Shown here: piece by piece, positions 1 to 64,000 of the stretch
Layout of the letters: every line of letters begins with the position of its first letter
Numbering within the stretch: the first letter of the stretch is position 1
NCBI GenBank assembly: GCA_963769885.1
Contig: CAVYNH010000004.1
Location: 140,495 to 204,494 of the forward strand
Reading direction: 5' to 3'
Length of the DNA: 64,000 nt
Origin: Methanobacteriota archaeon
GTDB taxonomy: Archaea > Thermoplasmatota > E2 > DHVEG-1
Translations under genes and position numbers: made by a program
The notes under the pieces: model-generated
Told to the model about the DNA's origin: nothing
Databases searched by the model: none
The model's input: the letters and a program-made list of their open reading frames with translations, nothing else

Positions 1-191
1 AGCCCCTAAGGTTTTCCACCCATGGAGAATGACGATGATGAAAAAAAGCAAGATGAAACTTAGGATCACTCGCGTGTTCGAGAACGGGATGTAAAGGAGC
101 CAACCAAGAACAAGATACAATCCTATGACAGCAAGCACAAAGGTCATGATGATGTTAGAATTCATCTTTTGCATACGACCACGAAGGACTG

Positions 192-1460
192 TTATTTCAC
201 TCCTAATCTTTTATAGAACAGAGGAACATTATGACTCCTGCAGCTATGACAAAACTGAACAGATTTTTCAGGAGCTACAAACCCATCATCCAAATGATTT
301 GATAGAGAGGTATAATTTTGTAGCATGAAACAGTCTGTGGAAGGCACATTGAAGTTCGCATTCATTCGTCTCCAAATTACATGGATGTCTTCTTTGCGTG
401 CATTCCCAAATGAAAGAGGAGTAAACGAACAAGGACAGATGTTGCCGCTTGTGGAGACATGGAGGTATTGATATCCTGCGCAACACCCCATCACCTGTTT
501 GCTTTCCCGATACGGATAGGACAGCACTTTGAGGTGTTTGTTATTTTTATTGACCTTCTTTTGTATATGTGCCAGCTGCATCCTCTCATTCTCTGTAAGA
601 ATGACATCATGTTCTTCCATAATTTTTCCGACAGGGATCGGCTCAAGGATGAGCACCTCGTCTACCCTTTGTTTTTCAGCGAATTCGAGGAACTCCCAGA
701 TCTCCCCTGTTGCGATTCTCTCTTTTGTCGCTACGGTAGAAAGGCCGACGTATAATCCTGCATGCTTGGCATTTTTTATCCCCTCCAATGCTTGTTCAGA
801 GGATCCGTCGAAACTTCTCAGTGTGTCCTGAATCTTTTTATCGGTATGCTCTAGCCCAATCATCACTGCAAAAAGCCCTGCTTGTCTGAGGGCCTCTGCT
901 TTCTCCTTCGTCAAGCCGTAGCCTGTGGTGAACAAAACAACCGAGGATTTCTCGGTATCTATTTTTGAGATAATCTCACAGATATCGTTTCTTACGAGTG
1001 GTTCTCCGCCGGTCAATGCGATAACAGAGACTCCCAACTCCTGCAGTCTATCCACAATCTCTTCAGCATCCCGAGTTGACATGTCTTCTTCTTTTAAGTT
1101 ATGGAGATAACAATGCCAGCAGTGATACATGCATGTATTTGTGATGGAAAATGACGCATAGATGGGGATGACCTCGTGTCCTTGACTTGACCGTAATGCG
1201 GTAATCAGTCTATTAAATGCTCCACTTGGAAATGGGGGCAGATCAGAGGAAATGACGAACTTGCCGTCATGCAAGGTGAGCTTCTCATATCGTGAACGCA
1301 GGAGTAAATACAGGAGGAATTTTTTGGGGAATTGTGTGATGCTTTTTGTCGGTAAACTTTTAAACGCTTGATATCGAAGTCTCGTTTTTTCCCACATTGC
1401 TATGTAATCCCTAATTTTTTGTAAATACGAGGAATGCCACTTGAGGGACATCGTTGGCAC
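192..1460 (-). CDS. radical SAM enzyme with N-terminal ~95 aa extension and C-terminal twitch/SPASM-like Cys motifs (paralog 1)
   Basis: The CxxxCxxC motif is CMYHCWHCY at about aa 108. GGEPL is present. The C-terminal motif GCCAGYQYLHVSTSGNICPC and a CxxC are SPASM/twitch-like. It overlaps the 3' end of the upstream paralog, so the true start is probably an internal Met (1451 or 1397). Confidence 0.6.
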   Translation of the reverse strand: MPTMSLKWHSSYLQKIRDYIAMWEKTRLRYQAFKSLPTKSITQFPKKFLLYLLLRSRYEKLTLHDGKFVISSDLPPFPSGAFNRLITALRSSQGHEVIPIYASFSITNTCMYHCWHCYLHNLKEEDMSTRDAEEIVDRLQELGVSVIALTGGEPLVRNDICEIISKIDTEKSSVVLFTTGYGLTKEKAEALRQAGLFAVMIGLEHTDKKIQDTLRSFDGSSEQALEGIKNAKHAGLYVGLSTVATKERIATGEIWEFLEFAEKQRVDEVLILEPIPVGKIMEEHDVILTENERMQLAHIQKKVNKNNKHLKVLSYPYRESKQVMGCCAGYQYLHVSTSGNICPCSFTPLSFGNARKEDIHVIWRRMNANFNVPSTDCFMLQNYTSLSNHLDDGFVAPEKSVQFCHSCRSHNVPLFYKRLGVK

Positions 1461-2608
1461 ACCTCAAGAGATTTTTCATAGGAGAGAGGATATTCACCGT
1501 TTCCTATGTGTCTCATCAGTTTGTGGTTTTCCAGCATGAAACAGAAAGCACGTGGTTTTTGAAATAGGTGATTCATTTTTTGCCAGAGATCCTCGAGGGG
1601 TTCCTCATGAATGTTCCCGAAGATAAGTGGGACAAAATCGCATGGTCGGAGGTTTCCATCTGCATCAACATACACAAGACTATACCCTGCAGTGCATCCC
1701 TGGAATTCCTCACTTTCATAATAGGGGAATACCGATAGTTTTGGATACTTCTTGTATTTTCTGTTCGAATTTATTTGCTTATGAAATTCAATGAGCTGCC
1801 TTCGTTCGTCGGTACTCAAGACACAGGTATCGTCATTGAAGAGTTCACCAACTGGGGTCGGTTCAAACATCATGATTTCTTGAACAGAGAGGTTCTGGGC
1901 GGTTTCGAGCATCTTCCATTGTTCGTTGTTTTTTAATATATCCTTGGTAATGACACATGATACACCAACGTAGAGGCGTGCCTGTTGAGCATTTCTTACT
2001 CCGTTGATGAAATTGTCATATGCTCCTTTGTATCCTCTAAGGCGGTCATGAATTTCGGGTTTGTAATGATCCAAGCTTAGCATCACCCCGAAAAGACCCG
2101 CCTTTTTCAGCTCCCTGGCCTTTTCTTCTGTTAAACCATCGCCTGAGGTGAACACAAACACGGAGGAGCGATCATCGATACTGGCAATAATATCTACGAG
2201 ATCCTCTCGGAGAAGTGGTTCTCCCCCGGTGATAGAAAACAGATATGTTCCCATGTCTTGAAATTTTTGGATCGCATTAATTATCGTTGGAAGCGGTAAA
2301 TCTGTTCCGTTTTTTGGAGAGGCGCTGCAATGCCAACAGTGGTACCTGCAATGATGCGTGACGGCGATGTTGACGATCCCTGGGATGTTCACTCCCTCTA
2401 TTGCTCTGGTCCCTGCTTCAAAAAACCTGTCTAGGGCTTTACTTGGGTACGGGGGGAGATGGAGGGAAAAAAGAATCTTGTCATCAAAGGTGATGAATCT
2501 TTCATTTTTGAAAACGGCAAGGAGGCTTAAGACGGTTTTTTTTGGAATTTTTTTTATTTGTTTGTTACGCATCATTTTTAGTGAGGTGATGAGGAGAGAC
2601 GATTGCAT
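1400..2608 (-). CDS. radical SAM enzyme, twitch/SPASM-like (paralog 2 of tandem pair)
   Basis: Motifs are CRYHCWHC (CxxxCxxC), GGEPLL and GCTAGYSLVYVDADGNLRPC. The architecture is clearly the same as 192..1460. Confidence 0.6.
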   Translation of the reverse strand: MQSSLLITSLKMMRNKQIKKIPKKTVLSLLAVFKNERFITFDDKILFSLHLPPYPSKALDRFFEAGTRAIEGVNIPGIVNIAVTHHCRYHCWHCSASPKNGTDLPLPTIINAIQKFQDMGTYLFSITGGEPLLREDLVDIIASIDDRSSVFVFTSGDGLTEEKARELKKAGLFGVMLSLDHYKPEIHDRLRGYKGAYDNFINGVRNAQQARLYVGVSCVITKDILKNNEQWKMLETAQNLSVQEIMMFEPTPVGELFNDDTCVLSTDERRQLIEFHKQINSNRKYKKYPKLSVFPYYESEEFQGCTAGYSLVYVDADGNLRPCDFVPLIFGNIHEEPLEDLWQKMNHLFQKPRAFCFMLENHKLMRHIGNGEYPLSYEKSLEVCQRCPSSGIPRIYKKLGIT

Positions 2609-2664
2609 GGTGCTATCGCCAGCATTGTTGGCTATCCTATCTCTTTGTGTTATCTGAAAGAAAT

Positions 2665-2678
2665 CTTTATATAATAAT
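2665..2678 (+). promoter_or_regulatory. archaeal TATA-box-like element (ctttatataataat) about 20-30 nt upstream of the ATG at 2696, in the divergent intergenic region
   Basis: An AT-rich TTTATATA motif sits at the typical archaeal spacing for a leaderless or short-leader transcript. Confidence 0.3.
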
Positions 2679-2695
2679 CTTATCGATGTCTAGAT

Positions 2696-3388
2696 ATGAA
2701 TATTAAAATATTGATGTCAATCATAATAATTTTTTTAGTCATGGGGTTTGTCTTCATTATTTTTGGTTTTTCGTCCCATCAAACCATTCTTTCCCATTGG
2801 TTCATCATCGTGGACATCTGTATTCTTTTAGGTATCACAACAAAAATCATGGATCAGCTGATTGATGACATCAACCTGAAATCATATCGGTTGTGGGTCA
2901 TCCCGCTTGCCGTGTTTATCCCAGGTTCCATGGCGTACCTTGCATTGACAGAAGGCCCCGTCATCGGTATGGTAATCGGCACCGTGATCGGGTTAATCAT
3001 CGCCGGGAAAATAGATCATCCAGCGTACGTCGCAAGCATCATTTTGTTTATCGCCCTCATCTTATTTGCCTTCGTTTTGGGTTTCATTCATATCGAGGTG
3101 ACAACGTTTTACATTATCCCGGTGGCTGCAGCCGGCTCGTTTTTGGATGAGTTCGGGCATGAACGATGGCGAAGTAACAACAAAACTGTCACCTTCATTT
3201 TTCAGCACAGGCTTTTCCTGAAAACGTTTGCCTTTTTTGGGGTCGTCTTCGGGTTCGCTCTGCCGATTCAATTTATCGGATTTCTTTGTTTTGATATTTG
3301 TTACGATCTGGTCGACACAACGAGTCGATCTGAGGAGAAGAGCAAAAAGTATGTTCCCGCTGGGCTTTCTTCAAACGGAATGAAGTAA
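2696..3388 (+). CDS. polytopic integral membrane protein of unknown function
   Basis: A 230 aa ORF with about 6 hydrophobic helices, embedded between radical SAM genes. No recognisable catalytic motif. Confidence 0.5.
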   Translation: MNIKILMSIIIIFLVMGFVFIIFGFSSHQTILSHWFIIVDICILLGITTKIMDQLIDDINLKSYRLWVIPLAVFIPGSMAYLALTEGPVIGMVIGTVIGLIIAGKIDHPAYVASIILFIALILFAFVLGFIHIEVTTFYIIPVAAAGSFLDEFGHERWRSNNKTVTFIFQHRLFLKTFAFFGVVFGFALPIQFIGFLCFDICYDLVDTTSRSEEKSKKYVPAGLSSNGMK

Positions 3389-3401
3389 AACGAGGTTCAC
3401 A

Positions 3402-4700
3402 ATGCGGAATCCTTTTGTAAAGCCCATCGCGGCGTGGTACTCCAACCAATGCTCCAGGTGTGGCACCCCCCGCATCGAAGCTCTCCTGCGTAGTTATCAC
3501 GAAACAATAATCTGCCCAGAATGCAGTACGCGCCTTCTTTTCGGAAGCATGCTGTTCAAGATACTCATGAGGTCTATGAAAATAGACGATGTCGAGCTAA
3601 GCGAGTTATCCTCCGATGCTGAAGCGATGGCCTCTATCAACGCATTTTTGCGCAGTATCAGGAGCCAAGGGCGTCTCGCGATTGAATTCGGTATCCCAAT
3701 CTATGCGGTCTTTGATGTCACGAGCAAATGTAACCTTGCCTGTATCCATTGTTACGCCTCAGGGCAACAAGAGGAGTTACCGACGACAGCGGTGACTCGT
3801 ATCTTAGACAAGCTTGCTTACGCAGGCGTGGGGATGGTTGATTTTGGAGGAGGGGAGCCTCTCCTACGAGCAGATATCTTTGATATTTTGGCGCATTCAA
3901 AACACAAGGGGCTGTATACATCGATTTCAACCAATGGGGTACTCCTTGATGAGTTCTGTGCGAGGCGCTTGAAAGAACTTGGTATCGATCACGTCTGCGT
4001 CAGCCTCGATGGCGCAACACCAGAGACCCATGATCGCATCCGGAATAAAAAAGGAACGTACGAGGAAGCAATCAGAGGTATTAAGCACTGTCGCAACGCC
4101 GGGATATCGACACAGATTTCAACGGTGTTTATGAGGAGCAACATCGATGAATTAGAGGACCTTACCAGGCTCTTAAAAGGGCTTCGTGTCGATGGATGGT
4201 ATCTGTATGATTTCGTTCCCGCTGGACAAGGGAAAGAACTGCTTCAGGAGGTTCTCTCCCAAGAGCAACGCAAGCATCTCTTTGACTATTTGGCGGACAT
4301 CGCGCCTTCAAGCACGATGACGCTGAAACCCTATCCGTATCTAATAACGATCAACTCCGTCTCTTGTACGGATACATATTTCTATAAAAAATATGGGCGG
4401 CTCACCGAGTTTTTTAAAGGGTGTTTATCAGGGCGATGGGTCTGTCATATCTCGAGCAACGGAGACCTCCATCCGTGCCATCTTTTACCCCAGACGCTCG
4501 GGAATCTTACCCAAGAAACCATCGAAGAAATCTGGTTCAACAAGAAGAACCGTGTTCTGCAGGAACTACGAGAAAGACGATTGGTAAAGGGAACCTGTGG
4601 AGAATGCACCCATCGAGACGTGTGCGGCGGATGCCGGGCACAAGCATTCTGGAAAACAGGCGATTATCTTGAAGGGGATTGCTGCTGGATTAAAAATTAA
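3402..4700 (+). CDS. radical SAM/SPASM-domain enzyme with N-terminal zinc-ribbon
   Basis: An N-terminal CxxC...CxxC ribbon precedes CNLACIHCY (CxxxCxxC) and GGGEPLL. The C-terminal motifs GCLSGRWVCHISSNGDLHPC and CGECTHRDVCGGC are canonical SPASM. Confidence 0.65.
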   Translation: MRNPFVKPIAAWYSNQCSRCGTPRIEALLRSYHETIICPECSTRLLFGSMLFKILMRSMKIDDVELSELSSDAEAMASINAFLRSIRSQGRLAIEFGIPIYAVFDVTSKCNLACIHCYASGQQEELPTTAVTRILDKLAYAGVGMVDFGGGEPLLRADIFDILAHSKHKGLYTSISTNGVLLDEFCARRLKELGIDHVCVSLDGATPETHDRIRNKKGTYEEAIRGIKHCRNAGISTQISTVFMRSNIDELEDLTRLLKGLRVDGWYLYDFVPAGQGKELLQEVLSQEQRKHLFDYLADIAPSSTMTLKPYPYLITINSVSCTDTYFYKKYGRLTEFFKGCLSGRWVCHISSNGDLHPCHLLPQTLGNLTQETIEEIWFNKKNRVLQELRERRLVKGTCGECTHRDVCGGCRAQAFWKTGDYLEGDCCWIKN

Positions 4701-4811
4701 ATACGTTCAAGGAAAAAAATTACCTCCGAAGTGATAACCAATACCCTTCAATGTCGATACTGAAGATCTGTTATCATAAGATATATTAATGTCCAACTCA
4801 CTTATTTTTTA

Positions 4812-5873
4812 TTGATGACTTCTCGCGATGTTCAGATTTATGGTGCCGGCGTATCCGGCCTTGTTTCCGGAATCCATCTCGCAAGAAAAGGGTACCATGT
4901 CACGATCTATGAAAAAGAACAGAAAATAGGGGGGAGCATGCACTGTCATCCATCGGTTCAAATGACTCCGATGCATATGTACCAGATGGAAGAGTATGTC
5001 GGAATAAAATTGAAATCATGTTTCTCGGAATTACGTGAGTTCCTGGGGTATATCGGTCCCAAAAAACTTGTCTTTTCCACCAAAGATCTTTACGTGGTCG
5101 AACGAGGACCACAACCGTCATCCCTCGATCATTTTCTCTATGAAAAAGCGGTAGAAGAAGGTGTTGAGGTCAAATTTTCACATCCGCTTACCTCAGAAGA
5201 GTTGAAAAGCATCCCGGAATATTCGATCATCGCAACCGCGGGATATTCACAGATAGTAAAAGCGCTCCATCTTTCGTATGTGGCTTTCAAACAATTTGAC
5301 ACACACATCAAGACTGATCTTGAGAATGTTTCCATCGCATACTTCGGTGATTTTACCTCTGACTACGGGTATATTTCAACGAAAAACGGGCTTCTGTCCG
5401 CGCAGCTTTCAGGCCCGTTAAATCTTTCTTCAGAAAAGTTGCATCGGTTTATGAAGGTGGTACAAGAAACCAAGGGTATTGACCTGGACGGATGGTCCTC
5501 TATTATCTCCTATTTCCCGAAAAAAGCACGATTGTTTACATCCTTTGCGGGAAAAACTCTTGTGCTGGCTGGGGACGTTGCAGGCTTTTTAGATCCGTTT
5601 TTTGGGTTTGGGGCGACCGGTGCCCTGATGTCTGGGAAAATTGCTGCGATGGGCATCCTGTCGAAGCAGAAGGCGTTACAAAAATTTACACAATGCACCT
5701 CTCATCTCAACAAGGACCTTTTCGTTCACACGCTGTACTGGCATCTCCCTTTTAAAAAATTCATCCTCTCCCAAGTCATGAAACTTCAAGACACGCATCT
5801 CACGTTTCTCAAACGAAGCATCCCAGGGTTCACCAATGAAGAGTGGGTAAAGATTATTTCGAGTGTTGATTAA
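4812..5873 (+). CDS. FAD/NAD(P)-binding oxidoreductase (geranylgeranyl-reductase-like Rossmann protein)
   Basis: The N-terminal dinucleotide-binding motif is IYGAGVSGLVSGIHLA...YEKE. Length is 353 aa. Confidence 0.5.
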   Translation: MMTSRDVQIYGAGVSGLVSGIHLARKGYHVTIYEKEQKIGGSMHCHPSVQMTPMHMYQMEEYVGIKLKSCFSELREFLGYIGPKKLVFSTKDLYVVERGPQPSSLDHFLYEKAVEEGVEVKFSHPLTSEELKSIPEYSIIATAGYSQIVKALHLSYVAFKQFDTHIKTDLENVSIAYFGDFTSDYGYISTKNGLLSAQLSGPLNLSSEKLHRFMKVVQETKGIDLDGWSSIISYFPKKARLFTSFAGKTLVLAGDVAGFLDPFFGFGATGALMSGKIAAMGILSKQKALQKFTQCTSHLNKDLFVHTLYWHLPFKKFILSQVMKLQDTHLTFLKRSIPGFTNEEWVKIISSVD

Positions 5874-6180
5874 ATTTTATTTTATCTTAAAGGTCTCATT
5901 GTCTGGGCATTCATTATAAATAAAAAAAAACTGATTCTATTGAGTAAAATCTTTATTTAGAAAAAGAAAAAAGAAGGATTTTAGAGAGTAATGCAGGCGG
6001 ATTAAGAACGTGGTTTCTAAGCCGTTTGTTAAGACTTTCAACAGGAAGGAAAAAGTCTTAACCCCGACAGGAGCACATATTTTCCATAAAAAAACAATAT
6101 TGCTAGAGATTAGCACGAAGGTTGGGTTAGGTTTATATATCAGGAAAATCATGCTACATTATAACACGATTTTGACTGTT

Positions 6181-6228
6181 TTAGGGGTGGGGAACTGAAC
6201 AATAAGCACTCATGTCCGCCCCCGACAT
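6181..6228. repeat. conserved intergenic element, family A copy 1 (ttagg..gggaactgaacaataagcactcatgtccgcccccgacat), followed by a 7-bp GC hairpin at 6218..6250
   Basis: A near-identical copy lies at 9931..9977. The element shares the core cgcccccgacat with family B copies at 8781..8840 and 12146..12200. Confidence 0.6.
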
Positions 6229-6279
6229 TGACGAATCCTGAGGCGGGGGCTGAGAAGAGTATAGGGAGCGGTCGTACAT

Positions 6280-8604
6280 CTAAGAGGGTGCTATCCGGAT
6301 AAAGATAAGGAAAGCGTAACCGGCTGCGTTTTTAGTGATGGTGGGGATACCATCGGCGCAGACGGTGAAGGTGACGGTGAGGGGGCCGAAGGCGATGAAG
6401 GGGATGAAGGTTGCGGAAGCAGTTTTACCGGCGTCGATAGAGCTGATGTTGCCACATCGGAAGGTGCCAGAAAAGTTGAGCCAGGCTCCTTGGATGGTAT
6501 AGGTATAGACGATGTTGTTGGTAGTGCGGTTGCCGGGGTTGCTGAGGGTGGCTCGGAGTTGCATGAGGCCGCCTCTGATCTTGGTGATCTCGAGTTTGCC
6601 GCCTGCGGGGATAACATTCGCGGTGGTGGTATAAGGGAGGTAGTTGTGTTTGGTTACTGTGACGATCATGGTGCCGGTGGTGGTGGGTGCGACGGTGAAG
6701 GATACGATGCCTGAAATGCTAGTGGTGCCGACTTGGTAGACTTCAGTATTAAGAGTATCGCCTTTCCAGAGGCAGACGGTGGCACCTTCGATGGGGTTAT
6801 TGTTGCTGTCGGCGACGGTGACGTTGTAGGTGGAGGAGCCAACGGTGATACAGGATGGGTAGGTAACACGAAGCGTTCTTGGTGTTGCCGTCCAGATGGG
6901 TGTGCTAGGGTCGCCGAGGAGGGTGAGTTCGGTGTAGATGTATTGGTCGAGGTTGTCGCTGGAGATGCCGTCGTTCTTGTGATTTGAGAGGGCGGCGCCG
7001 ACCGTGTTTTGGTTGTGGGTAAAGATGGATCGAAAGAAGAGGCGGTCGAATTTGAGGCTGAGGCCGTTTTGGCTGCCTATATAGTACCAGCCGTAGCGGC
7101 TGTTGCCAATGAAGGCGATGCCGCCGCCGTGGGCGTTCCGGACAAAATGTTCGCCAATGCAAATATTCGCATCATATGCGCAGGGGTCGCAGCCCATGCT
7201 GTAGTAGATGCCTTGGCGTTGGGCGTTGGCGAGGCCGTCCATGTCGCCGCTGTCGATATACCAGCCGTGGTTGACCGACCCGGTGCCCATGGTGTAGATG
7301 CTGGAGTGGTCGGCGTGGTTCATGAGGTTCTGGCCGGCGTTGAGGGATTTGATGACGTTGTCGCGATGGTTGCCGCTTTCGCTGTCGTATACATGGGTCG
7401 TGTTCCAGCTGTGGGGGATGTAGGCGTCTTTAATGTTTTGTTTGCAGATCTCGACGTGGGTGCTGTTGTCGAGGTCGAAGCCGTACATGGCGGCGTTGGT
7501 GGCGAAGTTGTCGGCGGGGTGTTGTTCGTAGGCGAGGGTTTTGTTGATAAAGTTGCCGATCTGGCCGTTGCCGTCGCCGGAGCCGGTGACGCTGGCGCGG
7601 CCGACGTTGACTTCGATGGTCCAGTCTTCGTCGAAGTCAGCGTAGTAGGTGTCGTTGGGGACGGGGTCGGGGTCGACGGCGGGGAAGCTGTGGTAGTTGC
7701 AGGGGATGGTGCTGGTGTCGCCGCCGAGGAGGATATAGGTGGTGCCCCAATTGTCGTACACGTCTTTGGCGAAGGCGTTGATTTTCTGGTCCTTGCTGCC
7801 ATTGTAGCCGCTTTGGTTGTAGATCCAATCCGTGGTCATGATAATGGTGGGGATGCCGCATTGGGTGCGCCAGTCGGCGAGCGGTTGGAAGGCGTTGACC
7901 CAGTCGGGTTTGGTGATGATGACGTACTCGTAATGTCCGGGTGGGAGGCCTGTGGTGCGTGGTTTGGGGTTGTGTTGGAGGGCGATGTCGGGGGGGTTGA
8001 TGACTAGGTGTTGAACCTTGGCGATGCGTTGTTGGGTCTCGGTTGATGTGAGGCCGGTGGGGAGGTAGTCTCCGTAAGTATGGGTTGGCGTGCCGGTGAG
8101 GGTAATGGTGAGGCTGGTGGTGAGGGTGAGTGTTTTGTCGGCAGGGATGTAATGGATGGGGTAGATGGTGATGAGGGCGATGGCTTGACCTGCAAGGTCG
8201 GTCTCTGCGGTTAGTACGGCGGTCTGGGTTGGATAGGGTGTAGTGGAGTGGTAGGCTGTTTCGTCTGGTGATGTGAAGGTGTTGGTATCATCGTTGGTGG
8301 TGCGTGGTGTCTGTGTGGGCCAAATATTATAGGTGCCGATGAGGGGTTGGGTTCGTTGGTTGAGGATTTGGATGGCGGTGGCTTGAAGGTTGGGCGGGAG
8401 GGCTATTTTGAGGGTGATGGCGGGAAGGCTGGGTTTGCCTGGTTCGGTGGTGGTGCTGCCGTTTGTTGTGGTGATTTGGTCGTAGCCGTTGTATGTACTG
8501 AAGTCAAAGTCGTCGGATGTGAAGGTGATGGTGATTGTCTTGGTGGGGGTTGTGGTGGTTGCGGGTACGGTGGTCGTGAAGACGAGGCTGCCGATAATTA
8601 TCAA
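6280..8604 (-). CDS. secreted C25 (gingipain)-like cysteine peptidase with Thr-rich N-terminal linker
   Basis: A signal/TM and TTTTPTKT linker precede motifs YILLGGDTSTIPC, a His in MNHADHSS and a Cys in YYSMGCDPCAYD, which are C25-like. Closest paralog in window is 16082..18034. Confidence 0.55.
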   Translation of the reverse strand: MIIIGSLVFTTTVPATTTTPTKTITITFTSDDFDFSTYNGYDQITTTNGSTTTEPGKPSLPAITLKIALPPNLQATAIQILNQRTQPLIGTYNIWPTQTPRTTNDDTNTFTSPDETAYHSTTPYPTQTAVLTAETDLAGQAIALITIYPIHYIPADKTLTLTTSLTITLTGTPTHTYGDYLPTGLTSTETQQRIAKVQHLVINPPDIALQHNPKPRTTGLPPGHYEYVIITKPDWVNAFQPLADWRTQCGIPTIIMTTDWIYNQSGYNGSKDQKINAFAKDVYDNWGTTYILLGGDTSTIPCNYHSFPAVDPDPVPNDTYYADFDEDWTIEVNVGRASVTGSGDGNGQIGNFINKTLAYEQHPADNFATNAAMYGFDLDNSTHVEICKQNIKDAYIPHSWNTTHVYDSESGNHRDNVIKSLNAGQNLMNHADHSSIYTMGTGSVNHGWYIDSGDMDGLANAQRQGIYYSMGCDPCAYDANICIGEHFVRNAHGGGIAFIGNSRYGWYYIGSQNGLSLKFDRLFFRSIFTHNQNTVGAALSNHKNDGISSDNLDQYIYTELTLLGDPSTPIWTATPRTLRVTYPSCITVGSSTYNVTVADSNNNPIEGATVCLWKGDTLNTEVYQVGTTSISGIVSFTVAPTTTGTMIVTVTKHNYLPYTTTANVIPAGGKLEITKIRGGLMQLRATLSNPGNRTTNNIVYTYTIQGAWLNFSGTFRCGNISSIDAGKTASATFIPFIAFGPLTVTFTVCADGIPTITKNAAGYAFLIFIRIAPS

Positions 8605-8780
8605 AATTAAAGGGCAGCACAGGTGGTTTGTTTGAATACTTTTATTCCCCCTTTTTCTGGTGTTGAGAAGAGTTATACTTGCATGGTACTTTTAAAGGTT
8701 TTCCTGAAGTGTGCCTGAGGCTTCTCTTGAGTATGCCTGGGGGAAATATCCGGTGTAATATGTCAACTCAAATTGAAAGG

Positions 8781-8840
8781 ACCTAGAACGAAATCTGAAC
8801 CCCAGGGACTTATTCTCGCCCCCGACATCTTGTTGTACTA
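8781..8840. repeat. conserved intergenic element, family B copy 1 (aatctgaaccccagggacttattctcgcccccgacatcttgttgtactacgattcg)
   Basis: It aligns at about 75% over about 55 nt with 12146..12200. Both copies lie 110-170 nt upstream of secreted-protein genes. Confidence 0.55.
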
Positions 8841-8999
8841 CGATTCGCCTTTTCGGTGGAGGATTTGTTAGCACCTTGATATGCTCCGACCTGTAGATGC
8901 CGTCAACAGATGTTGTTATAAATAGTATAAATATAATTGAAATAGAGAAATATTTTTAAGAAGATGTCTTATACATAACAATGAAGAGGGAGGAAATCC

Positions 9000-9800
9000 A
9001 TGGCGAGATATCACCTTTTGAAGAAAAGTATAGCTGTTGGCATTATTAGCCTGTTCATTGGAGGATTAGCGACCTCAAGCGTCACCGTCAGGTGCGTGCA
9101 CGCATCTCAGGAACACACTCTTGTGACTGTGACTTCGGAGGTATGCGGTGCCCCAGGACTTGCCACACATACAGCCCTGATAACGGCACAGCAGTACCAG
9201 GAACTCGAGCAACAACTCGAAGCCATAAAGGAACGGCTAACACGCGGACTCTCGTATCAACAGACCATCGCAAGCATCCAGGAAATCGTGCGTGCGCTCA
9301 AGACCTATCAATTATTGCCACAAGGGGCGTCCATTGACCAAGTCCAACAGGCGATCGCAGGCCCATACGAGAATCCAACAGCGTTTATGGTGAGAGGAAA
9401 GGTAGCCCAGAGGAACGAGTTTTCCAGTAATCAAAGCAATTCCCTTTGTCTCATCAGCGGTACCGTTCAGGACGGGTCTGTCACTGGACCACTGGGGCTT
9501 GCGGGAGCAGCGATTGCGGCGTTAGGATTGATCCTCAAACAGAACCTCACAGCGGCCATCGGATTACTGCTGTTGGGTATAAGTCATTATATCACGACAC
9601 TTTCCCCCGTCTCACTCTTGCAACGAGTGACAATAAAATCAGGCAACATCACATCGGTCGGACTCAACGGTGTACAAATTTTCAATATCAGCAGCGAAAC
9701 TGGCGAAGGGGTGATATCCGGCTTCTCTGGGATTAAAATTACACGAGATGACACAAGCCAGATGAGCCTCCTTGGGTTCGCACTTGGCATCAAAGTATAG
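9000..9800 (+). CDS. membrane-anchored hypothetical protein (paralog of 57259..58107)
   Basis: An N-terminal TM anchor is followed by a conserved block VTVTSEVCGAPG...ITAQQYQELEQQLEAIKERL...YQLLPQGAS, matching VEVTTQACGIQG...LTRQQYQNLQQYL...YGLLPKGMS in the distant paralog. Confidence 0.5.
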   Translation: MARYHLLKKSIAVGIISLFIGGLATSSVTVRCVHASQEHTLVTVTSEVCGAPGLATHTALITAQQYQELEQQLEAIKERLTRGLSYQQTIASIQEIVRALKTYQLLPQGASIDQVQQAIAGPYENPTAFMVRGKVAQRNEFSSNQSNSLCLISGTVQDGSVTGPLGLAGAAIAALGLILKQNLTAAIGLLLLGISHYITTLSPVSLLQRVTIKSGNITSVGLNGVQIFNISSETGEGVISGFSGIKITRDDTSQMSLLGFALGIKV

Positions 9801-9930
9801 AACCAGAGGCTGCGCGCGGCGTCCGAGCGCTATCTGACAGGAAGCGCTTCTTGCCGTACATCGCACCAGCAGCTGAAAGCACCGATTTGCAACTGGTTCT
9901 CCTTAAACCAATTAAAAAAACCTGTGGTCA

Positions 9931-9977
9931 TTAGGAAAGGGAACTGAACAATACACACTCATGTCCGTCCTCGACAT
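9931..9977. repeat. conserved intergenic element, family A copy 2
   Basis: ttaggaaagggaactgaacaatacacactcatgtccgtcctcgacat differs from the 6181..6228 copy at only a few positions. Confidence 0.6.
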
Positions 9978-10086
9978 ATTTCATAATTAATTTGTTGTTT
10001 TTCCTTGGTGTTCTCCTGGTACAATTAAATATTACTATTCCAATACTCATAAATAGAGCAAGGACTTATAATGTTGAGGGGTTGCT

Positions 10087-11940
10087 ATGGCTCATCACGA
10101 CAAATCCCGGATCCTCATTTTATTAACGGCCCTAGTCATGATCAGTGCCTGCAGCGCCCAAGGATCATCACCAAAAGCCTCCAATATGGGTGAAGCCGGA
10201 GGGAAAGTTTTTGACGGGCAGATCCTGTTCTCCCCCTATTATACGACGACCACCTATTTGATCGATAGCAGCGGGACAGTGAATCATACGTGGCCAAGCG
10301 CGTATCGTCCCTTCACGGAGCCCTATTGGCTGGGGAATGGGACCATCCTTCGCCCCATCAGCTCCGGCGGCGGAGGCGTGCAAGAAATCCGCTGGGATGG
10401 GACCCTGGCATGGGACTATCGGTATACCGTCTCCGGGTGCACCTGCCACCATGACATCAAGTACCTCCCGAACGGAAACGTGCTCATGATCGTGTGGGAG
10501 ACAAAAACGAAGAACGAGGCCATTGCCGCCGGTCGGAATCCGGCGACCATCTCAGGGAGCACATTTACCTCCGATAAAATCATCGAGGTGCAGCCGACCG
10601 GCCCGACAAGCGGGACGGTCGTCTGGGAGTGGCACGTCTGGGACCATCTCATCCAGGATTTCGACGCCTCAAAGGCGAATTACGGGGTGGTCGGCGATCA
10701 CCCTGAACTGATTGACGTGAATTTTGGCGACGATTTCGTCGGCGACTGGCTGCATACCAATTCCGTTGATTACGACCCCCAGTTCAATCAACTCCTCATT
10801 GACAGCCATAACTTTGACGAGGTCTGGGTCATCGACCATAACACGACCACGGCGGAGGCCGCGGGCCACAGCGGTGGGCACTACGGGCATGGCGGAGACT
10901 TGCTCTACCGATGGGGAAATCCGCAAGCGTACCGACGGGGCACCTCCAGTGATCAAAAGTTATACTGGCAGCATGACGCCTCATGGATAGAACCTGGGTA
11001 TCCCGGTGCGGGACATGTCCTGGTGTTCAACAACGGCTACAACCGCCCGGGCACGAAATATTCGACCGTGGATGAGTTCGCGCCGCCGATCGATTCTAAC
11101 GGTGTGTATTATCTCGCGCCAGGGTCTTCCTATGGGCCTGCTGATTTCTTCTGGGACTTTACCGCGACTCCGCCCACCTCGCTGTATTCAACCGTGTTCG
11201 GCGGCGCCCTGCGCCTCACGAACGGGAATACGTTGATCTGCGATGGGATCCCGGGGAAGTTCTTGGAGGTGACCCCGGATAAGACCGTGGTCTGGCAGTG
11301 GACGAACCCGTATCCGAGTGCAGGTCAGAACAGCGTGTTCAAGATCGATTATATTCCCCATGATATCCCACCAAGTCCACCCCAAATAACAGGCCCGACG
11401 ACGGGAAAAGTCGGGGTTGCGGCACAGTATAATTTCACGGCCATTGACCCTGACGGGGAGGACATCTTCTACTGCATCGATTGGGGCGACCAGACGACTC
11501 CTACCTGGCTTGGCCCCTACCACTCTGGCCATGAGATACCCATGAATCACACCTGGGCTCAGACAGGGTTGTACTCGATCAGGGCGAAGGCGAAGGATGG
11601 CCACGGGGAAAGCGACTGGTCGGACCCGTTCGTGGTCACTATTATTGGTTCGATGCTCGAAACCAACATCGTGGGAGGCATTGGCGTCAAGGCAGTCATC
11701 GCGAACACGGGGGCATCGGACGCCATCGGTGTGCAATGGAAAATCAACGTTGAAGGCGGTGTCGCTGGGAGTATCAATAAGACGATGACCGGCACAGTGG
11801 ACATCCCGTCGCAACAATCGAAGACGGTGAGGACAGGCGTGTTCTTTGGGTTTGGGCCAATTAGCATAACAGTGATCGTCGATGGCGAGGAAACGACTGC
11901 AGAAGGAGCATATCTATTCGTCTTTTCGACGATAAAATGA
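10087..11940 (+). CDS. secreted lipoprotein-like aryl-sulfotransferase (ASST)-like beta-propeller protein with C-terminal PKD-variant (IDWGD) domain
   Basis: A signal peptide with a Cys precedes propeller-type repeats (HHDIKYLPNGN, WEWHVWDH, LHTNSVDYDP). The C-terminal module is DPDGEDIFYCIDWGDQTT..WLGPYHSG..HTW..GLYSIRAKAKDGHGESDWS. The ASST assignment is tentative. Confidence 0.45.
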   Translation: MAHHDKSRILILLTALVMISACSAQGSSPKASNMGEAGGKVFDGQILFSPYYTTTTYLIDSSGTVNHTWPSAYRPFTEPYWLGNGTILRPISSGGGGVQEIRWDGTLAWDYRYTVSGCTCHHDIKYLPNGNVLMIVWETKTKNEAIAAGRNPATISGSTFTSDKIIEVQPTGPTSGTVVWEWHVWDHLIQDFDASKANYGVVGDHPELIDVNFGDDFVGDWLHTNSVDYDPQFNQLLIDSHNFDEVWVIDHNTTTAEAAGHSGGHYGHGGDLLYRWGNPQAYRRGTSSDQKLYWQHDASWIEPGYPGAGHVLVFNNGYNRPGTKYSTVDEFAPPIDSNGVYYLAPGSSYGPADFFWDFTATPPTSLYSTVFGGALRLTNGNTLICDGIPGKFLEVTPDKTVVWQWTNPYPSAGQNSVFKIDYIPHDIPPSPPQITGPTTGKVGVAAQYNFTAIDPDGEDIFYCIDWGDQTTPTWLGPYHSGHEIPMNHTWAQTGLYSIRAKAKDGHGESDWSDPFVVTIIGSMLETNIVGGIGVKAVIANTGASDAIGVQWKINVEGGVAGSINKTMTGTVDIPSQQSKTVRTGVFFGFGPISITVIVDGEETTAEGAYLFVFSTIK

Positions 11941-12145
11941 AAAAAGGTTCAGTCATCCGTTGACCCGTTGGAATCTGGGAAGCATCTGAAGTCTCAGGGG
12001 CTCCTTCCGATTTCTGGCATGCTTCGATTTTTGGGGAATAATTTCAAGCGTACCCAATATCGCAATATTCAATAGATCACTTTTAAACCCTGCAAGGCAT
12101 ATTATACTTCGAGCTAGGTAAGCGCATTCATCTGTTAATCCTCAA

Positions 12146-12200
12146 AGAATCTGAACCCAGGGCTTAGCTCTTGCCCCCTACTCTCTAGTACAATTATCAA
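12146..12200. repeat. conserved intergenic element, family B copy 2
   Basis: aatctgaacccagggcttagctcttgccccctactctctagtacaattatc aligns with 8781..8840. Confidence 0.55.
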
Positions 12201-12290
12201 ATTTTATTACCTGTGTGAATCCGGTTCGTAGATAGGTAGATTAATAAATGAAATCTTCTATTTTAATTAACAACATACGGGGGATACTTC

Positions 12291-14234
12291 ATGAACAAGA
12301 AATGGTTCAGTCTCGTGGTATTGTTCCTATTATGCACGACGAGCTATGTCTGCGTCACCGCCAGCCAACCAGCAAGCTCTGACCCAGGAACGTCCTATAG
12401 GCTTCGTCTACACACTAAGGATGCACCTCGAGTCGCCGCTCAATTCATCAAAGAAGGATACGACGTCCTGGATGGAACCGTCACCGAAAACTCTTTTGAA
12501 CTCATCTGCCAGCCGCCTGTCTATCAGCGATTGCAGGCGCTGCAATACAACATGGATGTGCTTGCTCGTGGACAACCATTCAGCGAGATCCAACGCGAAC
12601 TGAACCAAGGGTCGACGCTTCCAGTGCCCCCCGGGTATCCAACGCTGGCTGAAATCCTCAATCAACTGAACACTACCGCGGCCGCGAACCCCTCCATCTG
12701 CAAGGTCTACAACCTCACGACAACCTACGGCACCAACGTGACCTATGAAGGCAGACATATGTGGGCGTTGAAGATCTCGGACAACGTCGCCGTCGATGAA
12801 GACGAGCCGAACTTCCTCAACGTCGGCAACTACCATGCCCGTGAAATCGTCACCCCGGTGCTCATCCTCTACGCCATTAACCAAATGGTCAGCGGCTATG
12901 GGACGAACCCGACAATCACCGGCATCGTCGACAATTATGAGCTCTGGTATGCTCCCACATGGAACCCCGACGGCTACAACTACGTCTACAACGTCGACAA
13001 CATGTGGCGGAAGAACCGCCATCCCTACCCGCCTGGTGTCGGTGTCGACCTGAACCGGAACTATAATATCGGCTGGAACGTCGCTGGCAGCACCGATCCT
13101 ACCTCTGAGGAGTACCGGGGTCCATTTGTTGCCTCGGAATCCGAGACGCAGACGATGGTCGCCTTCAACAACAACCGGCATTTCGCGAAAGTCCTGGATT
13201 ACCACTCCTCCGGCCGCGAGACCCTCTATGGTTACCTGACGTTGACCCACCCCTTCATCAGCTGGCTGCAGTCTGAGGCGGTGCAACTCTCGACACAGTC
13301 TGGGTATGGTGGTTCGGTTCGCCCGCCAAGTTCCGAAGGTGAAAACTACGAATGGCAGCTTGCCTGCAACGGCTCGTATTCGAACCTGATCGAGACCGCG
13401 ACCGATTTCCAGCCGTCCTACGCCAGCGCGCAGGCAGAGGCGGTCATGGTGTGGCCCGGGCAGTTGTGGATGCTGCAGCGGCCAATCTCCGTCAGCGGCC
13501 ATGTGACGAACGCGGTGACGGGCGCGCCCGTCGTCGCCTCCATCGTCCTTCAAGGCGTGAACTTCCAGAACGGGGAGTATTACCGCAGCGAGCATCGCTT
13601 TGGACGGTACCATCTTTTCCTGCCTCCAGCGACGTATACCCTCAATATTTCTGCCCCCGGGTACTTCTCGCAGACGCAGCAGGTGACGGTCACGCAGTCT
13701 AGTGCTGAAATCATCGAGATTCACCTTGCTCCGCTGAACGCGCCGCCGTCCAAGCCTGATATTACAGGTCCTACCTCTGGGCTTACCGACGAGCAGTTGG
13801 AGTACCGGTTCTCCTCCATTGACCCCGATAACGACACGATTTCTTACTCGATTGATTGGGGCGATGGGACCGCGCCGGTCTGGCTTGGCCCGTATCCATC
13901 CGGGTTCGAGGCGAATACGACGCATCAGTGGGTCTCTGCGGGAACGTACCCGGTGAAGGTCAAGGCCAAGGACCAAGTGGGTGCCGAGAGCAACTGGTCC
14001 ACGTCATTGTACGTGCATATCAACGCCTTCAAGCGGGCATTCGTCTTCGGGCTCATCTCGGAGAAGAACCAGACTAGTGAACTGATTACCTTCAAGGCGA
14101 AGTTCCTCCTGGTGCTGCCGTCGACGTCGATGCTGTACCATGCCGGTCAGACCATCGAGGTCTCCACTGATGGGAAGCTTGGCTTCATCGGTGAACATTT
14201 CGCCGCCGGATTCTTCAAGACATTGGTTCTTTGA
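12291..14234 (+). CDS. secreted zinc carboxypeptidase, peptidase family M14, with carboxypeptidase-regulatory-like and PKD-variant C-terminal domains
   Basis: A signal peptide is followed by the HxxE motif YHAREIV, NPDGY and DLNRNY, which are M14 signatures. A transthyretin-like block (SGHVTNAVTGAPV...) follows. The C-terminal module is IDPDNDTISYSIDWGDGTAPVWLGPYPSG...VKVKAKD. Confidence 0.7.
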   Translation: MNKKWFSLVVLFLLCTTSYVCVTASQPASSDPGTSYRLRLHTKDAPRVAAQFIKEGYDVLDGTVTENSFELICQPPVYQRLQALQYNMDVLARGQPFSEIQRELNQGSTLPVPPGYPTLAEILNQLNTTAAANPSICKVYNLTTTYGTNVTYEGRHMWALKISDNVAVDEDEPNFLNVGNYHAREIVTPVLILYAINQMVSGYGTNPTITGIVDNYELWYAPTWNPDGYNYVYNVDNMWRKNRHPYPPGVGVDLNRNYNIGWNVAGSTDPTSEEYRGPFVASESETQTMVAFNNNRHFAKVLDYHSSGRETLYGYLTLTHPFISWLQSEAVQLSTQSGYGGSVRPPSSEGENYEWQLACNGSYSNLIETATDFQPSYASAQAEAVMVWPGQLWMLQRPISVSGHVTNAVTGAPVVASIVLQGVNFQNGEYYRSEHRFGRYHLFLPPATYTLNISAPGYFSQTQQVTVTQSSAEIIEIHLAPLNAPPSKPDITGPTSGLTDEQLEYRFSSIDPDNDTISYSIDWGDGTAPVWLGPYPSGFEANTTHQWVSAGTYPVKVKAKDQVGAESNWSTSLYVHINAFKRAFVFGLISEKNQTSELITFKAKFLLVLPSTSMLYHAGQTIEVSTDGKLGFIGEHFAAGFFKTLVL

Positions 14235-14327
14235 AGAAAAAAATTTGACTCGAAGGATTGATACCCTTAGATCTAAATGGATAGAATTCATAATGAATTA
14301 ACACCCTGAGCGAGGGAGGGAGAACGT

Positions 14328-15974
14328 ATGAAAAAGAATCTCTGGGTCTTGATTGTCTGCCTGCTGCTGATAACATCGACTTTCACCTTCATCTCTTCGA
14401 CCATTGAGCCTGAAAAGAACGTCCGCGCCAATGAGGCGGCCGTGACCAAGGACTGCGGATGCGGTTTGGAGGATGAATCCGTTAGTCAAGAACCGGTTCG
14501 CACTCAGATTCTTGTGGATGAAACTGTCGGCGAGTCCGGAAGACCCGCGCCAGCCAGCGACTTACCCGCGTCTTTCAGCTGGTTAGACATGAATGGATCA
14601 GACTGGACGACGCCTGCCAAAGACCAAGGGAGCTGCGGCAGCTGCTGGGACTTCGCCGCGATCGGGGCGCTGGAAAGCATCATCCAGATCCAGGAGGGAT
14701 GCCCCGGGCTGCGGCTCGACCTCTCCGAGCAATACGTGCTGTCCTGCCTGCATGCGGCGGGAAGCTGCAAGGGCGGATGGGCGTATAACGCGTTCAAGTA
14801 CATCAAGAGCAACTCCTCAGCCGGGAATTTCTGCAATGGCATCATCCCAGAGTTTTGCTTCCCCTATCAGGTCAATGACGATGTCCCCTGTGCGAACGCC
14901 AGCCCCGACTGGAGATCGTTTCTCATCCCGATCACGAACTATGGCCGATGGGCTGCGAACGGCAGCGCTCAGGCCCGCGACGTGATAAAGACTCAGGTCA
15001 TGACTTTTGGGCCGGTTGCCGCCACGATGCTGTGCACCTATTATATCCATGGCGATGGAAATCTGGAGGAATGGGGCTATATGCACCATGATCCGACGGA
15101 GTACTATGCCTATCCGGGGCCATACACGGGCACGAACCACCAGGTGGTCATCGTCGGCTGGAAGGACGACGCCTCCATCCCGCACGGTGGCTATTGGATC
15201 GTGAAGAACAGTTTCGGCCCGGAATGGGGGTATGACGGGTTCTTCAACCTCGAGTACGGCAGCCTGCGGATCGATGCGGCGGATATCGACTGGGTGGAGT
15301 ACAACCCGGCGAACTACAGTAACTGGGTGCCGGTCGCCCAAATCGTGACCCAAGGGGCTGCATCCATGGACCAAGCGATCACGTTCAATGGGAGCACCAG
15401 TTTTGACCATGAAGGCAGCATCGTTTCATATCAATGGGACCTGGGCGATGGGACGAGCCAGCCCGGTCCGGTTGTCTCGCATTTGTATGCGAGCCCGGGG
15501 ATCTATCGGGTGACGCTGACGGTTACAGATAATGATAACAATACGGGGTCGCAGTCGGTGTGGGCGTATGTCGACAAGGTGAACCATCCACCAAAGACGC
15601 CGACGCTGCGAGGCCGGCGGTACGTGCAGCCGAATGAGACGTATTCGTATACGTTTTTCTCTGCTGATCCGGACGGCGACGACGTTTCCTATTATCTCAA
15701 TTGGGGGGATACGTACTGGTTTGGTGGAGCGGCGGGGTGGCTTGGCCCGTATCATAGCGGTCAGAAGGTGACCTTGGACAAGAACTGGACGGATAAGGCG
15801 AATTATACGGTGCGCGTCAAAGCCGCTGATCAGTACGGGGCGAAGAGCGGGTGGGCGACTCTGAAGGTCTCCAGTTCCGCTGTCTCAGTGGTCCCGGAGA
15901 ACGGGTTCTGGGCGCAGTTCTTCGAGCGGTTCCCGCATGCGTTCCCGGTCCTGCGGCGCCTCTTGGGGTATTGA
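14328..15974 (+). CDS. secreted papain-like cysteine peptidase (family C1) with canonical PKD plus PKD-variant C-terminal domains
   Basis: A signal peptide is followed by QGSCGSCWDFAAIGALES (catalytic Cys), His in NHQVVIVGW and Asn in YWIVKNSFGPEWG. One PKD domain follows (WDLGDGTS...YRVTLTVTD), then ADPDGDDVSYYLNWGD...WLGPYHSG...VRVKAAD. Confidence 0.7.
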   Translation: MKKNLWVLIVCLLLITSTFTFISSTIEPEKNVRANEAAVTKDCGCGLEDESVSQEPVRTQILVDETVGESGRPAPASDLPASFSWLDMNGSDWTTPAKDQGSCGSCWDFAAIGALESIIQIQEGCPGLRLDLSEQYVLSCLHAAGSCKGGWAYNAFKYIKSNSSAGNFCNGIIPEFCFPYQVNDDVPCANASPDWRSFLIPITNYGRWAANGSAQARDVIKTQVMTFGPVAATMLCTYYIHGDGNLEEWGYMHHDPTEYYAYPGPYTGTNHQVVIVGWKDDASIPHGGYWIVKNSFGPEWGYDGFFNLEYGSLRIDAADIDWVEYNPANYSNWVPVAQIVTQGAASMDQAITFNGSTSFDHEGSIVSYQWDLGDGTSQPGPVVSHLYASPGIYRVTLTVTDNDNNTGSQSVWAYVDKVNHPPKTPTLRGRRYVQPNETYSYTFFSADPDGDDVSYYLNWGDTYWFGGAAGWLGPYHSGQKVTLDKNWTDKANYTVRVKAADQYGAKSGWATLKVSSSAVSVVPENGFWAQFFERFPHAFPVLRRLLGY

Positions 15975-15976
15975 GA

Positions 15977-16065
15977 CCCCCCTTTCTTTTTTTCCTTTTC
16001 CTTGATGAGAGTTGATGAACGAGCAAGAAAAAGGGGGAAGTCCCCGGGTTTAGCGGCCGGGGGAC
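15977..16065. terminator. bidirectional terminator region: oligo-T tract immediately after the stop at 15974, plus GC hairpin gtccccgg/ccgggggac at 16040..16065, between convergent genes
   Basis: A T-rich run (ctttctttttttccttttcc) sits next to an 8-9 bp GC stem between convergent ORFs. Confidence 0.4.
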
Positions 16066-16081
16066 TGCGGGGGTGATCTCG

Positions 16082-18034
16082 TTATTGGGCGTAGCCGCCG
16101 ATCATGAGGCTGGGGTCGCCGAGGGCGAGCCATTCCTCGACGGTTTTGGTGTCTGCCTGGTCTGCCATGCCTGGGTAGACGTTCAGGTATCGGGTTATGG
16201 AACCGCTCCAGGCGTTGCCGAGGGTCTTAATCGTGCTGGCGTTGTAGGCTTGCAGGAAAGTGCGTTCGATGAAACCGCCGAGTACTTGGTAGCAGGCTGG
16301 TTCCCCGTTCACGTCTCCGATGCCGCCATAGCCGAGGCCGGTGTTGCCCATCACCGCGATGGCGCCGCCGCCTATTTTCGCCATCATCCATTCGCTCCAG
16401 CACCGCGGTGTAGGTGATCCATGGGTCCAGCTGTGGGTGTTATTCTTGTCCAGGGACCACAGGAGGGAGATGTTAATCATGCTGTTGTGGCAGCCGCCGA
16501 CGAGGCAAATCGGGAGTTTTTCGCGGTTGAACAGGGTCATCATATTGTAGATGTGGAGTCCGCCGGGGGTGTGTCCGCTTTTCCAGGTAAATTCGTCATG
16601 CCAGTGGGTGTTCCAGGCGGTGGGGCTGCCGTGGCCGTCGAAGTGGAGGAATCCGCAGCCTGCCGTGATTTCCCGCTCGATGTTCCTTGGGGTGGGCGTC
16701 GAGGTGTTGGTGATGTTACGGTTGGAGGCAAAAAGGTTGATGGCGGTGAAGGTGGGGAGGGATTCGTTGTGGCAGTAAAGGGTTGCGACTTCTCCTTCGT
16801 TGTAGTCGCCGGTGGTGGTGTCATTGAAGGAGTCGCCGCCGACGAGAACCTCTTTGTTGAACCAGGTGGGGTCCGCTTGGGTTGCCTCGTAGGTGATGAT
16901 CTTTTTAACCATAATTTTGAGTTCCGGTGCGTTGCGGCAGGCGAGTCGTCCGACGGCGACGTCCGGGTAGAGGTCGAGGATATCTTTGCCGGCGCCGTTC
17001 CATTTGGCGTAGATGTGGTCGCCATTGGTGTCCCAGCTGGAGAAGTTGCCGTTGCTGTCGTAGATGTCTGCGAAGTAGAGGTCGCTGACGAGGCCGGGGT
17101 CGTAGACGGTGCCGCCTTCGTTAATGTTGGCGTAACGGACGGGGCAGTACCAGGTTTTGACGCCGGCGTTGGCGTTGTCGCGGCCGCCCTTGCCGAAGAT
17201 GTAGCCTTTCATGCCGCCGATGAGCAGGACGTAGGAGGTGTTCCAGGCGTCCACGGCGTGTTTGATGAAGTACTTGATCTTCTCGGGTTTGTCGTAGCCC
17301 GTGTATTGTTTGTAGATATCCTCGAGGGTCATGATGGTGGTGTTGACGCCGTGGCCGATCTTCGCGGTGGCGAGGGGTTCGAGGATGTTAGTGAATTTCT
17401 TGGGGGTGATGATGACGAGGTCGTAGCCGGTGCCGAAGGTCTTCGGGGTGGTTGGGGTTTGGTAGGTGATGGTGATAGTGGCATCCTGGAAGTATTGGAG
17501 GGTGTTGGCAGCGGGGTTGACGCCGGTGGGGAAGGTGCGGATGACGAGGAAGGTGGTGTGTGCGCCGTTGGCGTTCAGTCCGCAGCCGGTGCTATAGTCG
17601 AACCAGGCTGCGGGGTAGTACTGGTTAGATGTGTAGGCTTCGGGGTCCGCGTAGACTGTGAGAGGAGTGATTTGGTCTTCAGGGACGGCTTGTGGTGAGG
17701 GTTTGAGTGGTGCGGTGAGGGTGAGGGTTTCGGTGGTGTGTGGTGTGAGGGTGACGCTGGCGATGGTGGTGCCGAAGGGGAGTTCGAGGGTGGTGGTGGT
17801 CATGGGGATGGCGGGTTTGCCGTCGGCGATGAGGGCGTTGTCGGCGCCGGCGACGGTGAGTTCGGTGTAAGTGTGTGAGTCAATTGTGGTTAAGGCTGTG
17901 GTGGGCGTGGAGAAATGGAGGTTGATTGATTCTGTGGTGGTGGTCTGCTGGCCTGTTGTTAGTATGGTGAGTCCTCCGATGAGGAGTAGGACTACCGCTA
18001 GACAGGAGAGAGTTTTGCTCTGTATTTTTATCAC
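16082..18034 (-). CDS. secreted C25 (gingipain)-like cysteine peptidase with Thr-rich N-terminal linker
   Basis: Motifs are a signal peptide, YVLLIGG, FDGHGSP (His) and LVGGCHNS (Cys). It is a paralog of 6280..8604. Confidence 0.55.
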   Translation of the reverse strand: MIKIQSKTLSCLAVVLLLIGGLTILTTGQQTTTTESINLHFSTPTTALTTIDSHTYTELTVAGADNALIADGKPAIPMTTTTLELPFGTTIASVTLTPHTTETLTLTAPLKPSPQAVPEDQITPLTVYADPEAYTSNQYYPAAWFDYSTGCGLNANGAHTTFLVIRTFPTGVNPAANTLQYFQDATITITYQTPTTPKTFGTGYDLVIITPKKFTNILEPLATAKIGHGVNTTIMTLEDIYKQYTGYDKPEKIKYFIKHAVDAWNTSYVLLIGGMKGYIFGKGGRDNANAGVKTWYCPVRYANINEGGTVYDPGLVSDLYFADIYDSNGNFSSWDTNGDHIYAKWNGAGKDILDLYPDVAVGRLACRNAPELKIMVKKIITYEATQADPTWFNKEVLVGGDSFNDTTTGDYNEGEVATLYCHNESLPTFTAINLFASNRNITNTSTPTPRNIEREITAGCGFLHFDGHGSPTAWNTHWHDEFTWKSGHTPGGLHIYNMMTLFNREKLPICLVGGCHNSMINISLLWSLDKNNTHSWTHGSPTPRCWSEWMMAKIGGGAIAVMGNTGLGYGGIGDVNGEPACYQVLGGFIERTFLQAYNASTIKTLGNAWSGSITRYLNVYPGMADQADTKTVEEWLALGDPSLMIGGYAQ

Positions 18035-18123
18035 CCCTTGTACTGAGATACAGGTAGTTGAAGGAGATATAAATATTTATGTGAGAGATAAAATCTAGGG
18101 AGGGGGGATGTTTTATATTTCTC

Positions 18124-18666
18124 GTGGCGGATGCTGGGGGGATGGTGAAGTCGTCGTTGCCGTCGCCGGAGTCGTTTGTGAGGCGTGCGAGGGCTTTGGG
18201 GGCGGCGGATGCGAAAATCGTCGCTCCGAAGGACGTGTTCACGGCGGAGTGGGTGCGGGTGAAGTGCCAGTTCGGCTGCGACGGGTATGGGGAGCATTTG
18301 ACGTGCCCGCCGTTTTCGCCGACGCCGGCGCAGACTCGGAGGATCCTGGATGAGTACGAGGTCGCGGTGTTAATCCATTACGACTCGGAGGATTGGGAGG
18401 ACATCACGGGGGTCGTGGTGACGCTGGAGCGGGAGGCGTTCCTGGCCGGGTATTATAAGGCGTTGGGGCTGGGCTCTGGGCCGTGTACGCTGTGCGAGAC
18501 CTGTGATATCAAGAGGAGGTGCCGGCATCCTGAGGAGGCGCGGCCGTCGATGGAGGCGTGCGGCATCGATGTTTTTAAGACGGCGCGGGCGGCGGGGTTT
18601 CCCATCGAGGTTGTTAAGGATTATTCATGCCCGCAGAACTACTACGGGCTGCTGCTCCTCCAGTAA
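18124..18666 (+). CDS. predicted metal-binding protein (DUF2284-like, C-x-x-G...C-P-P motif)
   Basis: Motifs KCQFGCDGYGEHLTCPPF and CTLCETCD are present. The actual start is possibly the Met at 18142. Confidence 0.45.
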   Translation: MADAGGMVKSSLPSPESFVRRARALGAADAKIVAPKDVFTAEWVRVKCQFGCDGYGEHLTCPPFSPTPAQTRRILDEYEVAVLIHYDSEDWEDITGVVVTLEREAFLAGYYKALGLGSGPCTLCETCDIKRRCRHPEEARPSMEACGIDVFKTARAAGFPIEVVKDYSCPQNYYGLLLLQ

Positions 18667-18729
18667 ACCGCGGGGGGCAATCTTTAAATCCTGTTCTGAA
18701 TTGATGGCTGGTGGAGGTCGAATAGAAAT

Positions 18730-19707
18730 ATGTGGCTTCAATTGAGATTGTACTTGCTCGTCGCCTTGTTATTCGCCATCCTGTATGGGATTATCTTCGC
18801 GATCGGATGGCTCTTGGGGTTGACGGGATATTCGTTTTTCATCTTCTCCGGTTTCGCCGCGTTCGTGATGGTCCTGATCCAGTTCTTGATCGGGCCGAAG
18901 ATCGTGCAGTGGACGATGCGGGTTAAGTACGTGACCCCGGAGCAGTACCCCAAGCTGTACGCGATGGTCGGGGACCTGGCGAAGCAGGCGGGGCTGCCGA
19001 ACACGCCGAAGGTCGGCATCTCGCAGCTGCGGATTCCCAACGCGTTCGCCTTCGGGCGGACGAAGCGGGGCGCGCGCGTCTGCGTCACCCAGGGGATCCT
19101 GGACCTGTTGACCGATGATGAGCTGAAGGCGGTGCTGGGCCATGAAATCTCACACGTGCGCCACCGGGACGTCGCCGTGATCACGATGCTGAGCGTCATC
19201 CCGATGATCTTCTACATGATCTACATCTCGTTTTTCTGGGGCGGGATGGGGAATCGGGATCGCAACGGCGGCGGGACCGTGCTCGTCGGATTAGTCGCAT
19301 TGGCGGTGTACTTCATCACGAACCTCTTAGTCATGTACGGTTCGCGGATCCGGGAGTACTACGCGGACCAGGGCAGCGCGGAGCTCGGCTGCCAGCCGCG
19401 GTACCTCGCCACCGCGTTATACAAGTTGACGACGTGGAGTGCGAAGGCGCCCAAGCAGCTGATCAAGCAGACGGACGGGATGAAGGCGTTCTTCATCAAC
19501 AACCCGGGCCGGGCGATGGAGGAAGTCCGCGACTTCCAGGAGATCGACGTCACCAAGGACGGCGTCATCGACCAGAACAACCTGATGATGCTGGCCGGCA
19601 AGAAGATCAACCTGCGGGCGGGTGCCCGGTTCCTGGAGATCTTCGGGACGCATCCGAACGTGGTGAAGCGCATCAAGCACCTCGCCAGCCTGCAGTACGC
19701 CTCCTAA
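18730..19707 (+). CDS. htpX: zinc metalloprotease HtpX (peptidase M48)
   Basis: The HExxH motif GHEISHVRHRD sits between TM helices, and a downstream glutamate is present. Confidence 0.75.
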   Translation: MWLQLRLYLLVALLFAILYGIIFAIGWLLGLTGYSFFIFSGFAAFVMVLIQFLIGPKIVQWTMRVKYVTPEQYPKLYAMVGDLAKQAGLPNTPKVGISQLRIPNAFAFGRTKRGARVCVTQGILDLLTDDELKAVLGHEISHVRHRDVAVITMLSVIPMIFYMIYISFFWGGMGNRDRNGGGTVLVGLVALAVYFITNLLVMYGSRIREYYADQGSAELGCQPRYLATALYKLTTWSAKAPKQLIKQTDGMKAFFINNPGRAMEEVRDFQEIDVTKDGVIDQNNLMMLAGKKINLRAGARFLEIFGTHPNVVKRIKHLASLQYAS

Positions 19708-19714
19708 AGGCTAC

Positions 19715-20010
19715 ATGCGGATCTGGGATGTCCCGCCTCGTGATTTGTGCCGTAGCCATCTCCTCGGTGATCACCGGGAGCTGCATGCGATCTGGTCCAT
19801 TCTCGTTCATCAGAACAAAGGGTACGCCAATCATCCAGAAACACTGCGCTGGAAGGGGAAATAACGCGCGTTGTACCTGCGACATGAGCAAATAGTAAAC
19901 GAGATGGTACAGCGGGGGTACCGCCATTTCAGCCCCATTGGACAAATCATTTGCTCCAGGGGAGAGCCAGCAGGACGTCTTTGTCGATTCGCCTGATGAG
20001 CAAGTTCGTT
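19715..20010 (+). pseudogene. disrupted pyrimidine-dimer DNA glycosylase (T4 endoV-like family) remnant
   Basis: The N-terminal segment MRIWDVPPRDLCRSHLLGDHRELHAIWSILVHQNKGYANHPETLRWKGK is typical of the family and then hits a stop. The C-terminal-like segment EMVQRGYRHFSPIG continues in another frame. Confidence 0.4.
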
Positions 20011-20078
20011 TGCTACGACAGAAAAAATGTGGATGCACTGTGTGACTTCAGAGAAAAAAAATAGAAAAGGGGATGGTT

Positions 20079-20327
20079 CTACTTTTGTCCGACGCCACCC
20101 CATTTTGAGATATATATGATTCCGAGAACAGATACAAGTGTTATAACCACTGCTACGATTATTGCATAAGCTGCACCGGTCCATGTTGTTGGTCCAGTCG
20201 CAAGCCAAAGTCCTGCAAGTGTCATTATCCCAACTATGATATCTTTCCAGATTAGAGCTATGATAAAACCAAATGCCGCTGCTATTGCTACTGCTATCGT
20301 GCTCTTGATTTCTTTTATGGTTACCAT
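20079..20327 (-). CDS. small membrane protein (2 TM)
   Basis: An 82 aa hydrophobic ORF. Low confidence. Confidence 0.3.
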   Translation of the reverse strand: MVTIKEIKSTIAVAIAAAFGFIIALIWKDIIVGIMTLAGLWLATGPTTWTGAAYAIIVAVVITLVSVLGIIYISKWGGVGQK

Positions 20328-20402
20328 CTCTCACCTCTCTCCTTTTTGCTACTAGAAACAATTTCTTTCTATATAATCGTTATGGATTTAGAAAAACACA
20401 CG

Positions 20403-21413
20403 TTATTCGAGGGGTATCAATGTTTTTCCATACAGGAGGCGGAACCAGCAGAGCGGCCAGACAATGATGGCGCCGAGAATGAGGAGCAAGCCGCCGGGTC
20501 CGATGGCGGAGAGCAGCATAACCGAAAGGACCAGGGGGACGAGCAGGAGGCTGAGCCCCTCGTGAACCCCGGTGATACGCAGGAAGGTGTTCCGTGAGGG
20601 TGACGGGCCACGCAGGAGGAGTGCCGTGGTCACCAGAAGGAGCATTGAAATAATGATGTAGCAGACGAGTGGGATTGGGAGCCCATCAATACTGCTTGCG
20701 ACCAGACCCAATGCGAACGGCAGGCCGAGAACCACGAGAAAGGCGACAGAGATGCCGGCAGCGTAGACGCGGAACACCCAGGGAATCGTGGTCTTCCCGT
20801 TTGTCGCGGTGACACCGAAGACGGTCGGTGAGGTGTAGACCTTGCTCTTAGCGTCCTCCTCGACGTCCTTGAGATTCGCGGTGATGCCGACACTGAAGAC
20901 CCACTGCAGGTAGAATGCGGTGGCGACGAGCCATACCACAAGGTTCACCGAGCCCTGAGTGTAAACTGCGCCTGCAAGTGTGAGGACGAACACCCCAAGG
21001 CCCAAGACGCACTCCAGAAACGGGAGGCGTTTGTTCAGTATGTTGTAAGTCACGGCGCACCCGATCGCGGCCATGACAAGCCCGAGGGAGAGCAAAGACT
21101 CCACGGACAAAGAGAGGATCAGCATACCGATGAAGGCGAATATAGTGATGATGACCGCATGACGTTTTGGGACCCTGCCCTCAAGCAGCGGGCGTGCAGC
21201 GACATATCGAGAGCGGGCGTCGACCGCCATATCCACGATGTCGTTCTGCACGAATGTGAACACATGATACAGGCAGCCCATGAGCAGCAGCAGCAAAAGG
21301 ACCGGCGGATGCGCCTCATGATTCGCCACCGCCCCGAACACCGGCGCAAGCCCCAGAAACAGCATACCGTAGGGACGGATCAACCGCAGGTACTGCCCGA
21401 GCCTGCCGACCAT
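20403..21413 (-). CDS. UbiA-family prenyltransferase
   Basis: About 8 TM helices, with an Asp-rich NDIVDMAVD motif and a second Asp-rich loop. Confidence 0.65.
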   Translation of the reverse strand: MVGRLGQYLRLIRPYGMLFLGLAPVFGAVANHEAHPPVLLLLLLMGCLYHVFTFVQNDIVDMAVDARSRYVAARPLLEGRVPKRHAVIITIFAFIGMLILSLSVESLLSLGLVMAAIGCAVTYNILNKRLPFLECVLGLGVFVLTLAGAVYTQGSVNLVVWLVATAFYLQWVFSVGITANLKDVEEDAKSKVYTSPTVFGVTATNGKTTIPWVFRVYAAGISVAFLVVLGLPFALGLVASSIDGLPIPLVCYIIISMLLLVTTALLLRGPSPSRNTFLRITGVHEGLSLLLVPLVLSVMLLSAIGPGGLLLILGAIIVWPLCWFRLLYGKTLIPLE

Positions 21414-21417
21414 CCCA

Positions 21418-21786
21418 CTACCTCAACGCAGTTTTCTCCACCCACTTCCCCTCGCCCTCCCACAGCCGCACTGAGGCCAGGGGTAGCTTGTCCTGCAGTC
21501 GCGCCCAGATCCACTCGATCAACGACTCCGCCGTCGGATTTGCGACCACGTCGTTTAACAGCTGATGGTCCAAGACTGAGATGACCTCATGGCGGACGAT
21601 GTCCTTGACCGCGGAGAAGTCCATGACCATTCCGTTCTTCCCCACCGGACCCTCGGCGACGACCTCCAGGCGGTAGGTATGCCCATGCGTCTGCCGGCAG
21701 GGCCCCTCATGGCCGGGGATGGAATGCCCGGCGTCAAACACGAACTCGCAGCCGATCCGCATCGTACTCATACCCGGCCACAACAC
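21418..21786 (-). CDS. queD: 6-pyruvoyl-tetrahydropterin synthase / QueD-like
   Basis: The CxxxHGH motif CRQTHGHTY is present. Length is 122 aa. Confidence 0.65.
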   Translation of the reverse strand: MLWPGMSTMRIGCEFVFDAGHSIPGHEGPCRQTHGHTYRLEVVAEGPVGKNGMVMDFSAVKDIVRHEVISVLDHQLLNDVVANPTAESLIEWIWARLQDKLPLASVRLWEGEGKWVEKTALR

Positions 21787-22049
21787 ACACCTGCGATATT
21801 AACAATTCGGACCCACAAAATTAGAGGAATCCAGGATAGGGCTGTACAACAAGCCTTTATAAGCATGAGCCCAACCCTATCCCTGATGATGGTCATCGGA
21901 CTGCTCACCAGCGAGGAAGAAGCCAACGAACTGCAATACATCGCCACGGTCTGCACCCTCGAAGAGCGCATCCACCGCATCGTCCACATCGCTAGAATCA
22001 AAAACATCAGCACAAACTACTAAAATAAAACCCTCGTTTTCTCCCAACG

Positions 22050-22913
22050 ATGACGATCCTCCTGGTCTCCTCCAGCGAAGACCCCGCCAGCACCAACATC
22101 AAAGACGGCCTCCTACAGCAACATGCTTGGCAGCAGACCGCCACCTTCTCCAACGCCCCCGCCTACACCTCCCCTACCCTCTACGACATCGTCCTCCTCA
22201 CCATCCCCGACAGAAAGATCCGCCATGAACACCTCCAAGACGAAGTCACCGCAAGCCTCGGCATCACCCCAACCCTCGCCATCTTCCTCAGCCGCCACCG
22301 CAGCAAGACCGGCCCACCCACCCTCACCGTCCACCCCATCGGCAACTACGCCGCCGCCGAGTTCGGCGGCCGCCCCCAGACCCTCGTCCCCGCCGCCCCC
22401 CACATCCAGACCCAACTCCTCCGACTCATCAACACCCGCGTCGCCCAGACACAACTCCCGTACAAGGTCTGCTTCGAAGTCACCCACCACGGCCCCTACC
22501 TCACCATCCCCACCCTCTTCGTCGAAGTCGGCAGCACCGAGACCCAATGGCAAGAAAAACCACCCGCCGACCTCATCGCCAGCGCCCTCCTCGACCTTCT
22601 CCCTACCATCCCTATACTTAAACCCGATGTCCCGGTCCTCGTCGGCATCGGCGGCGGCCACTACGCCCCCCGCTTCACTGACATCGCCCTCCAACGACAG
22701 GCCAGCTTCGGCCACATGCTTCCCACCTACCACATCCAAGACGCAATCGATGAGCACATGCTCGAGCTCGCCTTCGCCGAGACCCCAAGCGTCACGGGCG
22801 CCTACCTGCACCGCAAGGAACTCAAGAAATCACAGGCCACCGCGCTGACGAAATGGTGCGACGCGCATGGCATCCCGGTCGTCTCGAGCAACAACCTGCC
22901 CCTGCTTCAGTAA
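22050..22913 (+). CDS. dtdA: D-aminoacyl-tRNA deacylase, archaeal type
   Basis: The N-terminus MTILLVSSSEDPASTNI..., SRHRSKTGPPTLTVHPIGN and a length of about 287 aa fit archaeal DtdA. Confidence 0.55.
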   Translation: MTILLVSSSEDPASTNIKDGLLQQHAWQQTATFSNAPAYTSPTLYDIVLLTIPDRKIRHEHLQDEVTASLGITPTLAIFLSRHRSKTGPPTLTVHPIGNYAAAEFGGRPQTLVPAAPHIQTQLLRLINTRVAQTQLPYKVCFEVTHHGPYLTIPTLFVEVGSTETQWQEKPPADLIASALLDLLPTIPILKPDVPVLVGIGGGHYAPRFTDIALQRQASFGHMLPTYHIQDAIDEHMLELAFAETPSVTGAYLHRKELKKSQATALTKWCDAHGIPVVSSNNLPLLQ

Positions 22914-23829
22914 CCCCACCCCCGCCAGCACATGCGCCAGCCGCAACGGCTCTGGATGTTTCACCCGCGACGTCTTCTTCACGATTTCCACACACGACTC
23001 AAGCGACATCCGATGCCCCGGCGAGACGTACAACGGCCGCGTCGCCGACCCCGAACACACCGCGACACCACGACGCTCCCCATCCACAAACACATCCGTC
23101 CCCCGGACCTCCCCGCAGAGACGACTCTTCGCCACCCCGACCGTCGGCGTATCACAGACGACGCCGGCATGGCTCGCGAACCCACAGCGCGCCGGATGCA
23201 GGATCCCCTGACCATCCAGGAGCACCACAGACGGCGGTGAAGACGCCATCTTCAGCAGCCGCTCCACGAACGGCACCTCACGATACGAGAAATACGTCGG
23301 GATGAACGGAAACCGCGTCGACAACGACACCGTCCGCTCCTCCACCACGGCCCCCGTCTTATAATCCACCGCCACATACGCCCCACACGCCTTCGCAAAC
23401 TCACTCCTTGGATACGCCACGTCGATCCCCGCGACAACCTCCAGCGGCGGGAAATCATCCTCGACCCGCACCCGCTCACCGAGTTTCTGCTGCTCACGCC
23501 GCAGCCGACGCAAGGGAAACTCCGTCGAAAACTCATTGAAGAACACCCGATGAAAATCAACAATCATTCCATCCTGGACCTGCACATTCTCACGCGCAAG
23601 CCGACGCACCTTCTCCTCAAGCCCCAGACCGAACCCCCCGAGCCGACCATCGGAATGCACAACCTTGAAACACGGCATCCCCTCCGGATCCGGGTTCTGG
23701 TTCATCATCCGCCCCACCGCCCGAGACGCCACAATGTCCCCCAACGCCGCGGCCACCGCCCCATACGACGTCACATGACCAGCCGGCACCTGACGCACCA
23801 AATCATACGTATACGCAATCAAATCCATA
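22830..23829 (-). CDS. nfi: fusion protein: alkyltransferase-like (MGMT-fold, PCFK variant of PCHR) N-domain + endonuclease V (Nfi) C-domain
   Basis: The MGMT-like block is YGAVAAALG...MPCFKVVHSDGRLGG. The EndoV motifs are AGIDVAY, LLDGQGILHPARCGFASHAGV and PTVGVAKS. The start is placed at the Met of MDLIAYTY, since the track ORF extends spuriously upstream. Confidence 0.6.
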
Positions 23830-23909
23830 AACAACACAAGGATACCAGGAGAGGCGCTAAAAACCTTTCCCACCAAGTTTAAACCACCACCACCCAATCC
23901 CCCCACCCA

Positions 23910-24686
23910 ATGGGATTCCTCAAATTCCTCGGCACCGCCGGCGCCCGCTTCGTCGTCATGCGCCAGCTCCGCGCCAGCGGCGGCCTCTGGCTCAACCTCG
24001 ACGACACCACCCTCCTCATCGACCCCGGCCCCGGCTGCCTCCTCCGCTGCCTCCACAGCCACCCACCCCTCGACCCACGCACCCTCGACGGCATCCTCCT
24101 CACCCACCGCCACCTCGACCACTCAAACGACATCAACATCATGATCGAAGCCATGACCAACGGCGGCTACCACAAAAAAGGCACCGTCTACGCCCCCCAG
24201 GATGCCCTCACCGACGACCCCGTCATCCTCAGACACGCCCAACACCAAGTCAACACCCTCCAAACCCTCCACCCCACCCACACCTACACCCTCAACACCC
24301 TCACCCTCACCACCTCACCACCCCTCCACCACAGCGTCGAAACCTACGGCCTCACCATCCACGGAAAAACCCAAAGCATCGCCCTCATCACCGACACCGC
24401 CTACTACCCCGACCTCACCACCCAATTCCCCGCCGACATCCTCATCATCAACGTCGTCCTCCAAGACAAAAAAGACGGCATCCAACACCTCAGCCTCCCC
24501 GACGCCGAAACCATCATCGCCGGCAACCACCCCCACCTCGCCGTCCTCACCCACTTCGGTATGACCCTCGTCAAAGCCCAGCCCCACACCGTCGCCCAAG
24601 CCATGGCCGAACGCCTCGGCATCCCCGTCATCGCCGCCACCGACGACCTCACCCTCCCCCTCCCCTACACCCACCCAACACCCTGA
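23910..24686 (+). CDS. MBL-fold metallo-hydrolase
   Basis: The HxHxDH motif LLTHRHLDHSNDI is present. Confidence 0.6.
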   Translation: MGFLKFLGTAGARFVVMRQLRASGGLWLNLDDTTLLIDPGPGCLLRCLHSHPPLDPRTLDGILLTHRHLDHSNDINIMIEAMTNGGYHKKGTVYAPQDALTDDPVILRHAQHQVNTLQTLHPTHTYTLNTLTLTTSPPLHHSVETYGLTIHGKTQSIALITDTAYYPDLTTQFPADILIINVVLQDKKDGIQHLSLPDAETIIAGNHPHLAVLTHFGMTLVKAQPHTVAQAMAERLGIPVIAATDDLTLPLPYTHPTP

Positions 24687-24721
24687 AAAGACCCACCACA
24701 TTCCCTTCACCCAAAGACCCT

Positions 24722-25708
24722 ATGGACACCAGCCTCACCCACCTCCCCCGCTACAAAAACATCCTCTCTGGCAATGGCATCGCCGCCTACCTCACCACCA
24801 AACACCAGACTGTCGCTTATACCGACACCATGACCATTGACGAACTCTGGAAACAACACGACATCCCAGACCACTCCCCACCTCCCACTGATTCCTCACA
24901 CAGCCTCCTCGGCCTCAAATGCACCATCGCACAGCGCATCCTCACCTCCTGCACCCTCTGCGAACGCCGCTGCCACACCAACCGACGACAACACCAGGGC
25001 CCCTGTCACACCCAACACTCCCACATCACCACCGAATTCCTGCACACCGGCGAAGAACCACCACTCATCCCCTCCCACACCATCTTCTTCTCCGGCTGCC
25101 CCCTCCACTGCGCCTTCTGCCAAAACCACGACATCAGCCAGACCACCACCGGCACCACCATCCCACCACAAGAGCTTGCCCGCATCATCGCCGAACGCCA
25201 TATCCACGGCGCCCGCAACGTCAACTGGGTCGGCGGCGACCCCACCCCTAACCTCCCTTATATCCTCACCGTCCTCACCCATCTCATCACCAACACCCCC
25301 CAGATCTGGAACTCAAACATGTACTACAGCACCGAGACGATGCGCCTCCTCGACGGCATCATCGACCTCTACCTCACCGACTACAAGTTCGGCAACGACG
25401 CCTGCGCCATACGCCTCGCCGACGCCACCAACTATACCGCTGTCGTCCAGCGTAACCATCTTCATGCCGCAGAGACTGCGGATGTCCTCATCCGCCACCT
25501 CCTTCTTCCAAATCATTTCGAGTGCTGTACCATCCCTGCTCTCGATTGGATTGCCTCCAACATCCCCTCTGCTGTCGTCAACATCATGGCGCAATATCAT
25601 CCTGACTACCACGCCAATGAGTACCCCGATATCGCCAACACCATCGCTATCCAGGATTACCGTACCGCACTGAACTACGCTGAAACCCTCGGCCTGCATC
25701 TCATTTGA
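24722..25708 (+). CDS. radical SAM protein, PflA/AmmeMemoRadiSam-like
   Basis: An upstream Cys cluster CTLCERRCHTN...GPCHTQ precedes FFSGCPLHCAFCQNHDIS (CxxxCxxC). Confidence 0.5.
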   Translation: MDTSLTHLPRYKNILSGNGIAAYLTTKHQTVAYTDTMTIDELWKQHDIPDHSPPPTDSSHSLLGLKCTIAQRILTSCTLCERRCHTNRRQHQGPCHTQHSHITTEFLHTGEEPPLIPSHTIFFSGCPLHCAFCQNHDISQTTTGTTIPPQELARIIAERHIHGARNVNWVGGDPTPNLPYILTVLTHLITNTPQIWNSNMYYSTETMRLLDGIIDLYLTDYKFGNDACAIRLADATNYTAVVQRNHLHAAETADVLIRHLLLPNHFECCTIPALDWIASNIPSAVVNIMAQYHPDYHANEYPDIANTIAIQDYRTALNYAETLGLHLI

Positions 25709-25744
25709 AAAACAACCGAGAAAAAACAGAGGAGAGGAGCGGGG

Positions 25745-26518
25745 TTATCGACGATGGTTCCAGGCCGGGTCGTCGAACATCTCTCGACGGTACCTTCTGG
25801 CGTACGCGGATTCCTCCGATGTGAGATAGCCGGGGTTGAAGGTGACGTCGAATTCTTCCTCGAAGCCCTTTCGCATGGCCAGGGCCGTCTCGTCGAAGGA
25901 GACGTCACGGCCGAGGACAGCTTTCATCGAGGTGACCCTTTGCCGGGCATCGGTGATCAGTTTGTCCTTCAGCTTCTCATCGGGGACTTTGAGCAGCGAG
26001 AACATAGTGTCGACGTCGACATCGAGGAGGATGGTCCCGTGCTGGAGGACGACGCCCTGTTTACGCGTCTGGGCGTTCCCTGAGATTTTCTTGCCCCCTG
26101 CGAGGATATCGTTGATTGGGGCGAAGCTGCTGTCGATATTGAGCTGTCTGAAACCGAGGATAAGGGCGTTGCAGATTCGTTCATAGCTTTGGATGATGTT
26201 CTGTGGCATCGCAGGATTGTTCTCCTCGATGACGATGCTGTATGTTAGTTCCGCGTCGTGGTAGACGGCGCCCCCGCCGGTGATGCGTCGGACGACGTCG
26301 ACATGGTGCTGGTGGCAGGCCTGGAGGTCGACTTCCTCTTCGAGGCTTTGGAAGTAGCCTATGGAGATGGCGGGCGGCTGCCAGCGGTAGAAGCGGACGG
26401 TGGGGGGGACGAGGTGGCGGCGGTGTGCCTCAAGGATGGCACGGTCAATGGCCATGTTGGCAGATGCGGTGTTCGCACCTGTTTGAAGGAGTCGCCAGGG
26501 TTCGGTCATGGGAGGCAC
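25745..26518 (-). CDS. lplA: lipoate-protein ligase A, catalytic subunit
   Basis: Motifs RWQPPAISIGYFQ and VVRRITGGGAVYHD are present. At 257 aa it lacks a C-terminal domain. Confidence 0.65.
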   Translation of the reverse strand: MPPMTEPWRLLQTGANTASANMAIDRAILEAHRRHLVPPTVRFYRWQPPAISIGYFQSLEEEVDLQACHQHHVDVVRRITGGGAVYHDAELTYSIVIEENNPAMPQNIIQSYERICNALILGFRQLNIDSSFAPINDILAGGKKISGNAQTRKQGVVLQHGTILLDVDVDTMFSLLKVPDEKLKDKLITDARQRVTSMKAVLGRDVSFDETALAMRKGFEEEFDVTFNPGYLTSEESAYARRYRREMFDDPAWNHRR

Positions 26519-26802
26519 TTCAAGATGGCTTGGGTGAGGCCTTCGGGGGTGAGGCCGATGAGTTGGAGGTGGTGGGTGTCGATGAGGGAGGTTATTTTCT
26601 GGTGGAGGTCGTGCTGGGTGATAGGGGTGCCGGGGAGGCCGGTTTCGAGGATGTCGATGGCTTCTTCGGGGTAGGCGAAGAAGTCGCCGGTGATCTGGAT
26701 GGTGGTGATGGTGTTGGTGGCGGGGTCGGTGGTGAGGGTGAGTTTGATGAGTTTGCCGTGGGGGTCTTTGTAGGTGATCTTGGTTGGGGTGGGTGTGGTC
26801 AT
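26506..26802 (-). CDS. lplB: lipoate-protein ligase accessory/C-terminal-domain protein
   Basis: A 98 aa ORF immediately upstream of and overlapping lplA. The size and position match split archaeal LplB. Confidence 0.45.
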   Translation of the reverse strand: MTTPTPTKITYKDPHGKLIKLTLTTDPATNTITTIQITGDFFAYPEEAIDILETGLPGTPITQHDLHQKITSLIDTHHLQLIGLTPEGLTQAILKCLP

Positions 26803-27668
26803 GGGGTGGCCTTGCGGGCGTGGGTGTAGGTTTGGTGGGCGTGGTAGGAGCTGCGGACGAGGGGGCCGGCTTCGATGGTGTGGATGCCGAGGGTGTGGGC
26901 GTAGGTTTTGAGGGCGTGGAATTCGGTGGGGGTGTAGTAGTGGTGGATGGGTTCGTGGTGTGTGGTGGGTTGGAGGTATTGGCCGATGGTGAGGATGTCG
27001 ATGTTGGCGGTGTTGAGGTCGTGGAGGGTGTGGTGGATTTGTGCTGTAGTTTCGCCGAGGCCGATCATGAGGCCGGATTTGGTGGTGATGGTGGGGGCGA
27101 TTGTTTTGGTGGTTTTGAGGAGGGTGAGGCTGGTGGTGTAGTTGCCTTGGGGGCGGATGGTGGGGAAGAGGGGTTGGACGGTTTCGATGTTGTGGTTGAG
27201 GATGTCGGGGTTGGCGTCAAGGATGGTGGTGAGGTGGGTGATGTTGCCTTGGAGGTCGGGGATGAGGGCTTCGATGGTGGTGAGTGGGTTGCGTTCACGG
27301 ATTGCGGTGATGGTGGTGGCGAAGTGCTGGGCGCCGCCGTCCGGGAGGTTGTCGCGGGTGACGCTGGTGATGACGGCGTGGGTGAGGCTGAGGGTTTTGA
27401 CTGCGGTGGCGACGTTAGTAGGTTCGGTGGGGTCTAGGGGGGTGGGGGTGCCGTGGTGGACGTGGCAGTAGCGGCAGTGTCTGGTGCAGGTGTCGCCGAG
27501 GATGAGGAAGACGGCGGTGCCAGCGGCGTAGCATTCGGCGAGGTTGGGGCATTTGGCTTCGTGGCAGATGGTGTGGAGGTTGGCGGATTTAAGGAGGGTA
27601 GTGATGGTCTGGTAGGTGGGGCCGCCGGGGATGGGGGTTTTGAGCCAGTCGGGGTGTCGTCTTGGCAT
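26799..27668 (-). CDS. lipA: lipoyl synthase
   Basis: The auxiliary cluster CHEAKCPNLAEC and the radical SAM motif CTRHCRYC are both present. Confidence 0.75.
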   Translation of the reverse strand: MPRRHPDWLKTPIPGGPTYQTITTLLKSANLHTICHEAKCPNLAECYAAGTAVFLILGDTCTRHCRYCHVHHGTPTPLDPTEPTNVATAVKTLSLTHAVITSVTRDNLPDGGAQHFATTITAIRERNPLTTIEALIPDLQGNITHLTTILDANPDILNHNIETVQPLFPTIRPQGNYTTSLTLLKTTKTIAPTITTKSGLMIGLGETTAQIHHTLHDLNTANIDILTIGQYLQPTTHHEPIHHYYTPTEFHALKTYAHTLGIHTIEAGPLVRSSYHAHQTYTHARKATP

Positions 27669-27719
27669 AGGTGTGGGATGTTTAGGGGTGGGGTGGTTTT
27701 TGAGGTTTATGGTTTGTGG

Positions 27720-28934
27720 TTAGACGCCGATGGTGACTCTGAGGAGGTCGCGGAGTCCTGGGCTGGCGCCGAGGATGAGGATGCCGATTTTGAGGAGGTT
27801 GATGAGGCGGGGGTAGCGGTCGGTCTCGTGTTTGTAGGCGATGTCGAAGAGGTAGATGATGAGGAGGATGAGGAGGATTTTGATGAGAGGGTAGAGGGGG
27901 GGCCAGATCGTGAGGAGGGCGTTGGAGGCGGGGTGTTTTTCGAGGTAGGGGGGGAGGCCGAGGTGGAGGGGGTCGGAGATGCTGAGGTAGCTGCTGACGC
28001 CGTCGAGGGTGTGGCCGGCGAGCATGGCGAGGTTGAGGGGGTTGGCGTAGGCTTTGAGGGGGGTGTTGCGGTAGTGGCGGCCGATGGCCCAGGTTGTTGT
28101 GGTGACGAGGGTGACGATGAGAAGGTCGGCGGCGAGGACGGCGAGGTAGGTGCCTTGGGTGGGGCTCCAGGGGGTGAGGATGTAGTGGGCGATGAGGGCG
28201 GTGGAGGGGAGCAGGACGAGGAGGCCGCCGGAGAAGACAATGAGGTTGAGGCTTGGAATCCGATTTTTATATCCGGTCCAGGCGAGGGGGAGGAAGGCGA
28301 GGAGGGAGAGGGCGGTGAAGACGAGGGGGTGGAGGGGGGCGACGCCGCCGGTGTTCCCAGTGAGCCAGAGGAGGGTGTAGATGAGGTCGCCGAGGAGGAA
28401 GACGCCGAGCAGAAGGAGGGTGATGGCGCGGGGGGAGTGGTTCTTTGAGAGACGTCGTTCGGCGTAGAGGCCGAGGAAGAGGAAGACGAAGACGTAGAGG
28501 GCGGTCTGGACATAGAGGAGGGGGGAGATGAAGACGTAGACTGCGGGCGGGGTGAAGAAGGCAGTGTCTTCCAGGACTCTGGTAACCGGGCCGAAGAGGA
28601 TGTAAGGCAGCAGGGCGAGGCAGAATCTCCAGTCGATTTGAATCTCGAGGCGTTTGAGGAGCTTATAAATGCCCAGGATGGCGAGGATGAGGATGATGCC
28701 GTAGGTGATCTCGGAGACGAGGGTGTAGCCTTCGTAGGCGGCCACGCCATGATAGACGGCAGGGTGGCTTTGGGCGTCCGCCATGACCGGGCCCCAGTAG
28801 TACTGCCAGATCCAGTGGTCGTAGAACACCGAGGGGAACAGGAGGCAGCCGGCGACGACGATAAGGACGACAAGGAGGGTGAGAAGGAGGCTGAGGCTGA
28901 GGAGGTGGCGGCGGAGGAGCGCGGGGGTCCTCAT
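27720..28934 (-). CDS. polytopic integral membrane protein (about 10 TM), unknown function
   Basis: A hydrophobic 404 aa ORF. Confidence 0.45.
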   Translation of the reverse strand: MRTPALLRRHLLSLSLLLTLLVVLIVVAGCLLFPSVFYDHWIWQYYWGPVMADAQSHPAVYHGVAAYEGYTLVSEITYGIILILAILGIYKLLKRLEIQIDWRFCLALLPYILFGPVTRVLEDTAFFTPPAVYVFISPLLYVQTALYVFVFLFLGLYAERRLSKNHSPRAITLLLLGVFLLGDLIYTLLWLTGNTGGVAPLHPLVFTALSLLAFLPLAWTGYKNRIPSLNLIVFSGGLLVLLPSTALIAHYILTPWSPTQGTYLAVLAADLLIVTLVTTTTWAIGRHYRNTPLKAYANPLNLAMLAGHTLDGVSSYLSISDPLHLGLPPYLEKHPASNALLTIWPPLYPLIKILLILLIIYLFDIAYKHETDRYPRLINLLKIGILILGASPGLRDLLRVTIGV

Positions 28935-29073
28935 GAGGCGGGCAAAGCCCCAGGCGGTTTATAAAGGCTGGCACGTGGCATCGTCGGCAGAATCCAGGAG
29001 GAGGTAGGGGTCTATAGGGAGGGGGGGATAAAAAAGTAATATAACGAACCTCCGGTTTACCTACTAGAGGCTC

Positions 29074-30171
29074 ATGGAGCGATTTAGTAAGCTGAAGTCC
29101 ATGATTTTCCCCCGGGAGGTCGTCGTCGGGCATAACACGACAGACCAGATCAAGGGGATGTGCAACCGGTTGCTCATCGGCAACAAGGTCCTGCTCGTCT
29201 GCGATCGGAACACGCGGAAAATCTCCGGGGATAAGATCCATAAGATCCTCGCGGGCTCCGGCTATGAGGTTGAAAACGTTATCCTAGCGCAGCCGCTGCT
29301 GGCGAGGCGCCGTCGGCCGGTCGCCTGGCCGACCGTGCGGGAGGTCGCCAAGGTCGTGAAGGCCGCGGAGAAGACGGACTCCGAGATGCTCTTGGGCATC
29401 GGCGGCGGCTCGGTCATCGACGTCACCAAATTGGCTGCGTATGAATTATCCAAGAATTTTATCAGCATCCCGACGGTCGCATCCCACGACGGGATTGCGT
29501 CCCCGCGTGCCTCGCTGAAGGATCGGAAGGGATCCCTGTCGAAGACCGCGGTTTCCCCGATTGCGGTGCTGGCGGACACGGCGGTCATCTCCAAGGCGCC
29601 GTACCAGATGCTGGCGTCCGGATGCGCGGACGTGATCTCGAACCTGTCCGCAATCAAGGACTGGGAGCTGGCCCATCGATTGAAGAACGAGGAGTTCAGC
29701 AACTTCGCCGCGTCACTGTCGCAGACGTCGTCACAGCTCTTACTGGAGAAGGCGGAGGACATCCGCAGCGGGCTTGAGGAGGCGGTCTGGCAGGCGGTGA
29801 AATGCATGATCGTTTCTGGCGTCGCGATGAGCGTGGCCGGGACAACGCGTCCGGCGTCCGGCGCGGAGCACATGTTTAGCCACATGCTGGATATGATTGC
29901 ACCGGGGAAGGCCCTGCACGGGGAGCAGTGTGGGGTGGGCGCGATCATGATGATGTATCTCCATGGTGAGGACTGGGAGCGAATCAGGGATAGCCTCAAG
30001 ACCATCGGGGCTCCGGTGAACGCTAAGGAGCTGGACATCCCGAAGAAGAAGATCATCCAGGCGCTGCTGGGGGCGCCGAAGATCCGCCCGGAGCGGTACA
30101 CCATCCTCGGCGACCAGGGGTTGACTGAGGAGGCCGCGAAGAAGCTGGCGAAGATTACGGGGGTGATCTAA
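29074..30171 (+). CDS. egsA: sn-glycerol-1-phosphate dehydrogenase (archaeal lipid backbone)
   Basis: A DHQS/Fe-ADH fold with GIGGGSVIDVTKLAAY and ASHDGIASPRAS. Length is about 365 aa. Confidence 0.55.
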   Translation: MERFSKLKSMIFPREVVVGHNTTDQIKGMCNRLLIGNKVLLVCDRNTRKISGDKIHKILAGSGYEVENVILAQPLLARRRRPVAWPTVREVAKVVKAAEKTDSEMLLGIGGGSVIDVTKLAAYELSKNFISIPTVASHDGIASPRASLKDRKGSLSKTAVSPIAVLADTAVISKAPYQMLASGCADVISNLSAIKDWELAHRLKNEEFSNFAASLSQTSSQLLLEKAEDIRSGLEEAVWQAVKCMIVSGVAMSVAGTTRPASGAEHMFSHMLDMIAPGKALHGEQCGVGAIMMMYLHGEDWERIRDSLKTIGAPVNAKELDIPKKKIIQALLGAPKIRPERYTILGDQGLTEEAAKKLAKITGVI

Positions 30172-30173
30172 CC

Positions 30174-30599
30174 GTGGTGATCGTCACGCTGATCGGTGAG
30201 GACCTGGCGGTGGAAGGCACGGAGTTCACGTACCTCGGGGCCAACAGCGAGTGCCGCAACTGCCAACTGAAGACCGTGTGTTTTAACCTGAAGCCGGGTC
30301 GGAGTTACCGGATCATGAAACTGCGGGACAAGCGGCATGCCTGCTCGGTGCATGAAGGGCAAGTCGTCGTCGCTGAGGTTGAAGAACTCCCGATCCTTGG
30401 GATGACCGACCAAGAGGTGACGCCGGGCGTGACGATGCGGCTGTATAAGTATAATTGCCGGAATCTCTCGTGTCCGTACCTCGAGGCGTGTACGAACCCG
30501 GTGATTCAGCCGGACCGCAGCTACGTCGTCAACCAGGTGCGGGGGAAGGTGGACTGCCCGCGGGGCGCCACCCTGTACCGAGTCGAAGTCAAAGAATAG
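30174..30599 (+). CDS. conserved archaeal Cys-rich protein (UPF0179-like)
   Basis: A 141 aa ORF with CRNCQLKTVC and CPYLEAC motifs. The start overlaps the egsA stop. Confidence 0.4.
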   Translation: MVIVTLIGEDLAVEGTEFTYLGANSECRNCQLKTVCFNLKPGRSYRIMKLRDKRHACSVHEGQVVVAEVEELPILGMTDQEVTPGVTMRLYKYNCRNLSCPYLEACTNPVIQPDRSYVVNQVRGKVDCPRGATLYRVEVKE

Positions 30600-30613
30600 A
30601 AAAGAAGCTGTTT

Positions 30614-31780
30614 TTATTTCGTGGCGATTTCTCTGCTGAGGAGCTTGACCTTGTCGAGTTTTTCCCAGGTGAAGTCCGGGTCGTTGCGGCCGAAGTGGCC
30701 GTAGGCCGCGGTCTTCTTGTAGATCGGGCGGCGCAGGTCCAGGACCTCGATGATCTCCCGGGGTTTGAGGGGGAAGAACTGGCGGATTAGCGGCTCGATG
30801 GAGTCGAGGGGGACTTTGTTGGTGCCGAAGCAGTCGATGTTGATGCTGACGGGCTCGGCGACGCCGATGGCGTAGGCGATCTGCAGCTCGCATTTGTCGG
30901 CGAGCCCAGCGGCGACGATGTTCTTGGCGATGTACCGCGTGGCGTAGGCGCCGCTGCGGTCGACTTTAGAGGGGTCCTTGCCGCTAAAGGCGCCGCCGCC
31001 GTGCCGTCCGATGCCGCCATAGGTGTCGACGATGATCTTGCGGCCGGTGAGTCCGGCGTCGGCGTAGGGGCCACCGCGGACGAAGGAGCCGGTGGGGTTG
31101 ACGAAGAACTTGGTGTCCGCGTCGATCCACTCCTGGCAGATGGGGGCGATGATGGTGTCAACCACATCTTTTTTGATGCGGTCATAGGCGACGCCGGCGT
31201 CGTGCTGGGTGGAGACGACGATGGCCTCGGCGCGCTCCGGTTTGCCGGTCTCGTTGTATTCGATGCTGACCTGGGATTTGCCGTCGGGGCGCAGGTAGGG
31301 GATCTCGGTTTTCTTGCGGGCCTCGGCGAGGCGTTTGGTGAGCTTATGGGCGAGGCAGATGGGCAGCGGCATGTATTCCTTGGTCTCGTTGGAGGCGTAG
31401 CCGTACATCATGCCTTGGTCGCCGGCGCCTTGTTCGTGGTGGGCTTTTTCGGTGACGCCTTGGCTGATGTCGGGGCTCTGTTCGGTGATCTGGACCCAGA
31501 CGCTGCAGGTCTCCCATTCGATGCCGTACTCGGATTTGGTGTAGCCGATGCCTTTGATGGTGTCGCGGACGACGTGGGGGATGTCGACGTAGCCGGCGGT
31601 GGTCATTTCGCCGAAGACCATGACGCCGCCGTTCTTGGTGGCGGTTTCGATGGCGACGCGGCTGTTTTTGTCCTGGCGGATGGCCTCGTCGAGGATGGCG
31701 TCGGAGATGAGGTCGCACATCTTGTCGGGGTGTCCTTCGGTTACGGATTCTGAGCTGAGGATGATCTTGCGTTTGGCCAT
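30614..31780 (-). CDS. metK: S-adenosylmethionine synthetase, bacterial/eukaryotic type
   Basis: The hallmark [22 protein letters not shown] is present along with [12 protein letters not shown]. The start is placed at the Met of MAKRKI. Confidence 0.8.
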
Positions 31781-31931
31781 AAGGGATTTTGCCTCCTCCT
31801 TGGCGTTGGATGAGCCAAAGACAATGCTCAGAGGCTTATAAATATTTTTTAAAAACAAAAAAGGCCGACAGGAGAAGATGGCTGCTAAGACTTACGAATG
31901 AATGGGGAGAAAAAAAGGATGAACCGTTGAG

Positions 31932-32387
31932 TTATCCCGTTTTCCTTGTCGTCCAGGTATCCTCATCCAACCCGTTGTACAAATCGTCGAACGAGACGTT
32001 CTTCACCTGCTTCTTATCCATGAGCTGCCCATGGTCCCCGCCGCGCTCCTTGGAGTACCGGGCGATGGTGTCCTTCTTCAGCCGCCAGTAATGCGTCCGC
32101 CATTCCCGGCCGTCGTACAGCGTCGTCTCCTCCCGCTCCGTCGTCAACATCCCCTCTTCCTCAAGGATGTAGAACAGCTGACGGTCCTCGGGGTCCAACA
32201 CGTTGTCAATAACACGGTCGTCAAACCCGAAAATATCCATGACGAACCCTGCGTCCCGGCGCGCCTCCTCGATGTCGATGCCGACGCGGTTCGCTATAGC
32301 CTTCGATAAGTCATCCAACGTAATAAGGGTCATCCTAAAATCTCCATTCCTGCTTTCTCTTCCTTCAACTCGGACGTTCCGCCGCAC
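31932..32387 (-). CDS. hypothetical protein
   Basis: A 151 aa ORF with coding-like periodicity and no motif. Confidence 0.3.
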   Translation of the reverse strand: MRRNVRVEGRESRNGDFRMTLITLDDLSKAIANRVGIDIEEARRDAGFVMDIFGFDDRVIDNVLDPEDRQLFYILEEEGMLTTEREETTLYDGREWRTHYWRLKKDTIARYSKERGGDHGQLMDKKQVKNVSFDDLYNGLDEDTWTTRKTG

Positions 32388-32532
32388 CCCACCGCACTGG
32401 GATGCGCCGTACTATTTGCACAGACCTTTTATTTAAACCTTTGCCCCACGCTTGGGAAGAACGTGGGAACCCCCACGACCTCCAAGAAGCAACAACGCAA
32501 ATAAATCGCCACGCCCATCCCCCCAACCACAC

Positions 32533-33577
32533 ATGCAACCACCACTTGCATCGGCACTCTATAAAAGGCTTTCGGACCTCACAAAAAAGGACCTGAACCT
32601 CCATATCGTCCTGCTCCCCGACTTCTTCCTTGACCACTTCCTCAGCATCACCAACCCCGCCGACGTCGAAGCACAAATCCGCCGGCTCGCCGCCCAAGGC
32701 GGCGGCAACTACCCCAACATCCCCCAGTTCGTCCAGCAAGGAGGCAACGCGGCCAACACCGCCCTCGGACTCGCCAGACTCGGCGCCCACCCCAGCCTCA
32801 TCTGCCGCACCAACCGGTTTGGCCACCACCTCCTCCACTACTTCCTCGCCCCCAGCGGCGTCGACCTTACCCACGTCAAAACCGATGGTACCCTCGCCAT
32901 CACCACCGCCCTGGAACTCGGCGACCAGCGCACCAACGTCATGCTCGGCGACCCCGGATCCGTCGCCGACTTCTCACCCGATGTCCTCACTGATCAAGAC
33001 TACGACTGCATCACCGAATCTGACCTCGTCGCCGTCCTCAACTGGAACCTCAACCACTACGGCACCAGCCTCGCCACCGACGTCTTCCGCCACGCCCGAC
33101 GCCACCACGTCACCACCTTCTTCGACACCGGAGACCCCTCGCCGAAGCTCCACGAAGTCCCCACGCTGCTTCGCGAGGTCCTCACAGCGCCGCTCGTTGA
33201 CGTCTTCGGCCTCGACGAAAACGAACTGCGCCATTACAGCGGACGAACACCCTCAACACAGGAGGAAATGATCGATGCGGCACAGTACCCTAAAGAACAG
33301 AATCCCGGCACGGCTTGACCTGCACACCAGCGCCTTCTCCTGCTCACTGGACGGCGGCTGCACCGTCGTCCCCACCGAGACACTGCCTCGAATCGTCCGG
33401 GCAACGGGCGCCGGCGACTCCTGGAACGCCGCGAACCTGCTCGCCAGCCTGCTGCAGTTCCCCACCGAAGAACGCCTGGCCTTCGCGAACCTCGTCGCCG
33501 GCCTCTACATCTCGTCTGCGGACCAGCAGCCCCCGACCTTGGACCAGGCAAAAGCCTGCCTCAAGTCACAAATATAA
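32533..33577 (+). pseudogene. PfkB-family carbohydrate/nucleoside kinase interrupted by a frameshift near 33250-33320
   Basis: The N-part in one frame carries GGNAANTALGLARLG. The C-part in another frame carries TGAGDSWNAANL, the PfkB anion-hole motif. Confidence 0.45.
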
Positions 33578-33767
33578 TAATCCCGCGGGCAGACTGACAC
33601 TCGTCAGGAGGCATCGTGTTTTATCTTAAAAAGTGATAGAATTTTCACTATTTATATAATAAAATTTAAATACCTATCTCCTCTTCGGTTATCTAGAATG
33701 GGGGAGTCGGACATTTTCTCTTAAATCTCTCCTCACCACCTTCAAACATCCCCCCATTCTCTCCTTC

Positions 33768-35021
33768 TTACGAGAAGAGATAATTTGCCGCTCGCTTCGA
33801 CACTTGCGCCCGATGCCGTTCATCGGTGATGACCATGACCGCCCAGTCAGGGGCGAGTCGGGAGCGGATCGCGGAGGCGATTGGGGTGAACTCGTCCAGT
33901 GACCGTCTCTTCTTGTTGTCTTCGACGCCGATCTCGGTGAGGTTGATGCGCGGCTCGGTCCTCAGGATCTCCTGGCGGGGGACGTCGAGGATCAGGTGGC
34001 CGGCGGGGATTTTCAGGGCGTCCTCAAGGTCGCGTTCCTTGGCCTTGCAGGCGGCAGCGTCCTCCAGGCCTCTGACGACCTTCTGCTGTGGTTGAGAGAG
34101 GTCGTTGAAGGAGGCGGCGTACGCCTGTTTGAACAGGGCGCGGTACTTCAAGCGCGTCATGATCTCGTCTTGGTACGGCCCTTTGCCTTTGAGGGCGTGG
34201 ATGATCTCCGCGTCGGTCATGCGGTAGAAGAGGAACGGCTTCTTGTCCGGCGCGGTCTCCAGAGCTTTGAGCAGCATCAGCTCTGCGATGCGGACGGTCT
34301 TGTTGAAGTAGACGGAGGAGTACATGAGGCCGCGTGCCATGAGGATGTTTTCGACGGCGCTGACGCCCTTGCGTTTCACCATGATCGTGTTGCGCAGGAT
34401 GGTGATCGTCTGGAGGAGGCGTTGCAGGTCGATCATGCCGTAGGCGACCCCCGTGTAGTAGGCGTCCCGCATGAGGTAATCCAGCTGGTCGACGTCGATG
34501 GTGCTGCAGAGGAGCTGGCCGAGGTACGGCATCTTTGGGGTGTGGCCTTGGATGATCTTGCCGATGAGCTTCGTGTCTAAGTTTGCTTTGGTGAGGACGG
34601 TGTGGACGGTGGGTGAGGGCAGGTATTTTTTTTCGCGTGGTTCGAAGACGTCGTAGTCGCCGTTGATGAGGCGGAGGGTGAGGCCGACGTGGTCGATGCC
34701 GAACCGGGTCATGAGGATGGATTCGAGGGTGTGGCTGAAAGGTCCATGGCCGATGTCGTGGAGGAGGGCGGCGGCGGTGAGGGTGTCGCGGTCGTCTTTG
34801 AGGTTGAGGGTGTCGCAGAGTCTGGTCATGATGGCGGCGGCGCCGAGGGAGTGTTCGAAGCGGGTGTGGTGGGCGCCGGGGAAGACGAGCTGGGCGAAGC
34901 CGAGTTGTTTGATGAGGTGGAGGCGTTGGATTTCGGGGGTCTGGAGGAGTTTGAGGAGGAGTCCGGTGACTTTGATGTCGCCATGGATCGGGTCTCTGAC
35001 GTACTTGGAATTATTGTTCAT
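33768..35021 (-). CDS. HD-domain phosphohydrolase (dGTPase/SAMHD1-like)
   Basis: Motifs VRDPIHGDI, HTRFEHSLG and LLHDIGHGPFSH are present. Confidence 0.65.
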   Translation of the reverse strand: MNNNSKYVRDPIHGDIKVTGLLLKLLQTPEIQRLHLIKQLGFAQLVFPGAHHTRFEHSLGAAAIMTRLCDTLNLKDDRDTLTAAALLHDIGHGPFSHTLESILMTRFGIDHVGLTLRLINGDYDVFEPREKKYLPSPTVHTVLTKANLDTKLIGKIIQGHTPKMPYLGQLLCSTIDVDQLDYLMRDAYYTGVAYGMIDLQRLLQTITILRNTIMVKRKGVSAVENILMARGLMYSSVYFNKTVRIAELMLLKALETAPDKKPFLFYRMTDAEIIHALKGKGPYQDEIMTRLKYRALFKQAYAASFNDLSQPQQKVVRGLEDAAACKAKERDLEDALKIPAGHLILDVPRQEILRTEPRINLTEIGVEDNKKRRSLDEFTPIASAIRSRLAPDWAVMVITDERHRAQVSKRAANYLFS

Positions 35022-35074
35022 TGGTGTCGGGTGGGAAAATCGGGCGGCGGCTTAAGAATACTTGTGTCTGGTTT

Positions 35075-35912
35075 TCAATAAGTGTCTGGCAGGAGGTAGA
35101 TATCGATCCATGTTGGTGTAATAGTTCCGATGGGATTGTGGAAGGTAAATTTTCGGGGTAAAAGGAGCCGGGGGAATGGTAGGAGTCCCAGTGGAACCCC
35201 ACTCGCTCCATCATATATGGTTAGTATTGCTCGGAACGTGATGGATTCACTGTTGTTAACGACTTCTTTGACTAAGCCCCAAACGTGGGTGATGTCGGGT
35301 GGGATTCCATCGCATACACACATAGAGAGGCCTGCATTATCGTAGGCGAGTATTTTGAATGTAAAATTTCCATTTGGCAGAGGGTGATGGAGGATGCAAT
35401 AGTACGGAGGCTCTGAATCATTTCCGATGAGCTCTTGACCTTGGTAGAACTCGATGCGGTTGACACCACTCGTAGCGTCGTCGGCAACCACGTAGGAGCA
35501 GAAGTTATTCCTTGACACATGCCGGCATTTTTCAACATAAACGGGTACTATCGTATCCATCTTGAAAGGCTGTTGTTTGTATGGTTCGTAGTTGCCTGCG
35601 TTGTCAATCGACCAATACGTAATCAAATGTTGTCCATCCCCTGAGACGTTAAATGGATAATGGTAAGTCATCTCTTCGCCGCCATCGACTTTATATTTAG
35701 TACCTGCAGACCCCTGATTCGTTGTCGATGGCCGTCAAGGTCACACGGACTTGCGAGACATACCAGTCGTTTTCCCCCATCGTACCGTACAAGGAACAGG
35801 TTGTGAACGGCGGCGTCACGTCATCCCGCGGCGGCATCCCTGAGCTCGTGAAAATAATAGGTTCAGTAACGAGGAGTAGCAGAATGAGCATCGCGGTGTT
35901 TCGTTGTCTCAT
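35075..35912 (-). pseudogene. frameshifted member of the secreted OmpL47/Ig-like domain paralog family
   Basis: The N-terminal fragment (35697..35912) carries the signal and GMPPRDDVTPPFTT. The body (35075..35671) carries DGQHLITYWSIDNAGNYEP. A single frameshift near 35700 joins them: TKYKVDGGEEMTYHYPF matches TFYRFDGGSFLVYTAPF of the neighbour. Confidence 0.45.
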
Positions 35913-35936
35913 TTTTTACCAGCTATCCTTTTCTTT

Positions 35937-36764
35937 TCAAGTAGGGAGTGGGAAGAGGTAGATGTCGATCCAGTGGGGGCTGACCTCGCCGTCGTAGTAG
36001 GAGAAGGTGTAATTACGGGGTAGGAGGAGCCGAGGGAGAGGGAAGAGAGAAAACGGATGTCTATTCGCGGGGTCGTACATGGTGAAGACCGCCCGGAAGG
36101 TGACCAATGTGTTGGTGGAGTTGATGTCGGTGACGATCCTTTTGACGTGGGTGATGTCTTTGGGGGTGGGGCCTAAAATAAAACATGAGAGCCCAGCGTT
36201 GTTATAGGCGATACCTTTCACCGATATATTCCTCTGTGGATGATGAAGGATGTAACAATAAGGAGGCGTTGAATCGATCTTGACGAGTTCTCCGTTACAG
36301 AAAAACTCTACCCTATTTACTCCACTTGTGTGGTCCTGAGAATCGACGCCAAAGCAAACCTCATTCAAGGAGACGTGTTGGCTTGAATTGTAGGTTGGCA
36401 CAGTCGTATCAATCTTGACTTCTTGGACATGCCACGGCTCGACGTTGCCCGCATTGTCAACAGAGTAATAGAATATTTGGTGAACACCGTCCCATGCGAT
36501 GTCGAACGGCGCGGTGTAGACGAGGAAGGAGCCGCCGTCGAATCTGTAGAACGTGGCGTTCACGCCCGACTCGTTATCGACCGCGGTCAAGGTGATGCGA
36601 ACCGACGATATGTACCAGCCGTTGTCCCCCAGCGTCCCGCTCAACATGATGGTCGTGACCGGCGGCGTCACGTCATCGCGCGGAGGCATCCCTGAACTCG
36701 TGAAAATAATGGGGTCGGCTACGAGGAGCAGAAGAATAAGCATAACGATATTTCGGTGCTTCAT
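35937..36764 (-). CDS. secreted OmpL47-type/Ig-like domain protein (paralog)
   Basis: A signal peptide precedes the GMPPRDDVTPPVTT motif and FYRFDGGSFLVYTAPFDIAWDGVHQIFYYSVDNAGNVEP. Confidence 0.5.
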   Translation of the reverse strand: MKHRNIVMLILLLLVADPIIFTSSGMPPRDDVTPPVTTIMLSGTLGDNGWYISSVRITLTAVDNESGVNATFYRFDGGSFLVYTAPFDIAWDGVHQIFYYSVDNAGNVEPWHVQEVKIDTTVPTYNSSQHVSLNEVCFGVDSQDHTSGVNRVEFFCNGELVKIDSTPPYCYILHHPQRNISVKGIAYNNAGLSCFILGPTPKDITHVKRIVTDINSTNTLVTFRAVFTMYDPANRHPFSLFPLPRLLLPRNYTFSYYDGEVSPHWIDIYLFPLPT

Positions 36765-36787
36765 TTTTTACCAACCATCCTTTCCTT

Positions 36788-37624
36788 TCATGGAGGGAGC
36801 GGGAAGAGATAGATATCAATCCAATGCTGCTTGATTTCCCCGTCATAATTGGTGTAGGTGTACATTTTGGGAAGCAGGAGCCGTGGGAGTGGCAGGGGAG
36901 AACATGGATTCCGGTTCGCCGGGTTGTACAAAGTGAAGATTGCCCTGAACGTGATCGAGGTATTTGTGCAGTTCACGTCGGTGACGATTCCTTTGATATG
37001 GGTCAGATCGAATTCGATAGTCCCGACGGAGATTGACAGCCCAGCATTGTCAAAGGCGATGATTCTCATTGTCGAATTTTTTGGGAATAACCATTTAGGG
37101 TGTATAATACAACAATATGGTGGGTCTGAATCATTTTGGACTAGTTCTCCATTAAAATAGAACTCGACCCTGTTCACACCGCTTCCATAGTCGTCTGCAT
37201 CCGCTCCAAAACAGTATTCTGTCAAGGAAACATGCTTGTAAGGAGTATAGGTTGGTGGGGTTGTATCGATCTTCACGTTTTGTGTATGCCACGGCTCGAC
37301 GTTGCCCGCATTGTCCACAGAATAGAATTCGAACGTATGAATTCCATCCCCAACAACGGTGAAAGGACCCGTATAAATGTGGATGTCCCCTGAATCAATC
37401 CGGTAAAAGGTGGCGTTCACCCCGGATTCGTTGTCGATGGCAGTCAAGGTGACATTGACGTTCGAGATGTACCAGTTATTTGCCCCGTTTGGAGCAGGTG
37501 GGTTCAAGGTCGCGGTGGTGACCGGCGGCGTCACGTCGTCACGCGGTGGCGTCCCCATGACGAACCCAGCCGACAGCAGACTACCGAGAAAGCACAGGAC
37601 CAGGATCTTTTTTGATGCAGGCAT
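36788..37624 (-). CDS. secreted OmpL47-type/Ig-like domain protein (paralog)
   Basis: The same architecture: GTPPRDDVTPPVTT and FYRIDSGDIHIYTGPFTVVGDGIHTFEFYSVDNAGNVEP. Confidence 0.5.
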   Translation of the reverse strand: MPASKKILVLCFLGSLLSAGFVMGTPPRDDVTPPVTTATLNPPAPNGANNWYISNVNVTLTAIDNESGVNATFYRIDSGDIHIYTGPFTVVGDGIHTFEFYSVDNAGNVEPWHTQNVKIDTTPPTYTPYKHVSLTEYCFGADADDYGSGVNRVEFYFNGELVQNDSDPPYCCIIHPKWLFPKNSTMRIIAFDNAGLSISVGTIEFDLTHIKGIVTDVNCTNTSITFRAIFTLYNPANRNPCSPLPLPRLLLPKMYTYTNYDGEIKQHWIDIYLFPLPP

Positions 37625-37645
37625 CGGACCTCCTTCTATTTTCCC

Positions 37646-38095
37646 TTAAAGGTTGATCCATCGGACGACGACAGATGCGTTTTCATTCCCATCATCGACC
37701 GAGAGCGTGAACTTCCAGAACTTCGAGCTACCGCGAGTAAGTGTCCATTCAAAGGGCCCTGATGTAGCCGTGTATTGAAGAACGCCATTTATGAAAAACT
37801 CGACTCGGGTAACGCCTGGACATCCCGACACGTTTGCGACAAACGTCATCGCGGGGCTATGAAAAATGAGAAGCACCGGAAACGGCAGGATCTTGCTCAT
37901 ATTGTAATAGATACCATTCCGAGGCTCAATCGAGATGTTCCCGCCCAAGGACGCGCCAGTACATAGCGCAGTCCCCGTCCGAACCGCCAACCGACCGCCA
38001 ACCAGTCCCACGATTAATGTTACAAAAACCAGAACCAAAAGCACCGCACGGGCACTTCGCCTAAGGGTATTGTGCATATGATACCTCCCTCTCAT
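37646..38095 (-). CDS. small secreted protein related to the C-terminal half of the OmpL47-like paralogs
   Basis: VTRVEFFINGVLQYTATSGPFEW resembles VNRVEFFCNGELV of the paralogs. Confidence 0.35.
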   Translation of the reverse strand: MRGRYHMHNTLRRSARAVLLVLVFVTLIVGLVGGRLAVRTGTALCTGASLGGNISIEPRNGIYYNMSKILPFPVLLIFHSPAMTFVANVSGCPGVTRVEFFINGVLQYTATSGPFEWTLTRGSSKFWKFTLSVDDGNENASVVVRWINL

Positions 38096-38233
38096 AGAAA
38101 ATAAGCACTAAGCGATTAATAAGACTATCGACCACGCCTTATCAACAGGAGCACCACGCCCGGACCACAACGCTCAAAAATCACGAACCCATTTGCACAT
38201 AAAACCCGTGAAGATGGAAGGAGGGAACCGCCA

Positions 38234-38509
38234 GTGACGAAGCCAATCCTGTTTTCACTTGAACACTGCCCGAAATGCGACCAGACCAAACACCTCCTCG
38301 CCACCCGCACCGACATCGACATCATCACCTTCCCCCATGACCTCTCCGCCTGGACCAGCCAGGACCGCCAGTTCGCTGAAACCCACGACGTCCTCGAAGA
38401 CCTCAAAATCACCGCCCCGATTCTCTGGAAAGACGGCGAAAAAACCATCGGCTACCTCAGAATCAAAAAATGGCTCCAAGACACCGCCACCCAGACAGAA
38501 ACTATTTAG
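38234..38509 (+). CDS. glutaredoxin/NrdH-like small redox protein (CPKC)
   Basis: A CxxC motif sits in a thioredoxin-fold-sized 91 aa ORF. Confidence 0.5.
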   Translation: MTKPILFSLEHCPKCDQTKHLLATRTDIDIITFPHDLSAWTSQDRQFAETHDVLEDLKITAPILWKDGEKTIGYLRIKKWLQDTATQTETI

Positions 38510-38597
38510 CCACCCCTCTCTTTTCAGAAAAATACCCTGATGACTGAGCCTCGATGAGATTCGAAAACGCAAACTCCAGGACCTCAGCCGTCGCTAC

Positions 38598-38942
38598 ATG
38601 AAAGGAGAACCCCAAATGGCCACCGCCCCCAACGCCCCGATCCACATCACAGACGAGGAATTCGACGCGGCCATCAAGAAATACCCGAACCTCGTCATCG
38701 ACTGCTGGGCCCCCTGGTGCGGCCCCTGCCGCATGCTCGGCCCCGTCATCGACGACCTCGCCAAAGAACTCCAAGGAAAAATCACCTTCGCCAAACTCAA
38801 CGTCGACGAAAACCCGCAGACCAGCATGAAACACCAGATCATGAGCATCCCCACCCTCCTCCACTTCAAAAACGGCCAGCTCGTCAACCGCCTCGTCGGC
38901 GCCCTCTCAAAGGAAACGCTTAAACAGCAGCTCGGCGTATAA
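38598..38942 (+). CDS. trxA: thioredoxin
   Basis: The WCGPC active site is present. Length is 114 aa. Confidence 0.8.
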   Translation: MKGEPQMATAPNAPIHITDEEFDAAIKKYPNLVIDCWAPWCGPCRMLGPVIDDLAKELQGKITFAKLNVDENPQTSMKHQIMSIPTLLHFKNGQLVNRLVGALSKETLKQQLGV

Positions 38943-38949
38943 ACCCCCT

Positions 38950-39483
38950 GTGACAACTACCACGGAACCACCCCTCAAGCCGCTCCTTCTCTTCATCCTC
39001 CTGCTCACCCTCATCACGGTCACGGTCGGCTGCACCCAGACCACCACACCGCCGGTCTGGGACGACTTCACCTTCACCACCATCCTCGGTGAAACCAGGA
39101 ACCTCTCCGATTACCGCGGCAGCCCCGTCCTCCTCGACTTCATGGGCGTCGGCTGCGACCCCTGCCGACGAGAAATGAACGTCCTCTCCCAACTCCACCA
39201 CGACTACCCCACCCTCACCATCATCTCCATCGACGTCTGGACCACCCAAGGCGAGACCGCCCAGAGCATCCAACAACTCAAAAAAGACTTCCTCCTCCAA
39301 AACATCACCCTGGACTGGACCTTCGCCCTCGACGACGCCCAAGGCAGCCTCGCAAAAAAATACGCGATCACCGCCGTCCCCTACCTTGTCCTGTACACAA
39401 AACAGGGAAACCTTTATTACTCGCACCTTGGTTATGAGGAATATTCGACCCTAGCGCCCAAGGTCGAGGCAATCACCAGTTGA
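38950..39483 (+). CDS. TlpA/ResA-like thiol-disulfide oxidoreductase lipoprotein (CDPC)
   Basis: A lipobox-like VGC precedes a thioredoxin-like fold with CxxC. Confidence 0.55.
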   Translation: MTTTTEPPLKPLLLFILLLTLITVTVGCTQTTTPPVWDDFTFTTILGETRNLSDYRGSPVLLDFMGVGCDPCRREMNVLSQLHHDYPTLTIISIDVWTTQGETAQSIQQLKKDFLLQNITLDWTFALDDAQGSLAKKYAITAVPYLVLYTKQGNLYYSHLGYEEYSTLAPKVEAITS

Positions 39484-39493
39484 GGGAGATACT

Positions 39494-39985
39494 ATGAAGA
39501 AATTTATCCTAGGAATCCTCCTAATCTCAACACTGACTATCGCTATGAGCGCCGCCGCCGCCGAAACCAAGATCCCCATCCAAGTCGGACCACTCCACTA
39601 CAGCCCCACCACCCCGGCAGCGAAATCCACCGTCACCTTCTCTGCGAACGTCACCGGAGCCCCCACCCAAGTCAACCTCTGGTACCACGAATGCAAACCC
39701 GGCATGTGCTACAGCGACCAAAACATCACCATGACCAAGAACAACGCCTCCCTCACCCTCTTCGAAGCCATCGTCACCTTCAGCCACGCTGACGCCACCT
39801 TCGTCATCGCCCACGTCCTCATCAGCGATAACGGGAGCTGGTTCGCTGGCGACGACGTCAACATCACCCTCACCCCTCCACAAAACGGAAACAACTCAGG
39901 GAAGAAGAGCCCCGGCTTCGAGGTCGTCCCCGTCATCGCCGCCGTAGCAGTTGCTCTTATCATCCTCCGTAAAAAGCGATCCTAA
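39494..39985 (+). CDS. secreted protein with PGF-CTERM archaeal sorting signal
   Basis: A signal peptide is present. The C-terminus is SPGFEVVPVIAAVAVALIILRKKRS (PGF + TM + basic tail). Confidence 0.5.
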   Translation: MKKFILGILLISTLTIAMSAAAAETKIPIQVGPLHYSPTTPAAKSTVTFSANVTGAPTQVNLWYHECKPGMCYSDQNITMTKNNASLTLFEAIVTFSHADATFVIAHVLISDNGSWFAGDDVNITLTPPQNGNNSGKKSPGFEVVPVIAAVAVALIILRKKRS

Positions 39986-40797
39986 TGAAGATCCAGCCAA
40001 AACGACTAATCTCTGAGTTCAGCCTCCTCATCGCAGCGAACCTCGGCGCCTTCGGCATCAAGACCGGGTTCTGCTATCCTTTTTTTTACTGTCAAGCCTG
40101 CCCGGCCGCCGACGCCGCCTGCCCCCTGCGCGCCCTTGAACAAAGCGTCTTCCGCGGCTCCATCACCTGGAAACTCCTCGTCTACCCCCTCATGATCCTC
40201 GGCGCCGTCGGCATCGCCACAGGGCGCGCCGTCTGCGCCTGGGCCTGCCCAATCGGATTACTCCAACGCGGCACCGGCCACGTCGCCCGAAGGGTAAAAA
40301 AACACCCCATCGCAAAGCGACTCGGCTCCTGGAAATACGAGAAATACCTCCGCTACAACAAATACGCCATGGTCGTCGTCTTCGTCTTCCTCACCTCCCT
40401 ACTCATCGGGTTCATCTTCACCGACATCTGCCCCGTCGGCGTCCTCGTCGGCACCCTCCCCATCCTAGCCCTGAACCCCGGCAAGTTCGTCCCCAACTAC
40501 TTCTTCCCCATCGCCATGATCATCTTCGCCCTTTTCCTCATCCTCATCTTCACCGTCGAACGCGGCTGGTGCCGCTACTTCTGCCCCGTCGGCGCCCTCC
40601 TCGCCCCGATGAATAAGGTCAGCATGCTCCACATGGAGGTCGACACCGCCGGCTGCAAACACTGCAACCTCTGCATCAACATCTGTCCCATGGGCATCGA
40701 CGTTCCCTCCATGCACCGGGACCCCGAATGCATCCTCTGCGGCAAATGCGTCGATGCCTGCCCCCACCACCTCGTCAAGTACAAGGTGAAATCATGA
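39985..40797 (+). CDS. membrane-bound polyferredoxin-like protein (NapH/MauN-type Cys-rich)
   Basis: TM helices carry CAWACPIG, CRYFCPVG, CKHCNLCINICP and CILCGKCVDACP motifs. Confidence 0.5.
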   Translation: MKIQPKRLISEFSLLIAANLGAFGIKTGFCYPFFYCQACPAADAACPLRALEQSVFRGSITWKLLVYPLMILGAVGIATGRAVCAWACPIGLLQRGTGHVARRVKKHPIAKRLGSWKYEKYLRYNKYAMVVVFVFLTSLLIGFIFTDICPVGVLVGTLPILALNPGKFVPNYFFPIAMIIFALFLILIFTVERGWCRYFCPVGALLAPMNKVSMLHMEVDTAGCKHCNLCINICPMGIDVPSMHRDPECILCGKCVDACPHHLVKYKVKS

Positions 40798-41414
40798 AAC
40801 GATTACTCGCCGTCCAAATCGGCATCATCCTCGTCCTCGCCGGAGGCATCCTCTACTCCTCCGGCGTCTACACCGCGGTCCAGGACAACATCGTTGAGGT
40901 TCTCTGCCTCAGCTGCATCAAACTCGAGCCGAAGACCTCCGTAGCCTTCACCTTCCTGACCGCCACCGGCGCCCCACACCCCCTCTTCATCCGCGAGAAC
41001 CTCACGGCCGCCCCCATCATGATTATGTACAGCGAGGACGTCTGCGCCGCCTGCGAAGAGATGTACCCCGTCGTCAAACACATGCTGAACGTCACCTTCG
41101 ACAAAGACGACATGGTCTACACCCACACGACTTTCCAAGGGGAGAATGTCACCTTCTTCTTCATCAACATCGACCACACCACCGCCCAGCTCCGCGACAC
41201 CCGGCCGCTCTACGACAAGGAACACGTCGACGGCCTCCCGATGTTCACCTTCATCACGCTCCGATACGACGAAGGCACCGTCCACCCCTACTACACCAGC
41301 GTCTACGGGACCCTGACTCTTCCGAATTCAGCCGAACGCGAGGCTTTCCTCGCCAACATCCTCACCGACAGCATCCACCTCTACCACGAAAACAGAATCG
41401 GCTACCAGCCATAG
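40794..41414 (+). CDS. membrane-anchored CxxC protein (thiol-disulfide system component?)
   Basis: The ATGA start overlaps the stop of the upstream gene. A TM anchor is followed by CLSC and CAAC motifs. Confidence 0.4.
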   Translation: MKRLLAVQIGIILVLAGGILYSSGVYTAVQDNIVEVLCLSCIKLEPKTSVAFTFLTATGAPHPLFIRENLTAAPIMIMYSEDVCAACEEMYPVVKHMLNVTFDKDDMVYTHTTFQGENVTFFFINIDHTTAQLRDTRPLYDKEHVDGLPMFTFITLRYDEGTVHPYYTSVYGTLTLPNSAEREAFLANILTDSIHLYHENRIGYQP

Positions 41415-41458
41415 AAAAGAGAAAAAGGAAAAAAAGGGGAAAATGAACGCGCTTTCCC

Positions 41459-41623
41459 TTACAACTCGCCGCTTCTGATTTTTTGTCTTAGGATGTCAAA
41501 CTGAGCGCGGGTCAGGGTGCAGATGTTGTTCTTTTCACCGATTATCACGCGGTCTTCGCGCACGTCGACAACCGGGCATTTTGGAGGCGTACATACGCCA
41601 TCGTGGCAGAGAACGACTTTCAT
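41459..41623 (-). CDS. small Cys-rich protein (54 aa), not in ORF track
   Basis: The ORF reads MKVVLCHDGVCTPPKCPVV...RSGEL, and the C-x4-C-x4-C pattern suggests metal binding. Confidence 0.25.
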   Translation of the reverse strand: MKVVLCHDGVCTPPKCPVVDVREDRVIIGEKNNICTLTRAQFDILRQKIRSGEL

Positions 41624-41899
41624 AGTTATCCCCTTACTTATTGGTGTTTATTAAAGCTCTTGAACTTTATAAAGATTATGGTTGTCTCTATCCTAAAACG
41701 CATTATGTTTAATTAAAATCGGGCTTGTTATTGGGTCTTTTCGTTAAACAGACTTAATCTTTTCTTTGCACAGGAATATATGTAAAACGAACATTACGGG
41801 TAAAACGGTGAAAAAAATCCAACACATAAGAACATTATTTCAATCATATACTTTTTAAACAGATTCATCATATGAGATTTTATTGATGAGGGTATTATT

Positions 41900-42505
41900 A
41901 TGAGTGAATATCCATATTGTCAGGCAAGAAACAAAATTAAGCCATTTTTTGAGAAAATACAAAGTATAGGAAAGCCAGATAAAGTAACTGTAAAATGGTT
42001 AACTAGCATTGGTTATAAATCATCCAATGACCGCACGATATTATCAGTTTTAAAATTTATCAATTTTACTGATGAAGCAGGAGTTCCCACCAATAAATGG
42101 CAACAATATAAGAATAAGTCAAAATCAAAAATAGTAATGGCTCAAGGAATTCAAATGGGTTATTCTGAACTATTTAAAATATATCCAGATGCTAATAGCC
42201 AAGGAAGAGTAGAATTAACTAATTTCTTCTCAGAAAAAACAGAAGGCGGAAGTGCGGTAGTAGAAAAAATGGTTAGTACATTTACGGAATTATGCTCCTT
42301 GGCCGATTTCGGTTCGGTTGGAGAAGTATCAACAGAAGACGAAAAGACTACCGATACTGAACAAAAAACAAAAAAGGGAGATACCAGCTATAGTGGAAAA
42401 GGATACATCATCAATATCAATATTCAATTAACTGTGCCGGAGACTACTGATGGTGATGTATACGAAAAATTTTTTGCAGCAATGAAAAAGCATCTTTTCT
42501 CTTGA
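41900..42505 (+). CDS. hypothetical protein in AT-rich island (partner of HEPN gene)
   Basis: A 201 aa ORF at about 33% GC, 6 nt upstream of the next ORF. Confidence 0.4.
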   Translation: MSEYPYCQARNKIKPFFEKIQSIGKPDKVTVKWLTSIGYKSSNDRTILSVLKFINFTDEAGVPTNKWQQYKNKSKSKIVMAQGIQMGYSELFKIYPDANSQGRVELTNFFSEKTEGGSAVVEKMVSTFTELCSLADFGSVGEVSTEDEKTTDTEQKTKKGDTSYSGKGYIININIQLTVPETTDGDVYEKFFAAMKKHLFS

Positions 42506-42511
42506 GCAAAT

Positions 42512-43045
42512 ATGAAATCTTTACAAGAAATTCTCGATAAAACAAACAAGTTTGAAGAAGAAGCACATAGAATTTTTTCTAAACATGAAGGAACAAAATC
42601 AGGAACAGTCACACTTACCCAAACTCAAAAAAGACTAACTTGTTTATCTCTTAAACAAAATGAATTATTACAAGAAGCTATAAAAAGTATAAAAAATGAA
42701 TTATATCGAGGAGCCTATGTTCTTGCCTGGGCAGCGTTTATAGATTTTTTAGAAGAAAAACTTGCATCAGATGGATTGGTCAAAGTCAAACAACATAGAC
42801 CTAATTGGAGTAAGTTTAAAACAATCGAAGAGTTAAGAGAAAACGTTCCCGAATTTCAATTAATTGATGTGGCACACGATGTTAATCTCTTGACAAAAGC
42901 TGAGACTAAAACTATACAGGGTTTACTATCAAAAAGAAATGAATGTGCTCATCCAAGTTCTTATACTCCTCGTTTTGCTGAGAGTCTTGGATACCTTGAC
43001 GAAATATTCAATCGCATTGAACAGATACAAAAAAGAAATATGTGA
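42512..43045 (+). CDS. HEPN-domain protein (Rx4-6H motif RNECAH)
   Basis: The C-terminal LSKRNECAHPSSY matches the HEPN R-x4-H signature in an alpha-helical 177 aa protein. Confidence 0.4.
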   Translation: MKSLQEILDKTNKFEEEAHRIFSKHEGTKSGTVTLTQTQKRLTCLSLKQNELLQEAIKSIKNELYRGAYVLAWAAFIDFLEEKLASDGLVKVKQHRPNWSKFKTIEELRENVPEFQLIDVAHDVNLLTKAETKTIQGLLSKRNECAHPSSYTPRFAESLGYLDEIFNRIEQIQKRNM

Positions 43046-43144
43046 AACTATACAAACAAAAAAAGAATCTCTCTTCTGAGAAGTTTTCTAATTTCTCTAG
43101 AAGATTTAGTAATTCGTCCGTTTATCCATTAATCAAAAAATGTT

Positions 43145-43651
43145 CTATCGTCTAGACCTTCTTGCCCTCCTTGGTCTCCTTTCTGTAACACAACTGCATT
43201 TGGTATATCCTTCTTTCTCTAACAGTTCAATAGCATGAGAGTCTTTAATCCCCACTAATTTCGTCTTTTCGCCTTGATAGTGGCTGCATTTGGATATGTG
43301 AATAATTCTTTTCCCTTCATCAACAAGATATGTTGAAAGTCTTGAGTTTCTTTCTGCTCGAAGAAAAACTGTTGCTGCTAATACAACGAAAAAAAACATT
43401 GCTACAAGCAGGATAGCTGTCTCCGCAATTTTTGTTTCGAGCGGGGTTTGCTCATTTAGAATAGTATTTAATTGACCTCCGATCCAAACTACCATACCAC
43501 CAGCAATACCAGCAATAAATCTCTTTGCAAAATCATGATAGACCTTACGTTCCTGTTCAGCAAATTTACGCAAAGTCAATATGTAGTAAGCAGAAATTGC
43601 TGAAGTAGTTATTAGAAGTATAGCTAACGAGGCTAGCGTTATAATTTCCAT
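43145..43651 (-). CDS. membrane protein with C-terminal Cys/His-containing domain
   Basis: Three TM helices are followed by ISKCSHYQG...KCSCV. Confidence 0.35.
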   Translation of the reverse strand: MEIITLASLAILLITTSAISAYYILTLRKFAEQERKVYHDFAKRFIAGIAGGMVVWIGGQLNTILNEQTPLETKIAETAILLVAMFFFVVLAATVFLRAERNSRLSTYLVDEGKRIIHISKCSHYQGEKTKLVGIKDSHAIELLEKEGYTKCSCVTERRPRRARRSRR

Positions 43652-43926
43652 GCTTCAGGTATTCTATTGAGCTGTAAAATATCTTTCCTTAATTCACAGT
43701 CATACCCAGGCGGAGAGTTGGGTGGCGTGATGGGGTCTAACTTCCCTGCAAGTTGTTCCAACGCCTCAGTCTGAGTCAAAGATATAGAAGGAAGTCATGT
43801 GTAGAAAATTATACCTGGATGGAGATATGGAAATATAGATTATGCTGTTTCTATACAAAATTTTATTATGTTGAATCAAAAACCGACCCTCTTGTAAAGC
43901 AGTTTGGAAGTGGTTTTTCGTCTTTG

Positions 43927-45807
43927 TTACCGTCGGGTCTGCATGATCCATTGCAGAATGTTTTGGAACGGATGCAGGGACAGTGCTTTCTGCAAGAGTA
44001 GATAATGGAATGTAGGCTCTAGCACCGGCGTCGCAAGACTGACCGGGATGATCTCGTAGTCCGAGACATTATCGATATTGATAATCTTTATCTGACCTGA
44101 AAACTGGGACTTAGGTTCATCGGGAGCAACCATGGAAACATGAACCGTCAGAGCACCGGCATCCGGTGTAAGATTAGTACCCGATGAGGGAGTAAACGTC
44201 CATGTCCCCCACGTCGGGTAGGAGTCAACCTTCCAATTGAGGAAGGAAAGCTCGTCGCCGATGTTCGCAACGGTGAAACTCCCCTCAACCGTCGCCCCCG
44301 GCTTGATGTTCGACCAGGACAGCGATCCAGTGCACTTTAAATCAGGAATATACTCGACGTGGATTTGATTGTAGTAGAGATAATTGCCAATGGTCAGGTC
44401 CCAATTGGAAACCCCCATGTCAAGCGATTTTGAAAACGTGTACTTTATCTGCACAGAGCTCGCCGGGACAACGCCGACGGTCACAAAGCCCTGGTCCCGG
44501 CTGTACATATACTGCGAAAAATCCAACGTAACTCCATCGACCTTCACGCTATCAATCCGTTGAATATTCCTATTTTTAAGATAAAACAGTCGGCTGCCAG
44601 CGTCGAACGTTTCGGTCACGGTATAGTCGTCTCGGGTTGGGCCAACGTTGCCGAACACGATCTTTTCGACGACGCTGGTACCGCCAGAGGTCCATGATGA
44701 GCTCGTCGGAAGTCCGGTTCCATTATTGAGAAAGATCCAGGTGTTCGTCCACCAGCCTCCAGTTGCAAGGTCAAGCTTGTTATCCCAGTTGACATCTGCC
44801 AACTCGACCGCCGATCCGTACCCCACATAATGGCTCCAGGAATGGGTCGTGGCGAAAAACCCGCTAGGAAGTCCGCTGTACTGCTTAATTAGACCGCTGC
44901 CTCCCTGCTGCGTGTTGTCTGCCGTGAAGAGGTCGCGAAGGCCATCGGCATTGACATCGCCGGAGGTCATCAAATTCCCAAACTGGTTTGCGCTATCGCT
45001 TGTGAACCAGCTTGCCGTCGTCTCAAGGACTCCCCCCAAGTTCCTATAGACCCGAGTTTGGGCGTACGAGGCGACTCCTGCGAGATCGAGCCATCCATCA
45101 GTGTCAGCATCAACCCAATGGACAGACTCCATGATATCTTGGTCGCTGGATTGCCAGCTCGGAGTTGACTCAAGAGTACCACCGATATTACGATACACCA
45201 GGGTGTGGTAGTGGACCCCTGAATAGGAGTCTCCTGTTGCCACTGCCAGGTCGGGGCGTCCGTCGTTGTTCATGTCGCCGAAGTCCACGACAAAGGCATG
45301 ACCGATCAAGGTCGCACTCCAATTTGCCTGAGAGGACAAGGTGCCATGGTTGTTCAGGTAGACGCGAGCAACGTGGCCTGTCGAGCTTCCGGATCCCAGG
45401 TATGCGACAGCGACGTCGAGCCACCCATCGCCGTTCACATCAGCCACATCCAAATGCCCGTTGTATCCGACATCAGCTGATTGCCAGTTCGCCGTTGATG
45501 AAAGCGCTCCGTCCCCGTTATTCAAGTACACATTGACGTGGCCCATTGCCATGTCGTTCCCATCTGAGATGACGAGGTCGAGCCAGCCGTCGTTGTTGAT
45601 GTCAGCAAACTCCGCTCCCGTGGAATAACTTGGGTTACTCGAGATCCAGTCTGGCGTCGTATGATACGGACCATCCACTGGCGATGATCTTTGTGAGGGA
45701 GTACCCTGCGATGGTTGTCCCATGACGAATAGTGGTAAGAAACCGACGATGGATACGGCAATGAATGCGCTGAGAATCTTTCTGTTTTTCATATTGTTCC
45801 CCCACAA
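43927..45807 (-). CDS. secreted FG-GAP/VCBS repeat (integrin-alpha-like) protein
   Basis: A signal peptide precedes repeated DxNxDGxxD motifs (DINNDGWLDLVISDGN, ADVNGDGWLDVAVAY, GDMNNDGRPDLAVATG, etc.). Confidence 0.6.
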   Translation of the reverse strand: MWGNNMKNRKILSAFIAVSIVGFLPLFVMGQPSQGTPSQRSSPVDGPYHTTPDWISSNPSYSTGAEFADINNDGWLDLVISDGNDMAMGHVNVYLNNGDGALSSTANWQSADVGYNGHLDVADVNGDGWLDVAVAYLGSGSSTGHVARVYLNNHGTLSSQANWSATLIGHAFVVDFGDMNNDGRPDLAVATGDSYSGVHYHTLVYRNIGGTLESTPSWQSSDQDIMESVHWVDADTDGWLDLAGVASYAQTRVYRNLGGVLETTASWFTSDSANQFGNLMTSGDVNADGLRDLFTADNTQQGGSGLIKQYSGLPSGFFATTHSWSHYVGYGSAVELADVNWDNKLDLATGGWWTNTWIFLNNGTGLPTSSSWTSGGTSVVEKIVFGNVGPTRDDYTVTETFDAGSRLFYLKNRNIQRIDSVKVDGVTLDFSQYMYSRDQGFVTVGVVPASSVQIKYTFSKSLDMGVSNWDLTIGNYLYYNQIHVEYIPDLKCTGSLSWSNIKPGATVEGSFTVANIGDELSFLNWKVDSYPTWGTWTFTPSSGTNLTPDAGALTVHVSMVAPDEPKSQFSGQIKIINIDNVSDYEIIPVSLATPVLEPTFHYLLLQKALSLHPFQNILQWIMQTRR

Positions 45808-45896
45808 ACTACACGTTTGAAATGACTGAACCTATTAATAAGACCTCAGATACCAGGAAATCCCCCTAACAGAATAATATAGATTATGACTCCTGC

Positions 45897-47267
45897 TTAA
45901 ATATAATCAGCAACGATAATCGACCCTCGATCCACGTTTGAGATAATTCTCAGGCGTCCCTTCTCGATCTGCGCCACCGGCCGCACCGAGACCGTGACTT
46001 CTGGCCCGACCTTCTGTAAGAACTGCGCCTGCAGGAATCGACAGACCTCCTCATCCGACGGCATGGTAATCGTCGGGTCCAACTCCACGAGAATCTCAAT
46101 GGACCGGAGATCGTGCTGGACAATCTTCGTGTTTTTCACCTTTCGCGTCCGCATCTCATAGAGCAGCTTGCTGAAGATCTCCGCAAAAGAAGCCGGCAAC
46201 AGCATCCGGCCGCCGGGCAGAATCAACGACAGGTCGTCCCGACCATAAATCCGGTTAATCAACTGCCCTGACTGCCCGCAGGGACAGGAAGCCTCCTTAA
46301 GGCTGACGATGTCGTTGACTGCATTGTACCGAATTATCGGTGTCCCTGCACCATAGAGTTTGGTAACCACTAAGTTCCCAGCTGTGCCAACGGGAACCGA
46401 CTGCCCTTGACGGACAACCTCGAGGAAGAGGAGATCGGAGAGCACATGATAGCCGCCATGCGTGCATTGGAACGCGATCGGCCCGGTTTCTGTCGCCCCG
46501 TACACTTCGTACACCTGTGCGTTAAAAGCCTGCTGGAGGATCTTCTTCAATGAAGGGTCGAGGATGGAGCCAGTCGCCGTGATGATACGTGGAACCACCT
46601 GGGCGCCTTGCCCCTGCTCCTTGAGTAAGGCGAGATGCCCCAACATGCCGACGTAGCCCCAGATGCAGTCCGGCTGGAACCGTTCGAGTGCATTCATGAC
46701 TTCATCGGGTGGTGAGTTGGTGTCCAGCCATTGGACGTTTTTGAACAACAATGCGTTCGTGCGACCGACGCCGCGGTTCACATACCCGCTCTCCGCGGTA
46801 TGGGGCGCGAAGTCTCCGATGATGCTGATGCGGTCGCGGCGCCAGCGAATGCCATAATGCTGCAGCATCCGCAGGTACCCTAAAAGTCCGATGACGACTT
46901 CGGAGAGGTCCACGTACACGGTGAGGGATTTCCCGGTCGTCCCGGAGGTTGCGACCTGGATCAGCCGGTCTCGATGGGTCTTTGTGGAGACGATACCGTC
47001 AGGGGAGTAATCCGTGATATCGGTCTTGGAGATCATGGGCAGTCTGGTGATGTCAGAGATTCCATTAATGGAAGGGGGATCAATGCCAGCCTTGGTGTAG
47101 ATCGACTGGTACATGGGTACGGTTTGGGCGAAGGCGAGGAGGCGGCGGAGCTGCCGGTCTTGGTAGCGGTGGAGTCGGTCCTCGTCCCAGCGGGAGAGCC
47201 GTCCCATGTCCATCGCGTAGCTTTTCAGCATCCGTGACAGGAAGATAGGATTGCGGAAGGGATCCAT
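45897..47267 (-). CDS. adenylate-forming enzyme, phenylacetate-CoA ligase (PaaK)/F390-synthetase family
   Basis: The TSGTTGK P-loop is present. Length is about 456 aa. Confidence 0.55.
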   Translation of the reverse strand: MDPFRNPIFLSRMLKSYAMDMGRLSRWDEDRLHRYQDRQLRRLLAFAQTVPMYQSIYTKAGIDPPSINGISDITRLPMISKTDITDYSPDGIVSTKTHRDRLIQVATSGTTGKSLTVYVDLSEVVIGLLGYLRMLQHYGIRWRRDRISIIGDFAPHTAESGYVNRGVGRTNALLFKNVQWLDTNSPPDEVMNALERFQPDCIWGYVGMLGHLALLKEQGQGAQVVPRIITATGSILDPSLKKILQQAFNAQVYEVYGATETGPIAFQCTHGGYHVLSDLLFLEVVRQGQSVPVGTAGNLVVTKLYGAGTPIIRYNAVNDIVSLKEASCPCGQSGQLINRIYGRDDLSLILPGGRMLLPASFAEIFSKLLYEMRTRKVKNTKIVQHDLRSIEILVELDPTITMPSDEEVCRFLQAQFLQKVGPEVTVSVRPVAQIEKGRLRIISNVDRGSIIVADYI

Positions 47268-47335
47268 GGGATAGGTAGGGATTGAACCGATTACTTAAAT
47301 AGCTGTCCCTTATTAGACCGGCGTGTAGGCTGCCA

Positions 47336-48679
47336 ATGAATATCCTGATCGTCGAGACGGTGTGGATGGGACGCGAGCGCTACGGGGTATTCGATACGGC
47401 GTTGTTGACCGCGTTTTCGATTCTGCCCACGCTGCAGGCGCGGCAGTTGGCGGCGATTACGCCCAAGCAGCATGCGGTTACGCTCATCAACGAACGATAC
47501 CAGCAGATTGACTTTGATTGCGGGTATGATGTGGTGTTGATAAATTTCACGACACCCACGGCTCCCCGGGCGTATGCGATTGCGGATGCGTTCCGATCGC
47601 GGCATGTCCCGGTAGTGCTCAGCGGGATCCATGCCTCGGCGGTCCCGCAGGAGGCCAAGGAGCATGCGGACGCGGTGCTGCTCGGACGCGGGGAGCCGGC
47701 CTGGCCTGGGGTGCTTGAGGATCTCAAGAAGAGGTCATTGAAACCGTTCTATCCGCCGGTCCCGTATCCTGCGGAGGGGTCGCTGCCGGATTCGAAGGTA
47801 GAGCTACCTGGGTTCGTGGTGATGGGCGCGGTGGAGGCGTCCCGGGGATGTCCGTATCGGTGTGAGTTCTGCCCGGAGTCGCATCTCTCAGCGGATCAAC
47901 CGTTCGTTCAGCGGCCGGCGGAGGAGGTCGTGGAGGAGGTCCGTCGGCTTCCGCAGCGGATCGTCATGTTCTATGATGGAACGTTGACGGCGGATCCGGG
48001 GTATGCGAAGGCGTTGTTTTTCAAATTAAGGGGCGTGGGGAAGCGGTTTTTTGTGAATGGGAACGTGGATGTGTTGGCGCGTGACCCTGAGCTGGTACGG
48101 TTGTCTCGGGAGGCAGGGTGTCTGGGCTGGTTCATCGGGTTTGAGTCGGTGTGTGAGGCGTCGTTGGCGTCGTATCGGAAACGGACGAATCGGCTCGCGG
48201 AGTATCGTGCGGCGGTCGAGTCAATCCATCGGTATGGGATGGTAGTGTTCGGGAGTTTCATGTTTGGGGCGGATGCGGAGTCCACCTCGGTTTTCGAGGA
48301 GACGCGGCGGGTGATCGAGGAGCTGGGTCTGGATGTGGTCGATTTTTGCGTGTTGACGCCGCTGCCGGGGACGCCGTTGTTTACGCGGTTGGAGAAGGAA
48401 GGGCGGATTCTGACCCGGGATTGGTCTCGGTATACGTTGAACCAGGTCGTGTTTGTACCGAAGCAGATGACGGCTGAACAGTTGCTTCGGGGGACGCAGG
48501 GGTTGTTCGCCTGGTTCTATAGTCCGAAGAACACGGTACGGCGGTTGGCGCGGAGCCTGCGGCTGGGGCTGTTGCCGTTTTGGGTGGTCGCGGGGCGTAA
48601 TCTTGTGGCGACCATGGGGGCGCGACGGCTGCTACAAAAAGATGCGGTTTTAGAGGCCGAGGACGCGGAGCGTCAGTGA
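47336..48679 (+). CDS. B12-binding-domain radical SAM protein
   Basis: An N-terminal B12-binding-like Rossmann domain precedes CPYRCEFC (CxxxCxxC). Confidence 0.6.
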   Translation: MNILIVETVWMGRERYGVFDTALLTAFSILPTLQARQLAAITPKQHAVTLINERYQQIDFDCGYDVVLINFTTPTAPRAYAIADAFRSRHVPVVLSGIHASAVPQEAKEHADAVLLGRGEPAWPGVLEDLKKRSLKPFYPPVPYPAEGSLPDSKVELPGFVVMGAVEASRGCPYRCEFCPESHLSADQPFVQRPAEEVVEEVRRLPQRIVMFYDGTLTADPGYAKALFFKLRGVGKRFFVNGNVDVLARDPELVRLSREAGCLGWFIGFESVCEASLASYRKRTNRLAEYRAAVESIHRYGMVVFGSFMFGADAESTSVFEETRRVIEELGLDVVDFCVLTPLPGTPLFTRLEKEGRILTRDWSRYTLNQVVFVPKQMTAEQLLRGTQGLFAWFYSPKNTVRRLARSLRLGLLPFWVVAGRNLVATMGARRLLQKDAVLEAEDAERQ

Positions 48680-50107
48680 GGTTGTCGCGTTTTTGCCTGT
48701 CGTGTCGTAGGCGATGGCGGTCACGGTGTGGGTCTGGAGACCGAGGGAGATTTTCTTAATCGGCCATTTATAGGAGAATGGTTCGCTGGTGAAGTTCTTG
48801 ACGTGTTTGCCGTCGATGTAGAGTTCAACGCTAGCGATGCCGGAGTCGGTGTCGGTTGCCTTGACCGTGATGGTGGGGCGGCCGAGGCAGAGGGTGACCT
48901 TGGGCTTGAATTTTGTGAGAATGTGCCGGTTCATCAGGTTTAGGGTGTTGGCGACGGGGAAGGTGATGCCGACTGCGGGTGGGAGGTTGCCGCCGGGGAC
49001 GATGAGGGTGGCGTTGCTGGCGTCGATGAAGTAGGCGGTGAACGGCCCTTTTTCCTCTTCGGAGGCACCGCTGGGGTTTGAGTACTCCTTGGTCCCGGAG
49101 CGGCTGTAGAGGGCGGCCAGGATCGCGGTGTTGTCGAAGTCGGTGGTATTCCCGGTGATGGTGTAGTTTTTCATCCATTGCCCATAGGGCTGGATCGTGA
49201 TGGTCTCGTTGGCCAGGATTTTCGTGAGGCCGTAGTGGTAGATGCCGGTGCCGCCGTGGTAGGCCCAGCTGTTGCGGTCGGTGTTGAAGACGCGGAGGGT
49301 CCCAGTATAGGTAGAGTCCGTGTAGCTTGTGATGTTCACCGTGATGGTGGCCATGCTTGAGGTGTTTGTGGCGGTGATGATGAGCTGGAGGGCTGGCACG
49401 CTGCGGTTGGCGGCTTCGGCGATAGCCGCGGCGATGGTTTCTTTGGTCTGGGTGCCGACGAGGATCTTGTAGCCGCCGTCGACGAAGAGCGCTGGGTAGG
49501 CCTTGACGTTGTAGGCGGTGGTGCGGGCCTCGGCGTCGCTGCTCATGTCGTCCACGTACGCGATGTAGGAGAACGCCTTGTCCTCTTCTTCGAGGGCGTG
49601 CAGGGCATCGGCCACGGTGGGGCAGTAGACGCAGCCCGTGTAGGTCGCCTCCTCGATGAAGACATGGTGTGCCAGCGACACGTTCTGCTGCTTGACGGTG
49701 ATGACATAGAAGGTGCTGCCGTCGCTGGAGGGGTTGCCGGCCTGGTTACCGGCCGCGTCTTCCACGAGGACGTAGTATTCGTAGTTCACCGCGAGGCCTC
49801 GTGGGATCGCGATGAGGGCGCTGCCGTTGAGCAGTGAGGTGCTCGTCCAGTTCTTCTCGCCGGCCTTGCGATAGTTCAAGGTCGCGTTCGTTACCTCAAT
49901 ATCGTCGCTGAATGTCGCCTTGATCTGAACGGTCTTCCCCGTGAATGCGGTGGTGTTTCCGGTGACGAAGGAGATGATCGGCGGCGTCGTATCGGAGTTC
50001 GCATTGTTCTGCATGTTCGCGTATAGGTAGACGTAGACGGAGGAACCGGCGAGGGCCGCGATGACGACGACTACGAGGACACGTTTCAGGAGACGCTGCA
50101 TAAGCAA
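48650..50107 (-). CDS. secreted/surface-anchored hypothetical protein with Ig-like C-terminal domain
   Basis: An N-terminal TM/signal, an internal GCVYCP motif and a C-terminal IDGKHVKNFTSEPFSYKW Ig-like segment. Confidence 0.4.
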   Translation of the reverse strand: MLMQRLLKRVLVVVVIAALAGSSVYVYLYANMQNNANSDTTPPIISFVTGNTTAFTGKTVQIKATFSDDIEVTNATLNYRKAGEKNWTSTSLLNGSALIAIPRGLAVNYEYYVLVEDAAGNQAGNPSSDGSTFYVITVKQQNVSLAHHVFIEEATYTGCVYCPTVADALHALEEEDKAFSYIAYVDDMSSDAEARTTAYNVKAYPALFVDGGYKILVGTQTKETIAAAIAEAANRSVPALQLIITATNTSSMATITVNITSYTDSTYTGTLRVFNTDRNSWAYHGGTGIYHYGLTKILANETITIQPYGQWMKNYTITGNTTDFDNTAILAALYSRSGTKEYSNPSGASEEEKGPFTAYFIDASNATLIVPGGNLPPAVGITFPVANTLNLMNRHILTKFKPKVTLCLGRPTITVKATDTDSGIASVELYIDGKHVKNFTSEPFSYKWPIKKISLGLQTHTVTAIAYDTTGKNATTSLTLRVLGL

Positions 50108-50283
50108 AATTAATATTATTCTATGAGATATTTAAAACCTCCTGTGGCGTCTCCGAGAAATCCGGATGGAGACCAAGCACAATGTTCTTAATGGCCCGTA
50201 TTATTGCCCATCCTCAAGACCGTCACCCTTGACTCACTCACGGTTCACGACCTTCCCAGGGAGCAATTAGGATCCACCGGACT

Positions 50284-51195
50284 ATGACCAGCTACGCCGT
50301 CAGCCACCTTGAGAAACTCGAATCCGAGGCCATCTTCGTCCTCCGCGAGGTCGCCGCCCAGTTCCACCGCCCCGCCCTCCTCTTCAGCGGCGGCAAAGAC
50401 AGCATCGTCCTTTCTCACCTCAGCAAGAAGGCCTTCCAGCCTGCCCCCATCCCCTACCCCTTCCTGCACATCGACACTGGCCACAACTTCCCCGAGACCC
50501 TCGTCTTCCGTGATAATCTCATCAAACGTCTCGGCGTCCACCTCATGGTCGGCAGCGTCCAACACAGCATCGACACCGGCAGAGTCGTCGAAGAAAAAGG
50601 CCGCTACGCCAGCCGCAACCTCCTGCAGACCACCACCTTACTTGACAGCATCCGTGACCACAACTTCGACGCCGCCATCGGCGGCGGACGACGCGACGAA
50701 GAAAAAGCACGGGCCAAAGAACGCTTCTTCAGCCACCGCAACGAGTTCGGCCAATGGGACCCCAAGAACCAACGCCCCGAACTCTGGGACCTCTACAACG
50801 GCCGCCACCACCACGGCGAACACTTCAGAATCTTCCCCCTCAGCAACTGGACCGAACTGGACGTCTGGCAGTACATCCTGCAAGAACACATCGAGATCCC
50901 CTCCATCTACTTCGCCCACAAACGCCTCGTCCTCGAAAGAAACGGCGTCCTCCTCGCCTACTCCGAATACCTCAATCTCAACGACACCGACCGTAAGCAC
51001 ATCAGCGAACGGCTCGTCCGCTGCCGCACCGTCGGCGACATGACCTGCACCGGCGTCGTCGAATCCACCGCCACCACCGTCGAAGACATCATCTCTGAAG
51101 TCGCAGCCAGCCGACGCAGCGAACGCGTCAGCCGCGCCGACGACCTCAGATCAGACACCAGCATGGAAGACCGCAAACGAGAAGGCTACTTCTAA
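50284..51195 (+). CDS. cysD: sulfate adenylyltransferase subunit 2
   Basis: The PAPS-reductase-fold motif SGGKDS and CysD-like length. Confidence 0.8.
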   Translation: MTSYAVSHLEKLESEAIFVLREVAAQFHRPALLFSGGKDSIVLSHLSKKAFQPAPIPYPFLHIDTGHNFPETLVFRDNLIKRLGVHLMVGSVQHSIDTGRVVEEKGRYASRNLLQTTTLLDSIRDHNFDAAIGGGRRDEEKARAKERFFSHRNEFGQWDPKNQRPELWDLYNGRHHHGEHFRIFPLSNWTELDVWQYILQEHIEIPSIYFAHKRLVLERNGVLLAYSEYLNLNDTDRKHISERLVRCRTVGDMTCTGVVESTATTVEDIISEVAASRRSERVSRADDLRSDTSMEDRKREGYF

Positions 51196-51196
51196 T

Positions 51197-52465
51197 ATGA
51201 CCGACCACCCCACCACCAAAGAAATGGAGCTCCTCCGCTTCACCACCGCCGGCAGCGTCGACGACGGCAAAAGCACCCTCATCGGCCGCCTCCTCTACGA
51301 CACCAAAACCATCTTCCAAGACCAGCTCGACAGCCTCCACCGCTTCGCCGTCCAACGCGGTGAAACCATGAACCTCGCCTTGCTCACCGACGGACTGCGA
51401 GCCGAACGCGAACAAGGCATCACCATCGACGTCGCCTACCGCTACTTCTCCACCCCCCACCGCAAATTCATCATCGCCGACACCCCCGGCCACGTCCAGT
51501 ACACCCGCAACATGGTCACCGGCGCCAGCACCGCGAATCTGGCCGTCATCCTCATCGACGCCCGAAACGGCGTCGTCGAACAGACCCACCGCCACCTCTT
51601 CATCGCCAGCCTGCTAGGCATCCCCCACTTCGTCATCTGCATCAACAAAATGGACCTCGTCGACTTCAAAGAAGATACCTACGAAGAAATCAAAGACGAC
51701 CTCAAAGGCTTCACCGCCAAACTCAATATCCCCGACGTCACCTACATCCCCATCAGCGCCCTCCTCGGCGACAACGTCGTCAACACCTCCACACACATGC
51801 CCTGGTACAAAGGACCCACCCTCCTCTACACCCTCGAAAACATCAACATCACCAGCGACGAAAACCTCGTCGACTGCCGCTTCCCCGTCCAATACGTCAT
51901 CCGCCCCCGCAACGACACCTACCACGACTACCGCGGCTACGCCGGCAAAATCGCCGGCGGCATCTTCAAGCCCGGCGATACCGTCACCGTCCTGCCCGCC
52001 GACCTCACCACCGAAATCACCAGCATCGAAACCCCCACGGGCCCCGTCACCGAAGCCTTCCCCCCCATGTCCGCCGTCATGCAACTCAAAGACGACATCG
52101 ACATCAGCCGCGGCGACATGATCGTCCGCGAACACAACCAACCAAAAGTCGGCCAGGACATCGACCTCATGGTCTGCTGGATGAATGCAACCCCGCTGCA
52201 GCCCATGAAAACCTACATCCTCCGCCACACCACACGAGAAACCAAGGCCATCGTCCGCACCCTCTACTATAAACTCGACATCAACACCCTCCACCGCATC
52301 GAAAACGTCCCCGAACTCGGCCTCAACGAAATCGGACGCATCTCCGTACGCACCGCCCAGCCCCTCCTTTACGACAGCTACCGCCGCAACCGCGTCACCG
52401 GCAGCCTCATCCTCATCGACGAACGCACCAACGAAACCGTCGGGGCAGGGATGATCCGTGACTAA
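51197..52465 (+). CDS. cysN: sulfate adenylyltransferase subunit 1 (GTPase)
   Basis: The G1 motif GSVDDGKSTLIGRLL, DTPGH and NKMD are present. Confidence 0.8.
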   Translation: MTDHPTTKEMELLRFTTAGSVDDGKSTLIGRLLYDTKTIFQDQLDSLHRFAVQRGETMNLALLTDGLRAEREQGITIDVAYRYFSTPHRKFIIADTPGHVQYTRNMVTGASTANLAVILIDARNGVVEQTHRHLFIASLLGIPHFVICINKMDLVDFKEDTYEEIKDDLKGFTAKLNIPDVTYIPISALLGDNVVNTSTHMPWYKGPTLLYTLENINITSDENLVDCRFPVQYVIRPRNDTYHDYRGYAGKIAGGIFKPGDTVTVLPADLTTEITSIETPTGPVTEAFPPMSAVMQLKDDIDISRGDMIVREHNQPKVGQDIDLMVCWMNATPLQPMKTYILRHTTRETKAIVRTLYYKLDINTLHRIENVPELGLNEIGRISVRTAQPLLYDSYRRNRVTGSLILIDERTNETVGAGMIRD

Positions 52466-52997
52466 ACACCCATCACGCGGCGTCACCGTCTGGTTCACCG
52501 GACTGCCCTGCAGTGGCAAGACCACCGTCGCCGACCACGTCGCCGACCGTCTCAAAATCCAAGGCTACCCCATCGAACGACTCGACGGCGACATCGTCCG
52601 TAAAGACCTCACCAAAGACCTCGGATTCTCCAGACAAGACCGCGACGAAAACCTCAATCGCGTCACCGCCCTCGCCGCCAGTCTCACCACCCAAGGCAAA
52701 ATCGTCCTCGCCACCTTCGTCTCCCCCTACCGCGACCGCCGCGAAAAAAGCCGCGCCGCCATCCCCGACTTCCTCGAAATCTACGCCCGCTGCCCCATCG
52801 AAGTCTGCATCCAGCGCGACGTCAAAGGCATGTACAAGCAAGCCCTCGCCGGCCGCCTCAAAGGCTTCACCGGCATCGACAACCCCTACGAAGAACCACA
52901 ACAACCCGACCTCATCCTCGACACCGACAAAGAAACCATCCAAGAAAGCACCGAAAAAGTCATCGCCCTCCTTAAAACCAAAGGCTACCTCAAGTAG
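52458..52997 (+). CDS. cysC: adenylyl-sulfate (APS) kinase
   Basis: The P-loop GLPCSGKTT is present. Length is about 179 aa. Confidence 0.75.
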   Translation: MTKHPSRGVTVWFTGLPCSGKTTVADHVADRLKIQGYPIERLDGDIVRKDLTKDLGFSRQDRDENLNRVTALAASLTTQGKIVLATFVSPYRDRREKSRAAIPDFLEIYARCPIEVCIQRDVKGMYKQALAGRLKGFTGIDNPYEEPQQPDLILDTDKETIQESTEKVIALLKTKGYLK

Positions 52998-53005
52998 CCC
53001 TCCCG

Positions 53006-53824
53006 CTACTCCTCATTCACCCGATAAACCCCACGGCGATATTCAATGAGGCCCTCATCCGCCATCTTCTTAAGAATCTCCTGGGCCCGGTGCACCGGTG
53101 TCCCTGCCTTTTCCGCAAGCACGACCGCCGAAGCCGGACTCTGAAGCAGCAGTCGAAGAAGCTGGGCGCGCATCTGCCGATCCGAACCCTCGAATCGGGA
53201 CTGACGCGTCCGAGGCGCGATCCCAGTCCGCCGCGCCGTCACCACCAACGCCCCGTAATCCATGAGCGCATTATGCCACTCCCGACTCCGCCCCCGCGGC
53301 AGACACCGTGATGCGAGAGTCCATAACTCATGATCCGACGCCGACTCCGGCACCTCAAACTCAGCCACCAGAATCCGCCGGATGTTTGTATCCACCGTCA
53401 CCAGGTCCTCGTTCGCCGCAAAGATACGCACCGCCGAAGCAGTATATCGCCCTACCCCGGGGACCGCATGATAGTTCCGCATCGCCTCCAACACATCCCC
53501 ATCAAACCGCTCCACGATGACACCCGCGGCCCGATGCAGGTTCACCCCCCGAGAATTATACCCCAGACCCATCCACGCCCGCAGGACCGCCTCCCGGGAG
53601 GCCGCGGCCAGCGCCTCCACCGCCGGCCAGGCCTGCACCCACCGGACATAATACGAGACGACCCTGGCAACCTGCGTCTGCTGCAACATCACCTCCGAGA
53701 CCAGGATACGGTACGGATCCGTGGTCTCGCGCCACGGCAGCGACCTGCCATGCTCCCGATAAAACCCTAAAACCCGTTCCTGAAACCCTTGAATCAGCTC
53801 CTCCGAGACCCCCTCGAGCGCCAT
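53006..53824 (-). CDS. HhH-GPD DNA glycosylase (Nth/MutY lineage) lacking the Fe-S cluster cysteines, with C-terminal winged-helix
   Basis: Motifs LPWRETTDPYRILVSEVMLQQT and VPGVGRYTASAV are present. No Cys quartet follows WHNALMDYGA. The C-terminal block is AEKAGTPVHRAQEIL. Confidence 0.6.
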   Translation of the reverse strand: MALEGVSEELIQGFQERVLGFYREHGRSLPWRETTDPYRILVSEVMLQQTQVARVVSYYVRWVQAWPAVEALAAASREAVLRAWMGLGYNSRGVNLHRAAGVIVERFDGDVLEAMRNYHAVPGVGRYTASAVRIFAANEDLVTVDTNIRRILVAEFEVPESASDHELWTLASRCLPRGRSREWHNALMDYGALVVTARRTGIAPRTRQSRFEGSDRQMRAQLLRLLLQSPASAVVLAEKAGTPVHRAQEILKKMADEGLIEYRRGVYRVNEE

Positions 53825-54011
53825 GTCAAATGCAGGAAAAAGGGTAGAAGTCTATCAAGTTTTGCCCAAAAAAGGAGAGTATTAAATCCGGATCACGAAG
53901 AAACCGACAACGAAGGCATCAATGTTCGCCTCAGTCCGTCCCACCCGAACGCGGATCGTCGGCTCACCCAGACCAAAGACAAGCGACCGCAGAATCTGCG
54001 TCTCCCCAGCC

Positions 54012-54578
54012 TTAATCGAAATCGTCCCGTTCCGGGTACTGCCCCAGGAGGTAGATCCCGTTATCCAGGGAAATCGAAAACGGCGTTTCAACCAGATCCT
54101 CAGTCCCGATGTTCGTGACCCTGGCCACCGGACCGATGCCGCCGGTAATCTCAATCGAGACCGGGCTTGCCAGGATGATGGTGAAACTCGCGTTCTTCGG
54201 AAACTCCACATTGCCCGCCTTGTCATCAGAATAATACGTCACCGTGTGCAGACCATTCCCCGAGACAATGAACTGCCCCCCATACACCGAGAAATTCCCA
54301 GAATCAATCTGATAATACGTGGCATTGACCCCGGACAGATCATCCGAGGCGTTCAATAACACCGTCACATTACTGATATAGTTCTGCCCCTGCATGATAC
54401 CTTGGAGAACACAGGTCGTGACCGGTGGGGTCGTATCGTTCCCGCTGAGACGTGCACCGCCCCCTATTTGTGATGGTGGGGATGGGGTAGCGGCCATCGA
54501 CCAGCCCGAAAGGCTAGCCACGAGAAAACAAAGTAGGATGAAAGTGCGTAGTGGCATAGTCTTCATTAGACTCCCCAC
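54012..54578 (-). CDS. secreted OmpL47-type/Ig-like domain protein (distant paralog)
   Basis: Signal peptide. Motifs DTTPPVTT and YYQIDSGNFSVYGGQFIVSGNGLHTVTYYSDDKAGNVE. Confidence 0.45.
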   Translation of the reverse strand: MGSLMKTMPLRTFILLCFLVASLSGWSMAATPSPPSQIGGGARLSGNDTTPPVTTCVLQGIMQGQNYISNVTVLLNASDDLSGVNATYYQIDSGNFSVYGGQFIVSGNGLHTVTYYSDDKAGNVEFPKNASFTIILASPVSIEITGGIGPVARVTNIGTEDLVETPFSISLDNGIYLLGQYPERDDFD

Positions 54579-54736
54579 GTATCTATACCAGAGGGAATTA
54601 ATAAGGTTTCTCCTTCAAGTCTTACCAGAACAACCGTTACACACCATGCAGTGTAGTGAAGGCCAGAGACTGTGCTGACTGAGACGTTTCTCCCGTAAAC
54701 GCGCGTTTCCAGGGTCAAAAGAGGGGCACCATCTCG

Positions 54737-56896
54737 TCATTGAAGAATCTGCACTCGGAAATGCCATAGAATCCCGATATGGTCCAGGAGCCAGTGTAAT
54801 AGAGGAAACACGGGTCGTTCGACGATGAACGGCATCCGGACATGGAGGCTCCCCCAGTCGCTTTCGACGCCGTACACATCCCGGGCTTTGCATCTAATCG
54901 TATAGGCACCACGTTTCGCCCAGGTATGGGCGATGGTTTGGATCTGCCCAGAAGGAAATGGTCCGATCCAGCCACTCGTAGTATTGTCTCCCCAGTCGAT
55001 GAAATAGGAGAGGGTATCGTTGTTTGAATCGGTTGCGACCACCGTATAGTTGTAAGACCTGCCTGGTTTTCCGGTCGCGGGCCCGTCAATGGTTGGGGTC
55101 GTTGGTGGGATGTTGTCTCCGGCAATGAACGCCCAGGTGGAGTCGCAGGCGATGATACCCACGCCGTCAGTGACCGTGAGGGTGACGGTGTAGTTTCCGG
55201 CGGTGTGGTAGGTGTGGGTGGGGTTCTGCTCGTCAGATGTCGCGCCGTCGCCGAAGGTCCAGTGGTACTGATAGGGTGGTGTGCCGTTCTCGGCTGATCC
55301 GGTGAAGTGGAGGGGGGTTTCGACGGCGCCATGATAGGGGCCGTGGGCGTGGGCGATGCAGCCGCCGATGATCGTGAAGTCTGCGGGGGAGATGGCGGTG
55401 GCGCTGGTGGTGCTGGTGGTGACCGTGATTTTGACGCGGCAGTGGGTTGATCCGGTGCCAGCGACGAGCCATTGGTAGCAGCCGTTGTCTAGCAGATCCG
55501 TGGCAATGGGATACCAGGGTCCTGAAGGACCAGTGAGGGAATAGAAGAGGTCGACTGTGGCATCGCCTTGGGCTAGGGGGACGGCGGAAAGCCAACGGAT
55601 GTTGCGGATGGCGTTGCCAGTGAAGGTTTCACCGCCGTAAGGGGATCTGAGGTGGACCGACAATGCGGTCGGCTCTTGCCAAGGGGAGATGGCGCATAGG
55701 ACGTTGTGCGATTGTTCGATGACGAAGATGACGTCTTCGCGGCCGTCGTGGTCGAAGTCGCCGTCGACGCGCAACATGACGCAGTCTCCGGTCATGAAGA
55801 AGGTAGCATCGGCAGACCAGTATCCTGTACCGTAACCGAGGTAGACTTGGGCGACGTTGGTGGTAAAGGTCATGATGTCTAGGTATCCGTCGGCGTTGAG
55901 GTCGCCGCATTGAACGCGGTAGTCTCCGGTTGTCGGGAGGCCGGTGGAGGCTTGGGTCCAGGTGTTATTGTTTTTATGGTAGAGGTAGGCGCGGACGCCT
56001 TGGTTGTCGTAGGAGATGGCGAGGTCGTCGGTGCCGTCGTTATTGAGGTCGCCGTGATCGAGGCCGACGGCGACGGCGGTGGGGAGTCCGTTTTGGCTGA
56101 GGGTGAAGTTGAAGTGGCCGTCGCCGAGGTAGACGTTGGTGTTGTATTTAGTCCCGATGAAGTCCATGTTTCCGTCGGCGTTGATGTCGCAGGTTTTGAG
56201 GTCGTCGTTGGTGTTGTCGATGGTGTTGGTCCATTTGTGGGTCCAGGTGCCGTTGCCGTTGTTTTTGTAGACGTGGTAGCCGTTGCCGTAGCCGAAGGAT
56301 TGGCTGACGAGGTCGAGGAGGCCGTCGTTGTTGAAGTCGGCGAAGTCGGTGGCGCCCATGCCCCAGGTTTCGCCGCCTGTTCCGAGTCCGGTGGCCCAGC
56401 CGGTCCAGTTGATGCCGGTGCCGTCGCCGAGGGCGGCGCCGATGAGGGTGTCGCCGAAGCCGGGTGTTGAGCTGTAGTCGTGGTGGATGCCCCAGGCGAT
56501 GTCGGGGTGGCCGTCAAGGTTGAGGTCGCCGATGGCGCAGCCGCCGTAGCCGAAGTCGCCGGTTTGGTGGATGGTCCAGGTGCCGGTGCCGTCGCCGAGC
56601 CAGGCCATGATGCCGTGTTCTTGGGTGTTGATGTAGGGGTTGCCGTGGTCGCCGACGCTGAGGATGTCGAGGTGGCCGTCTTGGTTGATGTCGGCGAGTT
56701 CGACTTCCATGGGGCCGCCGTCAAGGCTGGGGGTGTTGAGGCCGGTGGATTTGGGGATGAAGGTGAGTTGGTTCGAGGAGGGGCGTGCCCCGGCGTTGGA
56801 TGATCGGGCGGTCCAAGGGGTCAGAGATGTTGAGCAGAGGAGGATTGTTAAGACGCCCGCGAAAAGGATGCGGTGAAGCGGTGTGTGGTGGTTCAA
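54737..56896 (-). CDS. secreted FG-GAP repeat protein with PKD and PKD-variant (IDWGD) C-terminal domains
   Basis: A signal peptide precedes DxNxDGxxD repeats. A canonical PKD follows (WTFGDGATS..YTVTLTVTD), then ATDSNNDTLSYFIDWGDNTTSGWIGPFPSG...IRCKARD. Confidence 0.6.
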   Translation of the reverse strand: MNHHTPLHRILFAGVLTILLCSTSLTPWTARSSNAGARPSSNQLTFIPKSTGLNTPSLDGGPMEVELADINQDGHLDILSVGDHGNPYINTQEHGIMAWLGDGTGTWTIHQTGDFGYGGCAIGDLNLDGHPDIAWGIHHDYSSTPGFGDTLIGAALGDGTGINWTGWATGLGTGGETWGMGATDFADFNNDGLLDLVSQSFGYGNGYHVYKNNGNGTWTHKWTNTIDNTNDDLKTCDINADGNMDFIGTKYNTNVYLGDGHFNFTLSQNGLPTAVAVGLDHGDLNNDGTDDLAISYDNQGVRAYLYHKNNNTWTQASTGLPTTGDYRVQCGDLNADGYLDIMTFTTNVAQVYLGYGTGYWSADATFFMTGDCVMLRVDGDFDHDGREDVIFVIEQSHNVLCAISPWQEPTALSVHLRSPYGGETFTGNAIRNIRWLSAVPLAQGDATVDLFYSLTGPSGPWYPIATDLLDNGCYQWLVAGTGSTHCRVKITVTTSTTSATAISPADFTIIGGCIAHAHGPYHGAVETPLHFTGSAENGTPPYQYHWTFGDGATSDEQNPTHTYHTAGNYTVTLTVTDGVGIIACDSTWAFIAGDNIPPTTPTIDGPATGKPGRSYNYTVVATDSNNDTLSYFIDWGDNTTSGWIGPFPSGQIQTIAHTWAKRGAYTIRCKARDVYGVESDWGSLHVRMPFIVERPVFPLLHWLLDHIGILWHFRVQILQ

Positions 56897-57208
56897 CCTC
56901 TGTTCCCCCGTTCAGATTCATTAGGTGGTGCCGTATTTTAATGTTGTGCTAAGGAGGGGTGGGTTATCCTTGGTTCTTTTGGTGTGGTAGTAGGTGTAAC
57001 CCGAGGAAGTCAGCCTGGTTTTCGTCTGCTCGCAGGGGGAATCCGGGTCGCCGACGCAGCACAGACCGTGCCCCGGATATTCTACCATTAATTTCCTATT
57101 CCCAATCTGTAACTTAAGTAAGTCTCGCTATTCAAAACTATGTTAGAAGGAATTCTATATTATTATATCTGCAAGAAATAGAAATGACGTATGAAGGATG
57201 AAAAAAGC

Positions 57209-57235
57209 GCAGGGGAAGGGATTTGAACCCTTGTT
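57209..57235 (-). other. partial copy of tRNA 3' end (T-arm + acceptor 3' strand; gcgcaggggaagggatttgaaccc)
   Basis: A 22-24 nt identity to the 3' part of the tRNA-Leu at 59533..59617. No 5' half was found. Confidence 0.5.
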
Positions 57236-57258
57236 TATCGGTACATAGGCGATTTTTA

Positions 57259-58107
57259 CTAGGGAACATATGTTGCTGTTGCAAGAGCTTGACCAAGGTA
57301 AAAACTTATTTTATCAAATTGATTAACGGGGAACCAAATCCTGAGTCCTTTAAAACCAATTAGCCAGTTCAAATTATCATTTATTGATTGCAACCCTTTT
57401 AATCCGAAAGACACCCCTCGGTAGCCGGAATTAATTGTTACCACTGTCCACAGTAAAAGAGGGCTAAACAAATTGAAAATCAACGAAGGAATCCCTACGA
57501 CAGCAGACAGTAATAATGGAATAGCCACCAACATTGCAAGATTAAGATTATTAAAATGAAACATCCCATAGGTAAAAAGCATAAAAAGAATTATCATAGG
57601 TAAAGTCAGCAACCCAAATATTACATCATTTCCTGCTAACACCGAATACATGGACAGCAAACAAAAGACATTGCTAAACGCTAAATGAAATTGAGAAAAC
57701 CTAAGAGAGCCCACCAGTTTTTCAACAGCAGGATGAACTTGATCTGCCGTCACCAACTTCTGTGCCTTTTCAACACTCATACCTTTTGGCAATAGACCAT
57801 ACTTATTGAACTCCACGACTGCTTCCTTGAAGATAGGAACCGCTTCTTCCCTGGTTGTCGTCTGGTTCAATCGTGCTTTGAAATCAACAAGATACTGCTG
57901 TAGGTTCTGATACTGTTGCCTGGTGAGTTTCACAGTGGTATCCCCAAATCCCTGGATACCACAGGCTTGAGTAGTCACTTCAACAAGGTCATTAGTTAGT
58001 GATGCTTTGGCCACATTGAAGTTGATGCTTGGTGCGACTGCAACACCAATGAACAAAAGAATGATACCAATTGCAGAACATTTCCCAATCAGAGGATATT
58101 TTTTCAT
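57259..58107 (-). CDS. membrane protein, paralog of 9000..9800
   Basis: The conserved N-terminal block is shared with 9000..9800. A C-terminal multi-TM region is present. GC is low. Confidence 0.5.
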   Translation of the reverse strand: MKKYPLIGKCSAIGIILLFIGVAVAPSINFNVAKASLTNDLVEVTTQACGIQGFGDTTVKLTRQQYQNLQQYLVDFKARLNQTTTREEAVPIFKEAVVEFNKYGLLPKGMSVEKAQKLVTADQVHPAVEKLVGSLRFSQFHLAFSNVFCLLSMYSVLAGNDVIFGLLTLPMIILFMLFTYGMFHFNNLNLAMLVAIPLLLSAVVGIPSLIFNLFSPLLLWTVVTINSGYRGVSFGLKGLQSINDNLNWLIGFKGLRIWFPVNQFDKISFYLGQALATATYVP

Positions 58108-58400
58108 CTATTCTGCCCCATTTGAAAATGAAGAATACTTCTCTATTTAAAATCTCCGTTAACGTGATTTCTCCAGAAATGAACCGGTATTTCGGAGTTC
58201 AAATCATTTTTTTGTATTCTAGAATTCTTCTCCAGTAAAAATAAGAAAAAAGTGCAGGGGAAGTGATACCAACCTCAAGTTTAAATCTCACGGATCCGTG
58301 GGGGGGTACCTGGTTCCCTCCTAGTGGATTGTTCAATATTGGCCTGTTCTTTGGTTTGTTGAGCAAAGCGGGACTGCTCGTCTTAAATCAGCGAAACAAG

Positions 58401-58423
58401 GGACCGAGGGTGATTTGAACCCA
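58401..58423 (-). other. second tRNA-3'-end-like fragment (gggaccgagggtgatttgaaccc)
   Basis: The T-loop signature TTCAAAT plus an acceptor-like 3' strand. No 5' half was found. Confidence 0.35.
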
Positions 58424-58508
58424 TCTCATATATCCGATATAGTAAAACCCAAAACAACCAAATCAGAATGAACTTCAGCCTTAAAAAAACGACAGGCACA
58501 ATAAGAAT

Positions 58509-59291
58509 TTGTTGGAAGTGCAGAACATGAACGAGAATGCGTTGTACGAGGCTATTTTCAAACGAAAATCGGTTAGAGATTATGACCCAACGCCCATTGA
58601 CTCCAAGCCCCTCGAAGAGATTTCAACGAATTTGCAGTCCTTAAAGCCAATGGTGACAGGGATTAAGACAGAGTTCAGGATTATTTCGCCAAATCAAGTA
58701 ACCAGAAAGTTTAGCAACAAAGCGCCCCACTTCATTGCGGCGTTCTCAGAAGCAAAAGACGCTTACAAAGTCAATATTGGGTTTATGCTTCAACAAATGG
58801 ACCTTTATTTCTCGTCGAATGGGTTAGGCAGTTGTTGGTTGGGGATTCCGCAACCGACCAAAGACGTGGTAGATTCTTCAGATCTTGAGTTTATTATTCT
58901 GATGTCATTCGTAAATTCAAAAGAAACACTTCACAGGACGAACGTTTCGGAGTTCAAAAGAAAGCTCCTTTCGGATATTACCAACATCAAAGATGCTGAC
59001 GAGTTGTTAGAACCAGCTCGTCTTGCTCCGTCAGCGGTAAACATGCAGAACTGGTATTTTACTGGCAATAAGAGCGCAATCCATGCCTATTCAAACAGGG
59101 CTGGATTTCCTATTACTTTCGTTGGGGGAAGTTATTATCCTGTCAACATGGGCATTGCTCTTTACCATTTGCAGCTAGCGGGACAGCACTTTGGGTGGAA
59201 AACCAAATTCGTCTTCGACAAGTCAAAAGATAAAAGTCCCCCTAAGAATCTGGATTACGTTGCAACCGTAGAGAGGGCATTTAACCTATAG
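58509..59291 (+). CDS. nitroreductase-family protein
   Basis: The N-terminal LYEAIFKRKSVRDY motif is typical of NAD(P)H nitroreductases. Confidence 0.5.
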   Translation: MLEVQNMNENALYEAIFKRKSVRDYDPTPIDSKPLEEISTNLQSLKPMVTGIKTEFRIISPNQVTRKFSNKAPHFIAAFSEAKDAYKVNIGFMLQQMDLYFSSNGLGSCWLGIPQPTKDVVDSSDLEFIILMSFVNSKETLHRTNVSEFKRKLLSDITNIKDADELLEPARLAPSAVNMQNWYFTGNKSAIHAYSNRAGFPITFVGGSYYPVNMGIALYHLQLAGQHFGWKTKFVFDKSKDKSPPKNLDYVATVERAFNL

Positions 59292-59532
59292 TGAAATGCC
59301 CAGGGCGGGTATTTGATTTTAAGTCATCCAGACAAGAAAAAAGAATCAGAGTGCCGCAGGAGGGGATACTGAGCCGGGTTAAATACCCCCGTCCTATTAT
59401 AGCTGAATCTGTGTGGGTCTGGAGGCAGCTATAGGAGGTTTTTTTCAGACTGAAAGGTTCAAATCTCTTTTTTTAACCACAATAGCATTCATTGTGGTTT
59501 CACTAAGGTTTTCTCCTGTAGAACGGTAAAAG

Positions 59533-59617
59533 TGCAGGGGAAGGGATTTGAACCCCCGAACCTCTACAGGAACAGATCTTGAGTCTGTCGCCGTTGACCG
59601 AGCTTGGCTACCCCTGC
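59533..59617 (-). tRNA. tRNA-Leu (anticodon CAA), type II with long variable arm
   Basis: GCAGGGG...CCCCTGC acceptor. D-arm AGCCAAGCTCGGTCAACGG. Anticodon stem-loop ACAGA-CTCAAGA-TCTGT. Variable arm TCCTGTAGAGGTTC. T-arm GGGGGTTCAAATCCCTTC. Confidence 0.7.
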
Positions 59618-59745
59618 ACTCTCCACCGTCAATCCATCGAACCATAATAAATATTTAGGTAAACACCCACCAGCAGACAAATACAATCAAAAATCCTTTT
59701 AAACCAACAACAAGCTACCATCCCCCAACCAAAACGAGGAGACGG

Positions 59746-60768
59746 GTGAGAACCATCGAAACCAAAACCATCGGAGTACTCTCCAGCGGCGGCGACGCCC
59801 CCGGCATGAACGCCGCCCTCCGCGCCATCGTCAGAACCGCACTCAACTACGGCCACACCCTCTACGGCATCAGACGCGGCTACGAAGGCCTCATCAACGA
59901 CAACCTCGAACCCCTCACCCACTACTCCGTCAGCAACATCATCAAAAACGGCGGCACCATCATCCAAACCGCCCGCAGCCCCGAATTCCTCACCCCACAA
60001 GGACGACAAAAAGCCTACGACACCATTAAAAAACACGGCATCACCAGCCTCATCGTCATCGGCGGCGACGGCAGTTTCCACGGACTCCACGAACTCATCC
60101 TCGAACACGGCATCCAAGGAATCGGCGTCCCCGGCACCATCGACAACAACCTCTATGGCACCGACTACACCATCGGCTTCGACACCGCAGTCAACACCGC
60201 CCTCGACGCCATCGACAAAATCCGCGACACCGCCACCAGCCATAGCAGGCTCTTCATCATCGAAGTCATGGGGCACACCTCCGGTTACATCGCCCTCTAC
60301 ACCGGCGTCGGCGGCGGTGCTGAGGAAATCGTCCTCCCCGAATCCCCCGTTGACCTCAGCAAAATCTGGGCACGCCTCAACATGGGACGCGCCCACGGCA
60401 AAAAAAGCAGCATCGTCGTCGTCGCCGAGGGAGAACGCACCGGCGGCGCCGCAGCCGTCAAAGCCCACATCGAAAAATACAGCGACTGGGAAGTCAAAGT
60501 CAGCATCCTGGGCCACATCCAACGCGGCGGCGACCCCACCGCCTTCGACCGCCTCCTCGCCAGCAGACTCGGCTACGAGGCAGTCTACGCCATCATGCGC
60601 AACGAGACCGACAAAATGGTCGGCATCATCGATAAAACCGTCACTCTCACCCCACTGGCCGATACCTGGACGAAGAAAAAAGAACTCGACCTCTCCTACC
60701 TCTCCATGAATGACATGCTTTCTTCGTACCATGAACCGCTTCAACAGACGAGCCGAATCATGATATAG
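59746..60768 (+). CDS. pfkA: 6-phosphofructokinase (PfkA family)
   Basis: Motifs GVLSSGGDAPGMNAALRA, GGDGS and MGR are present. Confidence 0.8.
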   Translation: MRTIETKTIGVLSSGGDAPGMNAALRAIVRTALNYGHTLYGIRRGYEGLINDNLEPLTHYSVSNIIKNGGTIIQTARSPEFLTPQGRQKAYDTIKKHGITSLIVIGGDGSFHGLHELILEHGIQGIGVPGTIDNNLYGTDYTIGFDTAVNTALDAIDKIRDTATSHSRLFIIEVMGHTSGYIALYTGVGGGAEEIVLPESPVDLSKIWARLNMGRAHGKKSSIVVVAEGERTGGAAAVKAHIEKYSDWEVKVSILGHIQRGGDPTAFDRLLASRLGYEAVYAIMRNETDKMVGIIDKTVTLTPLADTWTKKKELDLSYLSMNDMLSSYHEPLQQTSRIMI

Positions 60769-60919
60769 GCGAGCAGGCGCGGGCACCCATGGCGGACCAA
60801 GTGAACATAGAGGGCGTCCCGATACAGCTTCTCAACCAGTTTCTTTGCCATAAGAAGCACAGTGCCCCCAGGACTATAAATATCCTCGAAATACGTTCGG
60901 CCACAACCAAACAAACCCA

Positions 60920-61675
60920 TCAGAAACGCTGGACGATCCTCTGTTCGAGATTCGAGAGTAACGTCTCCGTATCAGGGAGCTCCTCAAACGAAAAAGGATA
61001 GCGGACCTCGACAAGCACCAGCGGTTCCGCAGGCGCCAAGCCAAAATCCACGCGCGCGTCCGGTCTTTCGAACGCCATTCGGATATCAGACTCCGTCAAC
61101 TTCCCAAACCCAATACGGATCAATGCGGCCACGATCCGTCGGACCTGATGCCATAAAAACGTCTGCGCACAGAATTCCAATATCAGGAACTGCCCCGACG
61201 GGACGATTGAGAGGTGATCAAGCCGCCGAATGGGGTCCTTGCCTTTCTCCAGCTTCGCGAAATTCCGGAAATCATGCACCCCCAGGAACAGGGGGGCCGC
61301 ATGCTCAATCGCCGCACAATCCAGACCCTGAGTCCGGAGATAGTACCGATACCGTCGTACTTCAGCATACCGGGGATAAAACGACTCCTCTACCTCGCGG
61401 GCACCGTAGACAATGATCTCTGTTCCAGGACCAGGCATGTGCGCCCGCAGCTGCTTGACGGTCATTGGAGTGGAGAACGCCACGACGTTGCCGAGCGCTG
61501 AGACGCCGCGGTCGGTTCTGCTCCCGGAGCGATACCGCGCCGCCTCCAGACTTTGGATGGCGCCCCACTCCTGGAGCATGGATACAAGGTCGCCTTCGAC
61601 TGTGCGACGCCCAGGCTGCCTGGCGAATCCTGAGAAGTCCCGGCCATCATATGCGAACTTCACAGCCACCCGCAT
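60920..61675 (-). CDS. truA: tRNA pseudouridine(38-40) synthase
   Basis: Motifs KFAYDGRDFSGFARQ, TVEG and the catalytic region SRTDRGVSA (RTDxGV) are present. Confidence 0.6.
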   Translation of the reverse strand: MRVAVKFAYDGRDFSGFARQPGRRTVEGDLVSMLQEWGAIQSLEAARYRSGSRTDRGVSALGNVVAFSTPMTVKQLRAHMPGPGTEIIVYGAREVEESFYPRYAEVRRYRYYLRTQGLDCAAIEHAAPLFLGVHDFRNFAKLEKGKDPIRRLDHLSIVPSGQFLILEFCAQTFLWHQVRRIVAALIRIGFGKLTESDIRMAFERPDARVDFGLAPAEPLVLVEVRYPFSFEELPDTETLLSNLEQRIVQRF

Positions 61676-61677
61676 AG

Positions 61678-62730
61678 TTAGTCTTTCTCAGGAAGCAGAT
61701 AATCAAGGTCGTTGATGCGGATGACCGCGGTTTTTTCCTTGGAAAACGTGTGCTTTTTCGGCTTGGGGATCGTCGTGATCTTATATGAGTCCGGATCCAT
61801 GAGCTGGACCTCGGTCGGCGTCTGGCTGACCACAATCATCTCTTTTCTCCGGATGGAATCGGTAATCGGCGTCGCCTGCTGCAGAGTCTTGGCGTCGACG
61901 GTTTCATCCACCCAGGTGGCGAGGTTCTGTAGCTTGGCTTTTGTCCCGTGGATGCTGCGGACCCGCATGGGTTTGCGCTGGTAGAGGAGGAAGTCCCCAG
62001 GTTGGTACCGGGGGAGGCGAACCAAGTAGGTGATCCGGTAGAGCTGTCTGCTGTCCTTCATGCCGACGTTGGAGGCGGATTGCTTGAACTCGCCGCCGTA
62101 CTGGTCTTGGAGTCGGCGGGCGATGGTCTGGGCGACGGCCTTGTCGCTGAGGAAGAAGTCGAGGCCTTCGCGTTTGATTTCGTAGTCGGTGATGTAGACG
62201 TTGCGTTTGCCTTTTTGGGCGTTGCCGACCTGGGTGGCGACTTGGGCCTCGAGGCGTTCGAGTTCCTCAGGGGTGAAGGTGCGTTGGTCCGCGCGGATCT
62301 GCAGGATGGCTTCGTAGTAGCCGCCGGCCTCTCGGCTGCAGACGTCGCAGGTGATTTTTTTGAGGCGGACGGTGAGCGGGTGCTGCTCGTGGACGGTCTT
62401 GCCGCCGACGGTCCCGGAGACGGTGATGAGGCAGGAGAGCATGCGGTCCTGTTCCTTGCAGTCGGCCTGGAACGCGGGGTTGTGCAGTTCCGGGGCGACG
62501 GTGAAGGCGCCTTTGAGGTGCCGTTGGAGGGCCTCTTCGAAGGTCTCCTGGATCCAGGTATTCTTGTATTTGTAGGCGTCGCAGCGGGGACAGGTGGTGA
62601 TGTCCAGGATGGCGGGTCCTTTTGAGAACCTGGTTGTCTTAAGGTAGCAGGCGAGGCAGACGCCGTTTTTGTAGAGCGGGCCTTCGGTGCCGCATTCGAC
62701 GCAAAACATACTCTTTCCTAGCTGATTCAA
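61678..62730 (-). CDS. NMD3-family protein (archaeal homolog of 60S export adaptor)
   Basis: N-terminal zinc ribbons CVECG...CLAC...CPRCD. Length is about 350 aa. Confidence 0.5.
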   Translation of the reverse strand: MNQLGKSMFCVECGTEGPLYKNGVCLACYLKTTRFSKGPAILDITTCPRCDAYKYKNTWIQETFEEALQRHLKGAFTVAPELHNPAFQADCKEQDRMLSCLITVSGTVGGKTVHEQHPLTVRLKKITCDVCSREAGGYYEAILQIRADQRTFTPEELERLEAQVATQVGNAQKGKRNVYITDYEIKREGLDFFLSDKAVAQTIARRLQDQYGGEFKQSASNVGMKDSRQLYRITYLVRLPRYQPGDFLLYQRKPMRVRSIHGTKAKLQNLATWVDETVDAKTLQQATPITDSIRRKEMIVVSQTPTEVQLMDPDSYKITTIPKPKKHTFSKEKTAVIRINDLDYLLPEKD

Positions 62731-63605
62731 TGCCGCTGGGTGAGGTATACGCCGTAGATTATTAAGCCTGCGCCGAGGAAAAACACGGGAGTCATGTGTT
62801 CTCCGAGGGGGATGGCGATGAGGAGGGTGAACAGGGGGATGAAGGTGAGGTACACGCCCGCCTGGCTGGCGTCCATGTGGGCTAGGGCGTAGTTCCAGGC
62901 GAGATAGGCAACGATGGTGCTGCCGACGGCGAGGTAGAGGATCGCGCTCCAGCCGAGCAGCGAGGTCTGCTGGAGGCTGGGGATGAGGCTGCCGGCGACG
63001 ATGGGCAGGTAGAAAAGGGTGCCGAGGGCGAAGCTGTAGGTGGTCACGGTGATCATGTCGTAGGTCTGGAAGAGACGCTTACTAATGATAGAGAAGATGC
63101 CCCAGCACAGCGAGGAGAGGATGACGAGGCCTGCGCCCAACAGGAAGAGGCTATTGACCGTGACGGTGGCGAAGTCGAGGTTCGAGAGGATGACGATGAC
63201 GACGCCGGCGAAGGACAACAGGATGCCCAGGATTCGGAGACGCGCCGCGGCCTCTCTGAGGAAGAGGATCGAGAAGAGGGCGATGAACAGGACGTCGGTC
63301 TCGGTGAGGACGGAGGAGATGGAGGCGTTGGTGTACGCGATCCCGACGTACTGGAAGACGTACAGGAAGGTGACGCCGGTGAGGCCGAGGACCGCCAGCC
63401 AGACCCATTCCTTGCGCGGGATCCGCGGATTGGACCGTCTGACGAAGAAAATCAGCAACATCAGAGGCGTCGCGACAAGGAATCGCGCAGCGCCCAGGAC
63501 CACCGGATCCATCTCCGCGACCGCGAACCTCACGACCACAAACGAGCCACCCCAGACGAGGGCGGCGAGCAGGAGGAGGCTAGAGAGGAGTGCCTTGCCG
63601 GGCAT
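62727..63605 (-). CDS. EamA/DMT-family transporter
   Basis: Ten TM helices in two EamA-like halves. Length is 292 aa. Confidence 0.55.
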   Translation of the reverse strand: MPGKALLSSLLLLAALVWGGSFVVVRFAVAEMDPVVLGAARFLVATPLMLLIFFVRRSNPRIPRKEWVWLAVLGLTGVTFLYVFQYVGIAYTNASISSVLTETDVLFIALFSILFLREAAARLRILGILLSFAGVVIVILSNLDFATVTVNSLFLLGAGLVILSSLCWGIFSIISKRLFQTYDMITVTTYSFALGTLFYLPIVAGSLIPSLQQTSLLGWSAILYLAVGSTIVAYLAWNYALAHMDASQAGVYLTFIPLFTLLIAIPLGEHMTPVFFLGAGLIIYGVYLTQRH

Positions 63606-64000
63606 AGCGCTTCTTCGAGCCTGGACAACATCGCAGGCTTATATTAACCAGCCGAGAAAAACCCGTTTGGGTACCGCGTGTACAGAAACTGGGCGAGGGG
63701 TGTACAACAACACCCTTTAAACAAAACGGAGAAAACAGGGGGTGAGGTGTGATGAGACATGATGATTGTCGGCCAGGTGGCAAGCAAGACGGAAGCCCTT
63801 GAGATTGAAGACATCGCGAAGTCCTTTGTCGTCGCGAACCGCGCCCGGACCCTCGCCCAGAAACTCCATGAGGCGTAAGACCATGACCGCAGCCACGCAG
63901 AAAAAGAAGAAGAACGTCCCGACGGACATCCCCATCGTCTGGGTCAATATCGTGGAGACTCCGGGCCCGTCCGACGCCTTCCTATAGCTGCTCGACACGA

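Follow-up and report, generated by a model that had tools for sequence, protein, structure and literature searches.

In the window, the whole 64-kb stretch of DNA analyzed here, the same module of ~93 residues occurs close to the C termini of four otherwise unrelated secreted proteins. This raises the question of what the module is and whether it, or an element beside it, performs a function that is tied to the C-terminal position.

Four copies of one module

Scanning all six frames for the motif yields only four copies of the module in the window, and the sequence of PDB 4XED used as an independent query matches only the same four ORFs (E 3e-31 to 1e-20, 41-49% identity). In the ASST-like protein (gene 10087-11940) the module spans 11368..11643 on the + strand (amino acids ~428-519; PF00801 28.8 bits; 4XED query E 6.3e-26), and in the M14 carboxypeptidase (gene 12291-14234) it spans 13743..14018, also on the + strand (amino acids ~485-576; PF00801 39.9 bits and PF18911 39.7 bits; 4XED query E 7.8e-24). 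The copy in the C1 peptidase (gene 14328-15974) is located at 15588..15878 on the + strand (amino acids ~421-517; PF00801 25.0 bits; 4XED query E 1.1e-20) and has an extra 4-residue insert (TYWFGGAAGW). The fourth copy lies on the - strand at 54830..55108 in the FG-GAP protein (gene 54737-56896; amino acids ~597-689; PF18911 34.9 bits; 4XED query E 3.3e-31). Identity to the first copy is 36-51%, and the alignment of the four has 24 invariant columns. The heads to which they are joined differ (Arylsulfotrans, Peptidase_M14, Peptidase_C1, and FG-GAP), and all four proteins have signal-peptide-like N termini. The motif scan, the 4XED query and the differing heads together bear out the preliminary description, in which one module was said to be common to four unrelated secreted proteins.

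Two of the proteins carry a canonical PKD domain in addition. In the C1 peptidase it is placed directly upstream of the variant module at 15330..15554 (+ strand, amino acids 335-409; PF18911 78.4 bits), and in the FG-GAP protein it is found upstream of the module at 55136..55348 (- strand, amino acids 517-587; PF18911). These canonical domains share only 25-28% identity with the first module copy and score approximately zero with the 4XED query.

Relation to PKD domains of known structure

The module is a member of a large PKD-domain subfamily for which a structure has already been solved (PDB 4XED). At E<=1e-3 the subfamily has 21,927 cluster representatives, of which 11,438 remain at E<=1e-10. 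When the modules are scanned alone, every copy exceeds the gathering threshold of a Pfam PKD model, that of PF00801 (23.5 bits) for the ASST-like, M14, and C1 copies and that of PF18911 (27 bits) for the FG-GAP copy. A profile of the four copies searched against the PDB sequences retrieves 4xed_A with an E value of 7.8e-34, and the next matches are the PKD domains of ColG and ColH at ~1e-5. The module is predicted to be a self-contained seven-stranded β-sandwich, the AlphaFold model of the C1 copy having a pLDDT above 90 in the domain. Superposition of this model onto 4XED, its best match in the PDB, gives a TM-score of 0.97 (normalized to 4XED) and an rmsd of 0.9 Å at 40% sequence identity.

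The 4XED entry is described as the PKD domain of an M14-like peptidase from Thermoplasmatales archaeon SCGC AB-540-F20, so that it derives from the same type of enzyme as that encoded by the window gene 12291-14234. Its sequence resembles the window copies throughout (PPxxPxVTGP...DPNGD..YYIEWGDG..EEWIGPYASG...H.W..KG.Y.V.AKAKD...ES.WG.LEV.MP). It differs from them in coming from another genome and in that the crystallized construct stops at ...TMP, leaving it silent on the downstream part. Among the papers searched, none treats the function of 4XED, and those that cite it are crystallographic-methods papers.

Canonical PKD domains (PF00801/PF18911), such as those of ColG and ColH in the clostridial collagenases (PDB codes 4U6T, 4U7K, 2Y72, and 4AQO), are likewise β-sandwich accessory domains, and the ColG/ColH PKD-like domains resemble the window module further in standing between the head of a secreted protease and binding modules at the C terminus. 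The window modules differ from the canonical domain in sequence. The WDFGDG core is present only in an altered form, [IL][DN]WGD[GNQT], in which the Trp is shifted; 4XED has this altered core too. It is followed by an insertion of ~9 residues (W[LI]GP[YF]xSG), which adds a strand. The window modules also have a PPxxP lead-in and a KAKD..G.ES.W end. The combination IDWGD-x4-W[LI]GP[YF]xSG...KAKD..G.ES.W is the signature of a Thermoplasmatota branch of the subfamily.

The preliminary description regarded the module as an unusual PKD variant and asked for a structure prediction and a comparison with PKD folds. The sequences show the altered core and the insertion, and the comparison places the fold itself with PKD (4XED, 0.9 Å). 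A novel PKD-like module is not supported, since each copy scores above a Pfam PKD threshold and a crystal structure of the same subtype exists. As flagged, the module is nothing new, being a PKD subtype already crystallized from a comparable enzyme of this archaeal lineage.

Position of the module and the elements that follow it

The module had been described as always the last domain, but it is terminal in none of the window proteins, being followed by 94 amino acids in the ASST-like protein, 67 in the M14 protein, 31 in the C1 peptidase, and 30 in the FG-GAP protein. In the wider family the full-length module, with its PPxxP lead-in and SG-containing insertion, is not tied to any position in the protein, and it also forms arrays that range from 3 to ~50 copies. 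Methanothrix is an example, with one protein that has 16 copies. This corresponds to what the preliminary description named as grounds for abandoning its proposal, an ordinary PKD domain at arbitrary positions. The C-terminal bias that it noted thus fails in the wider family and stands in the Thermoplasmatota, where it is far above chance: among 123 module genes whose 3' end is complete, the last module lies 20-45 amino acids from the stop codon in 81 and 90-130 amino acids from it in 20.

The W[LI]GP[YF] branch is almost confined to Thermoplasmatota metagenome-assembled genomes (~70 of 80 genome loci, a biased sample as the loci were chosen by a pattern inside the module; the top 150 representatives, ranked by summed score, are biased also). 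Signal-peptide-like N termini are present in 135 of 159 module genes compared with 79 of 223 other ORFs. The heads are diverse and include C25, C1, M14, M28, S8, and S15 peptidases, β-propellers, β-helix proteins, and FG-GAP proteins. Genomes have at least 4-10 module genes in the few kb sampled, and two or more occur in 28 of the 80 loci. The module in this lineage is C-proximal in Sec-secreted proteins with very different heads, and after it comes one of a small set of C-terminal elements that can replace one another.

The element in the ASST-like protein, termed class B, occupies 11650..11937 on the + strand (GGIGVKAVIANTG...GFGPISITV with a hydrophobic last strand) and is predicted by AlphaFold to form a separate all-β sandwich of eight strands (pLDDT 83). 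Its fold is a generic β-sandwich with no close match in the PDB (best E 6e-3). In the related loci and the window there are 38 instances of class B, nearly all ending 15-25 amino acids from the stop codon. One of these, in the C25 peptidase (gene 6280-8604; domain at 6283..6603, - strand, 65.5 bits), has no preceding PKD-variant module. Class B thus ends one protein after the module and another without it, which shows that the terminal elements can be exchanged independently of the module. CARDB (PF07705) was considered for the class B domain and rejected, the scores of 14.1 bits (ASST-like, E 0.058) and 16.1 bits (C25, E 0.013) being below the cut-off of 22.7. The 67-amino acid extension of the M14 protein (14025..14231, + strand), termed class C, has no Pfam match and a single other instance among 160 related loci, in L106.

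The commonest element after the module is a predicted helix-Pro-helix tail of 25-30 amino acids, termed class A, with the consensus MP[KR]N[KR]..PF[LF]..[LF]LERFPxAFP[IL]LRxLLG[YL]. The C1 peptidase has the only canonical copy in the window (...FWAQFFERFPHAFPVLRRLLGY, SSAVSVVPENGFWAQFFERFPHAFPVLRRLLGY; 15879..15971, + strand), which scores 33 bits with an HMM made of tails from other genomes and is predicted by AlphaFold to be helix-Pro-helix, though only at a pLDDT of ~70. The tail of the FG-GAP protein (FIVERPVFPLLHWLLDHIGILWHFRVQILQ; 54740..54829, - strand; 5.4 bits against the tail HMM) is degenerate, with the first helix conserved (compare ...LPFLHWLLDHYPHLFPFLHAFAHR in P0005) and the second half diverged, and no frameshift is visible in this region. 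The ASST-like and M14 proteins have the other extensions in its place.

Selection by the pattern F[QE]RFP[HNQ]AF alone gave 85 instances in which the position of the tail was counted. The motif ends 8-17 amino acids before the stop codon in all 85 and exactly 9 before it in 76. A module is located within 30 amino acids upstream in 70 of the 80 evaluable instances (about 88%), and ~5 instances follow unrelated domains (compare loci L008 and L011). The tail is always C-terminal, and its coupling to the module is tight but not absolute. It is this stretch of ~25-30 amino acids, and not the module, that is position-specific, and it can come after other domains as well.

These counts bear directly on the reading offered in the preliminary description, in which the PKD-variant module itself anchors, sorts or targets the protein through recognition by a receptor or S-layer partner. 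The module is common to unrelated secreted heads, is C-proximal in 101 of the 123 Thermoplasmatota genes, and has a conserved, lineage-specific W[LI]GP[YF] insertion, all of which agree with such a role. We nevertheless consider it improbable, as the module is not terminal in the window proteins, recurs in internal tandem arrays, and does not own the fixed distance to the stop codon, which is a property of a tail able to occur without it. The analogies drawn to PGF-CTERM, the T9SS C-terminal domain, and dockerins did not hold up, and the NCBIfam sorting-domain models give no match to the module. The T9SS (Por) C-terminal domain is a β-sandwich of ~80-100 amino acids at the extreme C terminus, where the module is never found; the lineage here is archaeal, and none of the four proteins has an NCBIfam or Pfam match to this domain. 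Dockerins (type I/II, with a duplicated Ca2+-binding segment) have no Pfam match in the full proteins or, at E<=10, in the tails.

Possible roles of module and tail

The tail is amphipathic and not membrane-spanning. Over 267 tails, the summed Hessa free energy of the best 19-residue window has a median of +12.8 kcal/mol, compared with -5 to -6 kcal/mol for true transmembrane tails in the same data, and the helical hydrophobic moment of the tail is 0.51 compared with 0.32 ± 0.15 for shuffled sequences. The most frequent ending is GY (74 tails), and over the last 25 amino acids the net charge averages +1.2. Neither Pfam nor NCBIfam has a matching model, the latter even at E<=10, and no description of the tail was found in databases or papers.

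The tail could in principle be an undescribed tripartite sortase-type signal, of the PGF-CTERM/archaeosortase kind, that spans the membrane and is cleaved by a dedicated enzyme. Many paralogs with homology only at the C terminus, signal peptides, and restriction to one lineage are the genomic hallmarks of such signals (PMC3237569), and the conserved MP[KR]x[KR] junction could serve as a processing site. In these signals, however, a transmembrane helix follows the signature motif (PMC3237569), and a 19-residue window at or below 0 kcal/mol occurs in only 1 of the 267 tails. With the terminal basic cluster missing and NCBIfam models failing to match, this explanation is very unlikely.

The reading that we favor as probable is a PKD subfamily combined with exchangeable C-terminal elements, with the module as a stalk or adaptor and the tail as a candidate surface-retention element. 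By analogy with other PKD domains, the module may form a rigid stalk or adaptor that would keep the catalytic head away from the attachment point of the C-terminal element, and it might bind polymer substrates weakly, as do the PKD domains of other proteases. The position-specific function would be carried by the tail and not by the module. This function would most likely be to retain secreted enzymes on the surface of the cell, either by docking of the tail to a protein partner or by the tail lying in the membrane interface. The analysis identified no cognate receptor, partner protein or processing enzyme. The recurrent neighbors in the 160 loci, an unannotated family of membrane proteins and a radical SAM/SPASM gene, are present in only 5-6 loci each. 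As two of the four window proteins have no tail, its function does not explain those two.

A rather unlikely alternative treats the module as an accessory domain for substrate binding or solubility, as in collagenases, chitinases, and marine proteases, with its position a by-product of domain shuffling and the tail a structural cap or a folding or pro-peptide element without a sorting role. After 4XED, the closest solved relatives of the module are the PKD-like domains of ColG and ColH, whose proposed roles are collagen swelling, binding enhancement, and linkage (PMC4356367), and many of the heads are peptidases of a lineage that degrades detrital protein (PMC6461988). The coupling of ~88% between tail and module is compatible with their co-evolution as one unit, and this number would equally suit a single structural unit that has no part in sorting. 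The 4XED construct ends exactly at ...TMP, which indicates that the module can fold with no tail attached. For the non-hydrolase heads (FG-GAP, PQQ-type propellers, and NosD-like β-helix proteins), a role in substrate swelling is hard to rationalize. The tail, moreover, is more conserved than the module surface, keeps an exact 9-residue spacing to the free C terminus, and occurs after unrelated domains, which are the marks of a recognized signal rather than a cap.

The possible new point of the analysis is a by-product, the highly conserved tail that ends most of these proteins and for which no description was found in annotations or papers. A stronger form of the surface-retention reading, which we advance only tentatively, is that the tail is a new non-transmembrane archaeal retention or sorting signal, by which Thermoplasmatota, including the protein-degrading MBG-D of sediments, might hold dozens of secreted hydrolases and adhesin-like proteins at the surface through a partner or interfacial membrane binding, the PKD module being the obligatory stalk. 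If the tail does act in retention, it would account for the way in which uncultured Thermoplasmatota of sediments avoid losing costly extracellular peptidases from the vicinity of the cell, would bear on detrital protein degradation by these abundant archaea, and would constitute an archaeal surface-targeting signal outside the motif-transmembrane-basic scheme.

In its distribution the tail is like LPXTG, PEP-CTERM, PGF-CTERM, GlyGly-CTERM, and MYXO-CTERM, being strictly C-terminal on many unrelated signal-peptide paralogs per genome within one lineage. The shared, strictly C-terminal homology region that defines tripartite signals is found in the tail and not in the module. The tail differs from these systems in having no transmembrane helix, terminal basic cluster, model match or identified sorting enzyme. 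C-terminal amphipathic helices are known to anchor exported enzymes, as in Escherichia coli PBP5 and PBP6. The tail proteins resemble PBP5 and PBP6 in being exported with an N-terminal signal peptide and in having a short, non-spanning amphipathic helix at the extreme C terminus, whereas the tail is predicted to be a helix-Pro-helix hairpin and its sequence is highly conserved (ERFPxAFPxLRxLLGY), and this conservation favors recognition by a protein over generic lipid binding.

The shared module and its fold

The window contains four genes encoding an ASST-like protein (10087-11940, + strand), an M14 protein (12291-14234, + strand), a C1 protein (14328-15974, + strand) and an FG-GAP protein (54737-56896, - strand), whose heads are unrelated (Arylsulfotrans; Peptidase_M14 with CarboxypepD_reg; Peptidase_C1 with a canonical PKD domain; and FG-GAP repeats with a canonical PKD domain) and which have a segment of approximately 93 residues in common. 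When all six frames of the window are scanned with a regular expression, the core motif occurs four times and nowhere else, and alignment of the four segments gives 24 invariant columns with 36-51% identity to the first copy. The sequence of PDB entry 4XED used as a window-independent query retrieves exactly these four ORFs (E 3e-31 to 1e-20, 41-49% identity), whereas scores are about zero for the canonical PKD domains that immediately precede the module in the C1 and FG-GAP proteins, indicating that the module is a distinct and recurrent unit. The sharing of one module by four unrelated heads, proposed in the preliminary description, is thus real. The module differs from the canonical PKD domains of these proteins in having a PPxxP lead-in, [IL][DN]WGD replacing WDFGDG, and an insertion of approximately nine residues, W[LI]GP[YF]xSG.

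When the modules are scanned alone, three copies exceed the gathering score of PF00801 and the fourth exceeds that of PF18911. The structure prediction and comparison with known folds called for in the preliminary description yielded a PKD sandwich. In the AlphaFold model of the C1 module and tail, built from a 30-sequence alignment, the module is a sandwich of seven strands (pLDDT above 90); the best PDB match to the model is 4XED (TM-score 0.97 normalised to 4XED, rmsd 0.9 Å, 40% identity), entitled 'PKD domain of M14-like peptidase from Thermoplasmatales archaeon SCGC AB-540-F20'. When a profile was built from the four copies, it aligned to 4xed_A with E 7.8e-34, and its next matches, with E near 1e-5, were the ColG/ColH PKD-like domains; the module's variant signature is also present in the aligned 4xed_A sequence (...YYIEWGDGFTEEWIGPYASG...RAKAKDILNYESSWGTLEVTMP). 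Assignment of the module as a PKD domain is almost certain, and the 4XED construct, which ends at ...TMP, shows that the PKD sandwich folds independently. The match in fold and signature means that a crystal structure of the variant regarded as unusual was already available, from an enzyme of the same kind and lineage; the four copies are ordinary, adding new members to a known PKD subfamily whose structure is solved. A literature search for a functional paper on 4XED returned crystallographic-methods papers only.

Position of the module in the wider family and in Thermoplasmatota

The module was described as always the last domain, which is incorrect, as it is followed by 94 amino acids in the ASST-like protein, 67 in the M14 protein, 31 in the C1 protein and 30 in the FG-GAP protein. 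A full HMMER search across 1.84 billion cluster representatives matched 21,927 proteins at E<=1e-3; tightening the threshold to E<=1e-10 left 11,438, and E<=1e-30 left 1,447, with the top-scoring proteins having 3 to about 50 tandem copies and a 1,920-amino acid Methanothrix protein having 16. The array repeats align along the full module length, including the PPxxP lead-in and the SG-containing insertion, but without the W.GP[YF] residues. The wider family is therefore not intrinsically terminal, and at this level the module is what the preliminary description had set against its own proposal, an ordinary PKD domain at arbitrary positions in many proteins. Two proteins, P0054 and P0055, contain the full-length subtype without W.GPY in near-identical tandem arrays of 11-16 copies within very large surface proteins, and the P0054 cluster includes proteins annotated as Methanothrix.

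The W[LI]GP[YF] branch was found in 80 loci (about 70 Thermoplasmatota/Thermoplasmatales MAGs; scan of one genome per GTDB species), including the MBG-D bins SG8-52-3, SM1-50 and M11B2D. Positional statistics were drawn from genome and metagenome loci rather than from a word-indexed protein search, whose matches are mostly short fragments; the 80 genome loci contain 127 ORFs with the module, of which 123 are complete at the 3' end. The distance from the last module to the stop codon is 20-45 amino acids in 81 of the 123 and 90-130 amino acids in a further 20. Two or more module genes occur in 28 of the 80 loci, and single genomes have at least 4-10 within the few kb sampled. The heads of 60 module proteins are very diverse, comprising C25 (7), PQQ-type propellers (7), NosD/β-helix (6), S15, S8, C1, M28 and FG-GAP among others, and signal-peptide-like N termini (simple heuristic) are present in 135 of 159 module proteins versus 79 of 223 other ORFs in those loci. 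The stop distances, head diversity and signal-peptide counts show that a C-proximal module shared by diverse secreted heads is correct for this lineage, although the position is not strictly terminal and does not extend to the wider family. That the module itself is the signal would draw on this C-proximal tendency and, set beside the tandem arrays and the residues that follow every window copy, is improbable.

The class A tail and other C-terminal elements

The extensions of 20-45 amino acids after the module form one family, termed the class A tail. The module ends in ...V.MP, often followed by [KR]N[KR], and the tail HMM consensus is KLEVTMPKNKAIINPLFLRLLERFPNAFPILRRLLGL, most often ending in GY. 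In the window the tail occurs at 15879-15971 (+) and 54740-54829 (-), with the pattern ...FLERFPxAFP[IL]LRxLLGY over approximately 25-30 amino acids arranged as helix-Pro-helix. The C1 tail is canonical (33 bits with the tail HMM) and the FG-GAP tail is decayed (5.4 bits); a frameshifted canonical tail was rejected for the latter, as the other frames show nothing. The tail terminates most Thermoplasmatota proteins with this PKD subtype and a few without it. To separate the tail from the module, metagenome contigs were scanned with the tail-only pattern F[QE]RFP[HNQ]AF, giving 85 instances that always lie 8-17 residues before the stop codon, exactly 9 in 76 of them. A module is present within 30 residues upstream in 70 of 80 evaluable instances. 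Five of the 10 lacking it are tiny ORFs, probably frameshift fragments, and five have clearly different upstream domains (loci L083, L090, L111/L153 and L149), with more module-less tails in L008 and L011. The constant distance to the stop codon and the module-less instances indicate that the tail is fixed relative to the C terminus, with the module a usual but not obligatory neighbor.

In the AlphaFold prediction the tail is a pair of short helices with the FP.AFP kink between them (pLDDT ~70). Across 267 tails, the summed Hessa free energy of the most favorable 19-residue window has a median of +12.8 kcal/mol, compared with -5 to -6 for bona fide transmembrane tails in this data set, which rules out a transmembrane anchor. 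The tail has no terminal basic cluster. The first helix is amphipathic, with a hydrophobic moment of 0.51 versus 0.32 ± 0.15 for shuffled sequences. Pfam and NCBIfam scans of the tails matched no model even at E<=10, and none of the papers searched contains the tail peptide strings. The undescribed feature here is this short helical tail after the module, not the module itself.

The 94 amino acids following the module in the ASST-like protein form a separate all-β sandwich of eight strands (AlphaFold, pLDDT 83), termed class B (11650-11937, +). Its similarity to CARDB is weak and sub-threshold, no close PDB fold match was found, and a protein homologue search with the single ASST-like domain found nothing. 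A second class B domain (6283-6603, -) ends a C25 peptidase (6280-8604, -) that has no module. The class is approximately 95 amino acids long with the motif GGxGVxAxIxNxG...GFG..I.V and a hydrophobic last strand, and its 38 instances in the loci and window, both window genes counted, nearly all end 15-25 amino acids from the stop codon. At 53882-54578 (-) a secreted protein has a class B domain split over two frames (ORFs 54012-54578 and 53882-54226), a frameshift reflecting either a pseudogene or a sequencing error. The 67-amino acid extension of the M14 protein is rare and has a single further instance. A fourth terminal element, class D, is Ig-like and has 29 hits, including the window gene 48650-50107 (-). 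Class D has the ending ...AFD..GN....I.WKFF and is Big_7-like in a locus homologue; it is internal in three tandem paralogous genes at 35.1-37.6 kb (35075-37624, -). Taken with classes A, B and D and the M14 element, the proteins are built from exchangeable C-terminal cassettes with the PKD module as the commonest penultimate piece.

Neighboring genes, proposed function and known sorting systems

The cognate partner envisaged in the preliminary description was sought by clustering neighbors across all 160 loci, and none was identified among them. Only two low-frequency families emerged, one of membrane proteins without annotation and one of a radical SAM/SPASM gene, and at 5-6 loci each neither is called a partner. 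The predicted membrane proteins at 9000-9800 (+) and 57259-58107 (-) were rejected as the cognate partner because the family is found in only about 5 of the 160 loci. These two are paralogous (32% identity) with no family match, and each immediately precedes a gene that carries the module; members of the family also adjoin module genes in L008, L009, L070, L078 and L144. Three radical SAM genes are present at 192-1460 (-), 1400-2608 (-) and 3402-4700 (+), at least one with a SPASM domain, and their best NCBIfam matches are AhbD/NirJ-like and far below cut-offs. Homologues of 3402-4700 occur in L022, L028, L030 and L049, three of which encode class B-terminated proteins of approximately 630 amino acids, close to the ASST-like length; the gene and the class B protein could be a maturase-substrate pair. 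A dense cluster of secreted or membrane peptidases spans 6280-19707, with C25 (6280-8604), ASST-like, M14, C1, C25 (16082-18034) and M48 (18730-19707) genes, and fits the protein-degrading lifestyle reported for MBG-D/Thermoprofundales.

The module sits on Sec-type secreted proteins and is coupled to strictly C-terminal elements. A composite explanation, with a PKD subfamily module as stalk or adaptor and a tail having a position-specific role, is considered probable. The module may also bind polymers weakly, a role suggested for the PKD-like domains of proteases (PMC4356367). The conserved tail sequence, its constant spacing from the free carboxyl terminus and the amphipathic helices are consistent with a tail that keeps proteins at the cell surface, and assignment of the tail as a retention or sorting determinant is tentative, at an even chance or slightly less. 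Retention could occur via protein-partner docking or interfacial membrane binding, the latter being the mode of the C-terminal helix of PBP5. That the module is a plain substrate-binding PKD domain capped structurally by the tail would suit the frequent adjacency of the two, and is unlikely given the tails found without a module.

The analogies with the T9SS C-terminal domain and with dockerins fail outright, with no T9SS domain match in the proteins and no dockerin match in the full proteins or tails. The tail resembles sortase-type C-terminal signals (defined in PMC3237569) in its many-to-one occurrence, C-terminal-only homology, restriction to one lineage and presence on signal-peptide proteins, but differs in having neither a transmembrane helix nor a basic cluster. 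Lacking both of these defining structural features, the tail is not to be filed as sortase-type, and a cryptic tripartite signal of that kind, which would share these likenesses, is very improbable. The module, by sequence threshold and fold, belongs to the PKD family as a close relative of 4XED.

Follow-up and report, generated by a model that had tools for sequence, protein, structure and literature searches.

The gene studied here joins an alkyltransferase-like domain to endonuclease V (EndoV) in one reading frame. It raises the question of whether a protein that has PCFK in place of the PCHR motif of O6-alkylguanine-DNA alkyltransferases (AGTs) may still repair alkylated bases itself, or whether it has become a damage sensor only, as the first-pass annotation of this DNA had predicted as one possibility. 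Throughout, the window means the whole 64-kb stretch of DNA that was analysed.

The fused gene, its start and its neighbours

The gene and its immediate surroundings are arranged as follows.

22830..23828, minus strand: AGT-EndoV coding sequence, 332 amino acids plus stop (ORF and translation, Pfam)
23826..23828, minus strand: ATG start, conserved in three orthologous loci
22832..22830, minus strand: TGA stop (ORF listing and translation)
23858..23868, minus strand: AAAGGTTTTTA, a BRE/TATA-like element, invariant in the window and in the loci L085 and L087
22050-22913, convergent: dtdA, archaeal D-aminoacyl-tRNA deacylase (PF04414, E=1e-61)
23910-24686, divergent: gene of the metallo-beta-lactamase (MBL) fold (Pfam)

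The 332-residue product, made up of an AGT-like domain, a linker, an EndoV domain and a C-terminal tail, was called identically by independent gene callers on other assemblies. The range first given for it, 22830-23829, described a real gene, but its upper end lay one base too far, the true end being 23828, and a translation of that range falls out of frame. Every peptide quoted in the first-pass annotation was found in the translation, namely MPCFKVVHSDGRLGG at residues 51-65, AGIDVAY at 133-139 and DGQGILHPARCGFASHAGV at 205-223. With both Pfam domains in a single 332-residue ORF, the proposal held that a domain of the AGT C-terminal type is joined in frame to a complete EndoV. The dtdA gene overlaps the last 84 nucleotides of the AGT-EndoV gene, at 22830-22913, and elsewhere in the 64-kb window we found no second AGT or EndoV gene.

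The N-terminus of the protein, M[DN]L, falls in the same alignment column in all aligned homologues and is common to hundreds of them. Upstream of the ATG, AAAGGTTTTTA spans 30-40 nucleotides from the start and is invariant in the three loci while the surrounding intergenic DNA diverges; by its match to the archaeal TATA consensus it is a putative promoter, and since its TTTTTA lies 30-35 nucleotides from the ATG, a very short leader is implied. A longer mechanical ORF, from 24122 to 22830, was rejected, its upstream extension entering the divergent MBL gene and showing no homology.

Comparison with the 85%-identical orthologue at L085 allowed selection on the two halves to be read separately. 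For residues 1-95, the AGT-like part, dN/dS was 0.065/0.817, or about 0.08, and for the EndoV domain it was 0.108/0.628, or about 0.17, so that the AGT-like domain is the more constrained half and is under stronger purifying selection than the nuclease.

Strand bias around the gene

The window shows an extreme compositional pattern. Measured in 1-kb windows, its GC skew varies between -0.58 and +0.61 and runs counter to AT skew (r = -0.79), whereas related loci of other Thermoplasmatota have the usual positive correlation of GC and AT skew and much smaller skews. In most genes of the window the sense strand is rich in A and C, and GC skew at third positions falls as low as -0.94; a few genes on the opposite strand inside these blocks (AGT-EndoV, DUF2284, a B12-radical-SAM gene and an HhH-GPD glycosylase), all genuine by Pfam, have the reversed sign, at about +0.5. 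Because intergenic DNA follows the skew of the surrounding block, the pattern points to a strand-specific mutational bias acting over multi-gene blocks and not to codon selection. The skew pattern and the gene order (rSAM, MBL, antisense AGT-EndoV, dtdA) are both preserved in orthologous loci at dS above 0.6.

G-to-A and T-to-C are the changes that arise from the O6-alkylG and O4-alkylT lesions repaired by AGT. Since the AGT-EndoV gene stands antisense within a block in which sense strands are poor in G and T, the repair capacity of the lineage might be linked to its strand bias, although this is speculative.

The AGT-like domain keeps the acceptor cysteine and lacks the histidine

Residues 8-82 matched PF01035 (DNA_binding_1) with E=1.4e-22 and a score of 79.7 bits (Pfam cut-off 27), and the NCBIfam model TIGR00589 'ogt' scored 53.7 against a cut-off of 46.4. 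The AGT N-terminal domain is absent, the protein beginning only 7 residues ahead of the PF01035 match. An alignment by phmmer paired residues 8-81 with residues 100-173 of human AGT without a gap, so that residue n of the window protein corresponds to human residue n+92. Chance does not account for matches of this strength.

23583..23807, minus strand: AGT C-terminal-type domain with helix-turn-helix and active site, residues 8-82 (PF01035)
23664..23675, minus strand: P52-C53-F54-K55 (CCG TGT TTC AAG), at the position of the canonical PCHR, aligned by phmmer to human P144/C145/H146/R147
Y22: human AGT Y114
R36: human AGT R128, the arginine finger
N45: human AGT N137, the hinge
P48: human AGT P140
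P52: human AGT P144
C53: human AGT C145
F54: human AGT H146
K55: human AGT R147
F66: human AGT Y158
G67: human AGT S159
E80: human AGT E172

The first-pass annotation had noted that the acceptor cysteine is kept while other residues stand in place of the His and Arg of PCHR, and the gapless alignment with C53, F54 and K55 agrees. Judged by this alignment, the protein has every residue required to bind DNA, flip the base and accept the alkyl group except the histidine, and the change of Arg to Lys is conservative. The best sequence match of the N-domain in the PDB was 2kif, the non-catalytic alkyltransferase-like protein (ATL) of V. parahaemolyticus, which has the motif PWFR.

A complete EndoV domain, the C-terminal tail and the predicted structure

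The C-terminal part of the gene contains the following features, the catalytic residues of EndoV having been assigned by alignment to the T. maritima and E. coli enzymes.

22932..23486, minus strand: EndoV domain, residues 115-299 (PF04493)
23421-23423, minus strand: D136, T. maritima EndoV D43
23277-23279, minus strand: E184, T. maritima EndoV E89
23214-23216, minus strand: D205, T. maritima EndoV D110
23127-23129, minus strand: K234, T. maritima EndoV K139
22932-22934, minus strand: H299, T. maritima EndoV H214
23298..23309, minus strand: wedge motif P174-F175-I176-P177, by alignment to T. maritima FPYIP
22833..22919, minus strand: C-terminal tail, residues 304-332, antisense into the 3' end of dtdA

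The match to PF04493 (Endonuclease_5) was strong (E=2e-53, 181.4 bits against a cut-off of 23.4; Pfam), and all five catalytic residues are invariant or nearly so among homologues. The wedge reads PFIP, with Phe for the Tyr of the canonical PYIP; homologues of the clade have either Phe or Tyr there, and the pattern used for scanning was FP[YF][IV][PS]TY.

An AF2 model built on an 88-sequence alignment reached a pLDDT of 92.5 and a pTM of 0.89, with pLDDT values of 91-98 in the AGT-like domain, and the two domains are predicted to be packed as a single rigid body. The linker residues F92, F97, F100, P105 and L106 are nearly invariant. In a Foldseek comparison the model superposed on E. coli EndoV (4xpu) with a TM score (target) of 0.87 and an rmsd of 1.8, and the Foldseek search against the PDB returned only EndoV chains (target TM 0.77-0.87), with no solved structure spanning both domains.

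The 29-residue tail is missing from most homologues, and its residues 319-332 have AF2 pLDDT below 50. Compared with L085 its dS is only 0.09 and its dN/dS about 1.3, which indicates that its sequence is dictated by dtdA on the opposite strand; the tail is probably a read-through extension without function.

PC-aromatic motifs are the norm of the family

The fusion has at least 533 homologues, and the best 120, at 53-100% identity, all have the same fusion. Their motifs are PCFK (69), PCYK (49) and PCFR (2), so that PC[FY][KR] accounts for 120 of 120. Among representatives of clusters at 50% identity, 313 members of the fusion family were found at E<=1e-30, and three types of motif could be told apart: canonical PCHR in 33 of 151, PC-aromatic-[KR] in about 33, and a varied Cys-less, ATL-type set with P[WAVLIT]HR and others. 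In a scan of species-representative genomes, the matches listed came mostly from Thermoplasmatota MAGs, including Methanomassiliicoccales, and also from bins labelled Planctomycetota, Fraserbacteria, Acetothermia and Thermotogae; the best of these listed matches was 57% identical to the window protein.

The first-pass annotation had referred to AGT-EndoV fusions in Thermoplasmata such as Ferroplasma, and orthologues of that genus with the same architecture were indeed recovered. The motifs of the named orthologues are these.

Acidiplasma aeolicum: PCYK
Ferroplasma sp. Type II, 'O6-methylguanine-DNA methyltransferase/endonuclease V': PCYK
Ferroplasma sp.: PCYK
Picrophilus oshimae, 'Bifunctional methyltransferase/endonuclease': PCYK
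Thermoplasma acidophilum, 'Bifunctional methyltransferase/endonuclease': PCYR

For the Acidiplasma protein 120 homologues were listed, with PC[YF][KR] in 115 of them and PCHR in none. The order AGT then EndoV was present in all of the 120+120 homologues listed. PCFK had seemed to set the window gene apart from the Ferroplasma type, and this does not stand, the Ferroplasma, Acidiplasma, Picrophilus and Thermoplasma orthologues all being PCY[KR]; across these homologues PCFK is the family norm and no peculiarity of the window gene. With all named orthologues PCY[KR], loss of the histidine appears as a hallmark of a family whose type member reportedly repairs O6-alkylguanine.

The motif of that type member, the AGTendoV of F. 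acidarmanus, can be approached through its congeners. All 29 Ferroplasma-genus orthologues (at least 63% identical to the Ferroplasma Type II protein) combine PCY[KR] with Asp at the position of Glu172, and Asp is found there in 58 of 73 members of the PC-aromatic class as against 3 of 46 in the PCHR class. A 2023 review describes the F. acidarmanus protein as having an 'aspartate' where other AGTs have a glutamate (PMC10779285), which matches the Asp of the Ferroplasma-genus orthologues. The congeners' sequences thus strongly indicate that F. acidarmanus AGTendoV carries PCYK and is without the histidine.

A neighbour-joining tree calculated with the motif columns removed split the motif class into several pure clades, of which one holds 20 sequences together with the window protein, one holds 25 with Ferroplasma and Picrophilus, and others are smaller; deep nodes of this tree are unreliable. 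Motif type requires 28 state changes on it.

The cysteine is invariant in the PC-aromatic class, and most Cys-less fusions keep the histidine

The PC-aromatic class and the Cys-less fusions differ in more than the motif. In the former Y22, R36 and C53 are each present in 73 of 73 members and N45 in 71, whereas in the 55 Cys-less fusions, to which C53 does not apply, Y22 is kept in 26, R36 in 37 and N45 in only 6. About half of these 55 have the active-site loop deleted, and the cysteine has given way to Trp, Ala, Val, Leu, Ile or Thr; His and Arg, on the other hand, are kept in 42 and 49 of the 55, respectively. Judged by such motifs, true sensor-type fusions have evolved many times, unlike the window protein. 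That the cysteine never varies, next to a residue that switches between Phe and Tyr, is most readily accounted for if the cysteine is the functional residue.

Replacement of the histidine co-varies with changes that include those at residue 55 (Arg to Lys), residue 80 (Glu to Asp) and residues 75/76 (Arg-Arg). This suggests a remodelled network, and since the motif classes are partly phylogenetic the co-variation is a lead only.

The gene probably encodes a bifunctional AGT/EndoV repair enzyme

We consider it likely, with a probability of about 0.65, that the gene product is a bifunctional AGT/EndoV repair enzyme of the AGTendoV type, in which each domain would contribute its own activity. What is known of AGTendoV is drawn here second-hand from PMC10779285, PMC4357722 and PMC7690668: the F. 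acidarmanus enzyme is reported there to repair O6-alkylguanine (PMC10779285) and to cleave DNA with uracil, hypoxanthine or xanthine (PMC4357722).

In the window protein the N-domain, of about 85 residues, corresponds to that half of an O6-alkylguanine-DNA alkyltransferase which is C-terminal and catalytic. Working as human AGT does, it would bind the minor groove through its helix-turn-helix, flip out the alkylated base with Arg36 (human R128) and Tyr22 (Y114), hold the active-site loop with Asn45 (N137) and accept the alkyl group irreversibly on Cys53 (C145), in a stoichiometric, suicidal reaction. The EndoV domain would act in a Mg-dependent manner, using the metal site D136/E184/D205/H299, K234 and the PFIP wedge, and would nick the strand at the second phosphodiester on the 3' side of a deaminated base, for example hypoxanthine. 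Because the position of the histidine holds Phe or Tyr interchangeably, the PC[FY][KR] subclass would have to activate its cysteine without the canonical Glu-His-water relay. The class tends to Lys for Arg147 and to Asp for Glu172; the window protein retains its glutamate, Glu80.

Several points speak against a bifunctional enzyme. The histidine is absent and its place is taken by a Phe, which, unlike Tyr, is incapable of hydrogen bonding; the best PDB match is an ATL with Phe at that very position; and identity to the Ferroplasma proteins is only about 38%. According to the review, His146 is part of the relay that deprotonates the cysteine (PMC10779285), and the window protein is without it.

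The most serious alternative, which we regard as unlikely, is an ATL-like sensor fused to a nuclease. Its N-domain, having lost the His relay, would bind O6-alkylguanine and flip it out but leave the alkyl group on the base, and would then present the damaged site to the fused EndoV or to excision repair, opening an endonucleolytic route for alkyl lesions. The replacement of His146 by a non-hydrogen-bonding Phe, the free exchange of Phe and Tyr in the clade, the PWFR motif of the top PDB sequence match and the abundance of Cys-less fusions are all consistent with such a sensor, and archaeal ATL-EndoV fusions have been reported (Tubbs 2009, as cited in PMC10779285). However, Cys53 is invariant in 120 of 120 closest homologues listed and in 73 of 73 class members, genuine Cys-less fusions do the opposite in that they keep HR, lose the cysteine and decay in the equivalents of Tyr114 and Asn137 and in the active-site loop, and active alkyl transfer is reported for the Ferroplasma type of protein, which shares this class of motif. 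The damage-sensor-only function first predicted for the PCFK variant is accordingly the less likely one, the cysteine and base-flipping residues being invariant in the class and decayed in the Cys-less ATL-type fusions.

In a further, rather doubtful version, Cys-dependent transfer without His would define a distinct, His-independent alkyltransferase subclass, the Phe branch of which, with the window gene in it, either transfers or is a Cys-retaining sensor that feeds its own EndoV. If this version were true, the relay of the subclass would have been remodelled by His to Tyr/Phe, Arg to Lys and usually Glu to Asp, and transfer without a hydrogen-bonding residue at the His position would contradict the textbook mechanism of activation.

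It is improbable that the N-domain serves only for general DNA binding or scanning and in this way increases the affinity or processivity of EndoV, with a cysteine of structural importance and no lesion-specific role. The predicted rigid two-domain unit (pTM 0.89) and the near invariance of the five linker residues would fit this explanation, and the review relays the speculation that extra DNA contacts of the EndoV domain may speed translocation of ATL-EndoV (PMC10779285); such a module, however, would have no use for an arginine finger, an equivalent of Tyr114, an Asn hinge, a Pro-Cys pair and an active-site loop that are all invariant, and the dN/dS of the domain lies below that of the nuclease. 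Finally, a plain EndoV with its true start downstream of the AGT-like region, the case named at the outset as refuting the fusion, can practically be dismissed: although an in-frame Met, residue 88, precedes the EndoV domain, no evidence in favour was found, and the AGT-like region has a dN/dS of 0.08 with a dS of 0.82, the ATG at 23828 and the promoter-like element 30 nucleotides upstream are conserved, and the N-terminus is shared by hundreds of homologues, gene callers giving 332 amino acids.

What the family implies

In annotation, the proper name of the gene would be bifunctional methylated-DNA-protein-cysteine methyltransferase / endonuclease V; most sources label relatives of the window protein only 'endonuclease V' or 'deoxyribonuclease V', and several annotate them as bifunctional. 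If the whole Thermoplasmatota AGT-EndoV family, apparently including its sole characterised member, is without the histidine, activation of the AGT cysteine is not strictly His-dependent, and the natural alternation of Tyr and Phe provides a ready-made test of His dependence. The review treats PCHR as universal ('All AGT genes encode ... PCHR'; PMC10779285), and family-wide absence of the histidine was not found in the open full-text literature that we searched. The family-wide absence, set against the universal PCHR of the review, is the mildly new point; it raises no question of long standing and would not greatly surprise a specialist.

Comparison with known systems

The AGTendoV of Ferroplasma acidarmanus was reportedly described by Kanugula et al. 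in 2005 (PNAS 102:3617). Like its Picrophilus and Thermoplasma relatives, it is a polypeptide of about 300 amino acids with an AGT C-domain followed by EndoV and without the AGT N-domain, and these fusions share with the window protein the PC-aromatic-[KR] class, as far as can be deduced for the F. acidarmanus motif, and the phylum-level host group. These features place the window protein in the AGTendoV-type family of fusions, which has been known since 2005. It differs from the Ferroplasma-type fusions in being only about 35-39% identical to them, in having Phe and not Tyr at the His position and Glu and not Asp at the Glu172 position, and in its 29-residue disordered tail overlapping dtdA.

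With canonical AGTs (human AGT/MGMT, E. coli Ogt, Ada-C and archaeal Ogt) the window protein shares the PF01035/TIGR00589 fold family and the equivalents of Tyr114, Arg128, Asn137, Pro140, Pro144, Cys145 and Glu172. It departs from them by His146 to Phe, Arg147 to Lys, Tyr158 to Phe and Ser159 to Gly, by its fusion to a nuclease and by having no AGT N-terminal domain, which the review describes as dispensable and as missing in endonuclease fusions (PMC10779285).

ATLs (S. pombe Atl1, E. coli Atl/YbaZ and vpAtl, 2kif) likewise consist of an AGT C-domain and have no AGT N-domain. In vpAtl, too, the His position is occupied by Phe (PWFR), and the Cys-less EndoV fusions and the window protein are parts of one broad fusion family. 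ATLs are, however, defined by loss of the acceptor cysteine to Trp, Ala or others, whereas the window clade keeps it invariantly; on this definition the window protein, with its Cys53, is not an ATL.

Against the EndoV enzymes of E. coli (Nfi, 4xpu) and T. maritima (2w35/3hd0), identity is 34% and 30%, respectively, with TM scores of 0.83-0.87. All of their metal-binding and Lys residues are kept in the window protein, which differs from both in the Phe that replaces the wedge Tyr of PYIP and in the AGT-like domain packed at its N-terminal side.

Gene order around the AGT-EndoV fusion

The order rSAM, MBL (the divergent metallo-beta-lactamase-fold gene), antisense AGT-EndoV, dtdA (D-aminoacyl-tRNA deacylase) is kept across three diverged genomes. 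In the window and in its orthologous loci L085 and L087, the AGT-EndoV and dtdA genes converge, with their 3' ends overlapping tail to tail:

window, 22830-22913, 84 nt
L085, 2989-3072, 84 nt
L087, 8916-8945, 30 nt

Because the overlap leaves no space for a terminator between the two genes, transcription of dtdA probably reads through in antisense across the AGT-EndoV gene. The palindromic GTTTAAAC (window 23877-23884) is invariant across the three orthologous loci and lies ~26-33 nt upstream of the MBL-fold gene ATG (23910). It is likely the TATA box of that gene, in which case the 81-nt spacer would carry two back-to-back promoters.

Strand composition of the window

Strand asymmetry is extreme and block-wise at 16000-29000 and 38500-57000, and across the window GC skew is anticorrelated with AT skew (r=-0.79), each multi-gene block having an A+C-rich strand opposite a G+T-rich one. 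Examples of the two block types, by GC skew of the + strand, are:

21600-25700, negative-skew block, -0.3 to -0.57
26000-29000, positive-skew block, +0.42 to +0.60

The sense strand is A+C-rich in the majority of window genes, with GC3 skew reaching -0.94, and the sign of the skew is reversed in the minority of genes lying on the opposite strand within a block. Since the block composition is also seen in intergenic DNA, the pattern suggests a strand-specific mutational bias rather than codon selection, and its unit is perhaps the transcription unit. Among the other Thermoplasmatota loci compared, the asymmetry was found only in locus L015. Strongly A+C-rich sense strands also mark two large Peptidase_C25 (gingipain-family) proteins with a propeptide domain:

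6280-8604, minus strand
16082-18034, minus strand

Four genes, all real by Pfam, have instead a G+T-rich sense strand, with GC3 skew of about +0.5:

18124-18666, plus strand, DUF2284
22830-23828, minus strand, AGT-EndoV
47336-48679, plus strand, B12-binding radical SAM
53006-53824, minus strand, HhH-GPD base-excision glycosylase (its match to a TrmB-like HTH is weak and falls below threshold)

That two of these four are DNA repair genes may be coincidence or a sign of low expression. Composition is, in addition, strongly mosaic at 1-6000, 41900-43650 and 57200-59300, where genes of GC 0.32-0.45 and GC3 down to 0.18 stand amid genes of GC ~0.6 and GC3 up to 0.90; these regions are possibly foreign islands or the product of a mis-joined MAG contig.

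AGT/ATL-EndoV fusions in MAGs with non-archaeal labels

Among the matches listed, fusions at 34-43% identity also occur in MAGs with non-archaeal labels (L033, L042, L045, L049, L053, L059, L066, L067, L070-L073, L077-L079), their bins being assigned to Planctomycetota/Pirellulales, Fraserbacteria, Acetothermia, Thermotogae and Hippea. With hosts known by MAG label and mis-binning possible, the architecture would not be limited to archaea. These non-archaeal-labelled fusions carry PCHR, PCYK or Cys-less motifs.

Follow-up and report, generated by a model that had tools for sequence, protein, structure and literature searches.

A horizontally mobile DUF5343–HEPN gene pair as a candidate toxin-antitoxin-like or abortive-infection module

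The inserted segment and its genes

The window, the whole 64,000-nt stretch of DNA analysed here, contains an abrupt drop in GC content, from 0.54–0.62 to 0.29–0.34 between about 41600 and 43600. The bin at 42001–43000 (GC 0.333) is the lowest of the 64 1-kb bins in the window. The two genes that are the main subject of this study, A and B, have a joint GC content of 0.327, compared to 0.553 for the remaining window, confirming the AT-rich character (about 33% GC) noted in an earlier, sequence-only reading of the same DNA. They are co-oriented, encode proteins of 201 and 177 aa, and lie 6 nt apart, just as that reading had described. The features of the locus are as follows.

41669..41680, + strand: left junction repeat, 12 nt, ATAAAGATTATG; present as a single copy at the empty site of the related loci L085 and L086
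41681..43832, no strand: inserted segment 1, AT-rich (GC 0.29–0.37), with genes A and B and the ORFan C; absent in L085/L086, 12-mers at both ends
41900..42505, + strand: gene A, DUF5343 protein of 201 aa (Pfam PF17278, PADLOC PDC-M34A)
42506..42511, + strand: spacer of 6 nt from the A stop codon to the B start codon, from ORF positions; operon-like tight coupling
42512..43045, + strand: gene B, HEPN-type predicted RNase of 177 aa (Pfam AF_1680/PF27235), from its motif, structural model and PD-T7-3 match
43145..43651, − strand: gene C, predicted membrane ORFan of 168 aa with a Cys/His C-terminus; no homologues
43833..43844, + strand: middle junction repeat, ATATAGATTATG, which bounds segment 1 on the right
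45877..45888, + strand: right junction repeat, at which homology with the relatives restarts

Comparison with two syntenic relatives (L085 and L086, about 79% nucleotide identity) shows that window positions 41681–45876 are missing from both, a 54-aa gene being followed there directly by an AMP-binding gene. The insertion previously placed at 41640–43700 is therefore real, but the inserted block, at about 4.2 kb, exceeds those coordinates. The 12-mer ATAWAGATTATG occurs at 41669, 43833, and 45877, with no other same-strand copy in the 64 kb; its chance expectation is 0.27, and four or more matches arose in 0/100 shuffles. These copies split the insertion into parts, of which 41681–43832 is the AT-rich segment proper. 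The middle repeat, together with positions 43846–43881, echoes the beginning of segment 1, with 75% identity to 41683–41718 over 36 nt. The AT-rich patch is a foreign, recently inserted, mobile two-gene cassette, and the insertion documented in this host genome is a clean one, with the empty site intact in relatives.

A search for a recombinase in the neighbouring low-GC patch at 56.5–60 kb found none, and the region upstream of A holds no convincing operator palindrome. A scan for promoters and terminators with a sigma-70 model scored at background level; given that score and a host that is probably archaeal, the scan is uninformative. An RNA antitoxin of the type III TA kind (ToxIN or AbiF-like) was rejected as a candidate component, as no meaningful tandem array occurs at 41300–46000. 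An Rfam search for noncoding RNA in the island returned no match at E ≤ 1.

The convergent membrane protein with a Cys/His C-terminal domain, which the sequence-only reading had listed after the pair, is present as an open reading frame with hydrophobic N-terminal segments. Its position within the same AT-rich segment, 100 nt past B, could be taken to suggest a three-gene system, in which C would act with A and B as an effector or anchor. A search of 5.8 billion (5.8e9) proteins, however, returned no homologue except gene C itself, and tblastn against 165 other loci carrying the pair gave no match. No third gene family recurs beside the pair, the 541 neighbours falling into 491 clusters of which the largest spans 3 loci. 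For these reasons gene C was rejected as a component of the system. By such comparisons a three-gene system is scarcely credible and already effectively refuted, and C appears as a passenger of the local insertion, outside the conserved module.

The predicted RNase and its DUF5343 partner

The protein encoded by gene B comprises an N-terminal helical extension (residues ~1–43) and a HEPN core (~44–177) containing the catalytic-type motif R142-N-E-C-A-H147, at which the RNECAH signature reported earlier for the 177-aa protein is indeed found. Precomputed Pfam annotation places both the exact window protein and each of the 120 listed homologues in family AF_1680 (PF27235). The string KRNECAHP is invariant in homologue sets of 32 and 120, with R and H each retained in 120/120 close homologues. 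Among representatives of 50%-identity clusters, R is kept in 135/135, H in 135/136, and N in 130/136, with variation at adjacent positions. The near-invariance of R and H argues for catalysis by B. The family is large, with 1208 relatives at E ≤ 1e-3 among cluster representatives; a search of viral contigs gave no confirmed match.

Structural modelling is consistent with membership in the HEPN superfamily. The AF2 model of B is all-helical (pLDDT 91), and almost all of its top ~20 Foldseek matches in the PDB are HEPN proteins (AF_0298, HepT, Csm6). The best match is 2hsb, with a probability of 0.99 and a target-normalised TM of 0.66; by E-value, the HEPN matches are weak (0.2–1). The HEPN-like nature proposed earlier for this protein is supported both by R-x4-H as the conserved core of the family and by the HEPN matches of the predicted structure.

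At the profile level, residues 48–148 of B, RNECAH included, align with positions 17–121 of the 432 in the PADLOC model PD-T7-3, which covers the DARNA HEPN domain, at E 2.8e-5. The N-terminal part of this model is matched by 16/32 B-family members (best E 9e-8), and a Csx20 CARF-HEPN model by 2/32. The Pfam models HEPN_RiboL-PSP (E 0.01, 16 bits, gathering score 28; found in 2/32 family members) and HEPN_MAE_28990 (E 0.04, 14 bits, gathering score 27; 1/32) fall below threshold, and the profile evidence for an established HEPN family is mixed. Motif and model identify gene B as a HEPN RNase-type protein of predicted activity.

The 201-aa product of gene A had been described as a protein of unknown function. 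By profile matching it is not an unnamed protein and belongs to an established family, DUF5343 in Pfam and the candidate PDC-M34A in PADLOC. PF17278 matches residues 5–139 at E 7e-41 (140.2 bits, cutoff 27), with a DUF5343 match in 34/34 aligned A homologues. PDC-M34A (PDLC04589) matches at full length (E 3.3e-50, profile 4–207 of 208) and is also matched by the A proteins of other loci and of fusions. The PDC systems of PADLOC are computational candidates without experimental validation. The second PDC-M34 component in PADLOC-DB v2.0.0, PDC-M34B, is matched neither by B (E ≤ 1) nor by 32 B-family members (E ≤ 0.1). A literature search on DUF5343, PDC-M34, AF_1680, PF17278, and PF27235 found nothing relevant.

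An N-terminal helical domain (~5–139), a disordered acidic/Lys-rich linker (~140–166), and a conserved C-terminal tail (~167–201) make up gene product A. The tail follows the pattern G.(I/T)ININIQL..P.T.D..VY.KFFAAMKKHL and ranks among the most conserved regions of the alignment. The AF2 model has a pLDDT of 85, rising above 94 over residues 11–140, with disorder at 146–166. It has no structural match among PDB and BFVD structures, and the fold gives no functional clue. Searching the PDB sequences with profiles of A and B yielded nothing meaningful, and nucleotidyltransferase families gave no match to the 34 A members at E ≤ 0.1, DUF5343 being the only family found. As modelled, the combination of a folded N-domain, a disordered linker, and a conserved tail, encoded in the upstream position, fits the architecture of an antitoxin.

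The helix-helix-helix-hairpin order of the A model can also be read as a wHTH-like topology at the N-terminus; with no profile or fold match, this observation serves as a lead only.

Pairing, fusion, and distribution

The two-gene module seen in the window is conserved. At all genome loci that could be assessed (76/76), drawn from a very wide range of bacteria and archaea, A directly precedes B in the same orientation, with a spacing of mostly −4 to +14 nt across these 76 other genomes. In metagenomes, B is found downstream of A at 73/76 loci. A and B are an obligate dyad, paired in both directions. At least 10 clusters (50% identity) encode single-chain fusions of the A N-domain to the B core, pointing to a physical link between the two proteins. 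At rare loci, a PNP-type nucleosidase (PNP_UDP_1) replaces the HEPN partner, and the first ~25 residues of this protein align with the B N-terminus, a weak similarity of 7 bits. The A tail is missing from all A–B fusions and is retained with the PNP partner, suggesting that it may serve as a tether to the N-terminus that the two partners appear to share. MI-APC covariation over 133 natural A–B pairs shows no enrichment between the A tail and the B N-terminus (observed 1, 2, 4 vs expected 0.8, 2.1, 4.2); because of this, and because the highest-scoring pairs seem to reflect phylogeny or composition, the test is uninformative on such a contact.

The cassette has a patchy distribution over very distant phyla of Archaea and Bacteria. 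Its GC content is below that of the flanks in 73/75 hosts, and its neighbours differ from genome to genome, the ±1 positions in 80 genomes being occupied by 118 Pfam families, mostly housekeeping. Together with the absence from syntenic relatives, the low GC content and the unrelated neighbours establish that the cassette is horizontally mobile.

Linkage of the pair to defence islands is weak. All of the Pfam-annotated long-contig contexts (4/4) are housekeeping, with neighbours such as tRNA synthetases, NrdD, and a beta-CASP RNase, and no defence genes flank the window copy. At 3 loci, in contrast, BREX operons enclose the pair, and the closest homologue (L082) has a type I RM system, a Schlafen/AlbA_2 protein, and an integrase as neighbours. 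A comparison of neighbourhoods, proposed in the sequence-only reading as a check, thus yields evidence in both directions. With most copies outside defence islands and none found on viral contigs, a defence role remains a candidate one. Of the defence or toxin-antitoxin island postulated there, the toxin-antitoxin or abortive-infection element is the best fit to the data, and the island element finds weak support in contexts that are mostly housekeeping.

The same contexts raise the question of whether the pair might have no role in conflict at all and instead function in RNA processing or nucleotide binding, with B as a non-toxic RNA-maturation HEPN or an inert ligand binder. Many copies do reside amid housekeeping genes, and some HEPN proteins are housekeeping enzymes, Las1 being an example. 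Such a role is very improbable, however, for a pair that is absent in close syntenic relatives, patchy over distant phyla, foreign in composition in nearly all hosts, and without a conserved neighbourhood. The near-invariant R and H of B speak for catalysis rather than inert binding, and exchange of the HEPN protein for a PNP nucleosidase would be senseless in RNA maturation.

Candidate mechanism and relation to known systems

HEPN RNases recur as the suicide effectors of prokaryotic immune systems, with Cas13, Csm6, DARNA, HepT, and the type IX retron as examples, and the central question for each of them is how it is kept silent. The favoured reading of the pair, to which a probability of about 0.6 may be assigned, is that of a self-contained, horizontally mobile type II TA-like or abortive-infection toxin module, with A as the protein that binds a predicted RNase and gates it. 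Small, adjacent, co-oriented genes with short spacing, an antitoxin-like A, and a mobile, patchy distribution correspond to the layout of type II TA modules. By analogy to other HEPN enzymes, B would be an endoribonuclease that dimerises into a composite R-x4-H active site and cleaves cellular RNA (tRNA, rRNA, or mRNA), leading to growth arrest. A, produced from the same transcript just upstream, would be its dedicated protein partner, probably docking via the conserved C-terminal tail, most likely onto the N-terminal helices of B. In this complex A would keep the RNase gated until A itself is lost or cued, for example by virus infection or by loss of the plasmid or cassette. Control by A could in principle be inhibitory or activating. 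The stable A–B fusions argue against simple degradation of a labile antitoxin, and a sensor or gate role fits equally well.

A parallel in genetic organisation is HEPN-MNT (HepT-MntA, type II/VII TA), which likewise consists of two small co-transcribed genes with an R-x4-H HEPN RNase toxin and is mobile and patchy. The B model finds some of its best structural matches in HepT. B also carries an extra N-terminal helical extension. The HEPN-MNT partner is a minimal nucleotidyltransferase, whereas A is an all-helical DUF5343 protein with no NTase signature, such that neutralisation by AMPylation would not be expected. In the type IX retron Retron-Kva2, a WH protein sterically blocks the HEPN dimer as an antitoxin, with abortive infection as the outcome (bioRxiv 10.64898/2026.07.14.738597). 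The two systems share a HEPN protein, in the case of B a presumed toxin, with a small helical or WH partner that covers, or for A would cover, the dimer active site. Canonical R-x4-6-H is missing from the retron HEPN, in contrast to the R-x4-H of B; unlike the retron, the A–B pair has no reverse transcriptase or msDNA gene nearby, and A and the retron WH protein are compared by analogy.

DARNA (PD-T7-3) is an E. coli anti-phage HEPN tRNase whose HEPN domain, with catalytic R117x4H122, is structurally and biochemically validated (bioRxiv 10.64898/2026.02.22.705581; Vassallo et al. 2022, PMC9519451). The protein, one chain of 456 aa, senses ssDNA through a Pds5-like domain at its C-terminus and acts as a dodecamer (bioRxiv 10.64898/2026.02.22.705581; PMC9519451). 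Among characterised proteins it alone shows detectable profile similarity to B, and this similarity is confined to the HEPN domain. In DARNA and B alike, the R-x4-H site is expected to stay gated in the absence of a trigger; unlike DARNA, B is only 177 aa in length, has no Pds5-like domain, and relies on DUF5343 as a second protein.

In a second possible, though less probable, account, A would be a positive sensor or adaptor. In the place of the sensing domain that DARNA carries within a single chain, A would recognise a viral cue, possibly nucleic acid via its N-domain, and activate or recruit a swappable effector, resulting in abortive infection. Unrelated enzymatic effectors are exchanged while A stays constant, a characteristic feature of immune systems, and the maintenance of single-chain fusions also speaks for this account. 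The PADLOC matches also bear on this account, PDC-M34A being matched by A and PADLOC effector models by the PNP partner, as do the relationship of the B HEPN domain to that of a defence protein and the BREX, type I RM, and integrase associations described above. Against it, most copies stand alone amid housekeeping genes, and nucleic-acid binding by A is putative, with its wHTH-like topology read only from secondary structure. Gene order and the architecture of A fit a classical antitoxin equally well, and type II TA systems, too, are known to swap partners.

The type II TA-like or abortive-infection type favoured here is a familiar one; the DUF5343 partner family and its regulation have been unstudied hitherto. 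The dyad is widespread in many phyla of both prokaryotic domains, and the fold of its presumed regulator is predicted confidently yet is unmatched. A broader and tentative proposal, on balance doubtful, is that DUF5343 represents a cross-domain modular immune or addiction family, in which a constant sensor or gate would serve interchangeable effectors (mostly HEPN, some PNP) by docking of the tail to an N-terminal helix, an interaction dispensable upon fusion, and in which the N-domain would be a new cue-sensing fold. The natural fusions and the HEPN-to-PNP swap provide testable hypotheses on how partner and effector are connected. The practical payoff is likely to be modest unless a defence phenotype is found by experiment.

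In Abi-type HEPN proteins (AbiJ, AbiD/F, MAE_18760, RiboL-PSP), the N-terminal domains, which have sensor or regulatory roles, vary (Anantharaman et al. 2013, PMC3710099), and the architectures in that census include neither a DUF5343 partner nor a fusion to it. They resemble the pair in joining an RNase effector to variable N-terminal domains and in occurring occasionally in RM or BREX loci, and the sub-threshold Pfam matches of B point to the RiboL-PSP and MAE_28990 HEPN families. Within BREX loci, HEPN RNases serve as backup suicide effectors, a precedent that matches the three BREX loci in which the A–B pair was found.

Extent of the AT-rich insertion

GC content falls from 0.54–0.62 to 0.29–0.34 over ~41600–43600, bearing out the composition drop described by the sequence-only reading, and the 42–43 kb bin is the GC minimum among the 64 1-kb bins of the window. 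The paired genes A and B, at a GC of 0.327 versus 0.553 in the remainder of the window, are separated by 6 nt from the A stop codon to the B start. Both ORFs, the gap, the RNECAH motif and a convergent predicted membrane ORF (gene C) were all reproduced from the ORF list and the sequence.

Features of the insertion and its left flank
41459–41623, minus: small Cys-rich ORF, 54 aa (…CHDGVCTPPKCPVV…), position kept in relatives (54-aa gene call in L085/L086)
41681–43832: segment 1, AT-rich, carrying A, B and gene C
41900–42505, plus: gene A, 201 aa (ORF list and sequence)
42512–43045, plus: gene B, 177 aa, RNECAH at residues 142–147
43145–43651, minus: gene C, 168 aa, convergent, N-terminal hydrophobic segments, C-terminus with Cys/His
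43845–45876: segment 2, host-like GC, carrying the 626-aa surface protein
43927–45807, minus: FG-GAP/VCBS-repeat surface protein, 626 aa, in segment 2

Two close relatives (L085, L086), reached via a neighbouring host protein, share gene order and ~79% nucleotide identity with the window. In both, the 54-aa gene is followed by 68 bp and then an AMP-binding gene, with no insertion between them. BLASTN breakpoints against these relatives fall at window positions 41689 and 45877, and ~21 nt of the relatives' sequence match both edges of the insertion. By alignment, ATATAGATTATG is present once in the empty site and three times in the window, at 41669, 43833 and 45877; these copies are the only plus-strand matches to the junction repeat in the 64 kb (0.27 expected), and the four matches on both strands are reached in 0 of 100 shuffles. 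The interval 41669–45888 is a 4.2-kb insertion relative to L085/L086, with one copy of ATAWAGATTATG at each end and a third dividing it, and looks like a tandem cassette insertion at one site, the promoter region of the 54-aa gene. The insertion proposed at 41640–43700 is therefore genuine, given the empty site in the relatives, but larger than had been described. The left ends of segments 1 and 2 have in common a repeat of ~36–37 nt (75% identity), and neither segment encodes a recombinase. The 626-aa protein is ~30% identical to a second FG-GAP protein of the window (54737–56896), and its gene is missing at the corresponding position in L085/L086. The 54-aa ORF has no family assignment; the core of the junction repeat overlaps a TATA-like box 5' of this gene.

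Other lower-GC patches lie at 1–6000 and 57000–59000 (GC 0.40–0.46). In the latter, which adjoins tRNA-Leu(CAA) (59532–59617, minus), lie a gene for a 282-aa membrane protein and an ORF of unknown function (260 aa); a look for an integrase across 56.5–60 kb found none. Host genes (e.g. 38000–41400, 47800–49000) show an unusually strong strand bias, the sense strand being C- and A-rich (GC skew about −0.3, AT skew about +0.3), which explains why the ORF list contains many long antisense ORFs that are spurious.

A HEPN-type protein and its DUF5343 partner

The identification of gene B as a HEPN-type protein from its R-x4-H signature holds on the evidence of an invariant motif, HEPN matches of its structural model and a profile match in half of 32 family members. 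Its homologues fall in the recent Pfam family AF_1680 (PF27235), and KRNECAHP is invariant in 32 aligned members. Among 149 representatives clustered at 50% identity, R142 (135/135), H147 (135/136) and N143 (130/136) are retained while flanking positions vary, as a catalytic R-N-x3-H HEPN site would show. AF2 gives a confident, all-helical model (pLDDT 91), and nearly all of the top PDB matches are to HEPN proteins (AF_0298, TTHA HEPN, HepT toxin, the Csm6 HEPN domain), at Foldseek probabilities up to 0.99 with weak E-values (0.2–1). Curated Pfam HEPN models match only below threshold. The N-terminal part of the PADLOC model PD-T7-3 is matched by 16 of 32 family members (best E 9e-8), with B residues 48–148, RNECAH included, aligned to profile positions 17–121. 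PD-T7-3 has since been renamed DARNA, in which a HEPN domain confirmed by cryo-EM (residues 1–159, catalytic R117x4H122) cuts tRNA anticodon loops in abortive infection; RNECAH and the DARNA motif therefore correspond approximately.

Gene A belongs to DUF5343 (PF17278, 140 bits, cutoff 27), and its alignment with the PADLOC candidate model PDC-M34A is full-length (E 3e-50). Its AF2 model comprises a confident helical N-domain (residues 11–140, pLDDT above 94) with a small hairpin at 57–63, a disordered linker (146–166) and a C-terminal strand and helix. This tail, G.TININIQL.LP.T.D..VYDKFFAAMKKHL, ranks with the best-conserved regions of the DUF5343 alignment. Neither PDB nor BFVD yielded a structural relative; there was no sequence relative with a solved structure and, in 34 members, no Pfam family other than DUF5343 at E<=0.1. 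The helix-helix-helix-hairpin order of the modelled N-terminus may resemble a winged HTH.

Pairing, fusion and effector exchange

A and B occur as an obligate dyad. Of the 80 loci that B retrieved from genomes (Chloroflexota, Acidobacteriota, Actinomycetota, Planctomycetota, CPR, Archaeoglobi, Methanomicrobia, Thermoplasmatales, DPANN), 76 have a DUF5343 gene directly 5' on the same strand, and in the remaining four B sits at a contig edge. The two genes are mostly −4 to +14 nt apart. Conversely, 80 metagenome loci were retrieved with A, and B follows in 73 of the 76 assessable. At least 10 clusters at 50% identity encode the A N-domain and the B core in a single chain; all these fusions lack the A tail, and several also lack the N-terminal ~43 residues of B. 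Two of the three metagenome exceptions are an effector-swapped variant of the module, in which a tail-bearing DUF5343 gene is followed after 4–5 nt by a protein of 291–296 aa from the PNP_UDP_1 superfamily (Pfam E 2e-12 and 7.5e-16).

DUF5343 + PNP_UDP_1 variant
L132, 3995–5516: PNP protein instead of HEPN protein
L140, 3995–5562: PNP protein instead of HEPN protein

The PNP partner also matches the PADLOC "PN-superfamily effector" and PDC-M60C models, and its first ~25 residues align weakly to B N-terminal profile positions 4–26 (L132, 7 bits; L140 marginal, E 0.04). The B core is fused elsewhere to DUF7669, a phage-integrase-like domain and unknown ~230-aa N-terminal domains (P0301, P0381, P0367, P0372). 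Because the effector is swapped and the tail is lost in fusions, the A tail and effector N-terminal helices may constitute a non-covalent link joining a constant partner to interchangeable toxic domains; covariation on 133 A-B pairs was uninformative for this contact.

The evidence best fits a type II TA-like or abortive-infection module, in which B would be a HEPN RNase toxin and A its cognate protein partner, binding B, probably by the tail, and gating its activity. RNase activity, dimerisation, an RNA target, A-B binding and a defence phenotype are what we infer for the pair. A could be an inhibitor that gets removed, as in a classical antitoxin, consistent with the gene order and the domain-linker-tail build; it could also be an activating sensor or gate of an immune system, to which the stable fusions, effector swapping and PADLOC candidacy point. 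An RNA antitoxin is not supported, since the island contains no Rfam family or tandem-repeat array.

Genomic neighbourhoods and relation to known systems

No recurrent third gene accompanies the pair (541 neighbours in 491 clusters, the largest covering 3 loci). Gene C, whose C-terminal motif is H-x3-C-x-H ... C-x-C, has no homologue besides itself among 5.8 billion proteins and none in the other 165 loci; it is a passenger. Defence association, proposed from sequence, is weakly supported. Immediate (±1) neighbours represent 118 Pfam families, mostly housekeeping, the pair stands alone amid housekeeping genes in 4/4 Pfam-annotated long contigs, and conflict loci are a minority of copies. Such solitary chromosomal contexts favour the classical antitoxin. 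Embedding in BREX favours the sensor or gate: three BREX operons (L005, L021, L033; about 4400–11900 each; hosts Thermodesulfobacteriota, Moorella, Desulforudis) hold the pair co-directionally, immediately 3' of PglX (~950–1030 aa). Next to the locus of the closest homologue (L082) are an integrase, RadC, a type I RM system and a Schlafen/AlbA_2 protein. Published precedents exist for both directions of regulation: a WH protein sterically blocks a HEPN dimer in the type IX retron, HEPN RNases act in BREX loci as backup suicide effectors, and the DARNA sensor domain activates its HEPN domain.

The module is not HEPN-MNT, because A is not a nucleotidyltransferase; nor DARNA, since B is homologous to it only at domain level and has no sensor domain; nor retron IX, whose HEPN motif differs and whose reverse transcriptase and msDNA gene have no counterpart here. 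Although A matches PDC-M34A, B matches no PDC-M34B model in PADLOC, so the pair cannot be filed as a complete PDC-M34. Both families are catalogued and functionally uncharacterised, and a literature search on them found no mention. What is rated as new is that a predicted HEPN toxin module has a partner from a novel family and a putative architecture of modular docking and effector swap. Its kind is familiar and nothing about it is paradoxical, yet this is a large family, present in both prokaryotic domains, that offers clear testable hypotheses.

Pair GC is below that of the flanks in 73 of 75 hosts (median difference −7 points), and no B relatives were confirmed on IMG/VR viral contigs. Mycobacterial copies (L007, L010, L016) have in common a conserved ~115–130-aa gene at −1 (e.g. 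L007 6817–7206), which may be a lineage-specific accessory or merely reflect shared ancestry of the locus.

Follow-up and report, generated by a model that had tools for sequence, protein, structure and literature searches.

Among the described systems that come close to the locus examined here are the genomic islands that tyrosine integrases form at tRNA genes; their definition is that of Islander (PMC4383910), and a review of archaeal cases includes tandem integration (PMC8371274). In such islands the tRNA gene on one side is intact and the opposite side holds a displaced piece of its 3' end, their content is foreign and variable, and newcomers push older inserts outward. A second point of reference is the CIMEs, the cis-mobilisable, integrase-less, att-flanked elements of Streptococcus ICEs, which are bacterial, are seldom found above one or two per site, and have been shown experimentally to be mobilised in trans. 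The related IMEs have been reviewed (PMC5704250). Tycheposons, described together with the tRNA-anchored islands of Prochlorococcus (bioRxiv 10.1101/2020.12.28.424599), are cargo elements with tyrosine recombinases that occupy a few tRNA genes, where the cargo is a plug-in unit and successive integrations leave several partial tRNAs per island. In integrons (IntI, attI, attC), arrays are built of cassettes that for the most part hold one gene and terminate in a copy of the recombination site; the arrays differ wholly between close relatives, and identical cassettes occur across arrays. Ghaly et al. are said to have reported integrons in archaeal MAGs in 2022.

Here we analyse a 64-kb stretch of archaeal DNA (the window) and interpret its positions 57.2-59.5 kb as a genomic islet that was assembled in successive site-specific recombination events at the 3' end of a tRNA-Leu(CAA) gene and that consists of two integrase-less cassettes, a reading to which we assign a probability of roughly 85%. 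As in tRNA-gene islands, the islet is bounded by a tRNA gene and a repeat of its 3' fragment, its content is foreign and varies between relatives, and a tyrosine integrase is tied to the same core in related loci; unlike them, it measures just 2.3 kb, carries one gene per unit and has no internal tyrosine integrase, and its relatives hold up to seven units with a median spacing of ~0.8 kb. As in CIMEs, cassettes A and B are cargo with an att sequence on both sides and no recombinase gene of their own, set in tandem at a tRNA-type site that integrase-bearing relatives use. CIMEs are, however, much larger, and the mobilisation in trans that is experimental there is circumstantial for the window's cassettes. 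Compared with tycheposons, which belong to another domain of life and presumably to a different integrase clade, the archaeal units are far smaller, mostly lack hallmark genes, and have arms made of an ACAGGAG box and an 8-14-nt palindrome. In contrast to integrons, no platform integrase lies beside the array (in the window the 5' side of the tRNA is occupied by a PFK gene), the site is a tRNA 3' end and not a folded attC, with no conserved hairpin found, and the cassettes are not co-oriented and promoterless: among the matches listed, 35 cassettes have their longest ORF in the direction of the tRNA and 25 have it in the opposite direction, so that the cassettes must carry their own promoters.

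ARAGORN finds one tRNA gene in the window, Leu(CAA) at 59532-59617 on the minus strand, and switching on the intron search leaves this result unchanged; Rfam RF00005 places the gene at 59533-59617 (52.2 bits, E=1.8e-9). It is an intact type II tRNA with a long variable arm, as a first-pass annotation made from the sequence alone had read it, and it is the anchor (attL side) of the island; its counterpart in a related contig, L002, differs by one base, in the variable arm. The att core at 59528-59555 (minus strand) comprises the T-arm, the 3' acceptor strand, the discriminator and a T-rich trailer of ~5 nt, and a 28-nt pattern search (repeat family D2) finds this block again farther downstream of the tRNA. 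The intervening 2.6 kb have ~41% GC (41.5% for the islet) against ~60% for the flanking genes, or 37-45% over 57000-59600 against 57-66% in the flanks, and GC3 is 0.38 and 0.50 in the two island genes against 0.75-0.9 in native genes. Flanking repeats were also sought around another islet of the window, at 41.3-43.9 kb, and none were found.

The outermost repeat, copy 1 (57203-57230, minus strand), matches the tRNA 3' end and trailer at 27 of 28 positions, oligo-A flank included, with the discriminator changed from A to G. Its 22-nt GCAGGGGAAGGGATTTGAACCC is exact at 57209-57230, and shuffled sequences gave an expectation of 0 for this match; the first-pass annotation had given an exact copy of 22-24 nt at 57209-57235, of which the 22 nt stand, the end coordinate having been set ~5 nt too far. 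Its outer flank, AGGATGAAAAAAG, matches the one that adjoins the full tRNA in L002. A stretch delimited by its AT-rich composition only (57040-57202) separates copy 1 from the GC-rich region upstream of an FG-GAP/PKD gene, and it may be native intergenic DNA or else what is left of an older cassette; a flank within it, TTTTTTCATCCTTCAT, resembles flanks in L163 and L002.

Copy 2, together with its arm, spans 58248-58326 (minus strand) and is the junction of cassettes A and B. The exact block, 16/16 at 58248-58263 (chance expectation 0.02), is made of 13 nt of tRNA and 3-4 nt of trailer and is thus stronger than the 13-nt copy first noted near 58251; a diverged T-arm follows at 58264-58275, and identity beyond the exact block is 72% over 39 nt. 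The abrupt drop from 16/16 to ~60% identity would fit a crossover junction. Exact identity at copy 2 extends over 16 bases only, a point that we count against the islet explanation. The arm contains a 12-nt palindrome, CACGGATCCGTG, at 58289-58300 and a box-like CACTAGGAGGGAA at 58314-58326.

A third fragment at 58400-58422 (minus strand), GGGACCGAGGGTGATTTGAACCC, reads as the T-arm and acceptor strand of a different tRNA, its acceptor strand being unlike that of tRNA-Leu; a tRNA-3'-like fragment had also been noticed here at first pass. It is preceded by an imperfect palindrome at 58428-58441. In all probability this fragment is the scar of an earlier att site that arrived together with the nitroreductase module. 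No tRNA matching it occurs in any fetched locus, and it has no match among viral contigs. The T-loop 10-mer GATTTGAACC occurs four times in the window, against 0.4 expected, and all four lie within 57.2-59.6 kb. The direct tRNA 3'-end repeats share the orientation of the tRNA and are far above chance; the presence of tRNA-Leu 3'-end copies downstream of tRNA-Leu(CAA) is confirmed. The arms of the window's copies are decayed versions of those found across the family, yet they remain recognisably family-specific, and the copies are not bare scars.

It is very improbable that the partial copies are functional RNA, either as the 3' parts of tRNAs that are split or contain an intron or as tRNA-like signals for the processing of transcripts that they would punctuate. 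The copies do retain a perfect T-arm and acceptor strand with an oligo-T tract behind them, and the AT-rich arms could hold promoters; however, nothing resembling GCAGGGGTAGCC is present near the window's partial copies, so that none has a 5' half, in agreement with the first-pass annotation. At E<=1, Rfam gives no tRNA match for the partial copies of the window and those of four array loci, and between 56000 and 60500 it finds no tRNA besides 59533-59617. Up to seven identical 3' pieces per array would moreover be redundant. A folded, attC-like or other RNA structure of the arms was considered and rejected, as there is no covariation (RNAalifold gives -4.35 kcal/mol and 0 compensatory pairs for 16 class A units) and no Rfam family. 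Overlooked functional tRNAs with 5' halves, which the first-pass annotation had set against its own reading, are excluded by ARAGORN with introns, Rfam and the 5'-half search.

Cassette A extends from the tRNA core to copy 2. Its tRNA-proximal arm (59440-59527, minus strand; inverted repeat I8) contains the box ACAGGAGAA at 59511-59519 and an inverted T-loop-like GGTTCAAATCTCTT at 59456-59469. Flanks of this kind adjoin cores in L093, L126, L134, L169, L175 and L194, and by sequence similarity the flank beside the window's tRNA can be placed in a second recurrent class. The cargo is a TM1586-type nitroreductase (58527-59291, plus strand; PF14512, E=2.7e-44) with an alternative TTG start at 58509 and a GC3 of 0.50. 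Over the ORF only, it has 77-80% nucleotide identity to genes of genomes with 42-45% GC, and its relatives in archaea of 42-45% GC have a tRNA-Ser as neighbour or are enclosed by direct partial tRNA-Arg-like halves.

Copies 2 and 1 delimit cassette B. The tRNA-proximal arm (58108-58247, minus strand), defined by homologous flanks and inverted repeats I1 and I14, holds TTTTTACTGGAGAA and, at 58169-58205, an inverted partial unit (ACCGGT and GGAGTTCAAATC). The stretch 58085-58267 is 70-82% identical to the DNA directly 3' of the tRNA-Leu core in L179, L180, L098, L197 and L175, and the arm gives an nhmmer match at E=0.0036. The cargo is a 282-aa membrane protein (57259-58107, on the minus strand, opposite to the nitroreductase gene) with an N-terminal signal or anchor, a hydrophobic C-terminal half and a GC3 of 0.38, which belongs to no Pfam or NCBIfam family. 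It has more than 950 homologs in uncultured Thermoplasmata-type archaea. The closest of these (77-82%) lie on contigs of 39-47% GC, mostly following a NosD/beta-helix gene, and homologs adjoin the same repeats in L198, L163, L138 and L199. A distant paralog (tblastn, 32% identity, E=5e-19; also in the ORF list) is found 48 kb away at 9000-9800 on the plus strand, at an intermediate GC of 0.50; both the nitroreductase and this paralogy had been read correctly from the sequence alone. The decayed distal arm of cassette B (57231-57277, minus strand), assigned from a unit profile and by comparison with class A arms, contains TATCGGTAC, which lies 5 nt from the core and is what remains of the TTACCGGTAA palindrome. 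The profile aligns 57209-57277 to model positions 12-74 with E=1.4e-9 and 34.9 bits, against 27.3 for the tRNA core alone.

The first-pass annotation had found no integrase, and the searches made here agree. Six-frame Pfam at E<=5 gave no integrase-related match in 56897-59532, where split int(N) and int(C) halves of an SSV-type (suicidal) integrase provirus were likewise absent. Neither tblastn nor an HMM profile of six att-linked integrases found a remnant in the islet, and neither PF00589 nor the profile found a tyrosine recombinase gene or remnant in the 64-kb window, the best profile match being an unrelated one at 22914-23237 (E=0.14). A recombinase able to act in trans was also sought in the window's other low-GC islets, and none was found. 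We count the lack of a recombinase in the window against the islet explanation. In related loci, the same core is tied to a tyrosine integrase. The identical 22-nt core stands at both ends of an 8.7-kb element in L198 that encodes a tyrosine recombinase (PF00589, E=8e-22), a 186-aa ORF located between integrase and core, a serine resolvase and a 463-aa ORF with no Pfam match; the pair of integrase and 186-aa ORF (55-58% identity) abuts the tRNA-Leu core in L184, L112, L123 and L108 as well. The att-linked integrase is Xer-like, scoring 142.6 bits against NCBIfam XerA (below the cutoff of 220 bits), with XerD and XerA as the nearest solved structures, and its closest annotated relative is the likewise Xer-like integrase of Methanosarcina acetivorans plasmid pC2A (NC_002097.1; 39.9% identity over 99%, E=8e-62). 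In contrast to our loci, this plasmid has no tRNA-like core and its integrase no known target; with no core, box or palindrome on it, pC2A was rejected as a source of the tRNA-like attP. An integron-like platform integrase 5' of the tRNA was also rejected as a general feature, because among the listed loci recombinases in this position are confined to three (L172, L147, L181) and are mutually distant, and because the window has PFK there.

For comparison we used metagenomic contigs chosen by an exact 22-mer, some of which are possibly chimeric at the repeats; this selection, and the fact that counts are among the matches listed, bias the frequencies given below. Relatives of the locus were reached by a scan of genome contigs, a query with the PFK protein (from either start) having returned no record. 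The window shares the tRNA-Leu/PFK/TruA side with L002, L180 and L097, and the FG-GAP/PKD gene with L002 and L180. Between the tRNA and the next shared sequence, these three relatives carry differing DNA of ~40% GC (1.2-5.2 kb), likewise a low-GC islet in ~60% GC surroundings, and each has its own partial tRNA copies, which bears out the comparison with relatives proposed at first pass. Content is replaced at or near the core: L097 and L180 are 94.9% identical over 4.3 kb from the tRNA core and 90.7% across the distal core, and between the cores they hold 5.2 kb versus 0.53 kb of unrelated DNA. L100 and L198 are 94% identical past the core, where the former has a 1.2-kb cassette and the latter the 8.7-kb element, and the identity of 98.6% between L200 and L095 continues through the final base of the 22-nt core, past which the two are unrelated. 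Among metagenomic contigs of 94-99% identity, homology thus breaks at the repeat or within ~100 nt of it.

Homologous recombination or gene conversion between the short tRNA-like repeats, shuffling DNA with no site-specific recombinase involved, seems improbable to us. The direct repeats, which together with their arms measure at least 75 nt, would suffice for some exchange, and exchange of modules between tandem archaeal elements has been proposed (PMC8371274). It leaves unexplained, however, the origin of the repeats and their constant position 3' of the tRNA (11 of the 11 listed loci that have both a full tRNA-Leu and partial copies), and it does not account for a tyrosine integrase module placed directly against the same core in five loci or for the L200/L095 breakpoint exactly at the core end. 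The odds that contigs were misjoined through repeated 22-28-mers are close to negligible. Logan contig L001, from an independent assembly, stops precisely at the repeat at 59554, which indicates that assemblers break there; on the other hand, it is 100% identical to 54041-59554 and runs through the two partial copies and every internal junction, the final k-mers of assemblies are typically longer than the repeat, and the same architecture occurs in dozens of independent samples. The relatives, the integrase link and the absence of missed tRNAs support the proposal of integration scars, whether from decayed elements or at a recombination hotspot, with which the first-pass annotation had begun.

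The mechanism outlined here follows standard tyrosine-recombinase logic. A circular incoming DNA would carry an attP with a copy of the terminal 22-28 nt of the tRNA, from the T-arm through the 3' acceptor strand to the T-rich trailer, and strand exchange within the block of identity would insert it, so that the incoming copy completes the tRNA gene and the previous 3' end is displaced to the far side of the insert. We infer an older event that brought in cassette B (57203-58263) with the membrane-protein gene, and a younger one, with a crossover in the last ~16 nt, that brought in cassette A (58264-59531) with the nitroreductase and the older scar of a different tRNA; both cassettes would derive from low-GC relatives. 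Since neither cassette encodes a recombinase, a Xer-like integrase such as that of the related 8.7-kb elements may have acted in trans, or an integrase module may have been lost after insertion. Integration and excision driven in trans are suggested circumstantially by cassettes that recur across arrays and by breakpoints at cores.

The 22-nt core occurs in at least 120 metagenomic stretches, and 37 of 122 core-bearing loci, the window included, have at least two copies (two to seven) among the matches listed. Spacing between copies has a median of 790 nt (25-75% range 500-1210), arrays reach seven units, and near-empty units with 74-83 nt spacing exist, the median and the array length again being among the matches listed. 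Many copies have conserved arms: the ACAGGAG box is present in 32 of 71 listed partial units versus 0 controls, and a TTACCGGTAA-type palindrome in 28 of 71 versus 5 controls. Among the cargo at the tRNA-Leu site are radical SAM enzymes, small regulators, proteins that are secreted or reside in the membrane, and the nitroreductase. The genomes that share this docking site, those of many uncultured sediment archaea, range from ~31% to 60% GC, and low-GC cassettes occur within 60% GC hosts.

Both blocks of the window seem to belong to a widespread class of small integrase-less cassettes and not to be what large elements left behind at random. It is nevertheless quite possible, though short of an even chance, that they are two full-size elements of ~9 kb, like that of L198, which internal deletions cut down, leaving one gene each by chance and involving no mobilisation in trans. 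Archaeal elements are documented to lose their integrase after integration (PMC8371274), the window's arms are decayed, and the NosD/beta-helix gene that in most cases stands ahead of the membrane-protein homologs is missing from cassette B, as truncation predicts. Against this, the integrase and accessory profiles match full-length genes only across 672 kb of listed core-bearing loci, with no fragments inside the 65 listed cassettes, cassette sizes cluster tightly, arrays are long and contain near-empty units, and one and the same cassette is found over its whole length in separate arrays, next to different neighbours (L114|2 and L176|1, 89% identity over ~1000 nt). The wider hypothesis, which we advance tentatively and as somewhat less than an even bet, is a cassette system in uncultured Thermoplasmata-type sediment archaea: non-autonomous cassettes of 0.4-2 kb with a tRNA-Leu core and arms (an ACAGGAG box and a palindrome of the TTACCGGTAA, TACATGTA or TTAATATTAA type) would be inserted and excised singly at tRNA-Leu genes by a Xer-like (pC2A-type) integrase in trans, giving hypervariable arrays of seven or more units. 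These would resemble an integron or a tycheposon island, with the tRNA tail as the recombination site and cassettes that supply their own promoters. The multi-copy loci, arm enrichment, lack of integrase fragments, shared cassettes, breakpoints at cores and low-GC cassettes favour this hypothesis in part. A search for excised, circular or tandem-duplicate forms among the contigs showed no terminal overlaps, and the flanks of paired cores differ; a scan of viral contigs for the 22-nt core and for palindrome plus core gave nothing, so that neither a free attP nor a virus could be linked to the site. Both outcomes count against the islet explanation. The principle is already known from tandem tRNA islands, CIMEs and tycheposons, and in the literature we found no description of this archaeal cassette family.

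Taken alone, the locus is one more ordinary case of genes gained horizontally at a tRNA gene. In practical terms, partial copies of this kind can mislead tRNA annotation and break assemblies at the site. More broadly, the last 22 nt of tRNA-Leu are a shared docking site through which single genes move, in archaeal lineages where mobile elements and the paths taken by gene flow have hardly been characterised. Should the small units prove to be mobilised in trans, these archaea would possess a simple cassette-exchange system composed of a Xer-like recombinase and a tRNA tail, and its defined core-plus-arm substrate would be open to biochemistry.

The tRNA-Leu(CAA) gene (59533-59617, minus strand; ARAGORN, and 52.2 bits in Rfam) is the sole tRNA gene in the window, and its 3' end, which reads AAAAGTGCAGGGGAAGGGATTTGAACCC on the plus strand (59528-59555), is repeated twice downstream in the same orientation. 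Copy 1 (57203-57230) has one mismatch to this 3'-end block, with 0 matches expected from shuffled sequence. In copy 2 (58248-58263), 16 bases match exactly before the T-arm diverges, and identity is 72% over 39 nt; the first-pass annotation had correctly recognised a weaker copy near 58251 but had given its length as 13 nt. It had also pointed to a second tRNA-3'-like fragment, and this is present as GGGACCGAGGGTGATTTGAACCC (58400-58422), in which the T-arm is joined to the acceptor strand of a different tRNA. The T-loop 10-mer occurs four times in the window (0.4 expected), each time inside 57.2-59.6 kb. As had been claimed, none of the partial copies in the window has a 5' half detectable with ARAGORN and Rfam, and a split-tRNA system is ruled out since that half is absent for every one of them.

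The segment from the FG-GAP/PKD gene (54737-56896), the neighbour of this islet, to the tRNA has 41.5% GC, compared with approximately 60% in both neighbours, and the GC3 of its two genes is 0.38 and 0.50, compared with 0.75-0.9 in native genes. These genes encode a TM1586-type nitroreductase (58527-59291, plus strand; PF14512) and a 282-aa membrane protein of no known family (57259-58107, minus strand), of which a 32%-identical paralog lies at 9000-9800. The flanking genes encode ATP-PFK (only 129 nt from the tRNA), TruA/Pus, NMD3, an HhH-GPD glycosylase and many secreted FG-GAP/PKD proteins; the nearest genome record for the PFK, 89% identical, is a sediment MAG labelled "Euryarchaeota archaeon". 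Taken with the Thermoplasmata labels on homologs of the membrane protein, these genes and this record assign the window to an uncultured euryarchaeon of Thermoplasmata type. An independent Logan contig is identical with 54041-59554 and covers all internal junctions. With the repeats, the composition and the genes each verified, this contig confirms the islet as first described, namely a tRNA-Leu with partial 3'-end copies in a low-GC stretch that carries a nitroreductase and the paralog of a distant gene, with small coordinate corrections only.

Three metagenomic loci (L002, L180 and L097) share the tRNA-Leu(CAA)-PFK-TruA synteny with the window. The flanking genes of L002 are 74-77% nucleotide-identical to those of the window, the PFK of L180 and L097 is 88-89% identical, and the FG-GAP/PKD gene is also common to the window, L002 and L180. 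From the tRNA to the next shared sequence, all three have DNA unrelated to that of the window (3.2 kb in L002, 1.2 kb in L180 and 5.2 kb in L097), with a GC content of approximately 40-49% and with partial tRNA-Leu copies of its own. L097 and L180 match at 94.9% over a 4.3-kb stretch beginning 9 nt before the core (the 22-nt 3'-end piece of the tRNA, comprising T-arm and acceptor strand), and at 90.7% in a second stretch that takes in the outermost partial copy and what follows it; between these points L180 contains a single unit (the DNA between successive cores) of 0.53 kb, whereas L097 contains four, 5.2 kb in total. Contigs L200 and L095 keep 98.6% identity as far as the core's last base and show no relation beyond it, L185 and L198 are 94.9% identical through the core and approximately 100 nt of its arm before diverging, and L100 and L198, with 94% identity on the far side of the terminal core, differ at the site itself, which holds a 1.2-kb unit in the one and an 8.7-kb element in the other. 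The first-pass annotation had proposed a presence/absence comparison among relatives, and in each of these pairs the content has been replaced at or close to the repeat. We also observed an extra gene for a 314-aa secreted protein between the 5' end of the tRNA-Leu and PFK in L180 (2189-3133) and L097 (5672-6616), which is absent from the window, so that the 5' side of the tRNA is variable too.

The 8.7-kb element of L198 is bounded by two cores. It encodes a tyrosine-type recombinase of 314 aa (PF00589, E=8e-22) whose N-terminal domains are SAM-like, a serine resolvase, a 463-aa ORF of unknown function and, between the core and the recombinase gene, an ORF of 186 aa. The pair of recombinase and 186-aa ORF (55-58% identity) is likewise placed against the tRNA-Leu core in L184, L112, L123 and L108, among the loci listed. 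Given this linkage of integrase modules to the core in related loci, a family of plasmid-like elements with integrases uses the core as its attachment site, and the scar interpretation therefore rests on an identified attachment site and not on analogy alone. The earlier reading of the repeats as integration scars is thus supported both by a core-bounded element with an integrase and by the replacement of content at the repeat. The islet itself was said to lack an integrase; indeed, we find no tyrosine or serine recombinase in the window and no recombinase remnant in the islet.

The L198-type recombinase scores 142.6 bits against the archaeal XerA model, under the 220-bit cutoff, and its nearest solved structures are XerD and XerA; it is Xer-like. 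Its closest annotated relative, at 40% identity, is the integrase of Methanosarcina plasmid pC2A, which itself contains no tRNA-like site. L108 has a second recombinase/186-aa pair, against tRNA-His: two such modules (7506-10865) face each other across tRNA-His(GTG)/tRNA-Leu(CAG), one abutting each tRNA, and the roughly 40% identity between their recombinases suggests sister integrases with different tRNA targets. Separately, distant tyrosine-recombinase genes lie 5' of tRNA-Leu in L172 (about 2215-3039, beyond an adjacent tRNA-Gly), L147 (43-935, frameshifted) and L181 (3522-4685); among the matches listed, this integron-like position occurs in three loci only, and the recombinases are mutually distant.

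The exact 22-nt core is found in at least 120 metagenomic stretches. Among the 120 matches listed, 57 are plain tRNA-Leu genes (CAA, CAG, GAG or TAG, some with introns) and about 63 are loci with partial copies. When the window and L002 are added, 37 of the 122 loci listed contain 2-7 core copies in one orientation, delimiting 65 inter-copy units with a median length of 790 nt (25-75% range 500-1210 nt) and mostly one or two ORFs. The partial copies lie on the 3' side of the full tRNA-Leu in 11/11 listed contigs having both. In L163 (2724-2900) and L097 (5363-5470), in tRNA orientation, cores stand 74-83 nt apart with only the trailer, an ACAGGAG box and a palindrome between them; such pairs resemble empty units and may represent the minimal attP. 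In L100 (about 1972-2030) and L198 (about 10418-10480), lineages roughly 94% identical, the copy that ends the array is outside any tRNA gene, approximately 40 nt past the stop codon of a desulfoferrodoxin-like gene and with no tRNA 5' half, and arrays therefore occur also at a tRNA-fragment pseudo-site.

On their cargo-facing side the partial copies are followed by approximately 50 nt that fall into a few classes of arm, all of which have a box and a palindrome in common. The box, CAACAGGAG(T/A)AA, lies about 37-48 nt from the T-arm and is exact in 32/71 units, compared with 0/71 control positions; a perfect 8-14-nt palindrome (TTACCGGTAA, TACATGTA, TTTAATATTAAA or TTTACTAGTAAA) lies no more than 24 nt from the core in 28/71 units, compared with 5/71 controls. 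On the opposite side, past the T-rich trailer, are recurrent flanks in which an inverted T-loop-like sequence accompanies a second ACAGGAGAA box. One of the recurrent arms, class A, is the integrase-distal end of the L198 element, which identifies the arms as element ends and not host DNA. The arms match no Rfam family and have no conserved fold (-4.35 kcal/mol, no compensatory pairs); we suggest that they would act as duplex protein-binding sites.

From their sequence, the copies in the window can be assigned to this core-plus-arm family. The unit profile aligns with 57209-57277 (E=1.4e-9), reaching 37 nt past the core into the arm; the arm of copy 1 retains TATCGGTAC where the palindrome is expected, and that of copy 2 has a 12-nt palindrome (58289-58300) and the box-like CACTAGGAGGGAA. 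Between copy 2 and the start of the membrane-protein gene, the 180-nt stretch at 58085-58267 has 70-82% identity to DNA directly downstream of the tRNA-Leu core in L179, L180, L098, L197 and L175, and the tRNA-adjacent flank (59440-59527) belongs to a second flank class, common to six other loci. With family arms at both copies and matching flanks, the islet divides cleanly into two cassettes. Cassette A (58264-59531) comprises a proximal arm, the nitroreductase, the foreign tRNA scar and a distal arm; cassette B (57203-58263) comprises a proximal arm, the membrane-protein gene, a decayed class A arm and the core. On the standard model, the latest arrival would be whichever unit lies closest to the tRNA. 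The abrupt switch in copy 2, from 16/16 matches in acceptor strand and trailer to a diverged T-arm, suggests that the crossover of cassette A would have fallen inside CTTCCCCTGCAC(T)n.

Relatives of the nitroreductase with 70-81% identity fill more than 100 clusters, among them some with the label Nanoarchaeia or Bathyarchaeia. In genomes of 42-45% GC its copies have 77-80% nucleotide identity, confined to the ORF, and there the gene lies either 350 nt from the 3' end of a tRNA-Ser(GCT) or, in L212, among tRNA fragments. In that locus, two direct partial tRNA-Arg-like 3' halves (ACCTCCTAAGTTGGnGGTCGAGGGTTCAAATC, anticodon-loop CCT; 5640-5690 and 8277-8330) bracket an 81%-identical nitroreductase and PIN/RHH toxin-antitoxin genes, and the segment adjoins a terminase large-subunit gene. 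L212 is an independent tRNA-fragment-bounded islet with the same cargo in another archaeon. The nitroreductase is a recurrent passenger of tRNA-targeting elements, which would explain why a foreign tRNA scar travels with it. The membrane-protein family comprises more than 950 clusters, with homologs labelled Thermoplasmata, and has no Pfam or NCBIfam model; its members (window 9000-9800; L086, L090) are conserved over approximately 120 aa in the N-terminal region, and their hydrophobic C-terminal half is variable. The gene is in most genomes directly behind that of a secreted NosD/beta-helix protein, and this is usual also for the nearest relatives (77-82% identical), on contigs of 39-47% GC. 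Homologs lie beside the same tRNA-Leu repeats in L198, L163, L138 and L199.

The small units may be mobilised in trans as cassettes or may be decayed elements, and we hold the first of these tentatively, at somewhat less than even odds. Three points weigh against the cassette reading or fall short of proving it: cassette B looks truncated against the usual two-gene arrangement, ORF orientation is mixed (35 versus 25), and no circular forms were seen among the contigs examined. However, the 65 units contain no fragments of integrase or accessory genes, only full-length genes being matched in 672 kb, their sizes are tightly distributed, and near-empty units exist at the 74-83 nt spacing. Mobilisation as cassettes is further favoured by single units that recur over their full length in separate arrays, where their neighbours differ (L114 unit 2 and L176 unit 1, 89% over about 1000 nt), a second case being L143 unit 1, which matches L176 unit 2.

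Two other blocks of the window are low in GC. The lowest-GC islet (41300-43900; 33-37% GC, GC3 0.18-0.28) encodes a DUF5343 protein (41900-42505; PF17278, E=7e-41), an adjoining protein of 177 aa that weakly matches RiboL-PSP-HEPN (42512-43045) and a small membrane protein (43145-43651); its layout looks like a two-gene module of defence or toxin type, and it has no flanking direct repeats or tRNA fragment. The block at 192-5873 (42-48% GC) encodes two radical SAM/SPASM proteins (192-1460, minus strand; 3402-4700, plus strand), an FAD-dependent oxidoreductase (4812-5873) and a 230-aa membrane protein, and may be a peptide-modification cluster acquired from elsewhere. Native genes have coding strands strongly enriched in C and A, with a GC skew that falls as low as -0.4 to -0.58 (e.g. 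59629-60786 and 51614-52555, both minus strand), and this produces long stop-free ORFs (300-430 aa) antisense to real genes, such as those for PFK and a CysN-like GTPase. ORF lists for this genome should therefore be read with caution.

Integrase-less CIMEs exist in bacteria. It is likewise established that tRNA/tmRNA islands regenerate their target and displace a fragment of it (PMC4383910), that tandem integration and integrase loss occur in archaea (PMC8371274), and that the tycheposon islands of Prochlorococcus are tRNA-anchored and carry cargo (bioRxiv 10.1101/2020.12.28.424599). The principle behind the islet is thus already established, and the locus alone is an ordinary small tRNA islet. 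An SSV-type provirus is ruled out for it, as is an integron, which has a platform integrase, folded attC sites and co-oriented cassettes, whereas the locus has none of the three. We found no published account of tRNA-Leu-anchored arrays, or of this integrase/arm family, in Thermoplasmata-type archaea, which, with incomplete coverage of the literature, is absence of evidence only. A recurrent cassette-like turnover system at tRNA-Leu in uncultured archaea is apparently undescribed so far, and it is because the locus exposes this turnover that it is of moderate interest.
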